Shown here one piece after another: positions 1 to 32,000 of a stretch of DNA of 32,000 nt. Both the position numbers and the translations under genes were made by a program. Origin of the DNA: a bacterium (GTDB lineage Bacteria > UBP6 > JAFGXH01); contig JAMOQH010000095.1 of assembly GCA_027064085.1 (NCBI GenBank), positions 10,530 to 42,529 of the forward strand. Direction: 5' to 3'. The notes under the pieces were generated by a model. That model saw only the letters and a list, made by a program, of their open reading frames with translations. It did not search any database and was not told the origin of the DNA. Numbering within the stretch: position 1 is the first letter of the stretch; each line of letters begins with the position of its first letter.

Positions 1-18
1 TTAAATAAAATACTATAA

Positions 19-792
19 TTATTTAACTGTTTTTTCAATACATGCGTAAGCAGAGTGATTATGTATTGATTCAAAATTTTCAACTTGAACTCTAAACCAA
101 GTAATATTATCTAGCTCCATAACTCTTTGAGCCGCAGTTCTTACTATATCTTCAGCAAAACCAGGATTTTCATAAGCATGTTCAGTAACATGTTTTTCAT
201 CAACTCTTTTTAATAAAGAATACAGCTCACATGAACCTGATTTTTCTGCGACATCAATTAAATCCTCTAGCCATAAAAAATTAGTATATTTAGCTTCAAT
301 TGTTAAAATAGAGCGTTGATTATGAGCTCCATATTTAGAGATTTCCTTTGAACAAGGGCAAAGAGAGGTTATAGGAACTTCTACTTTTAAAATAAACTCT
401 CCTTTATCTTTTTTACAATTACCAATAAAAGAACATTGATAATTCATTATCCCTTTTATTTTACTTATTGGGGCTTCTTTTTCTATAAAATATGGGAATG
501 TTAATTCCATATAAGATTCTTCACTTTCTAACCTTTCTTGCATAACTTTAAGAACTTCTACCATATTTCCCATAGTGATTTTTTCATGAAACTCATTTAA
601 AACTTGCAAAAAACGGGACATGTGTGTTCCTTTACTGTTATGAGGCAAGTTTACAAACATTGATACATCTGCAACAGTGCGTTGTTTATTATTTTTTTTA
701 TCCAAAACGGTAATTGGATATTTTAAAGATTTTATTCCTACTTTATTTATAGCTAAATGTCTATTATCTTCATACTTTTGAACATCTTCCAT
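19..792 (-). CDS. folE2: GTP cyclohydrolase I type 2 (FolE2/MptA family)
   Basis: 257-aa ORF (coordinates include the stop). Motifs SKGTHMSRF and LCPCSKEIS..GAHNQRS are typical of FolE2. A GAGG Shine-Dalgarno-like sequence lies upstream of the ATG at 792. Confidence 0.85.
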   Translation of the reverse strand: MEDVQKYEDNRHLAINKVGIKSLKYPITVLDKKNNKQRTVADVSMFVNLPHNSKGTHMSRFLQVLNEFHEKITMGNMVEVLKVMQERLESEESYMELTFPYFIEKEAPISKIKGIMNYQCSFIGNCKKDKGEFILKVEVPITSLCPCSKEISKYGAHNQRSILTIEAKYTNFLWLEDLIDVAEKSGSCELYSLLKRVDEKHVTEHAYENPGFAEDIVRTAAQRVMELDNITWFRVQVENFESIHNHSAYACIEKTVK

Positions 793-897
793 TATTATTA
801 CCTCGTAAAATTAATTAATTTCAATCTTAATTAAAAGATTAGCTTACAAAATAGCAATTATTTATGAAAAATCAAGTTATTTATATAATCAGGAGGA

Positions 898-921
898 TTT
901 TTAAGCTTAAAATCTTAAAAA
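898..921 (+). repeat. Conserved-loop intergenic hairpin, copy 1 (TTTTTAAG|CTTAAAAT|CTTAAAAA)
   Basis: Perfect 8-bp inverted arms around an 8-nt loop. It shares the AG-CT(T)AAAAT-CT core with copies at 16143, 21992 and 30411. It contains the 14-bp perfect palindrome TTTTAAGCTTAAAA (899-912). Confidence 0.6.
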
Positions 922-926
922 TTGAA

Positions 927-965
927 AAATCAACTAATTTACTTTGTAAATGGATTTAATTTTTT
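927..965. terminator. Candidate bidirectional intrinsic terminator after the giant gene
   Basis: Inner stem ATTTAC(937-942)/GTAAAT(946-951) with loop TTT. Outer stem AAATC(927-931)/GATTT(953-957). The plus strand is followed by AATTTTTT; the minus strand is followed by TTCAATTTTT. The AT-rich stem is weak. Confidence 0.4.
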
Positions 966-3900
966 AGTAATTGCAATCTTCATCGTGACATAATGACATA
1001 TCATTACTGCTTCTAGGCATAATAACATAAGATGCATCATCAGATTTATCACCAGTTGTACAAATACCACCAGTGAGTTCATTAGTATTTTCACCATTTT
1101 CTAATGATAAACAAGTTTCAGCTCCATTACAATCAGTATTTTCGTTACAAGCGTCTTTACTTGCAGGAGAATTGTGTTCATATTTTAATACACCAGATAA
1201 AGTTCTTAAGGTTGTTTCATAATAATGACATTTACCTGCTCCACTATCATGACCTCTCACCATAATATGTTGACAATTATTATCACTAGTACAGTCATAT
1301 TCAGGCAATACAACAGGAGCACACTCACATATTTTACATAAAATAGGATTATAGTAATAAGCACAATTATCTTCATCATTCAGAAAATCATCACCGTCTA
1401 TATCCGGGTCACATTTATCGCCAATGTTATCACCATCAAAATCTGATTGAACAGGATTAAATACATTTGGACAATTATCAGAAACATCTTTTACACCATC
1501 CCAATCTTTATCACTAGTATAATCACATGCGTTACCCCAGTTTCCACTTCTTGGAGGAGGCATAGTTGCATTATATAATTTTTTACTATCTACAACACAA
1601 TCATCATTAATATCTAAATGATAACCACTATCACATGAACACTCTGCTACCCCCTGAATAACATTACAAATACTTTTATGACTTTCAGGACAAGTATTTG
1701 TTTCACATACTTCATCTATAATGCAACTATTTGCCACTCCATGGTAACCGCTATCACATGAACATTCTACTATTCCTCCAACAATATTACAAACAGTTTT
1801 ATGCTCTTCTGTGCAACTATCGTCTTCGCAAACTTCATCTATAACACATTCATTGTTTGCAAAATGGAAACCAGTATTGCATTCATCACAGTTGGCACCA
1901 CGATAGCCTTCATTGCAAGACCAATCACAACCAGTTATAGCATTCCAAGTACCGTCTTGATTTCTTGTAATAGTTCCATCACCATCTCCATTTAAACTTG
2001 CATTTGCAGGAATACTAGAAACATCACATGGTTTATCATAAGCTTGATCTAAATTTTCAACAGTTGGACAATTATCGTCTTCATTAACCCAACCGTCACC
2101 ATCTAAATCATTATCACAAGCATCACCTTTATTATCATGATCCATGTCTTCCTGATTTGGATTATAATCTAATATACAGTTATCAACACTATCTTTAACA
2201 CCATCATTATCTTGGTCATCAGTAGCTTGACAAGTATCCCCCACACCATTTTTATCTGTATCCTCTTGTATTAATTTAAACCCTCTTTTACAGTATTTAT
2301 TACAAGAAGTCCATGATTCCTTATTACAAGCATTATTTATACATTGTCCAGTACCTTTATTTAAAGAATAATCATTTGTTAATTCTTTATCAATATAGAA
2401 CTCTTCATCATAAGAATCTTTTAGTGTAGTTCTAAAATTATTAGAAGAAGCTGCATTTTCTATTACAGTATATGGTTTATTATCAACAGCGTTTATCAAT
2501 AATGATTCAAAACCTTCAGCTTTATTAGATTTATTTTTAAGTATTTGAGCAACTCTTATATCATAGTAATAAGGATCAAAAGGCTCTAGTTTTCTACAAA
2601 CATTATCTTCCAGATTACAATATTCATCACTTTTACAAACACTGCAATATTTCTCTTCATCTCCACTTCCACAAGGATAATGAGAATTTTCTTCATCACA
2701 ATAAACATTCATTCTATGAAAATAATCTTTTAAACTAATCGCCCTTGACATCCCGTAGTGATTTATGTATTCAACTGAAGTTATTATTTCATCGCCAGGT
2801 TTATAATCCTTATAGCTTTCATATTCGTCTTTACGAATAATTACATATATTCCTCTATATAAATAGGTACTTAAAGGACATAAGTCAATATTACTATCTG
2901 AATTTTGTTCACAACTTATAACTTCTCCATCATTATTATAAGTACAATTACAACCTCTAAAATAACCACCATCAACTTTGGGTGTTTGGGCATACAAATA
3001 AAACCCCAAACTTTTATTTATAGTATCATTATAAACGGCTAAAATTCTACCAGTAATACTATCTTTATATTTAGATGTTTTTATAGTGGTTTTATTATAC
3101 CCATGAAACTCTCTTATTTTATTAACTTCAGCTTGAACACAGTGCCCAGAAGCTTCTCCATCTTTTATTTCACATAAAGTAGAACCAGTTGCAGAATCTT
3201 CTATATTGGCAAAACAATCACTACTTCTATAACATGTTTTATATTCACAAACATGAGTTGTATTATTACATTGTTTATCATAACTACAATCTGTATTTTG
3301 ATTACAAGTACCATACACTAAAGAGCAACCAGACTCTAAACAAACTTCCCAAGGATTACAATTACCACATGAATTAGAAAAGTTTTCACATTGATGAGAA
3401 ACAGAACTACATAAAGAATATGCACCACAGTAATCATCTAAACTACAGTTAAAATTTGTTTCATCTGCAATACACATTCCATCCTTACAAATTTCCCAAG
3501 GTTGACATTCTACAAAACATTCATATTCATTTTTAACACAATCATGAAGCGAGGTATCACAAACTCTATCATCAGGACAATCACCATTATTATTACAAGC
3601 ATTTGTATCTAAAACACATTTCCAATTAGGGTCACAATGTTCCCAGTTATCACAGTCATCATCATCTTGACATGGTTTAGCAATTTCTTCTGATATACAA
3701 TCATGAGTTTCAGGGTCGCAAGTCATATTTCTTGGACAATCAGCTTTTACATTACATTTATCACTCATAAGCTCACAAGAATTAGTTTCAACAGAACAAA
3801 CTTCCCAAGAATCACATTCTGGAGTACAGCTGGAATTAACTTCAACACAGTTATGAGTATTTAAATCACAAGAAATTGAAGTTGTTTCATCAGTTGAGTT

Positions 3901-6900
3901 GCAACCATAATTTTCATATGGATTTTCACCTATATAAACCTGATCAGAACACCGTCCATCAGCTAACAAACATTTTTTGGCTTGATGAATGTGGTTATCA
4001 TTTTCATCATAATATGAGTAAACTTTACATTCTTCCCATTCATTACAAGGAGAATCACAGGCAAGCTTACAAGTATGAGTTTCTGTACTGCATTTTTTGC
4101 CACTTTCACAATTCAAATCACTCTCACATAATCCCTCAGTTAGTACACATTGACCATCATTACATTCTTGGTAATCAGCACATATAGGATTACATATTCT
4201 TTCACAACTATGCTCGGAATTACAAACTTGATTTTCTAAACAATCAGTAGTATTTCCACATCTGTTATCATCATTAACACACTCTCCTCTATCGTTACAG
4301 GATTCCCATGATTCACATACAGGATTACAAACAGCTACACATTCATGAGATAAAGGGTCACATGTTTTTACTCCATCACAATCAGAACTTGAATCACAAT
4401 GATCTTCTTTAGGAATACAGACATGACTACTTGAACAGTATTGCCATACTAAGCAATCATCATTATCAAAACATCCATTTGGCTGATCATTTACACAATT
4501 ATGATTTTCATTACATCTTTCATTATTGTTACATTGAGAATTATTCTCACAAAAGCCAGCATTTAGCTGACATTGCTCTGCTACACATCGTTCCCAGTCT
4601 TTACAATCTGGATTACAAACACTTCCATTTGGATTAGATTTACATGAATGACTACTTACATCACAATATTTATTGGACGGACAATCTCCTCCATCATTAC
4701 AACGATTAGAATTAACTAAACAATTATTACCACTACATATTTCCCATGCTTGGCAACTAACATTACAATTATTACTTTCGCATAGGTGACTTATTGCATC
4801 ACAACTTTCATTATTTTCACAATCATTATCATCGATACATCTATCATCTCTTGATTGACAATTATTACTAGAACATATTTCCCAAGGATTGCAAATAGGA
4901 TTGCAACCCGATGGGTCTGGATCTTGACATTCTTTATTTTTACAAACTTGCCCTCCACGACAATCACTTACATTAGTACAAGTTCCTTCTATATTTTTAC
5001 AAATATCACCTTCTGCACAATATTCCCATGATTTACAATCAGGAATGCAACTGTTTGATGGTTCTAATTTACAAGTATGACTCAATCTTGAACAATATTT
5101 ACCATCTCCACAATCATTATTCCTTAAACATCTTCCATTAGCTAATTCACATTGGTTAGTAATATTACATACTTCCCATGGTTTACAAAAAGGATCACAC
5201 GAATCTGAAGGATCCTCTTCACATGTATGAGTATCTAAATTACATGTAGCACTATATCCATAAGTTGTTCCACAATCTTCACTTCCATCACAATACTCTA
5301 TTTCTCCACAAGTATGATTTCTAGCATCACAAAATAATCCAGTTGCGCAATCAGAACTATCAGAACACCTATCTTCATTACTTGAGCAAGTTCCATCATT
5401 ATTACAAGTTTCCCAATCTTTACAAGAGGGAGTACAATTAGTATATTCACATAAATGACTTACTGAATTACACATTTTTCCATCTATACAATCATTATTT
5501 GAATCACATCTACCTGTTCTTACTTTACAATTGTTATTTGAACATACTTCCCAAGGATCACACAAAGGACTACATCCATTCGGGTCAGGCTCTTGGCATT
5601 CGTTATTATTGCAAACATCAGTTCCTGAACATTCACTAGTAGTAGAACAAGTTCCTTCTATTTTTTTACAAATATTACCCTCTGCACAATACTCTAAATC
5701 ACTACAAGCAGGAGCACAATCATTTGAAGGTTCATCCTTACAAGTATGAGTTAGCCTTGAACAATATTTACCATTTCCACATTCTGCATTAGTAGAACAT
5801 CTTCCGTCAGCCAATTCACATTGATTATTTATATTACACTCTTCATAAGGTTTACAAAATGGATCGCAATCACTTGATGGATCTTCTTTACAAACATGAG
5901 TAGTTAAATCACATGTGGCACTAAATCCGTATGTTGTTCCACAATCATCATCAGCATCACAAAAACCATCATTTACAGAACACTCTCCATTATCTTCACA
6001 AGTTCCCCAAGTATCACAATTTTCTGTACAATTATTTTCACATTTATGAGAACTTAAATCACATTTTTTACCATTTTTACAAGTTGAATCACTAGTGCAA
6101 TAATCATCATTATTTAAAATACAAGTTTTTCCATCAGGAGAACATTCCTCCCAATATTCACATTCTACTTCACATTCAGTTTCACATTTATGAGTCGCAA
6201 AATCACAAACAGAATCACCTAAGCAATCTTCAACTAAATTACAAGACCCCTGTGCTAGTTTACATCGACCATCTTCACAGTATTCCCATGAATTACAATC
6301 ATTATCTGTTTCACAAGCAGTATTATTTAGAGGTACACATTTATGTTCGGAATTACACTTTTCACCATTTGCACAATCAATATTTTCTGAACAATAGCCA
6401 ACAGCAGCAACACAGTTATCATGTCTATCACATGTTTGCCATAATTCGCATATTGGAGCACAAACACCAGGGTCCTTCTTACAAGTATGAGTATCGGGGT
6501 TACAAGTAAAACTAGTCGCTGTATTTCTTTCACAGCCTACTTTAGGATCACACCTTCCACTTGCAGTCACACAGGTTCCATCTTCATCACATGTTTGCCA
6601 GCCTTCACATTTAGGATTACAATTATCATATTCACATTTATGTTTATTATTACAAACTTGACCACTTTTGCAATCTGTAGCATCATTACAAAAATATCTG
6701 TCCTTGTCTGCCTTACAAACTTTATCTTCTGTACATATTTCCCATGAATTACACTCAGGTTGACAATTATATGTACATTTATGAGTTCTTGAGTCACATA
6801 TAGGCTTATCTTCTCCACAATCGTTATAAGTATTACAATATTCTTCTAGGGCAACACATTTATTGTTTAAATCACATCGCTCCCATGATTCACAACCAGG

Positions 6901-7149
6901 ATTACAACTTCCTAAACACCAATTTGTTTTCGTATCACAAGCCTGAGGATATTCACAATCTTGTTGAGCTTCACATCGACCTTCTTTAGGTAAACAACTT
7001 GATGTAACTTCCCCATAATCATCTTCAACAGAATTACATTGTTCCCAATCTTTACATTTTGGCTCACAATTTCCTATAGGTGTAACCGTATTACATGATT
7101 GAAAGTACAACAAGAAAAGCAGTATAAATGAAAAAAATAATTTCGCCAT
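964..7149 (-). CDS. Giant secreted cysteine-rich repeat protein with thrombospondin type-3-like and EGF-like modules (2061 aa)
   Basis: Uninterrupted 2061-aa ORF with an N-terminal hydrophobic signal (MAKLFFSFILLFLLYFQSC). About 25 tandem ~45-aa modules span aa ~28-1338, each with 8 Cys (CxPxCxxWExC..C..GxC....DC.....C....HxC). A Cys-poor insert covers aa ~1339-1600. TSP3-like DxDxDGxxDxxDNC repeats lie at aa 1629-1700 and 1876-1930. EGF-signature units lie at aa 1741-1851. An AGGGGG SD sits about 6 nt upstream of the ATG. Confidence 0.9.
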   Translation of the reverse strand: MAKLFFSFILLFLLYFQSCNTVTPIGNCEPKCKDWEQCNSVEDDYGEVTSSCLPKEGRCEAQQDCEYPQACDTKTNWCLGSCNPGCESWERCDLNNKCVALEEYCNTYNDCGEDKPICDSRTHKCTYNCQPECNSWEICTEDKVCKADKDRYFCNDATDCKSGQVCNNKHKCEYDNCNPKCEGWQTCDEDGTCVTASGRCDPKVGCERNTATSFTCNPDTHTCKKDPGVCAPICELWQTCDRHDNCVAAVGYCSENIDCANGEKCNSEHKCVPLNNTACETDNDCNSWEYCEDGRCKLAQGSCNLVEDCLGDSVCDFATHKCETECEVECEYWEECSPDGKTCILNNDDYCTSDSTCKNGKKCDLSSHKCENNCTENCDTWGTCEDNGECSVNDGFCDADDDCGTTYGFSATCDLTTHVCKEDPSSDCDPFCKPYEECNINNQCELADGRCSTNAECGNGKYCSRLTHTCKDEPSNDCAPACSDLEYCAEGNICKKIEGTCSTTSECSGTDVCNNNECQEPDPNGCSPLCDPWEVCSNNNCKVRTGRCDSNNDCIDGKMCNSVSHLCEYTNCTPSCKDWETCNNDGTCSSNEDRCSDSSDCATGLFCDARNHTCGEIEYCDGSEDCGTTYGYSATCNLDTHTCEEDPSDSCDPFCKPWEVCNITNQCELANGRCLRNNDCGDGKYCSRLSHTCKLEPSNSCIPDCKSWEYCAEGDICKNIEGTCTNVSDCRGGQVCKNKECQDPDPSGCNPICNPWEICSSNNCQSRDDRCIDDNDCENNESCDAISHLCESNNCNVSCQAWEICSGNNCLVNSNRCNDGGDCPSNKYCDVSSHSCKSNPNGSVCNPDCKDWERCVAEQCQLNAGFCENNSQCNNNERCNENHNCVNDQPNGCFDNDDCLVWQYCSSSHVCIPKEDHCDSSSDCDGVKTCDPLSHECVAVCNPVCESWESCNDRGECVNDDNRCGNTTDCLENQVCNSEHSCERICNPICADYQECNDGQCVLTEGLCESDLNCESGKKCSTETHTCKLACDSPCNEWEECKVYSYYDENDNHIHQAKKCLLADGRCSDQVYIGENPYENYGCNSTDETTSISCDLNTHNCVEVNSSCTPECDSWEVCSVETNSCELMSDKCNVKADCPRNMTCDPETHDCISEEIAKPCQDDDDCDNWEHCDPNWKCVLDTNACNNNGDCPDDRVCDTSLHDCVKNEYECFVECQPWEICKDGMCIADETNFNCSLDDYCGAYSLCSSVSHQCENFSNSCGNCNPWEVCLESGCSLVYGTCNQNTDCSYDKQCNNTTHVCEYKTCYRSSDCFANIEDSATGSTLCEIKDGEASGHCVQAEVNKIREFHGYNKTTIKTSKYKDSITGRILAVYNDTINKSLGFYLYAQTPKVDGGYFRGCNCTYNNDGEVISCEQNSDSNIDLCPLSTYLYRGIYVIIRKDEYESYKDYKPGDEIITSVEYINHYGMSRAISLKDYFHRMNVYCDEENSHYPCGSGDEEKYCSVCKSDEYCNLEDNVCRKLEPFDPYYYDIRVAQILKNKSNKAEGFESLLINAVDNKPYTVIENAASSNNFRTTLKDSYDEEFYIDKELTNDYSLNKGTGQCINNACNKESWTSCNKYCKRGFKLIQEDTDKNGVGDTCQATDDQDNDGVKDSVDNCILDYNPNQEDMDHDNKGDACDNDLDGDGWVNEDDNCPTVENLDQAYDKPCDVSSIPANASLNGDGDGTITRNQDGTWNAITGCDWSCNEGYRGANCDECNTGFHFANNECVIDEVCEDDSCTEEHKTVCNIVGGIVECSCDSGYHGVANSCIIDEVCETNTCPESHKSICNVIQGVAECSCDSGYHLDINDDCVVDSKKLYNATMPPPRSGNWGNACDYTSDKDWDGVKDVSDNCPNVFNPVQSDFDGDNIGDKCDPDIDGDDFLNDEDNCAYYYNPILCKICECAPVVLPEYDCTSDNNCQHIMVRGHDSGAGKCHYYETTLRTLSGVLKYEHNSPASKDACNENTDCNGAETCLSLENGENTNELTGGICTTGDKSDDASYVIMPRSSNDMSLCHDEDCNY
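1360..2265 (-). other. Eukaryote-like adhesion cassette inside the giant gene: TSP3 block / EGF-like units / TSP3 block
   Basis: TSP3-like block at 2050-2265 (DQDNDGVKDSVDNC..DHDNKGDACDNDLDGDGWVNEDDNCP). EGF-like units at 1597-1929 (SCNEGYRGANCDECNTGFHFANNEC; two tandem 40-aa units ending CSCDSGYHGVANSC and CSCDSGYHLDINDDC). TSP3-like block at 1360-1524 (DKDWDGVKDVSDNCPNVFNPVQSDFDGDNIGDKCDPDIDGDDFLNDEDNC). Confidence 0.7.
4774..5292 (-). repeat. Segmental duplication, copy B (aa 620-792 of the giant protein)
   Basis: The block CDGSEDCGTTYGYSATCNLDTHTCEEDPSDSCDPFCKPWEVCNITNQCELANGRC... is collinear with copy A at an offset of 223 aa. The DNA is visibly similar but diverged. Confidence 0.75.
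5443..5961 (-). repeat. Segmental duplication, copy A (aa 397-569 of the giant protein)
   Basis: The block CDADDDCGTTYGFSATCDLTTHVCKEDPSSDCDPFCKPYEECNINNQCELADGRC... is collinear with aa 620-792. It is far more similar to that block than to other modules. Confidence 0.75.
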
Positions 7150-7184
7150 TAGAACCCCCTAAAGATATCTACATACATAGTTTT

Positions 7185-7213
7185 ATACTAATATAAAAAT
7201 ATTATTTTCGCAA
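7185..7213 (-). promoter_or_regulatory. Candidate sigma70-type promoter of the giant gene (TTGCGA-17-TAGTAT)
   Basis: On the minus strand, TTGCGA (7213-7208), a 17-nt spacer, then TAGTAT (7190-7185). The predicted leader to ATG 7149 is about 30 nt. In AT-rich DNA the -10 hexamer has low information. Confidence 0.3.
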
Positions 7214-7316
7214 GTAAAATAGTCTTAATGTCTATATTATCAACAAATTAAATATACTTAGATTAACAGTGAATACAATTTCAACACTATTCTATATGTA
7301 TTTATTTTTATAATTT

Positions 7317-7985
7317 TTATTTTTTATAGGCTTCAATTATTGATATATCAATAATTTTATCCATTATTGGAGTTTGAGAAATATCCTTAAAGTTAACTTC
7401 ATCTAAAAGTTTAAAATAATTACCATTTAACCCATCTTCAACAAAAAATGGATTCGGGACATATTTAAATAACTCAATATATTTTTTTAAACCAGTTTGA
7501 TTAGAAACATCAACAATTATAAGTTTGCCTCCAGGTTTTAAAACTCTATATAATTCTTTTAAAGCATAAGGTTTTATCGTTTTAGGAATATAACTAAATA
7601 AAAAAATCGCTACAATTTTATCAAAATAATTATCATCATAAGGAATATTCTCAGCCAAGGCCTCTTCTAATTTTATATTAAGACTTTCATCCTCCAATTT
7701 CCTTTTAGCAATCCTTAACATTTCTTTAGAACCGTCAATATCATAAATATCAAGTGTTGGATTTTCATTTTTTAGAAAAATTGAAAACGATGATGTACCA
7801 GAACCAATATCTAAAACTTTTTCATAATCCTTAGGAGCTAAATATGATTCTACTTTTTTAAAGAAGTCTTTATTTATTTTAAAAATATTTTTCATAACAA
7901 AATCATATAAATTTATATTAAAATAATCATTAATTAGAACTGCCCCAAGCTTATTCTCAAATTTTTTCTGTAAAAACCAAGTCAT
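7317..7985 (-). CDS. Class I SAM-dependent methyltransferase
   Basis: 222 aa. Motif I is VLDIGSGTSSFSIFL. An acidic residue ends beta2 (IYDIDGS). The post-I/II region is LKPGGKLIIVD. The start lies 1 nt after the upstream stop. Confidence 0.8.
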   Translation of the reverse strand: MTWFLQKKFENKLGAVLINDYFNINLYDFVMKNIFKINKDFFKKVESYLAPKDYEKVLDIGSGTSSFSIFLKNENPTLDIYDIDGSKEMLRIAKRKLEDESLNIKLEEALAENIPYDDNYFDKIVAIFLFSYIPKTIKPYALKELYRVLKPGGKLIIVDVSNQTGLKKYIELFKYVPNPFFVEDGLNGNYFKLLDEVNFKDISQTPIMDKIIDISIIEAYKK

Positions 7986-7986
7986 G

Positions 7987-10029
7987 TTACTCCTTTATAT
8001 AATCTATACCATATCTTTTATACTCTTTTATTAATTGTTTTTGCAAGATTTTATTTGGATTTAAATTATAACTATTCTGCAAGTAAAACAATCCCTTTCT
8101 ATTATTTTTTATTTTTGATAAAACCCAACCATTCAAATAGCTTAAATAACTATCTTTAATAACTATACTATGGTATCTTTTCATCAAGCCTAACATTTTG
8201 TCATATTCTCTAGTTTTAAAGTAAATTTCAATTCTTAAAATATCGATATCATCGCTTATATTTTCTAAATCTTCTATTATTTTTAATGACTTTTCATATT
8301 TTCTTCTTAAAATTAGTAATTTAATGCTATAAAAAATATCAAATTCATCATTTTTAATATATTTTTTTCTTATATTCAAATATTTTCTCATTGCTAAATA
8401 TTTTTTATTTTCATAATAATAAATAACTATCTTATTTAAAACACTTATATCCATCTTTAGTTTTAGAGATTTTTTTAATAGTTTTAGTTTATTTTTATTT
8501 TTAGTTAAAGCTTTAGTATAGTAATATAATTCCTTTTTTTCTATTAATTTATTTACTCCTATTTCATAATCCTTTAAGATAAAAAATAGTAATTTATTAA
8601 TTACTGATATATCTAAAGAAACATTATCATATATGTAATTAAAAATAATTTTTTCAATATCATTAAAACCAAGTATCATTTCATTATAAGGAGATAAAAT
8701 TATTTTTTCTTTTATTGAAAAACTTAAAATATTTGTTCTTTGTTTCGTATACAAAAAAACCTGTATAAATAATTTTACAAATTCTATATTATTATTTAGT
8801 TTTTCATCATATTCAAATATTTTTTTATTATATAGCTCTAAAACATAAGCATTCAACTTATCATAATTATCATCTTCACTTGATATCCTATACAATATTT
8901 TTAAATATATAAAAATTATATCAACATTAAATCTAAAGTTTTCAATCACAGATAATGCTTTTTTATTATCAATTGCAACTTCAGAATAATACTTTGCAAT
9001 CCAATAATTTGCCTTATAGCTGTTCTTTCGGACAATTTTATAAGAATCCAAGTCTAAATACGATTTAAATGCTAAAAAAAACTTAGATCTAAACATTATT
9101 TCCAAAAACAACTCATAAGTACCATCAAGTGTTATATTATTTTTTACAGATTTCATTATATATTTTCTTGCAAGTTTTAAATTGTTTAATTTTAAATAAC
9201 AATCTGCTTTTAAAGTATTAATCAAACCAGCTTTTAATGTAAAAAAAATAGATTTATCATTAATTTCATTTAAAAGATTTATTGCTTCTTGATATTGTTT
9301 AAATTCCATTAAAGTTGTTGAAAGTAGAAATAATGTATAATCATTATTTTTATCATTCTCTTTCAAACTATTTATAATTTCATAAACAGAAAAGATATTA
9401 TTCATGGTGAGTAATTTCTTAACTATATATCGAATAATAGAAATTTCTCTATATTCTAAATATATATTTTGAAAACCTTTAATATACTTAAGGCTATTTT
9501 CTGTATTAAAAAAGTTATCATCATGTTTAATTATATTTTTTATTTTTTTAAATAATGAATAATCCGTTACATACATCTTGTAATCATTTGAATCTTCTTC
9601 TATGCTTATTAAAAGCCTCTCTCCTATATCTTTTAAAACATCAGAAATCATCACTTTATAAGTTTTTTCAAATAAATTTTCGCTTAAAATATAATTTCTA
9701 GTTATTTTTAGTTCTTTATTAATTCCAGTATAAATATGAGAAGTTATTAAATAACTATTTTTCTTTTTTAAAAGATCTATAAATAAGATATAATCAATAG
9801 TTTTATCATTATAAATTTCCAACAAATCATCTATGGAATATTTAGCATACAAATCTTCAGAAACAATACTTCCATTTTTGGTAATCAATTTTACAATACT
9901 TGAAGAGATGTAAATAGTTGTTTCCAATGATAAATGAATAAAAAGCGATAAAGTTTTAGCAAAATAAATATCTTCTTCTACTAAAGATTTTGTTTGAATA
10001 GGGAAAATTGCAATTTTTTTTAAAATCAT
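7987..10029 (-). CDS. Large helical-repeat (TPR-like) protein, unknown function
   Basis: 680-aa ORF that is Asn/Lys/Ile-rich. TPR-like stretches include EFKQYQEAINLLNEI and ADCYLKLNNLKLARKYIMKSV. No signal peptide. It is coupled with a 1-nt gap to both neighbouring genes. Confidence 0.6.
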   Translation of the reverse strand: MILKKIAIFPIQTKSLVEEDIYFAKTLSLFIHLSLETTIYISSSIVKLITKNGSIVSEDLYAKYSIDDLLEIYNDKTIDYILFIDLLKKKNSYLITSHIYTGINKELKITRNYILSENLFEKTYKVMISDVLKDIGERLLISIEEDSNDYKMYVTDYSLFKKIKNIIKHDDNFFNTENSLKYIKGFQNIYLEYREISIIRYIVKKLLTMNNIFSVYEIINSLKENDKNNDYTLFLLSTTLMEFKQYQEAINLLNEINDKSIFFTLKAGLINTLKADCYLKLNNLKLARKYIMKSVKNNITLDGTYELFLEIMFRSKFFLAFKSYLDLDSYKIVRKNSYKANYWIAKYYSEVAIDNKKALSVIENFRFNVDIIFIYLKILYRISSEDDNYDKLNAYVLELYNKKIFEYDEKLNNNIEFVKLFIQVFLYTKQRTNILSFSIKEKIILSPYNEMILGFNDIEKIIFNYIYDNVSLDISVINKLLFFILKDYEIGVNKLIEKKELYYYTKALTKNKNKLKLLKKSLKLKMDISVLNKIVIYYYENKKYLAMRKYLNIRKKYIKNDEFDIFYSIKLLILRRKYEKSLKIIEDLENISDDIDILRIEIYFKTREYDKMLGLMKRYHSIVIKDSYLSYLNGWVLSKIKNNRKGLFYLQNSYNLNPNKILQKQLIKEYKRYGIDYIKE

Positions 10030-10030
10030 C

Positions 10031-10888
10031 CTACTTTTTATAATCTAATGGGTCTTTTACCAAAAGATTAATTTCATATTCGCTTCCTAATTTACAATTA
10101 TAACAAAAGTCAATGTATTCGCCAAATCTATTATCTTTTATTATAGACTTTATAATATCTAAAATTGTTTTATTTATACCAAATGTATCTTTATAATACT
10201 TAATATGCTCAAAAGATGCATTCCTAGCAGTTTTAAGACACGCTTTATCACAAATATCAATAGGTTTATCCAATTGAACTTTTAATGGAGCATTTGTAAT
10301 CATATATGACATCAATAGCCTTGGACCATTTTTAACAGTTATAGGAAAACCATTTGGTGCAATATCTCCTAAATGAGAAGCTTTAAATATTTCATTCTTA
10401 TCAAAATTTTTAAATAAAAACTCATTATTTAAATCTTCAGGAATTCCCCAGTATCCATATTTAGATAATGCATGTAAAAGTAAGTTGTCCGTTTTATCCT
10501 TTTCTAACTTTAGTGATTTGAAATAATTGTTAATATCATTAACAGAAAATTTAAATATAGATTTTGGAATAGGTATATAATAAACAATTATGGATTTAGC
10601 TTCTTTTGTAAAAAAGTTTTCTTTTTTTAATAATTCAGAAATTTTTATTGGCAATTTTTTAATTAGCTTATTATCAGTTTCCTCTATTTTTTCCAATAAA
10701 GTCTTTTTTATAAAAGCAGTATTAAAAGCAGTATAACTAATCTCTAATAAGTTACTTGGATTTGCCAATTTATTAATCTCTTGAATTAAATGATGCATTC
10801 CAACAGGTTTATGCTTTTTGGTGGAAAACTCTTTTAAATCTCCAAGCATTTTATCTTTCCAATTATCAACAACATGCAAGTCTTCCAT
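10031..10888 (-). CDS. Hypothetical protein (285 aa) with a C-terminal 4-Cys cluster
   Basis: Long ORF with an AAGGGGG SD upstream of the ATG. CDKAC ... CYNC may form a zinc-binding pair. I recognise no family. Confidence 0.6.
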   Translation of the reverse strand: MEDLHVVDNWKDKMLGDLKEFSTKKHKPVGMHHLIQEINKLANPSNLLEISYTAFNTAFIKKTLLEKIEETDNKLIKKLPIKISELLKKENFFTKEAKSIIVYYIPIPKSIFKFSVNDINNYFKSLKLEKDKTDNLLLHALSKYGYWGIPEDLNNEFLFKNFDKNEIFKASHLGDIAPNGFPITVKNGPRLLMSYMITNAPLKVQLDKPIDICDKACLKTARNASFEHIKYYKDTFGINKTILDIIKSIIKDNRFGEYIDFCYNCKLGSEYEINLLVKDPLDYKK

Positions 10889-10927
10889 TTGAAGCCCCCT
10901 TAAATTATTAGAAAAATTTTAATTGTG

Positions 10928-11329
10928 TTATTTTTTATCTGATTTTTCTTCTTTTTTCACAGCTTTTTTAGTTTCAGCCTTCTTTTCAGCCTTCTTTTCT
11001 ACTTTTTTAGTTTCTTTTTTAGGTTTTTTAATAGTTTGAGTTATTGCAGTCTTTGAGCCTTTATTTGCATACTTTGCAGCTAAAGAAGACTTCTCTTTAG
11101 ATGTGGACTTAACTAAAATAATTGAAAGACCAATAAAAGCGATTGCAAGATATGCTGTTAATTTATTTAAAAAAGAGCCTGCACCAGCACCACCAAATAC
11201 GGAACCTGTCGATGAGCCTCCATTTCCTCCACCAATAGACCCCATTCCACCGGCACCTGATTGAAGAAGTATGACTATAGTCATAACAATTGCAATTATT
11301 ACATATAAAACTAATAAAAATGTATACAT
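10928..11329 (-). CDS. secG: Preprotein translocase subunit SecG with a long Lys-rich C-terminal tail
   Basis: TM1 plus LLQSGAGGMGSIGGG, a Gly-rich loop and TM2 are typical of SecG. An extra ~60-aa KKxEKK tail follows (aa 74-133). Confidence 0.8.
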   Translation of the reverse strand: MYTFLLVLYVIIAIVMTIVILLQSGAGGMGSIGGGNGGSSTGSVFGGAGAGSFLNKLTAYLAIAFIGLSIILVKSTSKEKSSLAAKYANKGSKTAITQTIKKPKKETKKVEKKAEKKAETKKAVKKEEKSDKK

Positions 11330-11414
11330 TACTACATCCTCCTAACATAAGAACAGTTTTATACCATAAATTATTAATATTTTCAATATTTTATTTTTTT
11401 TAATTACCATAATC

Positions 11415-11442
11415 TTGTAATTACTCATATTTAAACTATAAT
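11415..11442 (+). promoter_or_regulatory. Candidate promoter (TTGTAA-16-TATAAT) of the membrane-protein/HDAC unit
   Basis: TTGTAA at 11415-11420 and TATAAT at 11437-11442. The inverted repeat TAATTAC(11401-07)/GTAATTA(11417-23) overlaps the -35. Confidence 0.35.
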
Positions 11443-11564
11443 TATAAGAAATATTTATTCGTACAGGAGTTCATATTATCAATTACTTTTAAAATAAAAT
11501 TTTGCAGAAAGAAGATTTACGGTGTATAGTATTTAGTGGAGCTTGGATTGAATCAGGAAATAAA

Positions 11565-13109
11565 ATGAACAAAAAACAAAAAAAAGCATTGTTTGTAATC
11601 AAAGAAAATGGAGGTAATATTACACTTCCAGTATTCGCTACCCAAATGAATGCCGGATACCAAGAAGCATCCTATCTATTAAAATCCATAATAAAAAAAT
11701 ATAACTGCAATTTTCTGGTTACTGAAAATGGAGAATTAATTTATGATTTTGGCAAAAACATAAATATAAAGATATCATTATTGGAACAATTTAAAAACAT
11801 AATAGGCTTGCTTTCAATGGTTATAACTGAATTATCTTTTGGATTAATGTACATAACACTAAGATGGACAATCTGGCTACCTATTTATATTACAGGAAAG
11901 TTAATAAAAAAAGACATATCAGATTCAGATAAAATTACCAATATCACTTTAAACGAAATGATAAATACAATACGACCACAAAACCCAAGAATAACAAACT
12001 TCAAAATCCCCGAGGAAAAAGAACTTAAAAATTTTTCCTGCTACTCAAGAATAAAAGCAGAATTTCTTCAAAAGTGGCACATAAATACTTATAAAAAAAA
12101 CAGAGAAAAGGCTTTTATGAGATATGTAGAAAGTGTAGACGGTATTGTTGCACCTATTGAGTGGGCTATTTTATTTAATACAGGTTTACAGGAAGCAGAA
12201 AAGTCTATTACCGACTTATATATCAAATATGAATCTGATATTAGAGTATCAGAATCTGGAGAATTGTTTTTTGATTTCTCTGCAGAACTTGGAAAACATA
12301 AAAAAACTCCGCCTATTCCTGAATTTTATAAAATAGCATTTTTAAAAGCTCTAATTCCTTCAAAAGAAAAAAATCTAATTTATTTCTCTGTTTTAACCAT
12401 TTTATTTTTAGTTAGTTACACAAGCACAGCCCTTATTATTATTTCACTTTTTTCAGATGTACCATCTGTTTCGGCTTGCCTTGACTCAAATACATCAATA
12501 TTCATTATATCAATCCTACCTGGTTTAATAATAATGATGATTAACTGGCCTGCCTATACCTATCCTATGTTTGGAGTCCTTAGCTTAATGCTGATTGCAG
12601 GGTCACTATTACTCTTGCTAGAAATCATATTAAAATTAACAGGAAATACAGAAATTATGGTAAGTATAACAAATTCGCAATTAATGAAAGAAATAAATAA
12701 AAATCATGTAATACCATTAATAATTTTTTCTTCACTATGGCTACTAGGTTCCTTATTAGCCTTTCCTACAGTTCTAATTTCCACTATATTACGAATAATA
12801 TTTATGAAAAAAAATAATTATCTCTTCAAAATGGCCCTTCATTCCTATTTAGTAAAAGACAGTGATAAATCAATACCAATAACTCCTTTTGAGGTAGCTG
12901 AATTTCTGAATCATTATACCTCATACAAAGTACCAATACCATCAAATAAAAGTTTTATTCATATTTTAGATGAATTTAAGGCAGAACTAAGAGATGATAA
13001 ATTTATTTTTTCCATTGTAAATGCCCAAATAACTGCAATTTTAACAGAAAAACCACTACATAAAATTTCTAAAAATCTGGTATATTCGTCAAATGATGAT
13101 GATTTATAA
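11565..13109 (+). CDS. Polytopic membrane protein with duplicated N-terminal wHTH-like modules
   Basis: I prefer the ATG at 11565 (AGGA 6 nt upstream) over the TTG at 11502. Two paralogous ~58-aa modules end ENGELIYDF and ESGELFFDF. Several hydrophobic helices lie in aa ~290-430. Confidence 0.7.
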   Translation: MNKKQKKALFVIKENGGNITLPVFATQMNAGYQEASYLLKSIIKKYNCNFLVTENGELIYDFGKNINIKISLLEQFKNIIGLLSMVITELSFGLMYITLRWTIWLPIYITGKLIKKDISDSDKITNITLNEMINTIRPQNPRITNFKIPEEKELKNFSCYSRIKAEFLQKWHINTYKKNREKAFMRYVESVDGIVAPIEWAILFNTGLQEAEKSITDLYIKYESDIRVSESGELFFDFSAELGKHKKTPPIPEFYKIAFLKALIPSKEKNLIYFSVLTILFLVSYTSTALIIISLFSDVPSVSACLDSNTSIFIISILPGLIIMMINWPAYTYPMFGVLSLMLIAGSLLLLLEIILKLTGNTEIMVSITNSQLMKEINKNHVIPLIIFSSLWLLGSLLAFPTVLISTILRIIFMKKNNYLFKMALHSYLVKDSDKSIPITPFEVAEFLNHYTSYKVPIPSNKSFIHILDEFKAELRDDKFIFSIVNAQITAILTEKPLHKISKNLVYSSNDDDL

Positions 13110-13152
13110 ATTTTTACTAGATTAATTTATAAAAACAATCTATATATTATAC

Positions 13153-14121
13153 ATGAAAGGTAGTTTATTAAAAAAAATTAATAAGAAAAAAATTTTGTTT
13201 CCTATTTGGTTCCAAGTTAAGGTAAATTTATTTTATTCTTTTGAATATCAAATTGATTTTACAGAAAATGGAGCAAGAAGAAGCTTTGATACCTATAAAT
13301 TTTTAAAAATAAGTAGAAAACTTAGAAAAGATAAATTAATAAAATTTAGACATTTAATTAAACCTCAACCTCTAAATGATAGGGATATTTTACTGGCACA
13401 TACTAAAGAATACCTTGAGTGGGTAAAAAAACCACTTAATTTACAACAAATATTAAATACAGACTACTTAACTGAATTTGATGAAGATATATTTAATATT
13501 TTTAGATATATTGCTGGTGGAACTTATGAGGGAGCAGTCTTAGCACTTGAAAACAGAAAGCCTTCTTTTAATCTTTCGGGTGGATTTCATCATGCAAGAG
13601 CAAATAGAGGTGAAGGATTTTGCCCTATTAATGATGTTGCAATTGCAATAAAAAAACTCAAAACTGAAAATAAAATAAAAAAAGCTTTAGTTATAGATTT
13701 AGATTATCATCAGGGAAATGGAACAAGAAATATATTTCTTTACGACGAAAATGTTTTTACATTTTCAATTCATGCAACTCAATGGTGTGATATTGAAGCG
13801 AAATCAGCTCTTGATGTTAATATTGAGACCAATATATCAAATATTGATTATATTAAATTACTAAAAAAGAATTTGGAGATAATAAAAAAGAAATTTACCC
13901 CAGATATAATCTTTTATCTAGCAGGAAGTGATACATTTATAGGTGATGCCTTATGTGATATGAGTTTAAACCTTGAAACATTATTAAAAAGAGATTTAAT
14001 TGTTTGCAACTTTTCAAAAACCTTAAATGTTCCGATTGTTACATTACCCGCAGGAGGTTATGGTGCTAAATCTTGGCAAGTATATTACAACTTTATTAAA
14101 TACTGCTTACTTTATAGATAA
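13153..14121 (+). CDS. Histone deacetylase-family (HDAC11/class IV-like) Zn-dependent deacylase
   Basis: Motifs seen: GGFHHA (His-His dyad), GEGFCPINDVAIA, DLDYHQGNGT (D-x-H metal ligands), AGSDTFIGD and PAGGYG (catalytic Tyr). The N-terminus LFYSFEYQIDF...SFDTYKF resembles HDAC11-type proteins. Confidence 0.85.
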   Translation: MKGSLLKKINKKKILFPIWFQVKVNLFYSFEYQIDFTENGARRSFDTYKFLKISRKLRKDKLIKFRHLIKPQPLNDRDILLAHTKEYLEWVKKPLNLQQILNTDYLTEFDEDIFNIFRYIAGGTYEGAVLALENRKPSFNLSGGFHHARANRGEGFCPINDVAIAIKKLKTENKIKKALVIDLDYHQGNGTRNIFLYDENVFTFSIHATQWCDIEAKSALDVNIETNISNIDYIKLLKKNLEIIKKKFTPDIIFYLAGSDTFIGDALCDMSLNLETLLKRDLIVCNFSKTLNVPIVTLPAGGYGAKSWQVYYNFIKYCLLYR

Positions 14122-15049
14122 AATTATTGATAAGCAATTATTAATAAGAAAAAAATTTAATAAAAAAAGAAAAGCTTTATCTCCATATAGTTTAATGTAT
14201 GAACCTAACATAGATAATTTTGATAACGACTTTAATTTATTTGAAAACAATAATAGATTTTTAAATTTTTACTCAACATACGGAATTAACTTAGCATTAA
14301 AAGAATATGGAATAAAAAAGATACTTAAAAAACAAGGTTTTGAAAATATACTTTATAAAATAAATAAAAATGACTACACTCATACACTTAGTATCTATAA
14401 TGAAGAAATAAATTCAGACCATTTAATATCACAACTAGTTATAACTTTAGATACTAATATATGTTTTTCATATAAAAACTGTAAATCAATGACTATTGAG
14501 TGGTTAAATTTACAAGACTACAGAAAAGTTTTCACAAAGGAAAGAATGAAGCTTCCAGGTCAAAGGTTTCCAGGTTTAGGTTTCGGATTATTAGCATTTG
14601 AACTAATAATACAAATAGCAAGAAGGCTTAATGTTAGATATTTAGTTAATACCCCAAATCATTTTCATAACGCATATATTTATTCTAATTACTTTTCTTT
14701 TAGAAATCCAAACAATAAAGCATGTATTGATATATTAATTTCAGAATTTGAAGGATTATCTCTAGCCTCTTTATCATGGTTAATATATAACGAAACACTA
14801 ATAGAAACAAACAATAAGAAAACTTTTAAATGGACTCCTGATATTATGATTATGCCTGTTTATAGATATAAAGATTTTAACAACTATTTTAAAACAAAAG
14901 AATATCAAGATAGGTACAAGCTATTTTTATCAAGTCATAGTTATAAAATAGACAGCAAAAAGTTTTATAAAAATAAAGATAAATTTCCTAAAATGATACT
15001 TAAAGATATAGAAGAGTACAAAAAAAGAGAAACTCTCAGATTTATTTAA
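14027..15049 (+). CDS. Hypothetical protein downstream of the HDAC; start ambiguous
   Basis: The maximal ORF overlaps the HDAC by 95 nt. Alternative starts are ATG 14060 (AGGAGG only 2 nt upstream) and ATG 14195 (no SD). The LPGQRFPGLGFGLLAFELIIQIARRL segment weakly resembles a GNAT Q/RxxGxG acyl-CoA motif. Confidence 0.6.
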   Translation: MFRLLHYPQEVMVLNLGKYITTLLNTAYFIDKIIDKQLLIRKKFNKKRKALSPYSLMYEPNIDNFDNDFNLFENNNRFLNFYSTYGINLALKEYGIKKILKKQGFENILYKINKNDYTHTLSIYNEEINSDHLISQLVITLDTNICFSYKNCKSMTIEWLNLQDYRKVFTKERMKLPGQRFPGLGFGLLAFELIIQIARRLNVRYLVNTPNHFHNAYIYSNYFSFRNPNNKACIDILISEFEGLSLASLSWLIYNETLIETNNKKTFKWTPDIMIMPVYRYKDFNNYFKTKEYQDRYKLFLSSHSYKIDSKKFYKNKDKFPKMILKDIEEYKKRETLRFI

Positions 15050-15594
15050 AAATCAGTAAAATAATACCATACGCCTGGACTAACTCTTACATTATCCTTT
15101 TCCTGTTTCTTTAAAAAATCATTAACCTCTTCTTTTTTTAATAAAAAAACTTCTATATTTTCACTGAGTTCAAGTTCCTGAATAGGATTTAAGTTTTCTT
15201 TTAGTGTTTCGTCAACCTCCATTGTTACAACCTGAAATGTTGCATCAGTCATTGCCGGATTCATGTCTAAAATAGAACTTACCTTTATTATTTTTCCCGA
15301 GGTAAATCCTGTTTCTTCCTTTAACTCCCTAATTGCATCTTTTGTCACATCAGAATCTTCAACAAGACCAGCCGGAAATCCAATTACAAAATGGCCAACA
15401 GCGGCTCTATATTCCCTTATAATGATAAATCTATTTGAGGGTACTAATTTTGCTATGATAACAACAGCATGTCTTAAATTTTTTCTTCTTACGAAATCCC
15501 AACCATAAGTTTTACCATTTTCATGCTTCCAATTTGCTTTTAAAAGTTGCAACCAGTCACTTTCATATAATAATGTTTCTGATATTTTTTTCAT
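15046..15594 (-). CDS. NUDIX hydrolase (ADP-ribose pyrophosphatase-like)
   Basis: The Nudix box GFPAGLVEDSDVTKDAIRELKEETGF fits GX5EX7REUXEEXGU. 182 aa. Confidence 0.85.
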   Translation of the reverse strand: MKKISETLLYESDWLQLLKANWKHENGKTYGWDFVRRKNLRHAVVIIAKLVPSNRFIIIREYRAAVGHFVIGFPAGLVEDSDVTKDAIRELKEETGFTSGKIIKVSSILDMNPAMTDATFQVVTMEVDETLKENLNPIQELELSENIEVFLLKKEEVNDFLKKQEKDNVRVSPGVWYYFTDF

Positions 15595-15855
15595 AAATAA
15601 TTCCTAATAAATCATACTAATAGATACAAGTATATAACTTTAGAACATAAAATTCCATTTTTAAATTATAAGTTGAAAAGATTAAAAGCTAATTCTTGCT
15701 AATTTTTTCATTTTTTTATATTTCCTACAGAGTATTCCTAGTAACTTCATGTTCTGACTTATCTTCTATTATTTCAACAGCAGGAGAAGGTGTTGTTGGA
15801 GAAGGTGAAATTACACTCTTTATCAAGTGTGAGTAACAACAGGATAAAATAATTA

Positions 15856-16017
15856 CTAAATAGCCCCTGCAATAGTTGGGCAACTATGCCCGGATGCTTT
15901 AACAATATCTAAATAACTAAACTCAATTAAACCATTCTCAAAAGTTCCTAATAAATCTGAAAGACCATCTTGGAGCTTGATTGTTTCTATTTTTCTAAAA
16001 AATTCTGGATATATCAT
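15856..16017 (-). CDS. Short ORF (53 aa from the SD-preceded ATG), probably a truncated remnant of a GHxCP (FmdE-like) protein
   Basis: MIYPEFFRKIETIKLQDGL...ASGHSCPTIAGAI is followed by a double stop (TAG TAA). An AGGAGAGG SD precedes ATG 16017. The other two frames stay open downstream (15725-15855). Confidence 0.35.
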   Translation of the reverse strand: MIYPEFFRKIETIKLQDGLSDLLGTFENGLIEFSYLDIVKASGHSCPTIAGAI

Positions 16018-16068
16018 ATAAATACCTCTCCTAATGATAACCATGTGAAAAAGTATCACCATAAAGTA

Positions 16069-16097
16069 AACATAACCTTATTAATTAAATTTCGCAA
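16069..16097 (-). promoter_or_regulatory. Candidate promoter (TTGCGA-17-TATGTT) of the short ORF
   Basis: On the minus strand, TTGCGA (16097-16092), a 17-nt spacer, then TATGTT (16074-16069). It uses the same -35 hexamer as the giant-gene candidate. Confidence 0.3.
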
Positions 16098-16142
16098 GAA
16101 AATAATAAGTTAAGAGTTTTCCTGTCCCAAAAATTGAGCGAC

Positions 16143-16167
16143 AATTTTGAGATTTTAGCTCAAAATT
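16143..16167 (-). repeat. Conserved-loop intergenic hairpin, copy 4 (AATTTTGAG|CTAAAAT|CTCAAAATT on the minus strand)
   Basis: Perfect 9-bp arms around the invariant 7-nt loop. One arm can alternatively pair with AAAATTG at 16130-16136. Confidence 0.6.
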
Positions 16168-16239
16168 CAATAAAAAATAAATTTTACTATCATAAAATTA
16201 TATTTTTAATTTTTATTTATACTTCTAAGTAAATATTAT

Positions 16240-16269
16240 TTGACAATTTCCCTTGAAAAGTCTTAAAAT
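16240..16269 (+). promoter_or_regulatory. Candidate sigma70 promoter of parA (TTGACA-18-TAAAAT)
   Basis: Perfect -35 TTGACA at 16240-16245 and TAAAAT at 16264-16269, about 30 nt upstream of ATG 16298. Confidence 0.45.
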
Positions 16270-16297
16270 ATGTCTTGAAATATTTTTTGGAGAAAAG

Positions 16298-17080
16298 ATG
16301 ACCAAAGTAATATCTATCGCAAATCAAAAGGGTGGAGTTGGTAAAACGATAACAGCTATTAATTTATCAAGTTTTTTAACAATATTGAATAAAAAAGTTC
16401 TTTTAATTGATATGGACCCTCAAGGCCATAGTGGAATTGGACTTGGAATTGACATTGAAGACGAAGATTATTCAACAACTTACGACTTATTAATAAATAA
16501 AGATAAAACCCTAGATGATTGTGTTACAGAAATTGATATTAAAGATAAAACTTTGGATTTAGTCATTTCCAATGTGGAATTAAGCTATGCAGAAAGGGAG
16601 TTAGAAAAACTATATCGTTCTCCAATACAAATATTAAAGAAAAAGTTAAAACCTGTAGTTAAATCAAAAGTATATGACTATATAATTATAGATTGTCCTC
16701 CATCATTAGGTAATTTAGCAATTAATGCATTTTTATCATCAGACACAATTATTGTCCCTGTTGCAACATCATTTTTTTCATTGCATGGAGTAGAAAAAAT
16801 TGCAGGTACGCTAAACGAAATTATGGATGAATTAGAAATTGAATTTAATATATTTGGCTTGTTAACTAGGTATAGAAGAAACCAAAATGTTTCTCATGAA
16901 GTCCATCAAACAATGAAAGAATACTTTAATAATAATATGTTTAAAACAGTTATAAGAGAAAATATTGATTTGGAAAAGGCTATTGGTGAAGGTTTGCCAA
17001 TTTGTGAATACAAAAAATCATCAAACGGTTATTTAGATTATAAACGACTAGCTATGGAGATAATGAGTTATGGCAACTAA
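16298..17080 (+). CDS. parA: ParA/Soj-family partition ATPase
   Basis: The deviant Walker A is IANQKGGVGKTIT, followed by LLIDMDPQG and IIIDCPPSLG. I prefer ATG 16298 (GGAG about 7 nt upstream) over TTG 16253. Confidence 0.9.
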   Translation: MTKVISIANQKGGVGKTITAINLSSFLTILNKKVLLIDMDPQGHSGIGLGIDIEDEDYSTTYDLLINKDKTLDDCVTEIDIKDKTLDLVISNVELSYAERELEKLYRSPIQILKKKLKPVVKSKVYDYIIIDCPPSLGNLAINAFLSSDTIIVPVATSFFSLHGVEKIAGTLNEIMDELEIEFNIFGLLTRYRRNQNVSHEVHQTMKEYFNNNMFKTVIRENIDLEKAIGEGLPICEYKKSSNGYLDYKRLAMEIMSYGN

Positions 17081-18284
17081 GAAAAAGAAAGCTAAAAGAG
17101 GTAATAAGGTAAAAAAAGGTGGATTTTTTAAAGAAAAAGGGGGCTTATTTAATCAAACTACAGATGAAACAGTTAATCCTACTAAAAAATTTATCAAAAA
17201 TGTCTCTGATGATGAAAATATCGAATTAACAGAAAGTGGAAAATCTCATTTCGAAACGGTAAAAAAACAAAAATTTATAGAATCAATGGAACCTGCAATA
17301 TTATTAGATAATTTATTTAATGAATTTGAATTGATAAAAATAAATAACTCTTTATTTCTTGAACTAGAAAATAATGAACAAATTTATGAAGGTGTAAAGT
17401 ATTACCTAAAAGAAAAAGAAAATATTTGGCTATTTTTTGAAGATAAAGCAATTATGCTTGATTATGCTCTTATGGAGGAGTTAAGTTTTAATTATGAATC
17501 AGAAAATATTCTAAAATACTCTCCAACGATAGTAAATAATAAAATATTTTTTATTGCAAATAAAGAAATACACATCTATAACTTAACAGAAGAAACATGG
17601 ATGCACTACTCTATTTCAGGAGAAACAACATCTTCTGCGATAGTAAATGACGAAAAGATTTTTTTGGTAATTGATTTTACTAAACTCGTTTGTTTAAATG
17701 AAAACTTTAAGGAAGAGTGGTCTTTTATTACTGAGGGATATTTATTAAACACTCCAACTATAGACGATTTTTTATACATCACATCTAGTGATGGAATGTT
17801 ATACAAACTTGATAAAGAAGGTGATATAATTTGGTCTTTTAATTCTAAAAGCTCTCTAGAAACACCTCCAATCTTATTTAAAGATATAGTTGTAATTAAT
17901 TCAATGGCAGGTAAGTTATTTTTCATATCAAAAGAAGATAAAAGAGAGCTAGCTATTATTGATTTAGGTTTTCACTTACTAAATAAACCAGCAATCAAAA
18001 ATAATGTTCTTTATGCATTTAACAGAAGATTCATTTATAAAGTGGATTTGGTGAATTATAAAATTCTTGACATACTTATGCTTGAAGAACCTATAGAATC
18101 AATTTCTAGCCTAGACGATTATTTGCATATAAAAACTAAAAATTCAAAAAGTCTCATCCTAGATGAAACATTTACAAATATAAATATAACAAATTTTAAA
18201 TCAAGTAAGTCTCCAATTCAACATGTTAACTTTTTATTATCTATTGATGAAAATTATAGTTTATTAAAAACTGAAATAGTTTAA
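17070..18284 (+). CDS. Beta-propeller (PQQ/BamB-like repeat) protein with a Lys-rich N-terminal tail
   Basis: The ATG overlaps the parA 3' end by 11 nt. The N-terminus is MATKKKKAKRGNKVKKGG. Repeated blades include SDGMLYKLDKEGDIIWSF and NNVLYAFNRRFIYKVDL. Confidence 0.7.
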   Translation: MATKKKKAKRGNKVKKGGFFKEKGGLFNQTTDETVNPTKKFIKNVSDDENIELTESGKSHFETVKKQKFIESMEPAILLDNLFNEFELIKINNSLFLELENNEQIYEGVKYYLKEKENIWLFFEDKAIMLDYALMEELSFNYESENILKYSPTIVNNKIFFIANKEIHIYNLTEETWMHYSISGETTSSAIVNDEKIFLVIDFTKLVCLNENFKEEWSFITEGYLLNTPTIDDFLYITSSDGMLYKLDKEGDIIWSFNSKSSLETPPILFKDIVVINSMAGKLFFISKEDKRELAIIDLGFHLLNKPAIKNNVLYAFNRRFIYKVDLVNYKILDILMLEEPIESISSLDDYLHIKTKNSKSLILDETFTNINITNFKSSKSPIQHVNFLLSIDENYSLLKTEIV

Positions 18285-18287
18285 ACA

Positions 18288-18755
18288 CTATAAATTATCT
18301 TCTAGAAAACTTAATATTAAGTCATCTAGATTATCTTCACTAGCTTTTTTATTTTTATCAAGAATTGATTTTTGTTTATCTTCTATAAGGTGGGCAGTAT
18401 GCTTTTTTTTATCTTGTTCAATAATATTTAAATCATCTTTTGAAGAAAGATTCTCTATTTTTTTTATTTTAGATGATTTCATATGCTCAAGCATTTTATC
18501 AATTTCTTTATCATACTTAGAGCTCAAAAGACCTTTTAAAACGGATTTATGTTGCTGTTCCATCATGGATTTTACAACATTTCTAAGTTGGGGAGCATTT
18601 ACAACATTTTTATAAGAATTCTTTACAGAAATAATAATATTACCACCAATAAAAAGATGTGTAATAATATGTGCTATCTCTTCTCCACTATCCTCAGTTT
18701 GGACATGGAATACAATATCTTTATATTTTATATTGTGATTAAAACCTGTAATCAT
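18288..18755 (-). CDS. Hypothetical protein with an N-terminal FHVQTEDSG motif
   Basis: 155-aa ORF. The compact N-terminal domain (IVFHVQTEDSGEEIAHIITHLFIGGNII) is followed by a charged tail. I cannot name the family. Confidence 0.6.
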   Translation of the reverse strand: MITGFNHNIKYKDIVFHVQTEDSGEEIAHIITHLFIGGNIIISVKNSYKNVVNAPQLRNVVKSMMEQQHKSVLKGLLSSKYDKEIDKMLEHMKSSKIKKIENLSSKDDLNIIEQDKKKHTAHLIEDKQKSILDKNKKASEDNLDDLILSFLEDNL

Positions 18756-18809
18756 TAAATACCCCTAATACTTTTATACTATCAAAAAAGATATATGATA
18801 TCAAGTTAT

Positions 18810-19583
18810 TTAAAAATTAATTATATTTTTTATTTCTTTAATAAAAGTGGAGTTATTTAATAAAATGTCAATACCCGTGTAATCACTTGTTGAGTCTATC
18901 ATTGTTTTTAGATTATCATAATTGTAAATGTATAGTTGTTCATTTAAATCTTTAAAGTCTTTTTTAGAATATAAAAACAAGTATTTAGAATTATCACAAT
19001 ATTTATTAAATTCATCTACTGACATTTCATCTGAAAACATCTTAGGTGAAATCATTATAAAAGAGCTATTTACTTGACAATAATTAACTGATGAATACAA
19101 AGAAATATTCGCACCCAAACCGTCACCAATGAAAACAATATTTTTAAATTTACTTTCATTACTATTTTGGGCAAAATTTACAATCAACTTTAAATCATCT
19201 TTCATTTTAGCAATTGTTGAATAACTAGATGCTTGACTTTTACCAAATCCTCTTAAATCATAGGAAACTATATTATAATTTAGTTCAAGAAAGATATCCA
19301 TTAAGATATCCCATTCTTCTAAACTACTATCTTCTTTATGAGATAAAACAATAAGTCCTTCATTATTTTTTTTATGGTATAAACGATAGTAAAGATTACT
19401 ATTATCATTTGTATTTATATATCCCTCTTGAAAGCTATAATCGTTACTTAAACTTAAGGGGTCTACATCATCTTCATTATTATAAGAAGATGTATCATTA
19501 TAGAGCTCATTATTTATTTCATTACCACTTTGTGAGCAAGAGATAAGCAACATACTTATTATCAAAAAAATCATTATCTTCAT
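18810..19583 (-). CDS. Lipoprotein with an alpha/beta-hydrolase fold that lacks the catalytic Ser and His
   Basis: Signal plus lipobox MKIMIFLIISMLLISC. DLRGFGKS matches the hydrolase scaffold. The nucleophile elbow reads GDGLG instead of GxSxG. There is no His in the C-terminal ~170 aa. Confidence 0.7.
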   Translation of the reverse strand: MKIMIFLIISMLLISCSQSGNEINNELYNDTSSYNNEDDVDPLSLSNDYSFQEGYINTNDNSNLYYRLYHKKNNEGLIVLSHKEDSSLEEWDILMDIFLELNYNIVSYDLRGFGKSQASSYSTIAKMKDDLKLIVNFAQNSNESKFKNIVFIGDGLGANISLYSSVNYCQVNSSFIMISPKMFSDEMSVDEFNKYCDNSKYLFLYSKKDFKDLNEQLYIYNYDNLKTMIDSTSDYTGIDILLNNSTFIKEIKNIINF

Positions 19584-19639
19584 AATAACCTCAAATACCT
19601 ACCTAATTTTATAGTAAAAAAGAAAAAAATCAAGTTATC

Positions 19640-19668
19640 TTGACAAAAAAAAATATTTAGTTTAATCT
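19640..19668 (+). promoter_or_regulatory. Candidate promoter (TTGACA-17-TAATCT)
   Basis: Perfect TTGACA at 19640-19645 and TAATCT at 19663-19668, 26 nt upstream of ATG 19694. Confidence 0.4.
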
Positions 19669-19693
19669 AGCATTTGTTTTGTGAGGATTTTAC

Positions 19694-20512
19694 ATGAAAA
19701 CTGTAGTATTTTTAAAATTTAATGAAGAAAGAAAGGATACAATAACAAATCTGTTAAAAGAAACTGATTATAAATTAGTCTTTTTAGATTCAACAGAAGA
19801 TTTATTTGAAAATATTTTCAATAATGATCAAAAATATATTTCAATATTTATAGCTGATGACATAGAAGAAATAAATGGAATCATTTTAGAGATTAAAACT
19901 CATTTAAAACTATCATTAAATGTTATAAAATATAAAAATGAAAATTTAAGTGAACTAGAAATAGATAATTTTATATCAGAAACCGCCACTAAAGAGGAAT
20001 ATCTATCACTACTCAGAGGAGCTAAAAAGATAACAGAACTTTTAGATACTAGTATTGATATAAGTAATAACTTTTACCATTTTGAATTTTTTAAAAGGAT
20101 AATACATATTGAAATAAAAAGGGCTAAAAGATATGGTATTGAATTAGCTCTCTTGTATTTAACTTTTAATAATGCAGACGAAATAAACAATAACTCAAAA
20201 GAACAATTTGAGTCATTATTTAGAGAATTTAACGCAGCCGTTACAACATCAATCAGAGATATTGATATCCCTATTGCTTTTGGAGAAGAGGCTATCCTTT
20301 TAATGATGCCACATACAAATAAAGGTGGAGCAAATATTGTGGCAGAAAGAATATATTCTAAATTAACAAAGAATGCCCAATCAATAAATTTTTCAATTTC
20401 TATTGTTTCACCTAAAAAAGAAGATTTAAACTTTTCAATAATGATGAAAATGATACATGAAGGTATAGAAGAATCCGTTAAAAAAGGTGGAAAATCTATT
20501 ATTGTAGAATAA
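19694..20512 (+). CDS. Pseudo-receiver plus degenerate GGDEF domain protein
   Basis: The C-terminal domain aligns by eye to GGDEF (RDIDIPIAFGEEAILLMMPHT..GGANIVAERI). The signature reads FGEEA, and the DxD metal site is replaced (LLYLTFNN). The N-terminal REC-like domain lacks the acidic DD pair. Confidence 0.7.
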   Translation: MKTVVFLKFNEERKDTITNLLKETDYKLVFLDSTEDLFENIFNNDQKYISIFIADDIEEINGIILEIKTHLKLSLNVIKYKNENLSELEIDNFISETATKEEYLSLLRGAKKITELLDTSIDISNNFYHFEFFKRIIHIEIKRAKRYGIELALLYLTFNNADEINNNSKEQFESLFREFNAAVTTSIRDIDIPIAFGEEAILLMMPHTNKGGANIVAERIYSKLTKNAQSINFSISIVSPKKEDLNFSIMMKMIHEGIEESVKKGGKSIIVE

Positions 20513-20658
20513 AAATAATTCTCAGTTTAATTCTTAATAAAATATTAAATTAATAAAATCTAATACTGTTATACTAGTATTATCATTATGTTACAACAAT
20601 ATCCCTATTCAAATTTTATCAAGATTTAATATTTTTACTAAATAATAAAAATTACTAC

Positions 20659-20686
20659 TTGACATTTATTATTAAATAGCTATAAT
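20659..20686 (+). promoter_or_regulatory. Consensus sigma70 promoter of ahpC (TTGACA-16-TATAAT)
   Basis: Both hexamers are perfect (20659-20664 and 20681-20686). The inverted repeat TTATTAT(20666-72)/ATAATAA(20682-88) spans the spacer and the -10. Confidence 0.6.
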
Positions 20687-20719
20687 AAGTGTGTTGTGTA
20701 AAACTAAAGGAGGTTAAAC

Positions 20720-21442
20720 ATGGCATGTGATAAACCGCAAAGTGTGGAAGTAACAGAAATAAACAAACAAACTAATTTAACAGAAGTTTCAGAGAATGAA
20801 ACATTAAACATGGAGGAAAATATGAGTGGAGTATTAGTATTAAAACCAATGCCTGAATTTAAAATGGAAGCTTATAATGCAAAAACTGGACATTATGTAG
20901 AAGTAAGTAGCGAACAACATTCAGATAAATGGAGAGTGATTTGTTTTTACCCTGCAGATTTTACTTTTGTTTGTCCAACTGAAATAGCTGCGATGAATGC
21001 ATCATTAAAAGTTATAGAAGATGAATTAGGATGCGAAGTTTTAGCTATCTCTACTGATACAAAATTTTCTCATAAAAGATTTGTTGAAACTGAGCCTTTA
21101 TTAAAAGGTTTACAGTTAACTATGGCTGCTGATACAACTGGTGAAGTAGCTCAAAAATTTGGTGTACTAATTGAAGGAGCTGGATTAGCCCTTAGAGGTA
21201 GATTTTTAGTTAACCCTGCGGGAATAGTTGTGGCTCAAGAAGTTCAATCTCCTGCTGTTGGTAGAAGCGTTAAAGAATTTATTAGACAGATTAGAGCACA
21301 TCAAGCTGCTGAAAAAACTGGTGATGTTTATCCTGCTGGTTGGAAACCAGGTAAAACTGTTCTTCCTGTATCAACAGATGCCGAAAAAATGACTGGAAAT
21401 GTAGGTTCTTATATAACAATTGAAGAAATTATGGCTGATTAA
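20720..21442 (+). CDS. ahpC: Peroxiredoxin, AhpC/Prx1 (typical 2-Cys scaffold) with an N-terminal extension and no resolving Cys
   Basis: The peroxidatic motif is FYPADFTFVCPTE. The C-terminal region TGDVYPAGWKPG matches the canonical GEVCPAxWK with Tyr in place of Cys. There are two in-frame starts, each with a strong SD (AAGGAGG-6-ATG at 20720; GGAGG-5-ATG at 20822). Confidence 0.9.
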   Translation: MACDKPQSVEVTEINKQTNLTEVSENETLNMEENMSGVLVLKPMPEFKMEAYNAKTGHYVEVSSEQHSDKWRVICFYPADFTFVCPTEIAAMNASLKVIEDELGCEVLAISTDTKFSHKRFVETEPLLKGLQLTMAADTTGEVAQKFGVLIEGAGLALRGRFLVNPAGIVVAQEVQSPAVGRSVKEFIRQIRAHQAAEKTGDVYPAGWKPGKTVLPVSTDAEKMTGNVGSYITIEEIMAD

Positions 21443-21483
21443 CTACTAAAAACTTATTTTTAAGTTATTGTATTATAAAAAAG

Positions 21484-21522
21484 GGGTATTTCAGTTATTG
21501 ATGTAATTGATACCCTTTTTTT
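21484..21522 (+). terminator. Rho-independent terminator after ahpC
   Basis: The interrupted 12-bp stem pairs GGGTAT..CAGTTA with TAATTG ATACCC around a 6-nt loop. A T7 run follows at 21516-21522. Confidence 0.65.
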
Positions 21523-21542
21523 ATTATTTTATGAAGGAAAAT

Positions 21543-21944
21543 ATGGATAAATTAACTTCAACGTCTATGCAAGAGCTACTAAAAGCTCAAGGCTTAAAGG
21601 CTACCCCACAAAGATTAGCTATACTCAAAGAAATAGCTAAAGAAGGACATATCTCCGTTGATAACATTTATTTAAAAATAAAAAATAATTTTCCATCAAT
21701 ATCCCTTGCAACAATATATAAAAATATTAAGTCGATGAAAGATGCTGAAATCATTTATGAAATAAATACCCAAGATTCAAAGCCAAAGTATGAAATAAAG
21801 AAAAAAACTCATGCTCATTTTATATGTCAACTATGTAACTCTGTAGAAGATATGGAAATAAACAAAGATGACTTCAAAAATTATGGTGATATTAATGAAA
21901 TTGATTTGTATCTATATGGTATTTGTAAAAAGTGTAAGATTTAA
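21543..21944 (+). CDS. Fur-family metalloregulator (PerR-like by context)
   Basis: The wHTH region is ATPQRLAILKEI. It has an HAHF motif and two CxxC pairs (CQLC, CKKC). I prefer ATG 21543 (AAGGA upstream) or 21531; the TTG at 21507 lies inside the terminator. Confidence 0.85.
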   Translation: MDKLTSTSMQELLKAQGLKATPQRLAILKEIAKEGHISVDNIYLKIKNNFPSISLATIYKNIKSMKDAEIIYEINTQDSKPKYEIKKKTHAHFICQLCNSVEDMEINKDDFKNYGDINEIDLYLYGICKKCKI

Positions 21945-21991
21945 TTACTCTTTATGGCTTGTTTCAACCAAGCAAAGCTTGTTTTCCACAA

Positions 21992-22016
21992 AAATTAAAG
22001 CTAAAATCTTTAATTT
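21992..22016 (+). repeat. Conserved-loop intergenic hairpin, copy 3 (AAATTAAAG|CTAAAAT|CTTTAATTT)
   Basis: Perfect 9-bp arms around the invariant loop. It lies 48 nt after the Fur-family gene's stop and 27 nt upstream of the candidate nagZ -35. Confidence 0.6.
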
Positions 22017-22042
22017 GAAAATATAAAAATAAAAAATAAATA

Positions 22043-22071
22043 TTGATTATAATTCGTTAAATTCATATACT
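22043..22071 (+). promoter_or_regulatory. Candidate nagZ promoter (TTGATT-17-TATACT)
   Basis: Hexamers at 22043-22048 and 22066-22071. The predicted leader is about 60 nt, with an AGGAG SD before ATG 22139. Confidence 0.35.
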
Positions 22072-22138
22072 TACTTATAGGTTACAAAGTTGTATCTATA
22101 CTGCAACTATCAATTATAGAATAATCTGTAGGAGAAAA

Positions 22139-23140
22139 ATGAGTAATATAATTAATGAAACAACAAAACTAGCAGGAAGGTTTTTTATTTTTGGCTTTGA
22201 AGAGCCTGAAATTAATGACAGAATTAGACGATTTATAGAATTTGATAAAATTACCGGTTTAATACTTTTTAAAAGAAATATCATATCTCCAGATGGAGTG
22301 AAGAAATTAAATGAAAAAATAAAAAAAACTGCATCTTACCCTATTTTAATTGGAATAGATGAAGAAGGAGGTAGAGTATCAAGATTTGATAAAGATGAAT
22401 TTTCTACTTTACCTAGCATGCAATATTTAGCAAAAAATCACTCTATTGATGAAGCATATCAAATGTCAAAAGATTTAGCAAACAAACTCAAAAACTTAGG
22501 CTTTAACTTTAATTTTGCACCAGTTTTAGATATTTTTAGTAATCCTGATAATGAAGTAATAGGTGATAGAGCCTTTGGAATAGATTCGGATACTGTTATA
22601 AAATATTCTATCCCTGTAATGAAAGGATTTCAAGATGGAGGTGTATTAACATGTGGAAAACATTTTCCCGGCCATGGAGACACCCTTTTAGACTCACATA
22701 AAGCATTACCAAAACTTAAAAATAGCTTGGAGGGATTAAGAAAAAGAGAATTTTTACCTTTTAAAGAAGCAATTAAAGAAGGGATTGATTCAATAATGAC
22801 CGCTCATATTTTATTTGAAGAATTAGATGATTATCCTGCAACTTTTTCTAAATTATTTCTAAACGATTTACTAAGAACTGAATTAAACTTTAAAAATGTA
22901 GTAATATCAGATGACCTAGATATGAATGCAATCAAAAATGAATATGACATTAGAGATGTACTATTTAAAGGAATAGAAGCTGGGGTTGATTTATTTATAG
23001 TATCTAAAAATGATGCTGAAATGCAACAAGCCGTACTCGAATCAATAAGACAAATGATTTCAAATGGTGATATATCTATGAATAGATTAATAGAATCTAT
23101 GCAAAGGATAGATAGAATGATAATGAAAGTTGCTTATTAA
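22139..23140 (+). CDS. nagZ: Beta-N-acetylhexosaminidase (glycoside hydrolase family 3, NagZ-like)
   Basis: Motifs IGIDEEGGRV, RAFG and KHFPGHGDTLLDSH. Its size (333 aa) is typical of single-domain NagZ. Confidence 0.85.
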   Translation: MSNIINETTKLAGRFFIFGFEEPEINDRIRRFIEFDKITGLILFKRNIISPDGVKKLNEKIKKTASYPILIGIDEEGGRVSRFDKDEFSTLPSMQYLAKNHSIDEAYQMSKDLANKLKNLGFNFNFAPVLDIFSNPDNEVIGDRAFGIDSDTVIKYSIPVMKGFQDGGVLTCGKHFPGHGDTLLDSHKALPKLKNSLEGLRKREFLPFKEAIKEGIDSIMTAHILFEELDDYPATFSKLFLNDLLRTELNFKNVVISDDLDMNAIKNEYDIRDVLFKGIEAGVDLFIVSKNDAEMQQAVLESIRQMISNGDISMNRLIESMQRIDRMIMKVAY

Positions 23141-23373
23141 GTTGTTACTTTAGCTTCTGGTTTTGAAGAATTATCTTCTTTTGCGTCATCAAAATAACCA
23201 TTAGATTCTAGTTTTTTCATAGTATAAGAAATAAATTTATAACCAATAAATATAAGTAATGGCCATAAAAACAACATGAAAAAACTTACCCAAACATTAA
23301 AATCACTATGGTTTGGATTTTGACCAAACTCATTAATTGGTGTTACTGCAGTTATTATATTTAATAAATTCAT
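23137..23373 (-). CDS. Small single-pass membrane protein co-transcribed after cydB
   Basis: 78 aa with one TM (VWVSFFMLFLWPLLIFIGY). A GGGGGA SD lies in the 9-nt gap after the cydB stop. Its stop overlaps the nagZ stop (TTAA). Confidence 0.55.
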   Translation of the reverse strand: MNLLNIITAVTPINEFGQNPNHSDFNVWVSFFMLFLWPLLIFIGYKFISYTMKKLESNGYFDDAKEDNSSKPEAKVTT

Positions 23374-23382
23374 TTTATCCCC

Positions 23383-24531
23383 CTAGTACGCATGCTTGTC
23401 TTCAACATCTTCTTTATTAATTGGCTTTCTCATTACATACCAAGTATAACCAACTTCTAGTAATACAAAAGGTATTGCAAAAGATACATAAAACATCGTT
23501 CTTAAACCAACTAAACTACCTGAAGCATTTTGAATTGTTAAAGAACTTTGCAAATCAGCATAAGATGGATAAAATGCACTATTTCCATAACCTGCAGTCA
23601 TAAAAATTGCTAAAACCACAAATAGTACTCCAACATTTGCAATCCAGAAACCGATTCTTTTACCCTGAAATGCTCCTGCAAAGACACCATAAACGAAAGT
23701 TACTGCTCCAATTAATAATATAATTAATTTATATGCTCCACCTGCTAATAAGCTATTTAAGTAATGTCCATCAACTAAAGAAACAACTTGAGTTTTAGGG
23801 TCAACAAAGTACCCCTTCATTGTTACAAGCATAATTAACATTGCAAGTAAAAAAGGAAGTAATATAAAAAAGTTAATTTTAGCAAGTTTTTGAGCTTTTT
23901 CTTTAACCGCTTCATTTGTAATATTATTATTAACCCATAAAGCACCTGTTACTCTAACCAGAAAAAGCAACATTAACCCAAAGATTAAATTAAATAAAGC
24001 TCCATGATTAAATGAAATAGCAGCTTCTAAACCTCTTAGATTAATACCATCTTTTGCTACACCCCATGTAAGTTCTCTTGTGATTCCATTTACTGAAAAA
24101 TTAGAACCAGTAAAAAATGTTCCTACTGCTACACCAAGTAAAATTGTTCCAATAAAACCATTGAAATATAAAAATCCTTGATAAACTTTTTTACCTAAAA
24201 TATTATCCGGTTTTGTTCTGTACTCATAACCAACAGCCTGAACTACAAAACTAAATAATATTATATACCAAACCCAGTAAGCTCCACCAAAACTTACAGA
24301 ATAAAATAATGGAAATGCTGCATATAATGCTCCACCAAACATAACAAGAACAGTAAAACCTAATTCCCATTTTCTTCCCAAAGAATTATAAACATACTTT
24401 TCCTCTTCTTCATCTTTAGCTAACTGCATTGCCAAGGATTGTCCCCCCTGAACAAACATCATAAATACCAGCATAGCTCCAAGAAGAGAAATAATAAACC
24501 ACCAATAATGTTGTAATACTGAATGTGTCAT
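23383..24531 (-). CDS. cydB: Cytochrome bd ubiquinol oxidase subunit II
   Basis: 382-aa polytopic protein with 2-nt spacing after cydA. The N-terminus (LQHYWWFIISLLGAMLVFMMFVQGG) and overall hydrophobic pattern are typical of CydB. Confidence 0.9.
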   Translation of the reverse strand: MTHSVLQHYWWFIISLLGAMLVFMMFVQGGQSLAMQLAKDEEEEKYVYNSLGRKWELGFTVLVMFGGALYAAFPLFYSVSFGGAYWVWYIILFSFVVQAVGYEYRTKPDNILGKKVYQGFLYFNGFIGTILLGVAVGTFFTGSNFSVNGITRELTWGVAKDGINLRGLEAAISFNHGALFNLIFGLMLLFLVRVTGALWVNNNITNEAVKEKAQKLAKINFFILLPFLLAMLIMLVTMKGYFVDPKTQVVSLVDGHYLNSLLAGGAYKLIILLIGAVTFVYGVFAGAFQGKRIGFWIANVGVLFVVLAIFMTAGYGNSAFYPSYADLQSSLTIQNASGSLVGLRTMFYVSFAIPFVLLEVGYTWYVMRKPINKEDVEDKHAY

Positions 24532-24533
24532 AT

Positions 24534-26108
24534 CTATACCTCCTCTTCATGGCTATCTGGACCAAGTTTTATCTGTTTGAGCATCATTTTTAATTCAGCA
24601 AAACCAAGTATCACAAATAATGTCAAAAAGATAAAGAATGTTGCTTTAACATTAGTTAAATGTATTGGAGTTGCTGATTTACTTGTAGGAAGTACCCCAA
24701 ATACTGTCCAAGGTTGACGACCAACCTCTGCCATGGTCCAACCAGTTACTATTCCTATATAAGATAACCAAAGAGTAATAGATGAAATCTTTAAAAATAA
24801 TTTATTTTCTAATATTTGATTCTTCCTAACTTTAACATACATAAATAAGAAAAATAACATAAAAAATGAACCTATTCCAACCATAATATGGAATGAATAA
24901 AAAACAGTACTTATAGGAGGGATAATATCCTTTTCATTTTTTAAGTGTCCATAACCAAAATATTTTGAATGTTTTTCAAATATATCTTTTTGTTTTTTCA
25001 TTTCACTAGTATTTTTAATTTTTTTAGCAGCATGGTATGCATACATAGCATCTATTGCAACTTTACCTCTTTTCATTAGTTCTTTTGCTGGTAAAATACC
25101 ATATTTTTTGTTACCATATACTAAATCATTTATGCCTGGAATAAAAGCATTTAAGGAATGCTTACCTAGTAAAGATAGACCTTTTGGAAATGGTATTCCA
25201 AAAACTGCTGTTTTATCATTATCTCCAATTTTTATACTTGGATTTAACATTCCCATAACAATTGGAGCACCTTCTTCTCCCTTAAATAAACCCTCTGCTG
25301 CAGCCATTTTGGTAGGTTGCATATTTGTTACAGTTGCTGCCTGCATATCCCCAACTAAAAACAGAAAATAAGCATTCAATAGAGCAAATGTAATACCTAC
25401 AGCAATAGATCTTTTTGCAAATGTAATATGCCTTTTCCTTAAAAGATAATAAGCAGAAATTGTAATCATAAAAGTAGCACTAAGCATATAAGCTGATGAC
25501 ATTTGATGCAAAAATGTATCAATTGCCTTAGGTTGAAGAGCAATTCTTGAAAAATCTACCATTTCGGCTCTTGCTGTTTCAATATTTAACTTATAACCAG
25601 ATGGGTGTTGCATAAAAGAATTAGCTACAATAATCCAAAGTCCAGAAAGGTTAGTTCCTATTGCAAACATCCAAGTTGAAAATAAATGAAATCTCTTACC
25701 AACTCTTTTCCAACCAAATAATGAAACAACACCAAAAGAGGCTTCCATAAAGAATGCAAAAATCCCTTCAATAGCTAAAGGAGCACCAAAAACATCTCCC
25801 ATAACCCATGAGTAATTAGACCAATTTGTTCCAAATTCAAATTCATGAATAATACCTGTTGCAATACCAATTGCAACATTAATAGCTAATAGTTTTTGCC
25901 AAAACTTAGTTGTGGCTTTCCACTCTTTTTTACCTGTTTTATAATACATTGTTTGCATTATCGCAACAAGAACAGACATACCTAATGTAATAGGCACAAA
26001 TAAAAAGTGAAAAATAATTGTCATTGCAAATTGTGCTCTTGCCCAATTTACCACGCCACTTACATTGGCTACTGCATCAGTAGCAACAGTAGCAAGAAAA
26101 TGTTCCAT
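24534..26108 (-). CDS. cydA: Cytochrome bd ubiquinol oxidase subunit I
   Basis: 524 aa. Motifs RAQFAMTIIFHFLFVPITLG, GDMQA and GWTMAEVGRQPW are conserved CydA signatures. Confidence 0.95.
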   Translation of the reverse strand: MEHFLATVATDAVANVSGVVNWARAQFAMTIIFHFLFVPITLGMSVLVAIMQTMYYKTGKKEWKATTKFWQKLLAINVAIGIATGIIHEFEFGTNWSNYSWVMGDVFGAPLAIEGIFAFFMEASFGVVSLFGWKRVGKRFHLFSTWMFAIGTNLSGLWIIVANSFMQHPSGYKLNIETARAEMVDFSRIALQPKAIDTFLHQMSSAYMLSATFMITISAYYLLRKRHITFAKRSIAVGITFALLNAYFLFLVGDMQAATVTNMQPTKMAAAEGLFKGEEGAPIVMGMLNPSIKIGDNDKTAVFGIPFPKGLSLLGKHSLNAFIPGINDLVYGNKKYGILPAKELMKRGKVAIDAMYAYHAAKKIKNTSEMKKQKDIFEKHSKYFGYGHLKNEKDIIPPISTVFYSFHIMVGIGSFFMLFFLFMYVKVRKNQILENKLFLKISSITLWLSYIGIVTGWTMAEVGRQPWTVFGVLPTSKSATPIHLTNVKATFFIFLTLFVILGFAELKMMLKQIKLGPDSHEEEV

Positions 26109-26149
26109 AAAAACCTCCTGAAAAATATATAAAACTATATGAATAACTC

Positions 26150-26371
26150 TTAATGTTTACTATTCGGTTTATTGGTACTTTTTATTGAATTATTTGTTAA
26201 CTGTTTAATCATGAAATCTTTTTGGGAATCTTCTGTCTTAAAATTATTTTTGAAAAAATTTGGAAAAAAAATAGGTTTTATAACTGCAACTAAAAAAATA
26301 ATTTTTAATGATGCGATTAAAAACAATTTTTGCCACATAGTCATTTTTTGCTTTTTTTTAAATAATTTCAT
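26150..26371 (-). CDS. Small membrane protein upstream of cydA (DUF4492-like)
   Basis: 73 aa. WQKLFLIASLKIIFLVAVIKPIFFPNFF resembles, from memory, the DUF4492 peptides found just upstream of cydA in Bacteroidota-type cyd operons. An AAGGAA SD lies 9 nt after the TPR gene's stop. Confidence 0.55.
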   Translation of the reverse strand: MKLFKKKQKMTMWQKLFLIASLKIIFLVAVIKPIFFPNFFKNNFKTEDSQKDFMIKQLTNNSIKSTNKPNSKH

Positions 26372-26380
26372 TATATTCCT

Positions 26381-28456
26381 TTATTTTCCAAACATCTTTT
26401 CAAGAAAATCACTTTTTTTACCTAATTCATAAGCTTTGTAAAAACAATCATTTGCTTTAGTCTCATCTTTATACACATCTTTATATAGTAAACCTAAACT
26501 ATAGTATGGGTCCGCATAATTTACATCAATAGATATTGCCATATTATACGAAGAAATAGCATCATCATAATTATTCAAATAAAGGTCTTCCAGATACCCT
26601 TTGTAATACCATGCAGGTGCATAATTATCCCTTAACTTAATATATTCATTAAATAATCGGTAAGAATCTTCATATTTTTTTTCTATCATATTAATATAAG
26701 CATAATTATAAACAACACCTTTATGATTTGGATTTAATTCATATCCTTTTTTATAATATTTTATTGCTAAAGAAATATTTTTTTTGAATGTTTCATATAA
26801 AAACCCTGCATTATTATATGCATCTGTATAATTAGGATTAAACTTTAAAGACTTTTCATAGAATTCTAAAGCGGTTCCATAATCTTTTAAGTGTTTTTCT
26901 GTTAAATACCCTACATTAAATGCATAAATATAACTAGTTGGAGATGCTTCATAAGCTTTTTTGTAATACTCAAGAGCTTTATCAAGGTTTCCTTTATGTA
27001 TTTCATATAATAATCCAGCACTATTGTATGCTTCTGAATAATTAGGACTTAATTCTATTGCTTTTTCATAATACTCAAGAGCTTTTTCTTTATCATCAAA
27101 GTACTTCTCTAAACAATAAGCCATATTATAGTAACCTGTTGAATAATTAGGATTAATTTCTACTGAATGCTGATAAAAGTTATAAGCTTTATCATAATCC
27201 TTAAAAATTACTTCATATAAGAACCCTAAATCAACATAAGTGTAATGTGAATTAGGGTCTAAAGCTAATGATTTTTTATAATAATCTTCAGCAATTTCAT
27301 ATCTATTAGGAGCATCCATTTTATAATGGTACACATAAGCAATATTATACAAAGGCTTTGCAAAATCAGGAGATAATTCAACAGCTTTTTTATAATATTC
27401 AATAGCCTTATTAAAATCAGAATACAAGCCTTCAGAGATTAATCCCATATTATTTAAAGAATTTATATGATTTGGATTTATATCTAATATTTTATTGTAT
27501 AGTTCTTCTGCTGTATGTAAATCATTTTTCTTAAAATGAAAAAGATATGCTTTTTTATATAAAACTTCTATATTATCTGGAGAAATTAAAAGAGCCTGAT
27601 TATAATAATATTCTGCATTCTCATAATCATTATATGTAACTTCATATAGACTTCCTAAATTTTCATAACTATAATGATAATTTGGATTTAACTCTATGCT
27701 TTTTAATAAATACTCTTTTGCTTTTTCTTGATTATTTAATTTATATTGATATAAATATGAAGCATTATAAATAGATAAAAAGTATTTATCATTTTCTTGA
27801 ATAGATCTTTCATAATACTCAATTGCACTATTAATATCTTTTTTATGTGTTTCATAAAGATAGCCTAAACGATTTAATGTAGAATAATCATTTGGCTTTA
27901 CAATTAATGATTTATTATAGTAATCGAATGCTTTATCAAATTCTTTTAATTTAAATTGTAAAAAATAAGCATAGTTATGTAATGCTTTAAAGTATTTTGA
28001 ATTAATTTTAATTGATTTTAAGTAATAATATTCAGCTTTTTCGTAATCCCTTATATCTTCTTCATATATCAGAGCACATTTTTCATAAGTATCATAATCA
28101 TTATCTTCATTATTCATTTTTAGTGCTTTTTCATAATATTCTAGTGCTTCTAAATGATTTTTAAAATAAAAGTCAGTTATATATCCTAAGTTTTTATATA
28201 ATTCAACATCAACATCATAAGGATTAGAATCAATAAACTTTTTAGATTGATTTAATGCTTTATTTGCATATCTTTCTTGTTGTTCATAATCACCAAGAAT
28301 TCCATATATCTTATACAGGCCATATAAAGCATAAGGAGAATTCTCATAAGCAGCTAAAGATTTTTCAAAAAAATCTTTAGCTGCATTGTCATTTTCTTTT
28401 ATAAACTCCTCTCTACCTAAAAAATATAATCTTTTAGACTCACTTAAATCATACAT
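26381..28456 (-). CDS. TPR/Sel1-like repeat protein (691 aa, ~18 repeats)
   Basis: A regular ~36-aa unit recurs: A.EYYEKA..LNPNY..AYNN.G.LYE. Confidence 0.85.
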   Translation of the reverse strand: MYDLSESKRLYFLGREEFIKENDNAAKDFFEKSLAAYENSPYALYGLYKIYGILGDYEQQERYANKALNQSKKFIDSNPYDVDVELYKNLGYITDFYFKNHLEALEYYEKALKMNNEDNDYDTYEKCALIYEEDIRDYEKAEYYYLKSIKINSKYFKALHNYAYFLQFKLKEFDKAFDYYNKSLIVKPNDYSTLNRLGYLYETHKKDINSAIEYYERSIQENDKYFLSIYNASYLYQYKLNNQEKAKEYLLKSIELNPNYHYSYENLGSLYEVTYNDYENAEYYYNQALLISPDNIEVLYKKAYLFHFKKNDLHTAEELYNKILDINPNHINSLNNMGLISEGLYSDFNKAIEYYKKAVELSPDFAKPLYNIAYVYHYKMDAPNRYEIAEDYYKKSLALDPNSHYTYVDLGFLYEVIFKDYDKAYNFYQHSVEINPNYSTGYYNMAYCLEKYFDDKEKALEYYEKAIELSPNYSEAYNSAGLLYEIHKGNLDKALEYYKKAYEASPTSYIYAFNVGYLTEKHLKDYGTALEFYEKSLKFNPNYTDAYNNAGFLYETFKKNISLAIKYYKKGYELNPNHKGVVYNYAYINMIEKKYEDSYRLFNEYIKLRDNYAPAWYYKGYLEDLYLNNYDDAISSYNMAISIDVNYADPYYSLGLLYKDVYKDETKANDCFYKAYELGKKSDFLEKMFGK

Positions 28457-28522
28457 TAAAACCTCTTATAAAAATTAACTGTACTTGTTTTAACATTAAT
28501 TATATTAAAATTGCAAAATTTA

Positions 28523-28996
28523 TTAAATTATTTCCGTTTTAATGTATTCCAATACCTTTTCAACATGTTCTTTTACCCTAACCTTTTTATAAACTTTCCT
28601 TAAGATACCATCTTTATCAATAATAAAAGTTGTTCTTACTATTCCATAATATTCTCTTCCGTAATTCTTTTTTAACTGCCACACATTTAACAATTCAGAA
28701 AGCAGATGCTCTTCATCTGTTAAAATAGGAAAATTTAGTTCATATTTAGATGAAAATTTAACATGTGACTTTAAATTATCTGGGCTAATTCCTATGATAA
28801 CCGTGTTTAAGTTTTCAAAAAATTCAATTCTATCCCTAAAATCACAAGCTTCATTAGTACAGCCGGGAGTATTATCTTTAGGATAAAAATATAATACAAT
28901 ATTTTTCCCTTTAAAATCAGAAAGCTTTACAAGTTTATCATCCTGACTTTTTAATTCAAAATCAGGAAATGCTTTATTTATCTCAGGATACTCCAT
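28523..28996 (-). CDS. bcp: Thiol peroxidase Bcp (peroxiredoxin Q type)
   Basis: The peroxidatic site is FYPKDNTPGCTNEAC, giving a CxxxxC arrangement. 157 aa, with an AGGAG SD. Confidence 0.9.
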   Translation of the reverse strand: MEYPEINKAFPDFELKSQDDKLVKLSDFKGKNIVLYFYPKDNTPGCTNEACDFRDRIEFFENLNTVIIGISPDNLKSHVKFSSKYELNFPILTDEEHLLSELLNVWQLKKNYGREYYGIVRTTFIIDKDGILRKVYKKVRVKEHVEKVLEYIKTEII

Positions 28997-29158
28997 TTAC
29001 TCTCCTAAATACAAAAGTTCCTTAGGGTATTCGCAAATAATTTTCCAAGTAAACAAACTAGTTAAAACCATTATTACAACTAAATATCGTTGTTAAAACT
29101 ATAAATTGTTATTATCTTTCATTATTAGATTATCTTAAGATTAGTATAATTATTTACT

Positions 29159-30325
29159 TTACCATTCTTCGTCTTCTTCATCTTCTTCGTCTTCAAATTC
29201 TGGCTCGTCATTAAATGCATCACTCGCTTCATCATATTCGGCAGAATCTTCATTATCATAACGAGATTCGTTGTCATACTCATCAGCATCAGCATTATCC
29301 ATATCTGCATCATAATTAGCATCAGCAGCTTCATTTCTATATCTTTCCCTATCATCAACATCATCTAGAATTTCATCATTCATTCTGTCAACTTCATCCA
29401 AATCTTGCATTGCTTCTTGCTCGTATTGGTCAGCATACTCGTCATAACCATCAGCATACATTCTATTAGTATAATGACGACCATATTGGTTATAGTAATC
29501 TCTTTCATTTCTAAAATAAATTCCATCATACCAAAAAGGTCCCATATCGAAAATATCATCATTATAGTAGATATCATATCTTCCGACTCTTCTTCTACTT
29601 CTCACTGGAACACCACCGCCTCTTACTGCTTTACCTTTTACGACAACAAAAATTATAATTGCCAAAATTATCAAGAATACAATTATTGCCCCAGTTGTAG
29701 AGCCTCCGCCTGAGTGCCTTACTCTATTACCAGCTCTACTGTTTCTTCTATTTTTTGCCATATTAGCTTTAGTTTGAGCAACTTTAAGCTTTCTATCAGC
29801 TACTTTATGCTTATCTTTAATTGCTTCTGATTTTGCATTAGCTTTTGCTGTCGCTTTTTTAGCTTTAGCTTGATTTCTTTTTGCATCAATTCTTTTTGTA
29901 TCAGCTTTTCTTGCATTAGCTTTAGCCGAATTTTTTAATTCACTTTGAGCGGCACCTTTTACTTCCTCAAACTGCGATTTAAACTTTTCATAAATCTTCT
30001 TTTTCTTTTTACCCGTTAATTTTTTAGTTCTTAAAGATTTAGGTGGCCACAAAAAATCCCACTTTGATTTACTTTTATTATTTTTAGTTATTCTTAGAGC
30101 TTCTTTCCATGCTTCAGCAGCTTTGATATTATCCCCTTTTTCATAATATGCCTTACCAAGCAGATAGTAAGCTTCAGCTGTTTTTCCTGACTTATCTTTA
30201 AGTTTACTAATCACACCAGCATAATCTTTCTTAATAGTAAGTTTCCATTCATCTGTCATTCGTCCGGCATATACATTACTAGAAAAGACGAATACCATAC
30301 TAATTACAAGTAACAAATACTTCAT
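29159..30325 (-). CDS. Single-pass membrane protein: signal peptide, TPR, poly-basic region, TM, Tyr/Asp-rich and poly-acidic tail
   Basis: Signal peptide MKYLLLVISMVFVFSSNVYAG. TPR unit AEAYYLLGKAYYEKGDNIKAAEAWKEALRI. The K/A/R-rich region covers aa 97-207. The TM is aa 212-229. The D/E/Y-rich tail covers aa 291-388 and ends DEEDEEDEEW. Confidence 0.7.
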   Translation of the reverse strand: MKYLLLVISMVFVFSSNVYAGRMTDEWKLTIKKDYAGVISKLKDKSGKTAEAYYLLGKAYYEKGDNIKAAEAWKEALRITKNNKSKSKWDFLWPPKSLRTKKLTGKKKKKIYEKFKSQFEEVKGAAQSELKNSAKANARKADTKRIDAKRNQAKAKKATAKANAKSEAIKDKHKVADRKLKVAQTKANMAKNRRNSRAGNRVRHSGGGSTTGAIIVFLIILAIIIFVVVKGKAVRGGGVPVRSRRRVGRYDIYYNDDIFDMGPFWYDGIYFRNERDYYNQYGRHYTNRMYADGYDEYADQYEQEAMQDLDEVDRMNDEILDDVDDRERYRNEAADANYDADMDNADADEYDNESRYDNEDSAEYDEASDAFNDEPEFEDEEDEEDEEW

Positions 30326-30410
30326 TATTCCTCCAAAATATAAAAATCATATAATTAAAAAATTAACATAATTTAAAGCTAAAAAGCAAGGTTTTATTAG
30401 ATATTTACTA

Positions 30411-30433
30411 TTTTTAAGCTAAAATCTTAAAAA
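30411..30433 (+). repeat. Conserved-loop intergenic hairpin, copy 2 (TTTTTAAG|CTAAAAT|CTTAAAAA)
   Basis: The arms are identical to copy 1 and the loop is the invariant 7-mer. It lies in a divergent intergenic region. Confidence 0.6.
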
Positions 30434-30442
30434 CAGACATTC

Positions 30443-30469
30443 AAACACTAAAACTAGTGTTTTCATTTT
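30443..30469 (+). other. Second hairpin next to copy 2 (AAACACTA-AAAC-TAGTGTTT) followed by TCATTTT
   Basis: A perfect 8-bp stem at 30443-30450/30455-30462 with a 4-nt loop. It is terminator-like yet lies between divergent genes, so it may be the 3' end of a small transcript. Confidence 0.35.
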
Positions 30470-30511
30470 AAAATTTAACTAATTTACTAAATAAATTATT
30501 TAAATTTTGAT

Positions 30512-30540
30512 TTGCATTAATTATTTTAAAATCATATATT
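30512..30540 (+). promoter_or_regulatory. Candidate xseA promoter (TTGCAT-17-TATATT)
   Basis: Hexamers at 30512-30517 and 30535-30540. GGAG at 30556-30559 lies 5 nt before the TTG start at 30565. Confidence 0.35.
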
Positions 30541-30564
30541 TATAAAACTGTGTTTGGAGCTTAA

Positions 30565-31866
30565 TTGTTAACCGTTACTGAATTAACCAAAAAAATAAAA
30601 ACTCTAATTGAAAATAATTTTAGAACAGTAGAAGTTATAGGAGAAATATCAACTGATTTTAAACCTCATTATACTGGTCATTATTATTTTTCAATAAAAG
30701 ATAATGGAGCAAATTTAGATGCAATTATATGGAAATCATCTGTATTTAAAATAAATACAAACTTTAAAAGAGGTGATAAAATCATAATTAAAGGGCGACT
30801 TGCCTTATATGAAAAATGGGGGAAATATCAAATTATTGTTTCTTCAATACAAAAAGAGGGAAAAGGAAATTTATTTCTTGAATTTGAAAAAATGAAAGAA
30901 AAATTAGAAAAGGAAGGATTATTTGATTTAAAAAAGAAAAAACTACCCTCAATTCCTAAGAAATTAGCTCTTATTACGGCAAAAGATGCGGCAGCCTTAA
31001 CAGATTTTTTAAAAATTGCTCAAAAAAGATATCCTTTTATAAATATTGTAATAATTCCAACTCCAGTTCAAGGTATAAAAGCCTCAAGAGCCATTTCTGA
31101 AAACTTAATATATGCATCAAATATTAAAGATGTTGACTTAATAGTCATAACAAGAGGCGGAGGTTCTATAGAAGATTTATGGGCTTTTAATGAAGAAATT
31201 GTTGCAAGAACTATTTCAAAAATAGACATCCCAATAGTTTCAGCAATTGGACATGAAAGAGATTTTACTATTTCAGATTTTGTTGCAGATAAAAGAGCCG
31301 CAACTCCATCTGAAGCAGCAGAATTAATTTATCCAGAATATAATACTTTAATTAGAAATTTAGAAATGATTAAGTCTAAACTATCATATTTAAGTAAAAA
31401 TATACTTAGAAATAAAGAAATTCAATTAATAAAAGAAAAGCAAAAGTTTAAAAATAAGATATTACCTATTGAAAACTATAAAATGGAAATAGAAAACATT
31501 AAAAGTATATTGATAAGCGATATAAATATTAAAACTACTGAAAATTGGAATTTATTACAAAGCTATAAAGAGATTTTACAAAAAAATGATCCCCAAAGAA
31601 AACTTATAGAACAAAAAAATGAAATTAATTTATTAAAATCAAGACTTATTTATATAATAGAAAGAAAACTTACAAAAGAAAAACAAGAAATTGCATTTAT
31701 AAAATCTAAACTAGAATTATTATCACCATTTAAATTACTAGAAAAAGGATACGCTCTTATAAAAGATGAAAATGATAAACCTATTTCATCATCAGGAGTA
31801 CTACAAAAAGGAAAAAAAATCCAAATTATCCTCAAAGACGGAAGTAAAACAGCTCAAATAATATAA
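30565..31866 (+). CDS. xseA: Exodeoxyribonuclease VII large subunit
   Basis: 433 aa. The N-terminal OB region is TVTELTKKIKTLIENNFRTVEVIGEIS. The catalytic region includes ITRGGGSIEDLWAFNEE and SAIGHERD. A long coiled C-terminus follows. TTG start with a GGAG SD. Confidence 0.9.
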   Translation: MLTVTELTKKIKTLIENNFRTVEVIGEISTDFKPHYTGHYYFSIKDNGANLDAIIWKSSVFKINTNFKRGDKIIIKGRLALYEKWGKYQIIVSSIQKEGKGNLFLEFEKMKEKLEKEGLFDLKKKKLPSIPKKLALITAKDAAALTDFLKIAQKRYPFINIVIIPTPVQGIKASRAISENLIYASNIKDVDLIVITRGGGSIEDLWAFNEEIVARTISKIDIPIVSAIGHERDFTISDFVADKRAATPSEAAELIYPEYNTLIRNLEMIKSKLSYLSKNILRNKEIQLIKEKQKFKNKILPIENYKMEIENIKSILISDINIKTTENWNLLQSYKEILQKNDPQRKLIEQKNEINLLKSRLIYIIERKLTKEKQEIAFIKSKLELLSPFKLLEKGYALIKDENDKPISSSGVLQKGKKIQIILKDGSKTAQII

Positions 31867-31871
31867 ATTTA

Positions 31872-32000
31872 CTATTGCTGACAAGGCTTTTCATCGGCAA
31901 CACCATTACAGTTGTTATCAAGTCCATCATCACAGATTTCTATCTGAGGTTCAAGAGGAGTTGCATCACAAATCATATTACCATTTTGGTCACAAACAAA
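31872..32000 (-). CDS. 3' end of a second secreted Cys-rich protein (partial; continues beyond the window)
   Basis: My manual reverse translation gives ...FVCDQNGNMICDATPLEPQIEICDDGLDNNCNGVADEKPCQQ*. The CDDGxDNNCxGxxDE unit matches the MopE-type putative metal-binding repeat common in Myxococcota-like secreted proteins. It is too short to appear in the ORF track. Confidence 0.5.
   Translation of the reverse strand, partial: FVCDQNGNMICDATPLEPQIEICDDGLDNNCNGVADEKPCQQ

Follow-up and report, generated by a model that had tools for sequence, protein, structure and literature searches.

Four intergenic copies of a short palindrome

The window, that is, the whole stretch of DNA analysed here, comprises 32 kb of a 41,981-bp metagenome contig (ENA ERZ27262656 k141_416270) from an uncultured bacterium whose DNA is AT-rich (~27% G+C). 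The contig carries ordinary chromosomal genes, among them folE2 and those for a 2061-aa thrombospondin-repeat protein, SecG, a NUDIX hydrolase, XseA, TPR proteins, an orphan ParA-like ATPase, a peroxiredoxin, a Fur-family regulator, NagZ and cytochrome bd, and no transposase or recombinase gene is found along its 42 kb. Within the window lie four copies of a palindrome of ~25 nt, each built around one asymmetric 7-nt centre, CTAAAAT (Table 1). An earlier reading of the sequence had proposed four such copies, and we found all of them with the same coordinates and strands, all four between ORFs and all four perfect inverted repeats with arms of 8-9 bp. Copy 1 has the stop of the 2061-aa TSP_3 gene on one side and the folE2 promoter on the other, copy 2 lies between the divergent TPR-protein gene and xseA, copy 3 past the terminator-like hairpin of the Fur-family gene, with the nagZ -35 element 26 nt further on, and copy 4 between parA and a pseudogene that resembles fmdE. 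In copy 1 one extra T brings the centre to 8 nt, so that this copy has AGCTTAAAATCT in place of AGCTAAAATCT. All copies are singlets, spaced at least 5.8 kb apart, and on the source contig they occupy 4 of roughly 11 intergenic regions longer than 100 nt.

Table 1. Positions of the palindrome copies, the promoter-like sites and the second shared block in the window
Feature	Position	Strand	Sequence or layout	Remarks
Copy 1	897..922	+	ATTTTTAAG / CTTAAAAT / CTTAAAAAT	33.1 bits (covariance model)
Copy 2	30410..30434	+	ATTTTTAAG / CTAAAAT / CTTAAAAAC	39.7 bits (covariance model)
Copy 3	21992..22016	+	AAATTAAAG / CTAAAAT / CTTTAATTT	39.3 bits (covariance model)
Copy 4	16143..16167	-	AATTTTGAG / CTAAAAT / CTCAAAATT	41.9 bits (covariance model)
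folE2 promoter-like site	848..875	-	TTGATT-16-TATTTT	Regular-expression match; 22 nt past copy 1, centre read as ATTTTAAG
TPR-gene promoter-like site	30360..30389	-	TTGCTT-18-TAATTT	21 nt past copy 2
Promoter-like site by copy 3	21942..21971	-	TTGGTT-18-TAATTA	21 nt past copy 3; prediction only
parA promoter-like site	16240..16269	+	TTGACA-18-TAAAAT	73 nt past copy 4, same relative orientation
Second block by copy 1	922..964	+	TTGAAAAATCAACTAATTTACTTTGTAAATGGATTTAATTTTT	AT-rich imperfect palindrome; overlaps the TSP_3 gene end
Second block by copy 2	30467..30508	+		33 nt past the palindrome, just upstream of the xseA promoter

Three exact matches to the 11-mer AGCTAAAATCT are present in the window against 0.05 expected, in line with the earlier estimate of well under one, and none of 100 dinucleotide shuffles reached three occurrences. 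All copies lie within perfect palindromes, and we therefore rule out a chance origin of the family. Repeated 11-mers are as such common in the window, where 32 with at least three G/C occur three times or more compared with ~6 in simulations, several of them visibly being overlapping runs. What makes the AGCTAAAATCT family distinctive is thus the combination of palindrome and intergenic position, not mere repetition of an 11-mer. Indeed, the window holds 18 perfect hairpins (stem of at least 8, loop of 3-9), seven of which are intergenic, and the family accounts for four of these seven.

The two arms change together

The arms follow the consensus ATTTTTRAG with four variable positions, each of which is always mirrored in the opposite arm. 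The original prediction set this pattern against that of an operator, with conserved arms and a free spacer; for arms that keep to a consensus this contrast is overstated. Pair counts were made on the four gap-free members, namely three window copies and the orthologue of copy 2 in a relative, B, described below. In these, 97% of cells are paired and four of nine pairs have changed on both sides; the pairing score was matched by just 1 of 500 shuffles, and slid registers reached at most 69% paired. Together with an A:T to G:C double change between orthologues, these counts bear out the proposed covariation of the arms. A covariance model, a check that had been suggested from the outset, was built from the same four members and run with filters off. 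On the window it recovers copies 1-4 at 33-42 bits, everything else scoring 21 bits or less (reverse strands of true copies, and noise), and across the 42-kb source contig and ~107 kb of relatives it returns no further convincing copy save two orthologues in B.

The mirrored variation of the arms argues that intrastrand pairing matters at some stage. The original prediction went further and took compensatory change as the mark of a selected hairpin; the covariation is real, but it is weaker evidence for selection than was supposed, because template switching in replication may suffice: it homogenises the arms of inverted repeats and can yield compensatory-looking double changes without selection (PMC8794818, PMC8604942, PMC7202029). 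As template switching mimics compensation, arm covariation cannot separate a selected hairpin from a double-stranded site symmetrised by mutation, and the perfect symmetry of the arms may stem either from selection, on a site that has to be symmetric or to form a hairpin, or from neutral homogenisation. The family is in this respect a cautionary case. Compensatory arm changes in an intergenic palindrome are not by themselves proof of RNA structure, and before a palindrome is called RNA, its position relative to promoters and terminators and template-switch mutation should be weighed first.

Carried to its end, the mutational argument would make the palindromes functionless sequences of common descent, their arms kept symmetric by template switching alone. 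The stems have only one or two G:C pairs and fold weakly (-4 to -7 kcal/mol for DNA, -3.7 to -7.5 kcal/mol for RNA), and the element is dispensable in relatives (see below), all of which would suit a neutral origin. Against it, the 7-nt centre and the arms are kept between the source and B while the flanks are down to 47-69% identity, and neutral decay does not predict a fixed distance and orientation to promoter-like sites. We consider this reading very unlikely.

Retention in one sister species and absence or decay in other relatives

Orthologous regions were fetched via protein look-ups and amount to ~107 kb of relatives. Relative B (GCA_054075425.1; FolE2 94%, XseA 84% and DnaJ-like protein 80% identical) is syntenic at two sites, and both sites that can be compared between the source and B retain the palindrome. 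The copy 1 orthologue (L147 and L169, 16268-16293) is identical to the window copy, which says little since the intergenic region there is 93% identical overall; its extra centre base, retained in both species, is slightly easier to reconcile with a hairpin than with a rigid dimer site. The copy 2 orthologue (L160, 9850-9874), which likewise lies upstream of xseA, is more informative as its surroundings have diverged. Here the arms ATTTTTAAG/CTTAAAAA of the window correspond to ATTTTTGAG/CTCAAAAAT in B around an identical CTAAAAT centre. The palindrome is 22/25 identical (88%), and of its three differences two are the partners of a single base pair, a compensatory A:T to G:C double change; the flanks are 8/17 (47%) identical toward the -35 and 69% identical over 36 nt on the opposite side. 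Conservation of copy 2 against diverged flanks is the pattern expected of a constrained element.

Other relatives, among them some that look closer to the source than B, have no copy at these sites or a degraded one. L122 (NagZ 88% identical) is syntenic over window positions 15046-23140 without copies 3 and 4: the region between the Fur-family gene and nagZ lacks a block of ~88 nt that includes copy 3, that upstream of parA a stretch of ~555 nt that includes copy 4, and the core promoters of nagZ and parA are kept despite the missing palindromes. In L158/L159 (XseA 90%), the right arm of copy 2 is present and the left arm degraded, and two further lineages (L143 and L148; FolE2 ~90%) have a different upstream gene and no copy 1. 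More distant relatives in the sample hold no family member. As far as the sampled sequences reach, the family is limited to the source and one sister species, and it is dispensable. Rfam gave no match at gathering thresholds and none at E <= 1, in agreement with the motif having gone unrecognised at first sight. The palindrome family is real, undescribed and lineage-restricted.

An alignment of 70-nt flanks from five copies shows no conservation outside the ~25-nt element, copies 1 and 2 excepted. These two share a second block, 43 nt long and AT-rich, on the same side of the palindrome (Table 1); the two blocks align with a score of 39 compared with 18.7 +/- 3.2 for shuffled sequences, a value that 0 of 2000 shuffles reach, and the block by copy 2 is 83% identical in B. 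No other pair of flanks shows similarity, and copies 1-3 cannot be aligned on their promoter side (z <= 1.2).

Alternatively, the palindrome could be part of a small promoter-carrying cassette that moves or duplicates, in which palindrome and outward promoter, or other modules, spread or are lost as a block. Indeed, the ~88-nt block missing in L122 spans exactly the promoter-like hexamers (-10 and -35), the 21-nt gap and the palindrome plus 8 nt, the second block common to copies 1 and 2 lies on the side of the palindrome opposite the promoter, and the patchy presence among close relatives is accompanied by indels. In these respects the family resembles the Correia elements, the Neisseria MITEs with promoters and an IHF site, which are likewise small intergenic repeats tied to promoter hexamers and gained or lost as a block beside gene ends. 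Unlike Correia elements, however, the family has no terminal inverted repeats or TA duplication (by eye, the 88-nt block shows neither terminal inverted repeats nor a clear target-site duplication), its conserved part is only ~25 nt, and its promoter-side flanks are not homologous between copies. Furthermore, the folE2 promoter stands without a palindrome in L143 and L148, and the 42-kb contig encodes no transposase. We regard such a cassette as unlikely.

The copies also border blocks that vary among relatives, as sites of a tyrosine recombinase might. Cores of the lox, FRT and att type have inverted arms of ~9 bp around an asymmetric spacer of 6-8 bp that is identical between sites, and the 7-bp crossover region of partner sites must be identical; the 9 + 7 + 9 layout of copies 2-4 and their invariant asymmetric centre fit this description. 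In L159 the similarity to copy 2 degrades at the palindrome centre, but this sequence is equally readable as point-mutational decay. The spacer of copy 1 differs in length (8 nt), the contig encodes no recombinase, and four sites in both orientations, scattered over 32 kb among housekeeping and essential genes, would invite lethal rearrangements. Recombinase core sites are accordingly the reading to which we give hardly any credence.

The copies lie outside predicted transcripts

Copy 3 lies past a terminator-like hairpin with a T-run (by eye), copies 2 and 4 between divergent predicted promoters, and copy 1 is flanked by a weak terminator-like palindrome and by the folE2 promoter. When predicted promoters are considered, none of the four copies falls inside an mRNA, and the copies point both ways relative to the adjacent genes. 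The DNA around all copies is probably not transcribed, to judge from these predictions. In agreement with the original prediction, the palindromes are not ordinary terminators either: their stems are poor in G:C pairs, and none of the four copies is among the listed terminator-like sites. The accompanying claim that neither strand leads into a T-run is right for copies 1, 2 and 4 and wrong for copy 3, whose minus strand runs into TTTTTG.

These positions bear on the suggestion of the original prediction that the element acts as RNA, either as a hairpin bound by a protein or as a small-RNA module; a role as a UTR element would be a third form of this reading. Covarying arms and an invariant loop would suit an RNA hairpin, and copy 2 together with a terminator-like second hairpin with a T-run (30443-30470) could make a transcript of ~60 nt; this second hairpin is, however, only partly conserved in B. 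By eye, none of the copies has a convincing promoter upstream that would read it in the motif orientation, and copies that lie past terminators or between divergent promoters, and that point both ways, do not fit the suggestion. The low folding stability of the palindromes and the empty Rfam search speak against it as well. An RNA hairpin has, in our judgement, a slim chance of being correct. A DNA-level element is favoured instead because the copies lie outside predicted transcripts and in both orientations, the hairpins are weak and Rfam is null.

A hairpin could also be read in single-stranded DNA. On this account the family would be REP-like and recognised by an HUH protein (RAYT or IS200/IS605-type) or a similar protein encoded elsewhere, and it would be a selfish or domesticated element whose proximity to promoters is incidental. 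A multi-copy, short extragenic palindrome with covarying arms and an invariant centre, found in the source and one sister species only and with one decayed copy (in L159), would agree with this; like REP, BIME and REPIN sequences, the family combines short extragenic palindromes and compensatory stems with a patchy distribution and a mosaic with other short motifs. The REP-like assignment, which had been among the first suggestions, nevertheless finds little in the details. The foot of the stem shows no conserved tetranucleotide, and inverted doublets are absent; a check of the 42-kb contig for tnpA-REP/RAYT or IS200/IS605 genes found none, nor any Y1 transposase, and the stems are AT-rich and weak. 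REPs lie in transcribed 3' regions, and classical REPs generally avoid regions between divergent promoters, whereas the present copies lie upstream of promoters and two of the four between divergent ones. Furthermore, random insertion does not predict a fixed promoter spacing. Both the REP-like hairpin and its view of promoter proximity as incidental are quite unlikely.

Fixed geometry relative to promoter-like hexamers

In the orientation that gives the centre as ATTTTAG, TTGNTT-N16-18-TAWTTW comes 22, 21 and 21 nt after copies 1, 2 and 3, respectively. The original prediction had held that positions relative to promoters are not constant; this was mistaken, as three of the four copies have a gap of 21-22 nt to a -35-like TTGNTT. 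The pattern, which was defined after the three cases were seen, has 10 matches in the window on both strands, and 3 of these 10 are the sites by copies 1-3. A looser pattern, TTGNNN-N16-18-TANNNT, occurs at 0.0022 per position, and a generic promoter pattern within a 4-nt span on a given side for three of four copies is far beyond chance. In copy 4 the gap of 73 nt equals 21 + 52 nt, and 52 nt is about five helical turns. Taking the predicted start as 7 nt past the -10, the palindrome centres fall at about -68.5, -69 and -69 for copies 1-3 and at about -121 for copy 4. This spacing is a direct observation, as are the family, its invariant centre and complementary arms, and its two orthologous positions. 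The loop TAAAAT itself as a -10 box is ruled out, since a TTG-type -35 located 17 nt upstream is absent in all copies (by eye).

The hexamers of folE2 and of the TPR gene are kept in relatives, which supports two of the three predicted promoters. In the B orthologues the gap to the -35-like hexamer is 23 nt for copy 1 and 21 nt for copy 2, and at copy 2 the hexamers and the 21-nt gap are kept although the sequence between palindrome and -35 is just 47% identical. The parA promoter-like site is conserved in L122, and the folE2 -35/-10 core is kept in L143 and L148, which have no palindrome there. The promoter predicted after copy 3 would read the 3' end of the Fur-family gene in antisense.

A candidate promoter-upstream protein-binding site

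We tentatively favour, at somewhat less than an even chance, that the palindrome is a protein-binding DNA element upstream of the predicted promoters. It would be a DNA site of ~25 bp, not an RNA, with two inverted arms of 8-9 bp round a fixed asymmetric CTAAAAT, and would sit upstream of putative sigma-70-type promoters, always with the same orientation and helical face, with its centre ~69 bp upstream of the predicted start in copies 1-3 and ~121 bp upstream, five turns further, in copy 4. A putative sequence-specific protein, either a dimeric regulator or an IHF-like bending protein, would bind the site and act on the adjoining promoter. Three points are inference here: the hexamers would be genuine promoters, the element would be bound by a protein, and this binding would alter transcription. 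This reading draws on the fixed gap and orientation of copies 1-3, with copy 4 in phase by a conserved parA promoter; on the hexamers and 21-nt gap kept in B across a diverged spacer; on the purifying pattern at copy 2 and the retention of both comparable sites in B; and on the position of the copies outside predicted transcripts.

The arrangement would resemble that of a class I activator or of a LysR-type recognition site near -65. CRP sites of class I promoters lie at -61.5 or -71.5 and LTTR recognition sites near -65, and in both systems a palindrome of ~22-25 bp lies 60-70 bp upstream of the start on a fixed helical face, with an extra in-phase position several turns further upstream, as in copy 4. 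The family differs from both in that its centre is odd-length (7 bp) and invariant and its arms always change together. Indeed, a dimeric regulator alone does not account for the joint change of both arms, and an extra base between the arms, such as copy 1 has, usually harms a double-stranded dimer site. Further points against the promoter-site reading are that the promoters are predicted, that transcription from the one by copy 3 would run antisense to the Fur-family gene, and that the pattern was set post hoc on four copies and two orthologues. The element is moreover dispensable for the promoters to exist, since the folE2, nagZ and parA promoters are kept in relatives without the palindrome. 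If the promoter link is true, the palindrome marks a co-regulated or co-organised set of promoters in a lineage that is represented by metagenomes only, and offers a direct handle on the reader protein and a definition of its regulon without cultivation.

A variant of the DNA-level view, to which we attach little probability, is that a structure-specific protein reads CTAAAAT as the single-stranded loop of a stem extruded from the DNA, as a hairpin or cruciform, upstream of active promoters. Negative supercoiling would accumulate just upstream of active promoters, where the stem would extrude. Such a cruciform would account for both the invariant centre and the strictly compensatory arms. Hairpin-dependent promoter recognition occurs in phage N4, and the palindrome would, if this variant is true, be a chromosomal, host-encoded counterpart of it.

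Wider searches and look-alikes

Searches of plasmids and phages gave no palindrome match, viral contigs gave three matches, which is at chance level, and a literature search by sequence returned primers only, one by sample or accession nothing. A scan of species-representative genomes with TTWRAGCTAAAATCTYWAA found at least 117 loci; among the matches listed, almost all are single and in unrelated taxa, and among the 118 matches listed, 36 are complementary at both variable positions compared with ~25% by chance. We therefore treat the listed TTWRAGCTAAAATCTYWAA matches as background and, as far as this listing extends, which may stop short of the source lineage, reject a widespread conserved motif. 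The matches in Nitrospirota MAG138 (L012, L031, L036 and L089) belong to a different structured repeat of ~150 nt that has the loop in common by chance.

To our knowledge, no operator consensus fits the palindrome, including those of CRP, FNR, Fur/PerR/Zur, CodY, IHF, LexA variants, HspR HAIR, CtrA, KorB and hix. The HspR HAIR operator, CTTGAGT-N7-ACTCAAG, lies upstream of chaperone genes and has TTGAG and CTCAA 9 nt apart; it was rejected, as here the TTGAG-CTCAA separation is 7 nt and TTGAG is present in copy 4 and the B orthologue of copy 2 only.

Two further look-alikes were set aside. A perfect 16-bp palindrome with AAAATCTTTA lies within a gene (28350-28384); it encodes AAKDFFEKSLAA, the palindrome is not kept in B, and we take it for a coincidence. 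A possible fifth copy (L120, 16256-16281), found upstream of the dnaJ-like gene on the part of the contig beyond the window, scores 23 bits with the covariance model and is not counted, as it does not fold. It is equally non-palindromic in B, its right half being a -35-like TTGAAA upstream of the dnaJ-like gene, and we treat it as either a co-opted remnant or a coincidence.

Further inverted repeats and gene content

Besides the CTAAAAT-centred palindromes, the window contains several other inverted repeats, which are collected with the remaining features in the table below.

Inverted repeats and coding features of the window and source contig
Feature	Position	Strand	Location or details
Perfect palindrome AATCTT-TTAATT-AAGATT	window 824-841		between folE2 -10 box and start codon
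2061-aa protein	window 964-7149		thrombospondin type 3 repeats
FmdE-domain gene remnant, frameshifted	window 15600-16062	-	MIYPEFFRKIETIKLQDGL...SGHSCPTIAGAI, broken frames after
Segments GCTTG / CAAGC / GCTTG	window 21955-21985		downstream of Fur-family gene
16-bp perfect palindrome, 3-nt loop	window 28350-28384		within coding sequence of 691-aa TPR protein
Second perfect hairpin, AAACACTA-AAAC-TAGTGTTT, then TCATTTT	window 30443-30470		between two divergent genes
677-aa protein	L120 (source contig) 18596-20629		EGF and PLD domains

The palindrome upstream of folE2 may be a 5′-UTR stem or an operator. At the same place, two folE2 relatives that lack copy 1 carry other palindromes, AACTAA-TGTT-TTAGTT in L143 and TACCG-N10-CGGTA in L148. 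Zur control is common for folE2. The three segments 3′ of the Fur-family gene can form two alternative pairings, the second of which is followed by TTTT, an arrangement that resembles an attenuator. These segments fall within the 88-nt block, containing copy 3, that is missing from L122, a relative with 88% NagZ identity.

The second hairpin starts 9 nt after copy 2 and is only partially conserved in the sister species GCA_054075425.1 (relative B); it resembles a terminator that lacks a gene to terminate. The palindrome within the TPR-protein coding sequence was listed as terminator-like in a terminator scan of the window. Its palindromic form is not retained in relative B, and it is therefore probably a coincidence of the encoded peptide, AAKDFFEKSLAA.

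The entire 555-nt stretch around the FmdE-domain remnant is absent from L122. In relative B, an FmdE-domain gene lies at a contig edge, with a Crp-family regulator adjoining it (L160 1-575 and 773-1468). The 2061-aa and 677-aa proteins are both large and carry eukaryote-like adhesion domains, which is unusual for a bacterial genome that is small and AT-rich. Relative B also has a TIR / ThsB-like gene cluster (L169 1-2441; Thoeris-type defence domains), adjoining the stretch that shares synteny with the source contig.

Repeats in other organisms

In the Nitrospirota genome MAG138 (JBFMAM01), the palindrome search pattern matched a repeated element of ~150 nt or more containing ACCCCGTTAGAGCTAAAATCTCTAACGGGG, found on several short contigs of this one MAG (L012, L031, L036 and L089). 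The element is apparently structured and is unrelated to the CTAAAAT-centred family; a mobile-element RNA and an assembly-breaking repeat are both possible identities for it. In Arcobacter sp. 31_11_sub10_T18 (L059 2031-2073), the pattern matched twice, 24 nt apart and in direct orientation, with AAGCTAAAATCTCTAAACCAAT at both sites, which suggests a short tandem repeat.

Follow-up and report, generated by a model that had tools for sequence, protein, structure and literature searches.

The 32,000-nucleotide window (the whole stretch of DNA analyzed here) contains at 964..7149 a single uninterrupted open reading frame, which the sequence-only reading had reported with no strand and which we place on the minus strand as a complete CDS of 2061 codons plus a stop. 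Its product, a giant cysteine-rich putative lipoprotein of ~226 kDa, has 261 cysteines (12.7%), 18.8% aspartate and glutamate, and a pI of ~4.2. The identical protein was found on two independent assemblies, and we recovered five to six full-length orthologs with identities of 32-79%; an alignment of five of these showed that essentially all cysteines are kept. Comparison with the 79% identical ortholog P0002 gave a dN/dS of 0.10 at a dS of ~1.2, with values of 0.08-0.13 by region, indicating that every region of the gene is under purifying selection and, thereby, that this is a working gene. These observations effectively refute the reading of the frame as spurious or decaying, i.e. as an assembly artefact or pseudogene: it is a real, conserved gene and not a chance frame. 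The order of domains that had been proposed for it, namely an N-terminal leader, a cysteine-rich module array, a cysteine-poor insert, thrombospondin type-3 repeats and a further cysteine-rich C-terminus, also holds.

The leader peptide (aa 1-19; 7093..7149, minus strand) is made up of MAK, a 13-residue hydrophobic core and QS-C19, with Cys19 directly following the h-region and invariant across the orthologs. The leaders end in LYFQSC in the giant protein, LFALAGC in the ortholog P0004 and FLTISC in P0005; the LAGC of P0004 is a canonical lipobox and the FQSC found here a non-canonical one. Because the leader ends in an invariant cysteine, we interpret the giant protein as a lipoprotein-type precursor, and the lipobox-like motif suggests that Cys19 is lipidated after cleavage. 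Comparable lipobox-like N-termini are present in 96 of 148 other proteins bearing the same module. Thus, of the proposal that the protein is secreted via a signal peptide, extracytoplasmic targeting stands, and simple secretion gives way to a putative lipoprotein-type leader.

Iterated HMM searches revealed that the region C-terminal to the leader (aa 28-1307; 3229..7068, minus strand) is a contiguous array of 25 full eight-cysteine modules and one half module, together accounting for 205 cysteines, in agreement with the estimate of about 25 tandem modules made from the sequence alone. The module consensus is CxPxCxxWExCxxxxxCxxxxGxCxxxxDCxxxxxCxxxxHxC; strict regular expressions recover its CxPxCxxWExC element 21 times and its HxC element 24 times. 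Mean column identity among the modules is 28%, the residues in the loops between the cysteines being variable. Three observations suggest that each half of the module is an autonomous four-cysteine unit: an isolated second-half unit with four cysteines (aa 616-649; 5203..5304, minus strand) occurs in all orthologs, a 24-residue, four-cysteine version of the half unit occurs in P0014 and P0015, and the two halves of the module align with each other with their cysteines in register (hhalign local probability 59%, E 9e-5). Consistent with this, AF2 models of a tri-module segment (aa 651-794; mean pLDDT 86.2) display one beta-hairpin per four-cysteine half. Given that the pTM is only 0.56 alongside this pLDDT, the tri-module can be read as having an elongated shape.

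The eight cysteines per module are plainly there, and the disulfides that they had been proposed to form are likely on several grounds. The alternative is that the cysteines are reduced, and that the protein acts as a giant extracytoplasmic metallothionein-like molecule binding metal or sulfide, or as a redox buffer, in a sulfidic low-oxygen habitat. The cysteine content, the histidine conserved beside the last cysteine in nearly every module and the many acidic residues are compatible with such a function, as are the origin of one relative from a metagenome-assembled genome with an isolate name starting 'SulCav', which we read as sulfidic cave, and the lack of Dsb genes in the neighborhood of the giant gene. 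However, the C-x3-C-x5-C-x5-C spacing matches that found in small disulfide domains, AF2 gives confident models of the modules with no metal present, and the nearest neighbors in sequence and fold are disulfide domains (the Dickkopf cysteine-rich domain, knottins and LDL-A). Moreover, the number of cysteines after Cys19 is even (260), and the window encodes a cytochrome bd oxidase and peroxiredoxins, implying that the organism meets oxygen. Hence, we consider the metal-binding or redox-buffer alternative improbable.

The knottin-like appearance of the half modules also raises the prospect of a polyvalent inhibitor or decoy, in which the mini-domains serve as protease inhibitors or ligand traps in defense or in attack on prey or host. 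In Foldseek searches the half module superimposes on squash trypsin inhibitors over 22-23 residues with an rmsd of 0.7 A, and the Ascaris carboxypeptidase inhibitor and the Dkk and Draxin cysteine-rich domains are also listed. Nevertheless, all these matches are non-significant (E 0.09 to 6), including the best one, to the Dkk4 N-terminal region (E 0.09, probability 0.21), and the variability of the loops is that expected of a spacer; we accordingly regard this as a very remote prospect.

To place the module among known families we searched it against Pfam and NCBIfam, neither of which yields a match at threshold; the NCBIfam search of the giant protein returned no family at E<=1. By these profile comparisons the module appears to belong to no curated family. 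A likeness of its second half to the myxobacterial repeat TIGR02232 had been suggested, yet that model is unlisted even at E<=10 in NCBIfam searches with single-module and tri-module queries. The TraA stalk repeat TIGR04201 (Myxo_Cys_RPT) reaches only 13.3 bits (E=0.072) against a cutoff of 25, and this with the second half of one module. The nearest sequence neighbors are Dickkopf_N (PF04706), the best in Pfam, which matches the second half with 19.8 bits (E=0.001; cutoff 25), DUF7107 and DUF5885, and the giant protein falls below all three cutoffs; as far as tested, none of these models covers anything equivalent to the WExC first half. Among 73 other module-bearing proteins, 14 match DUF5885, eight DUF7107 and three Dickkopf_N (down to E 1e-19).

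Far from being peculiar to the giant protein, the module, whose WExC half the sequence-only reading had not recognized, was recovered in 603 cluster representatives (E<=1e-3) in an exhaustive profile search, with W[EQ]xC present in 372 of the 484 full modules of the top matches. Elsewhere it is joined to Peptidase_C25, amylase, GDSL lipase, VWA, LTD and EGF domains and frequently follows a lipobox, which is consistent with a general-purpose extracellular spacer. Only about six sequences, from a low-GC lineage in which EGF, ankyrin and VWA proteins are also encoded, have the giant architecture.

The array is followed by a cysteine-poor insert (aa 1308-1600; 2350..3228, minus strand), delineated by cysteine density and the ortholog alignment: as the sequence-only reading had recognized, the number of cysteines per 100 residues falls, from 12-18 to 4-6, over aa 1301-1600. 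Lineage-specific, cysteine-containing sub-insertions are seen within it. In the AF2 model of the insert, which has a mean pLDDT of 50, a segment with pLDDT of 62-75 (aa ~1357-1472; 2734..3081, minus strand) probably adopts an OB-fold-like beta-barrel. Foldseek matched this segment to the OB-folds of SSB, LysRS and PriB with probability 1.0, E-values between 3e-4 and 1e-2 and a TMt reaching 0.74, and hhalign aligned it weakly with an OB-like region of P0036.

Beyond the insert, Pfam, structure-sequence matches and motifs identify two pairs of thrombospondin type-3 repeats on the minus strand (aa ~1631-1702, 2044..2259, and aa ~1875-1935, 1345..1527). For the whole protein the TSP_3 model (PF02412; cutoff 25) gives 59.7 bits, spread over four stretches, two in each pair, and for the two sub-regions taken singly it gives 59.2 and 53.3 bits; DxDxDGxxDxxDNC motifs lie at aa 1645, 1668, 1880, 1903 and 1916, and the region matches COMP (3fby; E 1.9e-34) and thrombospondin-2 (E 1e-29). 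By profile and motif these are genuine TSP_3 repeats and are predicted to bind calcium. Their description as metazoan-type is overstated, since bacterial envelope proteins, OmpA and TraB among them, are established carriers of TSP3 repeats (PMC12045341), and the repeats imply no metazoan link. The lectin-like TSP_C domain, which in thrombospondin and COMP follows the type-3 repeats at the C-terminus, was not detected by Pfam on the whole protein or its C-terminal pieces, TSP_3 being the sole match.

Between the two pairs lie a conserved PANA...W..CxWxCxxGY segment (aa 1708-1754; 1888..2028, minus strand), apparent in the ortholog alignment and the MtsC profile, and EGF-like six-cysteine units (aa 1741-1862; 1564..1929, minus strand) found only in P0001 and P0002 and absent from three of five orthologs. 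Two CxCxxGYx(6-7)C units (aa 1796-1809 and 1837-1851) match, as a regular expression, the PROSITE EGF_2-type signature CxCxx[GP][FYW]x(4,8)C. All Pfam EGF models stayed below their cutoffs (e.g. cEGF 16.8 versus 26.6, EGF_laminin 15.4 versus 21, EGF_CA 11.6 versus 27). At the DNA level the units correspond to a 123-nucleotide tandem duplication at 1618-1844. Accordingly, of the repeats described as type-3 elements flanking EGF units, the former are secured by profile and the latter by signature only; among the families that had been put forward for profile searching, TSP_3 alone exceeds its cutoff. The further cysteine-rich C-terminus that had been noted is a conserved domain with 12 cysteines (aa 1936-2061; 967..1344, minus strand), delimited from the ortholog alignment, with no family match in Pfam or NCBIfam. 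It ends in ...IMPRSSNDMSLCHDEDCNY, which has no hydrophobic sorting helix like the one that lies between an invariant cysteine and a basic tail in MYXO-CTERM tags, and the MYXO-CTERM model TIGR03901 gives no match.

The gene neighborhood is kept only downstream and among close relatives, and we found in it no partner gene or conserved operon and no TraB-like neighbor. The dedicated oxidative folding route that had been expected finds no counterpart in the genes adjoining the giant gene. At the window end, where a second protein of related chemistry had been said to start, there is indeed an open reading frame, of which the visible part (31875-32000, minus strand) is instead the C-terminal end: its last 42 codons carry a EICDDGLDNNCNGVADE motif and no eight-cysteine module.

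Taken together, these features lead us to favor, with moderate confidence, the view that the giant protein is an N-terminally lipid-anchored extracytoplasmic fibril with a disulfide-stiffened stalk and a calcium-binding adhesive head. Following Sec export, the leader would be cut at Cys19 and this residue lipidated. The stalk of ~1280 residues would then fold into 51 successive four-cysteine beta-hairpin mini-domains, i.e. 25 two-hairpin modules and a spare half, each locked by two disulfides, which would amount to as many as ~100 disulfides for the array and 130 for the full-length chain. The outcome would be a stiff, protease-resistant and highly acidic rod, probably tens of nanometers long. 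The C-terminal head would comprise the OB-fold-like barrel, the two calcium-binding type-3 pairs and the cysteine-rich terminal domain, with the two EGF-like units as additions in two orthologs. By binding a ligand on another cell or surface, it could make the protein an adhesin or cohesion factor; of the surface-matrix, adhesin and contact roles proposed earlier, an adhesin or surface role is thus plausible.

The same anchor is also compatible with a location inside the envelope, as a periplasmic lipoprotein attached to the inner or outer membrane that serves as a calcium-dependent spacer or scaffold and not as a surface adhesin. Lipoproteins of diderm bacteria face the periplasm by default, and the presence of a BamB-like gene in the window points to a diderm organism. 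Furthermore, P0005 has an aspartate at position +2 after the lipobox cysteine, which is an inner-membrane retention signal in E. coli. Bacterial TSP3 repeats are also known as periplasmic linkers in the envelope proteins TraB and OmpA (PMC12045341). Yet a rod of 25 modules with a head of ~750 residues far exceeds what is needed to span the periplasm. In other bacteria this module also stands in front of secreted-type enzymes (C25 peptidase, amylase, lipase), and TraA and MtsC, which come closest in function, are located at the cell surface. An envelope spacer or scaffold is therefore unlikely in our estimate, and we retain the lipid-anchored adhesive fibril as the preferred interpretation. A broader and tentative proposal, which we consider possible rather than probable, is that the CxPxCxxWExC...DC...HxC unit defines a widespread, uncatalogued family of bacterial extracellular repeats, which lipoproteins and secreted enzymes would use generally as a rigid spacer stapled by disulfides. 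The giant protein would be its extreme form, with ~130 disulfides in one chain, in a deep-branching uncultured low-GC lineage, and its fibril could reach across tens of nanometers to make contact with prey, host or kin cells.

Among known systems, thrombospondin and COMP share with the giant protein canonical type-3 repeats beside EGF-like units; however, the giant protein has only 2+2 such repeats and no TSP_C, and its EGF units are sub-threshold and lineage-specific. The profile of MtsC (NF047638, throspo3_MtsC), a MYXO-CTERM protein of myxobacterial cell-cell cohesion, matches aa ~1619-1766, which takes in the first type-3 pair and the PANA...CxWxC segment, through its positions 101-240 of 428 (88.8 bits, E 3e-25). 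With a cutoff of 350, only a third of the profile covered and no MYXO-CTERM in the giant protein, we do not assign it to the MtsC family. In TraA of Myxococcus the cysteine-rich region comprises at least eight beta-hairpins, and dozens of disulfides are predicted to make it a stiff presentation stalk (PMC12045341; see also PMC3325183), and TraB has calcium-binding TSP3 repeats (PMC12045341). Like TraA of M. xanthus, the giant protein would be an extracytoplasmic, lipid-anchored envelope protein in which a run of cysteine-rich hairpins, thought to be disulfide-stiffened, presents a distal binding domain, and in both cases calcium-binding TSP3 repeats are part of the same system. The two differ in the stalk repeat itself, as the low TIGR04201 score attests, in the number of hairpins (51 versus at least eight), and in polarity, with an N-terminal lipobox and C-terminal head here versus an N-terminal PA14-like head and C-terminal MYXO-CTERM anchor in TraA. 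The giant protein has no PA14 domain, and it carries in the same polypeptide the TSP3 repeats that the TraA system places in the partner TraB. It would thus take to an extreme a design familiar from the cell-recognition proteins of myxobacteria.

The ORF listing for the window holds a reading frame of 2061 codons at 964..7149 on the minus strand, and its translation is uninterrupted there; a plus-strand reading of the same interval was rejected on account of the many stops in its translation. Two independent assemblies encode an identical giant protein, and a search of 5.8 billion proteins recovered four more full-length relatives, each 1955-2062 aa in length (79% identity for P0002 and 57, 34 and 32% for the other three, P0003-P0005), to which an exhaustive search added P0012 as the sixth. 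In a five-way alignment of the orthologs almost all cysteines are invariant and the modules pair one to one. Comparison with P0002 by the Nei-Gojobori method gives a dN/dS of 0.10 overall and 0.08-0.13 by region, at a dS of ~1.2. The gene is higher in GC (0.29-0.35) than most other DNA of the window (about 0.18-0.30), which fits the Cys/Gly/Asp-rich composition of its product, and the orthologous loci are comparably AT-rich. The gene is real, and we attach practically no weight to the notion of an artefactual ORF.

The protein contains 261 cysteines (12.7%), along with 10.7% Asp and 10.2% Asn; there are 12-18 cysteines per 100 residues until aa 1300 and 4-6 across aa 1301-1600. With these contents in view we also weighed a metal- or sulfide-binding protein, which we rate as improbable. 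Searches with the whole protein recovered TSP_3 as the sole Pfam family and nothing from NCBIfam. To delimit the modules we derived a seed alignment from regex-defined units and iterated it with HMMER, obtaining 25 full modules and one half module that form a contiguous array from aa 28 to 1307. The consensus of 115 modules from the five orthologs is CxPxCxxWExCxxxxxCxxxxGxCxxxxDCxxxxxCxxxxHxC, with seven invariant Cys columns and a Trp that is >90% conserved. The ORF, the Cys density and the HMMER-defined modules thus bear out the sequence-only reading in its account of modules, a Cys-poor insert, TSP3 repeats and a Cys-rich tail. Within the array a block of about four modules has been duplicated (aa ~374-571 versus ~616-794; window ~5437-6030 versus ~4768-5304), and the paired modules are 64-78% identical as against ~35% for other pairs; as it is common to all orthologs, this duplication is old.

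The affinities of the module were explored with profile searches. Isolated modules recovered Dickkopf_N (E 0.001; 19.8 bits), the TraA Cys-rich repeat TIGR04201 (E 0.072; 13.3 bits), DUF7107 (E 0.16) and DUF5885 (E 0.81), all below cutoff (25 bits in the case of the first two). The proposed resemblance to the myxobacterial repeat TIGR02232 did not hold up, in that no such NCBIfam match emerged under any threshold tried. A HMMER search with the module profile against 1.84 billion cluster representatives detected 603 proteins at E<=1e-3, of which 187 lie at E<=1e-10. Among the 148 best matches outside the giant family, 136 contain at least one full-length module and 88 at least three; the highest count in this set is 10, as opposed to 24-25 within the family, and W[EQ]xC is found in 372 of their 484 full modules. 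The composition of the module proteins is that of low-GC-like as well as high-GC-like organisms, and their other domains include Peptidase_C25, alpha-amylase, GDSL lipase, VWA, LTD, RCC1, EGF and other extracellular domains. Of 73 module-bearing proteins tested, 14 show DUF5885, 8 DUF7107 and 3 Dickkopf_N. Together, the profile matches and domain partners indicate that the module is a widespread, uncurated extracellular repeat close to DUF5885, DUF7107 and Dickkopf_N; a literature search on DUF7107 and DUF5885 returned nothing. Hence, the module is not restricted to the giant protein, and it is the giant architecture that is rare. No other ORF of the window or of the fetched loci contains a module.

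To understand the structure of the array we supplied AlphaFold with an alignment of 80 windows, each three modules long, slid along the five orthologs, the model itself spanning aa 651-794. The resulting tri-module has a mean pLDDT of 86.2 with no residue below 50, and shows one two-stranded hairpin per half module; its low pTM of 0.56 may be read as reflecting an elongated shape. Several observations point to the 4-Cys half as the basic folding unit: an isolated second half (aa 616-649) is retained in all orthologs, the proteins P0014 and P0015 carry a 24-residue 4-Cys unit of the form GxC-x4-DC-xxW[EQ]xC-xxxHxC, and the two module halves align in hhalign with their cysteines in register (Prob 59%; E 9e-5). 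This suggests that the disulfides are internal to each half, which would give four per module. A Foldseek search of the PDB with the tri-module found nothing at E<=0.001, the best non-significant matches being the N-terminal region of Dkk4 (E 0.09) and squash knottins, which align across 22-23 residues at rmsd 0.7 A. Beside these matches we considered a polyvalent inhibitor, a role that strikes us as very improbable. The module profile likewise recovered nothing under E 0.016 from PDB sequences, and weak LDL-A-like matches among them were set aside as Cys-pattern noise.

The insert (aa 1308-1600) gave no family matches. Its AlphaFold model, built from only five sequences, has an overall pLDDT of 50, rising to 62-75 at model residues ~57-87 and 133-172; given the low overall value, only the OB-like segment was used. 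With this segment Foldseek recovered OB-folds, namely those of the SSB Rim1 (TMt 0.64-0.74), the LysRS N-domain, PriB and ExoVII (prob 1.0; E 3e-4 to 1e-2). A similar-looking segment, GIVTAI..GLYIQ..GLYVY..GDRIKVTG, occurs in the module-bearing lipoprotein P0036 and aligns weakly with the insert in hhalign (Prob 41%). Thus, an OB-fold in the insert is probable at the level of the model. A word-indexed search with the five-sequence insert alignment (A3) scored 7684 candidates with none at E<=1 and missed even the source proteins, so it is uninformative regarding homologs, probably owing to a limit of the tool or of candidate selection. The TSP3 repeats form two canonical pairs, and the first pair, taken with the conserved segment PANA...W..CxWxCxxGY, aligns to positions 101-240 of the NCBIfam model of MtsC, which mediates cell-cell cohesion in myxobacteria (E 3e-25, though the 88.8 bits fall short of the cutoff, 350). 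Two EGF-like units with the CxCxxGY signature fall below the threshold of every EGF model and are missing in P0003-P0005; as they constitute a 123-nt tandem repeat at the DNA level (77% matches), they are a recent lineage-specific addition. The C-terminal 126 residues are Cys-rich and conserved, with no family matches and no hydrophobic C-terminal sorting helix.

The N-terminus consists of MAK, a hydrophobic core of 13 residues and then QS-C19. Cys19 is invariant among the orthologs, and the same site bears a canonical LAGC in P0004 and TISC in P0005. A crude regex flags a lipobox-like N-terminus (e.g. LLAGC in P0083 and FMGC in P0025) in 96 of the 148 top-scoring module proteins outside the family. 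We accordingly read the giant protein, at the level of motifs, as a putative lipoprotein precursor. The chain after Cys19 has 260 cysteines, an even number, and the mature protein a mass of ~226 kDa and a pI of ~4.2. For a protein with such an anchor, a role as a periplasmic tether is conceivable if rather unlikely.

The gene neighborhood is ordinary, coding for FolE2, a methyltransferase, TPR proteins, SecG, an HDAC-like protein, NUDIX, ParA, a BamB-like beta-propeller, peroxiredoxins, a GH3 enzyme, cytochrome bd oxidase and XseA. No Dsb or thiol-oxidase gene was seen adjacent to the giant gene, tRNA and Rfam scans of the window returned nothing, and a promoter/terminator scan of this AT-rich DNA was uninformative (55 sites against 44 expected). 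Three close orthologs have a common downstream synteny of folE2, a hydrolase, an M14 peptidase, Hsp70 and DnaJ; the upstream genes vary, the context of P0005 is wholly different, and no conserved operon partner emerged among the compared loci. A second protein with related chemistry had been claimed to start at the window end. An ORF is indeed present on the minus strand, and it is its C-terminus that is visible: the last 42 codons (31875-32000; ...FVCDQNGNMICDATPLEPQIEICDDGLDNNCNGVADEKPCQQ*; stop at 31872-31874) before it runs off the window, with no 8-Cys module. Its CDDGxDNxCxGxxDE motif resembles what we take to be the MopE-type putative metal-binding repeat (PF11617), which is among the precomputed annotations of P0006 and P0007, the sole non-family matches of the 5.8-billion-protein search.

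A 680-aa Asn/Lys/Ile-rich protein (window 7987-10029, minus strand), with only a weak TPR-like (ANAPC3) match, is encoded in the most AT-rich part of the window (GC 0.18-0.21) and is kept beside the giant gene in the fetched loci L001 and L002, and not in L006 or L008. In a 388-aa protein of odd design (29159-30325, minus strand), a signal peptide, a single TPR and a transmembrane stretch occur together with a long basic segment rich in Lys and Ala and an extremely acidic tail of Asp and Glu. About 7.8 kb past window position 1, and conserved in the two closest genomes, lies a gene for a 677-aa protein (L001 24953-26186; L008 20528-21756) with several EGF/EGF_TEN matches and a phospholipase-D-like PLDc_2 domain, an EGF-enzyme fusion that is unusual in bacteria. 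Adjoining P0005 (L004 187-6081) are a 1242-aa EGF and SBBP beta-propeller protein and a 370-aa VWA protein, and L006 encodes a 451-aa ankyrin-repeat protein. Extracellular and interaction domains of a eukaryote-like type seem to abound in the lineage. The DnaK encoded by the P0003 genome shares 69-72% identity with entries labelled only 'bacterium', 85-90% with other database sequences and at most 62% with named taxa, the best such matches coming from several phyla; the lineage is thus unplaced. The record containing P0004 (DYRY01000151.1) bears the title Anaeromyxobacter dehalogenans, an organism of ~75% GC; with a contig of 35% GC, the label is not credible and the public record is probably mislabelled.

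In Myxococcus xanthus, TraA possesses a recognition domain and a lipid-type anchor as well as a region of Cys-rich repeats with >70 cysteines and at least 8 beta-hairpins, which is predicted to form a presentation stalk stiffened by dozens of disulfides; the partner of TraA, TraB, has Ca-binding TSP3 repeats (PMC3325183; PMC12045341). By analogy we propose, with moderate confidence, that the giant protein is an acidic, Ca-binding, disulfide-stiffened surface fibril displaying an adhesive head. Such a fibril would run from the N-terminal lipid anchor through 51 hairpin units to a C-terminal head composed of the probable OB-fold, the TSP3 repeats and the terminal domain. If so, with 260 cysteines after the anchor in 226 kDa, it would rank among the very large bacterial proteins with the highest density of disulfides and be a clean natural case of a long rigid surface rod assembled from 23-residue hairpins, bearing on envelope biology, the oxidative folding capacity of uncultured bacteria and protein-engineering scaffolds. 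The module itself, which recurs in hundreds of protein clusters, has no name in current domain libraries, and a curated model would improve the annotation of many lipoproteins. While the protein is numerically striking, we infer its function, and nothing in it contradicts known biology. Both the stalk principle and the kinds of domain present are already known, from the Cys-rich stalk of TraA and from bacterial TSP3 repeats, so no new principle is involved, and the module is common though without a curated family; the combination and scale are restricted to a handful of sequences from one unplaced lineage. TraA is the closest worked-out analogue, with the giant protein apparently using the same principle on a bigger scale and in the opposite polarity, its lipid anchor being N-terminal and its head C-terminal.

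Follow-up and report, generated by a model that had tools for sequence, protein, structure and literature searches.

ATPases of the ParA/MinD family are a general bacterial device for placing large cargo, and each further type of partner found for such an ATPase brings to light another cargo or another mode of coupling. [quoted passage not shown] Chromosomal ParABS is represented by Soj/Spo0J, by ParA-ParB of Myxococcus xanthus (PDB 8RAY, PMC12462528) and by HpSoj (6IUB, PMC6393308). [quoted passage not shown] The DNA-binding patch of HpSoj consists of K199, K227, K230 and K247, and the quadruple mutant with E at these positions has no measurable DNA binding (PMC6393308). In the PomXYZ system of M. 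xanthus, an N-terminal peptide of PomX addresses the PomZ-type ATPase in a like manner; PomX is a coiled-coil protein, PomY is a second activator and PomZ works on the nucleoid (PMC13170346). McdAB, ParC/ParP, PpfA/TlpT, MinDE and FlhG also combine an ATPase with a partner encoded nearby that addresses it through a charged N-terminus, and these partners, which have coiled-coil/IDR, CheW-like, receptor or MinE folds, are found beside cargo genes (10.1101/2022.06.09.495121). No propeller-based partner of a ParA was found in the literature searched.

In this study, we analyzed a very AT-rich stretch of 32,000 nucleotides from an uncultured bacterium (contig JAMOQH010000095.1), which is called the window hereafter and from whose first letter all positions are counted. 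A first-pass annotation of the window had pointed to a gene for a ParA-type ATPase followed by a gene for a basic-tailed propeller protein. Like ParABS, this pair consists of a deviant-Walker-A ATPase and a partner gene immediately downstream, and the N-terminus of the partner is predicted to be disordered and is positively charged. However, the partner has neither a ParB/Srx nor an HTH domain, so that no cognate ParB stands beside the ATPase, and the true parAB genes are located elsewhere in the genome. In contrast to the cargo-specific ParA/MinD systems, the partner here is a predicted propeller, and the pair is not accompanied by cargo genes. Since the features expected of such a partner at the sequence level are all present, namely adjacency to the ATPase and a disordered, positively charged and conserved N-terminal peptide, and since the ParB pocket of the ATPase is rewired, we read the pair as a positioning module made up of a ParA and a new type of partner, a reading that we hold to be moderately probable.

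A ParB-less ParA gene and the gene overlapping its end

The first gene of the pair (16298-17080, + strand; ATG at 16298, TAA at 17078-17080) encodes an orphan ATPase of the ParA/Soj type with 260 amino acids. Orthologues open with the same MTKVISIANQKGGVGKT, and a Shine-Dalgarno-like GGAG can be read from the sequence at 16289-16292 (+), 5 nt 5' of the ATG. The protein matches Pfam AAA_31 (2e-50) and CbiA (8e-20) and reaches no equivalog cut-off in NCBIfam. Its deviant Walker A motif, KGGVGKT at residues 11-17, is intact as the first-pass annotation had stated, and so are the Walker A' residue Asp40 and Walker B; the orphan therefore carries the whole signature of ParA/MinD ATPases, i.e. xKGGxxK[ST], the Walker A' Asp and Walker B. 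No variation is seen at K11, K16 and D40, either among the orphans or among 103 generic Soj-type matches. The first gene is thus predicted to encode a Soj-like ATPase that is catalytically intact and competent for dimerisation.

The second gene (17070-18284, +; 404 amino acids) starts at the ATG at 17070 in the +1 frame relative to parA, and overlaps the parA stop region by the 11 nt that had been described before (17070-17080, +). A GGAG within the 3' end of parA (17056-17059, +) lies 10 nt 5' of this ATG and is a candidate coupling signal. Upstream of the pair, a sigma-70-like promoter (16240-16269, +; TTGACA-18-TAAAAT, 11/12, a match to the consensus only) ends about 29 nt before the parA-like start and has the top score within 15550-18850, and the same scan gave no promoter-like site above background directly before the partner gene. 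As the sole strong promoter-like site precedes parA and none precedes the partner, the two genes probably form one transcript. Among the relatives the overlap measures 7, 8, 11 or 14 nt, whereas the locus L062 has a gap of 47 nt instead. The translational coupling proposed in the first-pass annotation is plausible for the window, with its 11-nt overlap and its GGAG; in the family, most but not all members show the overlap and hence the probable coupling.

The downstream gene had been described as something other than a parB, and no ParB domain is detected in it. In the host assembly, ParB_N occurs only twice, on the contigs C139 and C115. The former carries a canonical parA-parB, behind which a bactofilin gene lies, and its ParB opens with MAKNRKKLGRGISKLM, the usual ParA-binding motif; the latter carries a plasmid-type parAB adjoining a replicative-helicase-like gene. 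The ATPase of the window and the ParA on C139 are 41% identical. Since a canonical parA-parB exists elsewhere in the genome, the ParA of the window is a ParB-less orphan paralogue. A scan allowing up to 2 mismatches detected no parS-like site in the window, in agreement with the earlier observation that no such palindrome is present, and there is only one near-consensus parS site in the whole assembly. A canonical parAB, proposed before as something to look for, does exist apart from the pair. Other ATPases of the host include an FlhG-like one encoded beside fliA, one of the eps type and a ParA whose N-terminal region is a zinc ribbon.

The predicted propeller and its basic arm

Pfam and NCBIfam give only PQQ/BamB matches for the partner, all of them sub-threshold, and Pfam gives no match for its N-terminal 87 residues. 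We therefore describe it by an AlphaFold2 model computed on a family alignment of 10 sequences (pTM 0.74). In this model, residues 1-75 (17070-17294, +) form a disordered arm with pLDDT <50, two short helices are seen at 55-69 and 77-85, and residues 88-404 (17331-18281, +) form a confident all-beta domain of 33 strands with pLDDT about 90, which fits about eight four-stranded blades. Foldseek returns BamB structures as the top matches to the model (E about 1e-16, TM 0.6-0.7). The PQQ/BamB-like propeller, proposed at first from the repeat pattern, is thus borne out by the structure prediction.

The basic tail, also noted at first, is equally evident: the first 30 residues contain 11 K/R and 1 D/E, with a pI of 10.9, and the propeller is acidic, with a pI of 4.7. 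Alignments and per-region identity delimit a lysine-rich tip at codons 1-12 (17070-17105, +), which reads M-A/V-T-KKK-x-KR and in which the ParB motif L-G-R/K-G-L-x-x-L-I (PMC12462528) is absent. In addition, the alignments show a KKF[IV] motif at residues 39-42 (17184-17195, +) inside the disordered arm. No signal peptide, lipobox or hydrophobic segment is found in the first 85 residues, and the sole Cys of the protein is at position 208. Given the lack of a signal segment and the basic arm set against an acidic propeller, the partner is predicted to be a propeller protein of the cytoplasm that carries a flexible, basic arm.

The same data bear on the possibility that the propeller is an exported, BamB-like envelope protein unrelated to the cytoplasmic ATPase. 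The best structural matches are indeed BamB, with which the partner shares an eight-bladed PQQ-type fold in the AlphaFold2 and Foldseek results, and weak matches to TIGR03300 and PQQ_2 point the same way. Nevertheless, the partner has no lipoprotein signal or lipobox Cys, it scores 32 bits with TIGR03300, for which the cut-off is 285, its N-terminus is a conserved polybasic disordered arm and its genomic partner is another one than that of BamB. An exported BamB was rejected on the missing signal and lipobox and on the TIGR03300 score far under the cut-off, and we regard this explanation as exceedingly improbable.

ParB- and DNA-binding positions of the orphan ATPase

The best solved relatives of the orphan ParA are the ATPases of chromosomal ParABS systems (E 5e-43 to 5e-34). 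Functional residues taken from publications were placed by HMMER alignments to solved ParAs, and the mapped positions were tabulated in 11 orphans and in the 103 generic Soj-type matches. For the ParB pocket, V116, L150, L152, L155, L187 and L192 of the M. xanthus ParA correspond to R100, L137, N139, I142, E174 and L179 of the orphan. Three of these six validated positions are polar or charged in all orphans, and in this the orphan differs from ParABS: the generic matches are nearly all hydrophobic at the positions of V116, L152 and L187 (95-97 of 103), where 11 of 11 orphans hold R, N and E/D, respectively. The canonical ParA of the host has Ser at the L152 position, which advises caution with any one position; that three pocket positions have changed together, invariantly in the clade, is nevertheless clear from the alignments.

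A second difference from ParABS concerns the DNA-binding patch. The orphan has H200 at the position of HpSoj K199, which is unconserved (R/K in 2 of 103 generic matches, mostly N), E221 at that of K227 (R/K in 103 of 103), D224 at that of K230 (R/K in 99 of 103) and S241 at that of K247 (R/K in 87 of 103). A basic patch for non-specific DNA binding, defined here by the equivalents of HpSoj K227, K230 and K247 and of BsSoj R189, is not found, and E221, D224 and S241 are the same in every orphan. It had been suggested that the partner might link a cargo to the nucleoid. With E, D and S at the three best-conserved basic positions for DNA binding throughout the orphans, this link becomes doubtful. 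Basic residues do adjoin the lost patch in the orphans (R191, R193, R194, R220, K227, K239 and K240), and these Arg/Lys residues might rebuild a DNA-binding patch. A C-terminal amphipathic membrane-targeting helix of the MinD/FlhG kind is absent, the orphan ParA ending at its last core helix (…LAMEIMSYGN).

These replacements leave room for another way of cooperation between the two proteins, in which the tip anchors the propeller to DNA or to acidic phospholipids and ParA contacts KKF[IV], the helix at 55-69 or the propeller. The polybasic tip could, in fact, equally bind DNA or acidic lipids: its 11 K/R in 30 residues come without the hydrophobic pattern of the ParB type, and the arm has a second invariant motif, KKF[IV], which judged by sequence is as good a candidate contact for ParA as the tip. 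Moreover, as the ParA has lost the conserved DNA-binding basic residues, some other part would need to provide the binding to a surface. However, it is the extreme N-terminus that carries the activating residues in all characterised partner systems, and the tip of the distant members is short, with 7 K/R, which makes it weak as a stand-alone anchor to DNA or lipid. An anchoring role of the tip thus seems to us possible but rather unlikely.

Conservation, surroundings and proposed role of the pair

In the class-level lineage of the host, which is represented by only three species genomes in the collection searched, three out of three carry both genes adjacent to each other, and no genome of the search had just one of the two. 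The ParA gene lies directly upstream of the partner gene in all readable loci, i.e. in the window and in L002, L003, L050, L052, L053, L055, L056, L062 and L063, with flanking genes that vary from locus to locus. Conservation of the pair across genomes, which had been proposed as a check, accordingly holds for all three species of the clade and for every metagenomic context examined. Among related records there are two MAGs, one recovered from a sulfidic cave and the other from the Zodletone spring. Since the family is tiny, this conservation rests on related genomes: a large protein collection yielded nine clusters of the partner in a first search and four in a second branch, and there are four representatives at 50% clustering. 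Alignment-based searches for related loci returned nothing from genome contigs and, with a second alignment against metagenome contigs, one short contig; a frame of 176 amino acids in the genome G032, 41% identical to residues 28-80, was set aside as a chance match in an unrelated protein. In other genomes of the phylum only ParAs about 40% identical are found, which is the canonical parA in the relatives checked. Judged from these sequence searches, the pair looks confined to one small uncultured bacterial lineage.

In the large protein collection, orthologues of the orphan ParA are 69-95% identical, and the next-best matches drop sharply to at most 46%. The 11 orphans form one clade with a support of 0.999 and a long stem in a quick tree with midpoint root. 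By sequence, the orphan is a separate and slowly evolving paralogue of the chromosomal ParA. Between the subfamilies, the identity is 69-75% for ParA against 28-36% for the partner. Residues 1-12 of the partner keep 50-67% identity in distant pairs and 50-83% family-wide, its invariant residues are M1, K5, K7, K9, R10 and K39-K40-F41-I42, and the first 30 residues hold 7-13 K/R across the family, with 7 in the distant members. Short motifs that are conserved within a disordered arm, as here, would be expected of docking peptides.

This record also weighs on the idea that the two genes are merely co-expressed neighbours whose products have no direct physical or regulatory interaction. A shared cargo context is missing and the overlap is lost in L062, as independent neighbours would allow. 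On the other hand, the two genes stay adjacent and in the same order at every locus, across subfamilies with a partner identity of only about 30% and with flanks that all differ, and neither gene stands alone in the genomes searched, which together make mere co-expression improbable. A further proposition is a ParA-based conflict or defence module with the propeller as the sensor. ParA domains with repeat-type sensors, and propellers within STAND modules, are known from such systems (10.64898/2026.10.19.760177), but there is no effector domain here, and PADLOC gives one marginal match for the ParA (E about 1e-3) and none for the partner. What is more, the pair is single-copy and core in all genomes of the clade, within housekeeping surroundings, and the ParA is conserved at 69-95%, unlike the fast-evolving and patchy defence genes. 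The defence reading, rejected for its lack of a significant PADLOC match and of an effector and for the core distribution, is in our view highly unlikely.

Across the loci of the family, the pair has no constant neighbour that could be its cargo gene. In the window and in the close relative L050, a gene with an N-terminal RomY domain lies convergent to the pair, 3 nt past the stop of the partner, and in L052 a gene of 153 amino acids takes the same position. The RomY-like gene was dismissed as a part of the system, for it adjoins the pair only in close relatives and not in L002, L053, L055 and L062. This neighbour and the bactofilin gene after parAB are features of the myxobacterial type, which give the host some likeness to the setting of PomXYZ. 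The pair differs from that system, in which PomX is a coiled-coil protein and PomY a second activator, by its propeller partner and by the doubtful nucleoid binding of its ATPase. The genes pilMNOPQ come directly after the pair in L055, and in L052 a PilZ gene and a gene for an FHA/sigma-54 activator precede it. The nearest ParAs outside the clade in the tree, P0022 and P0028/P0029, are ParB-less too and overlap the next gene, but they are 41-45% identical to the orphan and have other downstream partners, none with a propeller: P0022 (L059), the closest one, overlaps a gene for a lysine-rich coiled-coil partner, and P0028/P0029 (L060, L064) belong to type II secretion operons, where gspD and gspE flank them. 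As a cargo, type IV pilus or secretion machinery was discarded, being indicated by one of about 10 contexts and by a sister-clade context, which is too weak.

Returning to the positioning module, the two genes would form a two-gene unit of spatial organisation of the ParA/MinD type, with the second gene probably co-transcribed. By analogy to the peptides of ParB, PomX, McdB and MinE, the arm may contact the ATP-bound ParA dimer and trigger ATP hydrolysis, and the propeller may be a platform that binds a cargo or is part of one. As the pocket has turned from hydrophobic to polar or charged, the orphan should not cross-react with the ParB of the same cell. Likewise, with the canonical DNA-binding basic residues replaced, it probably does not work on the nucleoid by the canonical mode of binding. 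The proposition of a new kind of ParA partner is supported with respect to the orphan ATPase, the conserved pair, the conserved basic tip in a disordered arm and the lack of a propeller partner in the literature searched, and its nucleoid link is doubtful.

A more far-reaching version, which we consider doubtful, is a nucleoid-independent, 'charge-swapped' ParA. Here the acidic or polar DNA face and pocket (E221, D224, E174 and N139) would face a polycationic partner arm that acts as co-activator in the role of DNA, and the pair would place a propeller-bound envelope machine without a chromosome track. Candidates for this machine are a type IV pilus and a secretin complex, on account of pilMNOPQ in L055 and of the sister ParAs encoded within type II secretion operons.

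Within the literature searched, what is new here is the propeller as the cargo-side domain together with the altered surfaces of the ATPase. The host is uncultured and the partner family is very small. The orphan departs from Soj at residues that have been shown by experiment to bind ParB and DNA, and it is through this departure that the pair offers a natural test case for two questions, namely how a duplicated ATPase acquires a new partner specificity and whether an ATPase of the Soj type can do without the nucleoid.

Other ParA loci of the host genome

Besides the orphan ParA of the window, the host assembly carries a canonical parA-parB pair on contig C139 (locus L016, 207-2271, minus strand), directly after which a bactofilin-like gene of 131 aa is located. 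The C-terminus of this canonical ParA is a basic tail (GGKRGKK), and at the equivalent of K230 in Helicobacter Soj (HpSoj), where a DNA-binding Arg is usual, the protein has Val. Another contig, C40, encodes a ParA-like ATPase (locus L017, 1459-2658, minus strand) with an N-terminal region of about 130 aa which is rich in CxxC pairs and zinc-ribbon-like. A plasmid-type parA-parB pair was found on contig C115 (locus L020), where its neighbours are a gene for a DnaB-like helicase and an ORF resembling those of replication proteins; this contig could represent a plasmid or else an integrated element.

ParA relatives and their partners

Among the relatives, a ParA-like gene of 279 aa is flanked by gspD, which encodes the secretin, and gspE at two loci (L060:3501-4340 and L064:5001-5840), and it overlaps gspE, the product of which consists of MshEN and the T2SSE ATPase, by 8 nt. 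The setting is that of type II secretion operons, and these proteins fall in the sister group of the window orphan ParA. At a further locus (L059:3501-4780), the gene for P0022, itself an orphan ParA, shares a 4-nt overlap with that for P0280, a protein of 171 aa in which a hydrophobic/basic N-terminal peptide is followed by a very lysine-rich spacer and then a C-terminal coiled coil, a layout that makes it a partner of the same style as McdB and PomX. Six other ParAs of 335-383 aa (P0031, P0051, P0054, P0073, P0075 and P0098), about 42-46% identical to the window orphan ParA, bear CBM48/AMPK1_CBM domains of the glycogen-binding type, and could represent a ParA joined to a carbohydrate-granule-binding module.

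Flanks of the orphan parA and propeller genes

Upstream of the orphan parA (window 16298-17080, plus strand) lies a 700-bp AT-rich gap (15595-16297) without a convincing gene, the sole ORF in it (68 aa, 15856-16062, minus strand) having no Pfam match. Convergent to the 404-aa propeller gene (17070-18284, plus strand), and lying 3 nt past its stop, is a gene for a 155-aa protein (18288-18755, minus strand) matched by the RomY N-terminal domain model with 108 bits against a cut-off of 50. When compared by size and position, a same-size gene occupies this place in two relatives' loci with the ParA-propeller pair (L050 and L052), and no such gene is present there in more distant members of the propeller family. 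The RomY domain match suggests that the host lineage has a polarity module of the MglA/MglB type.
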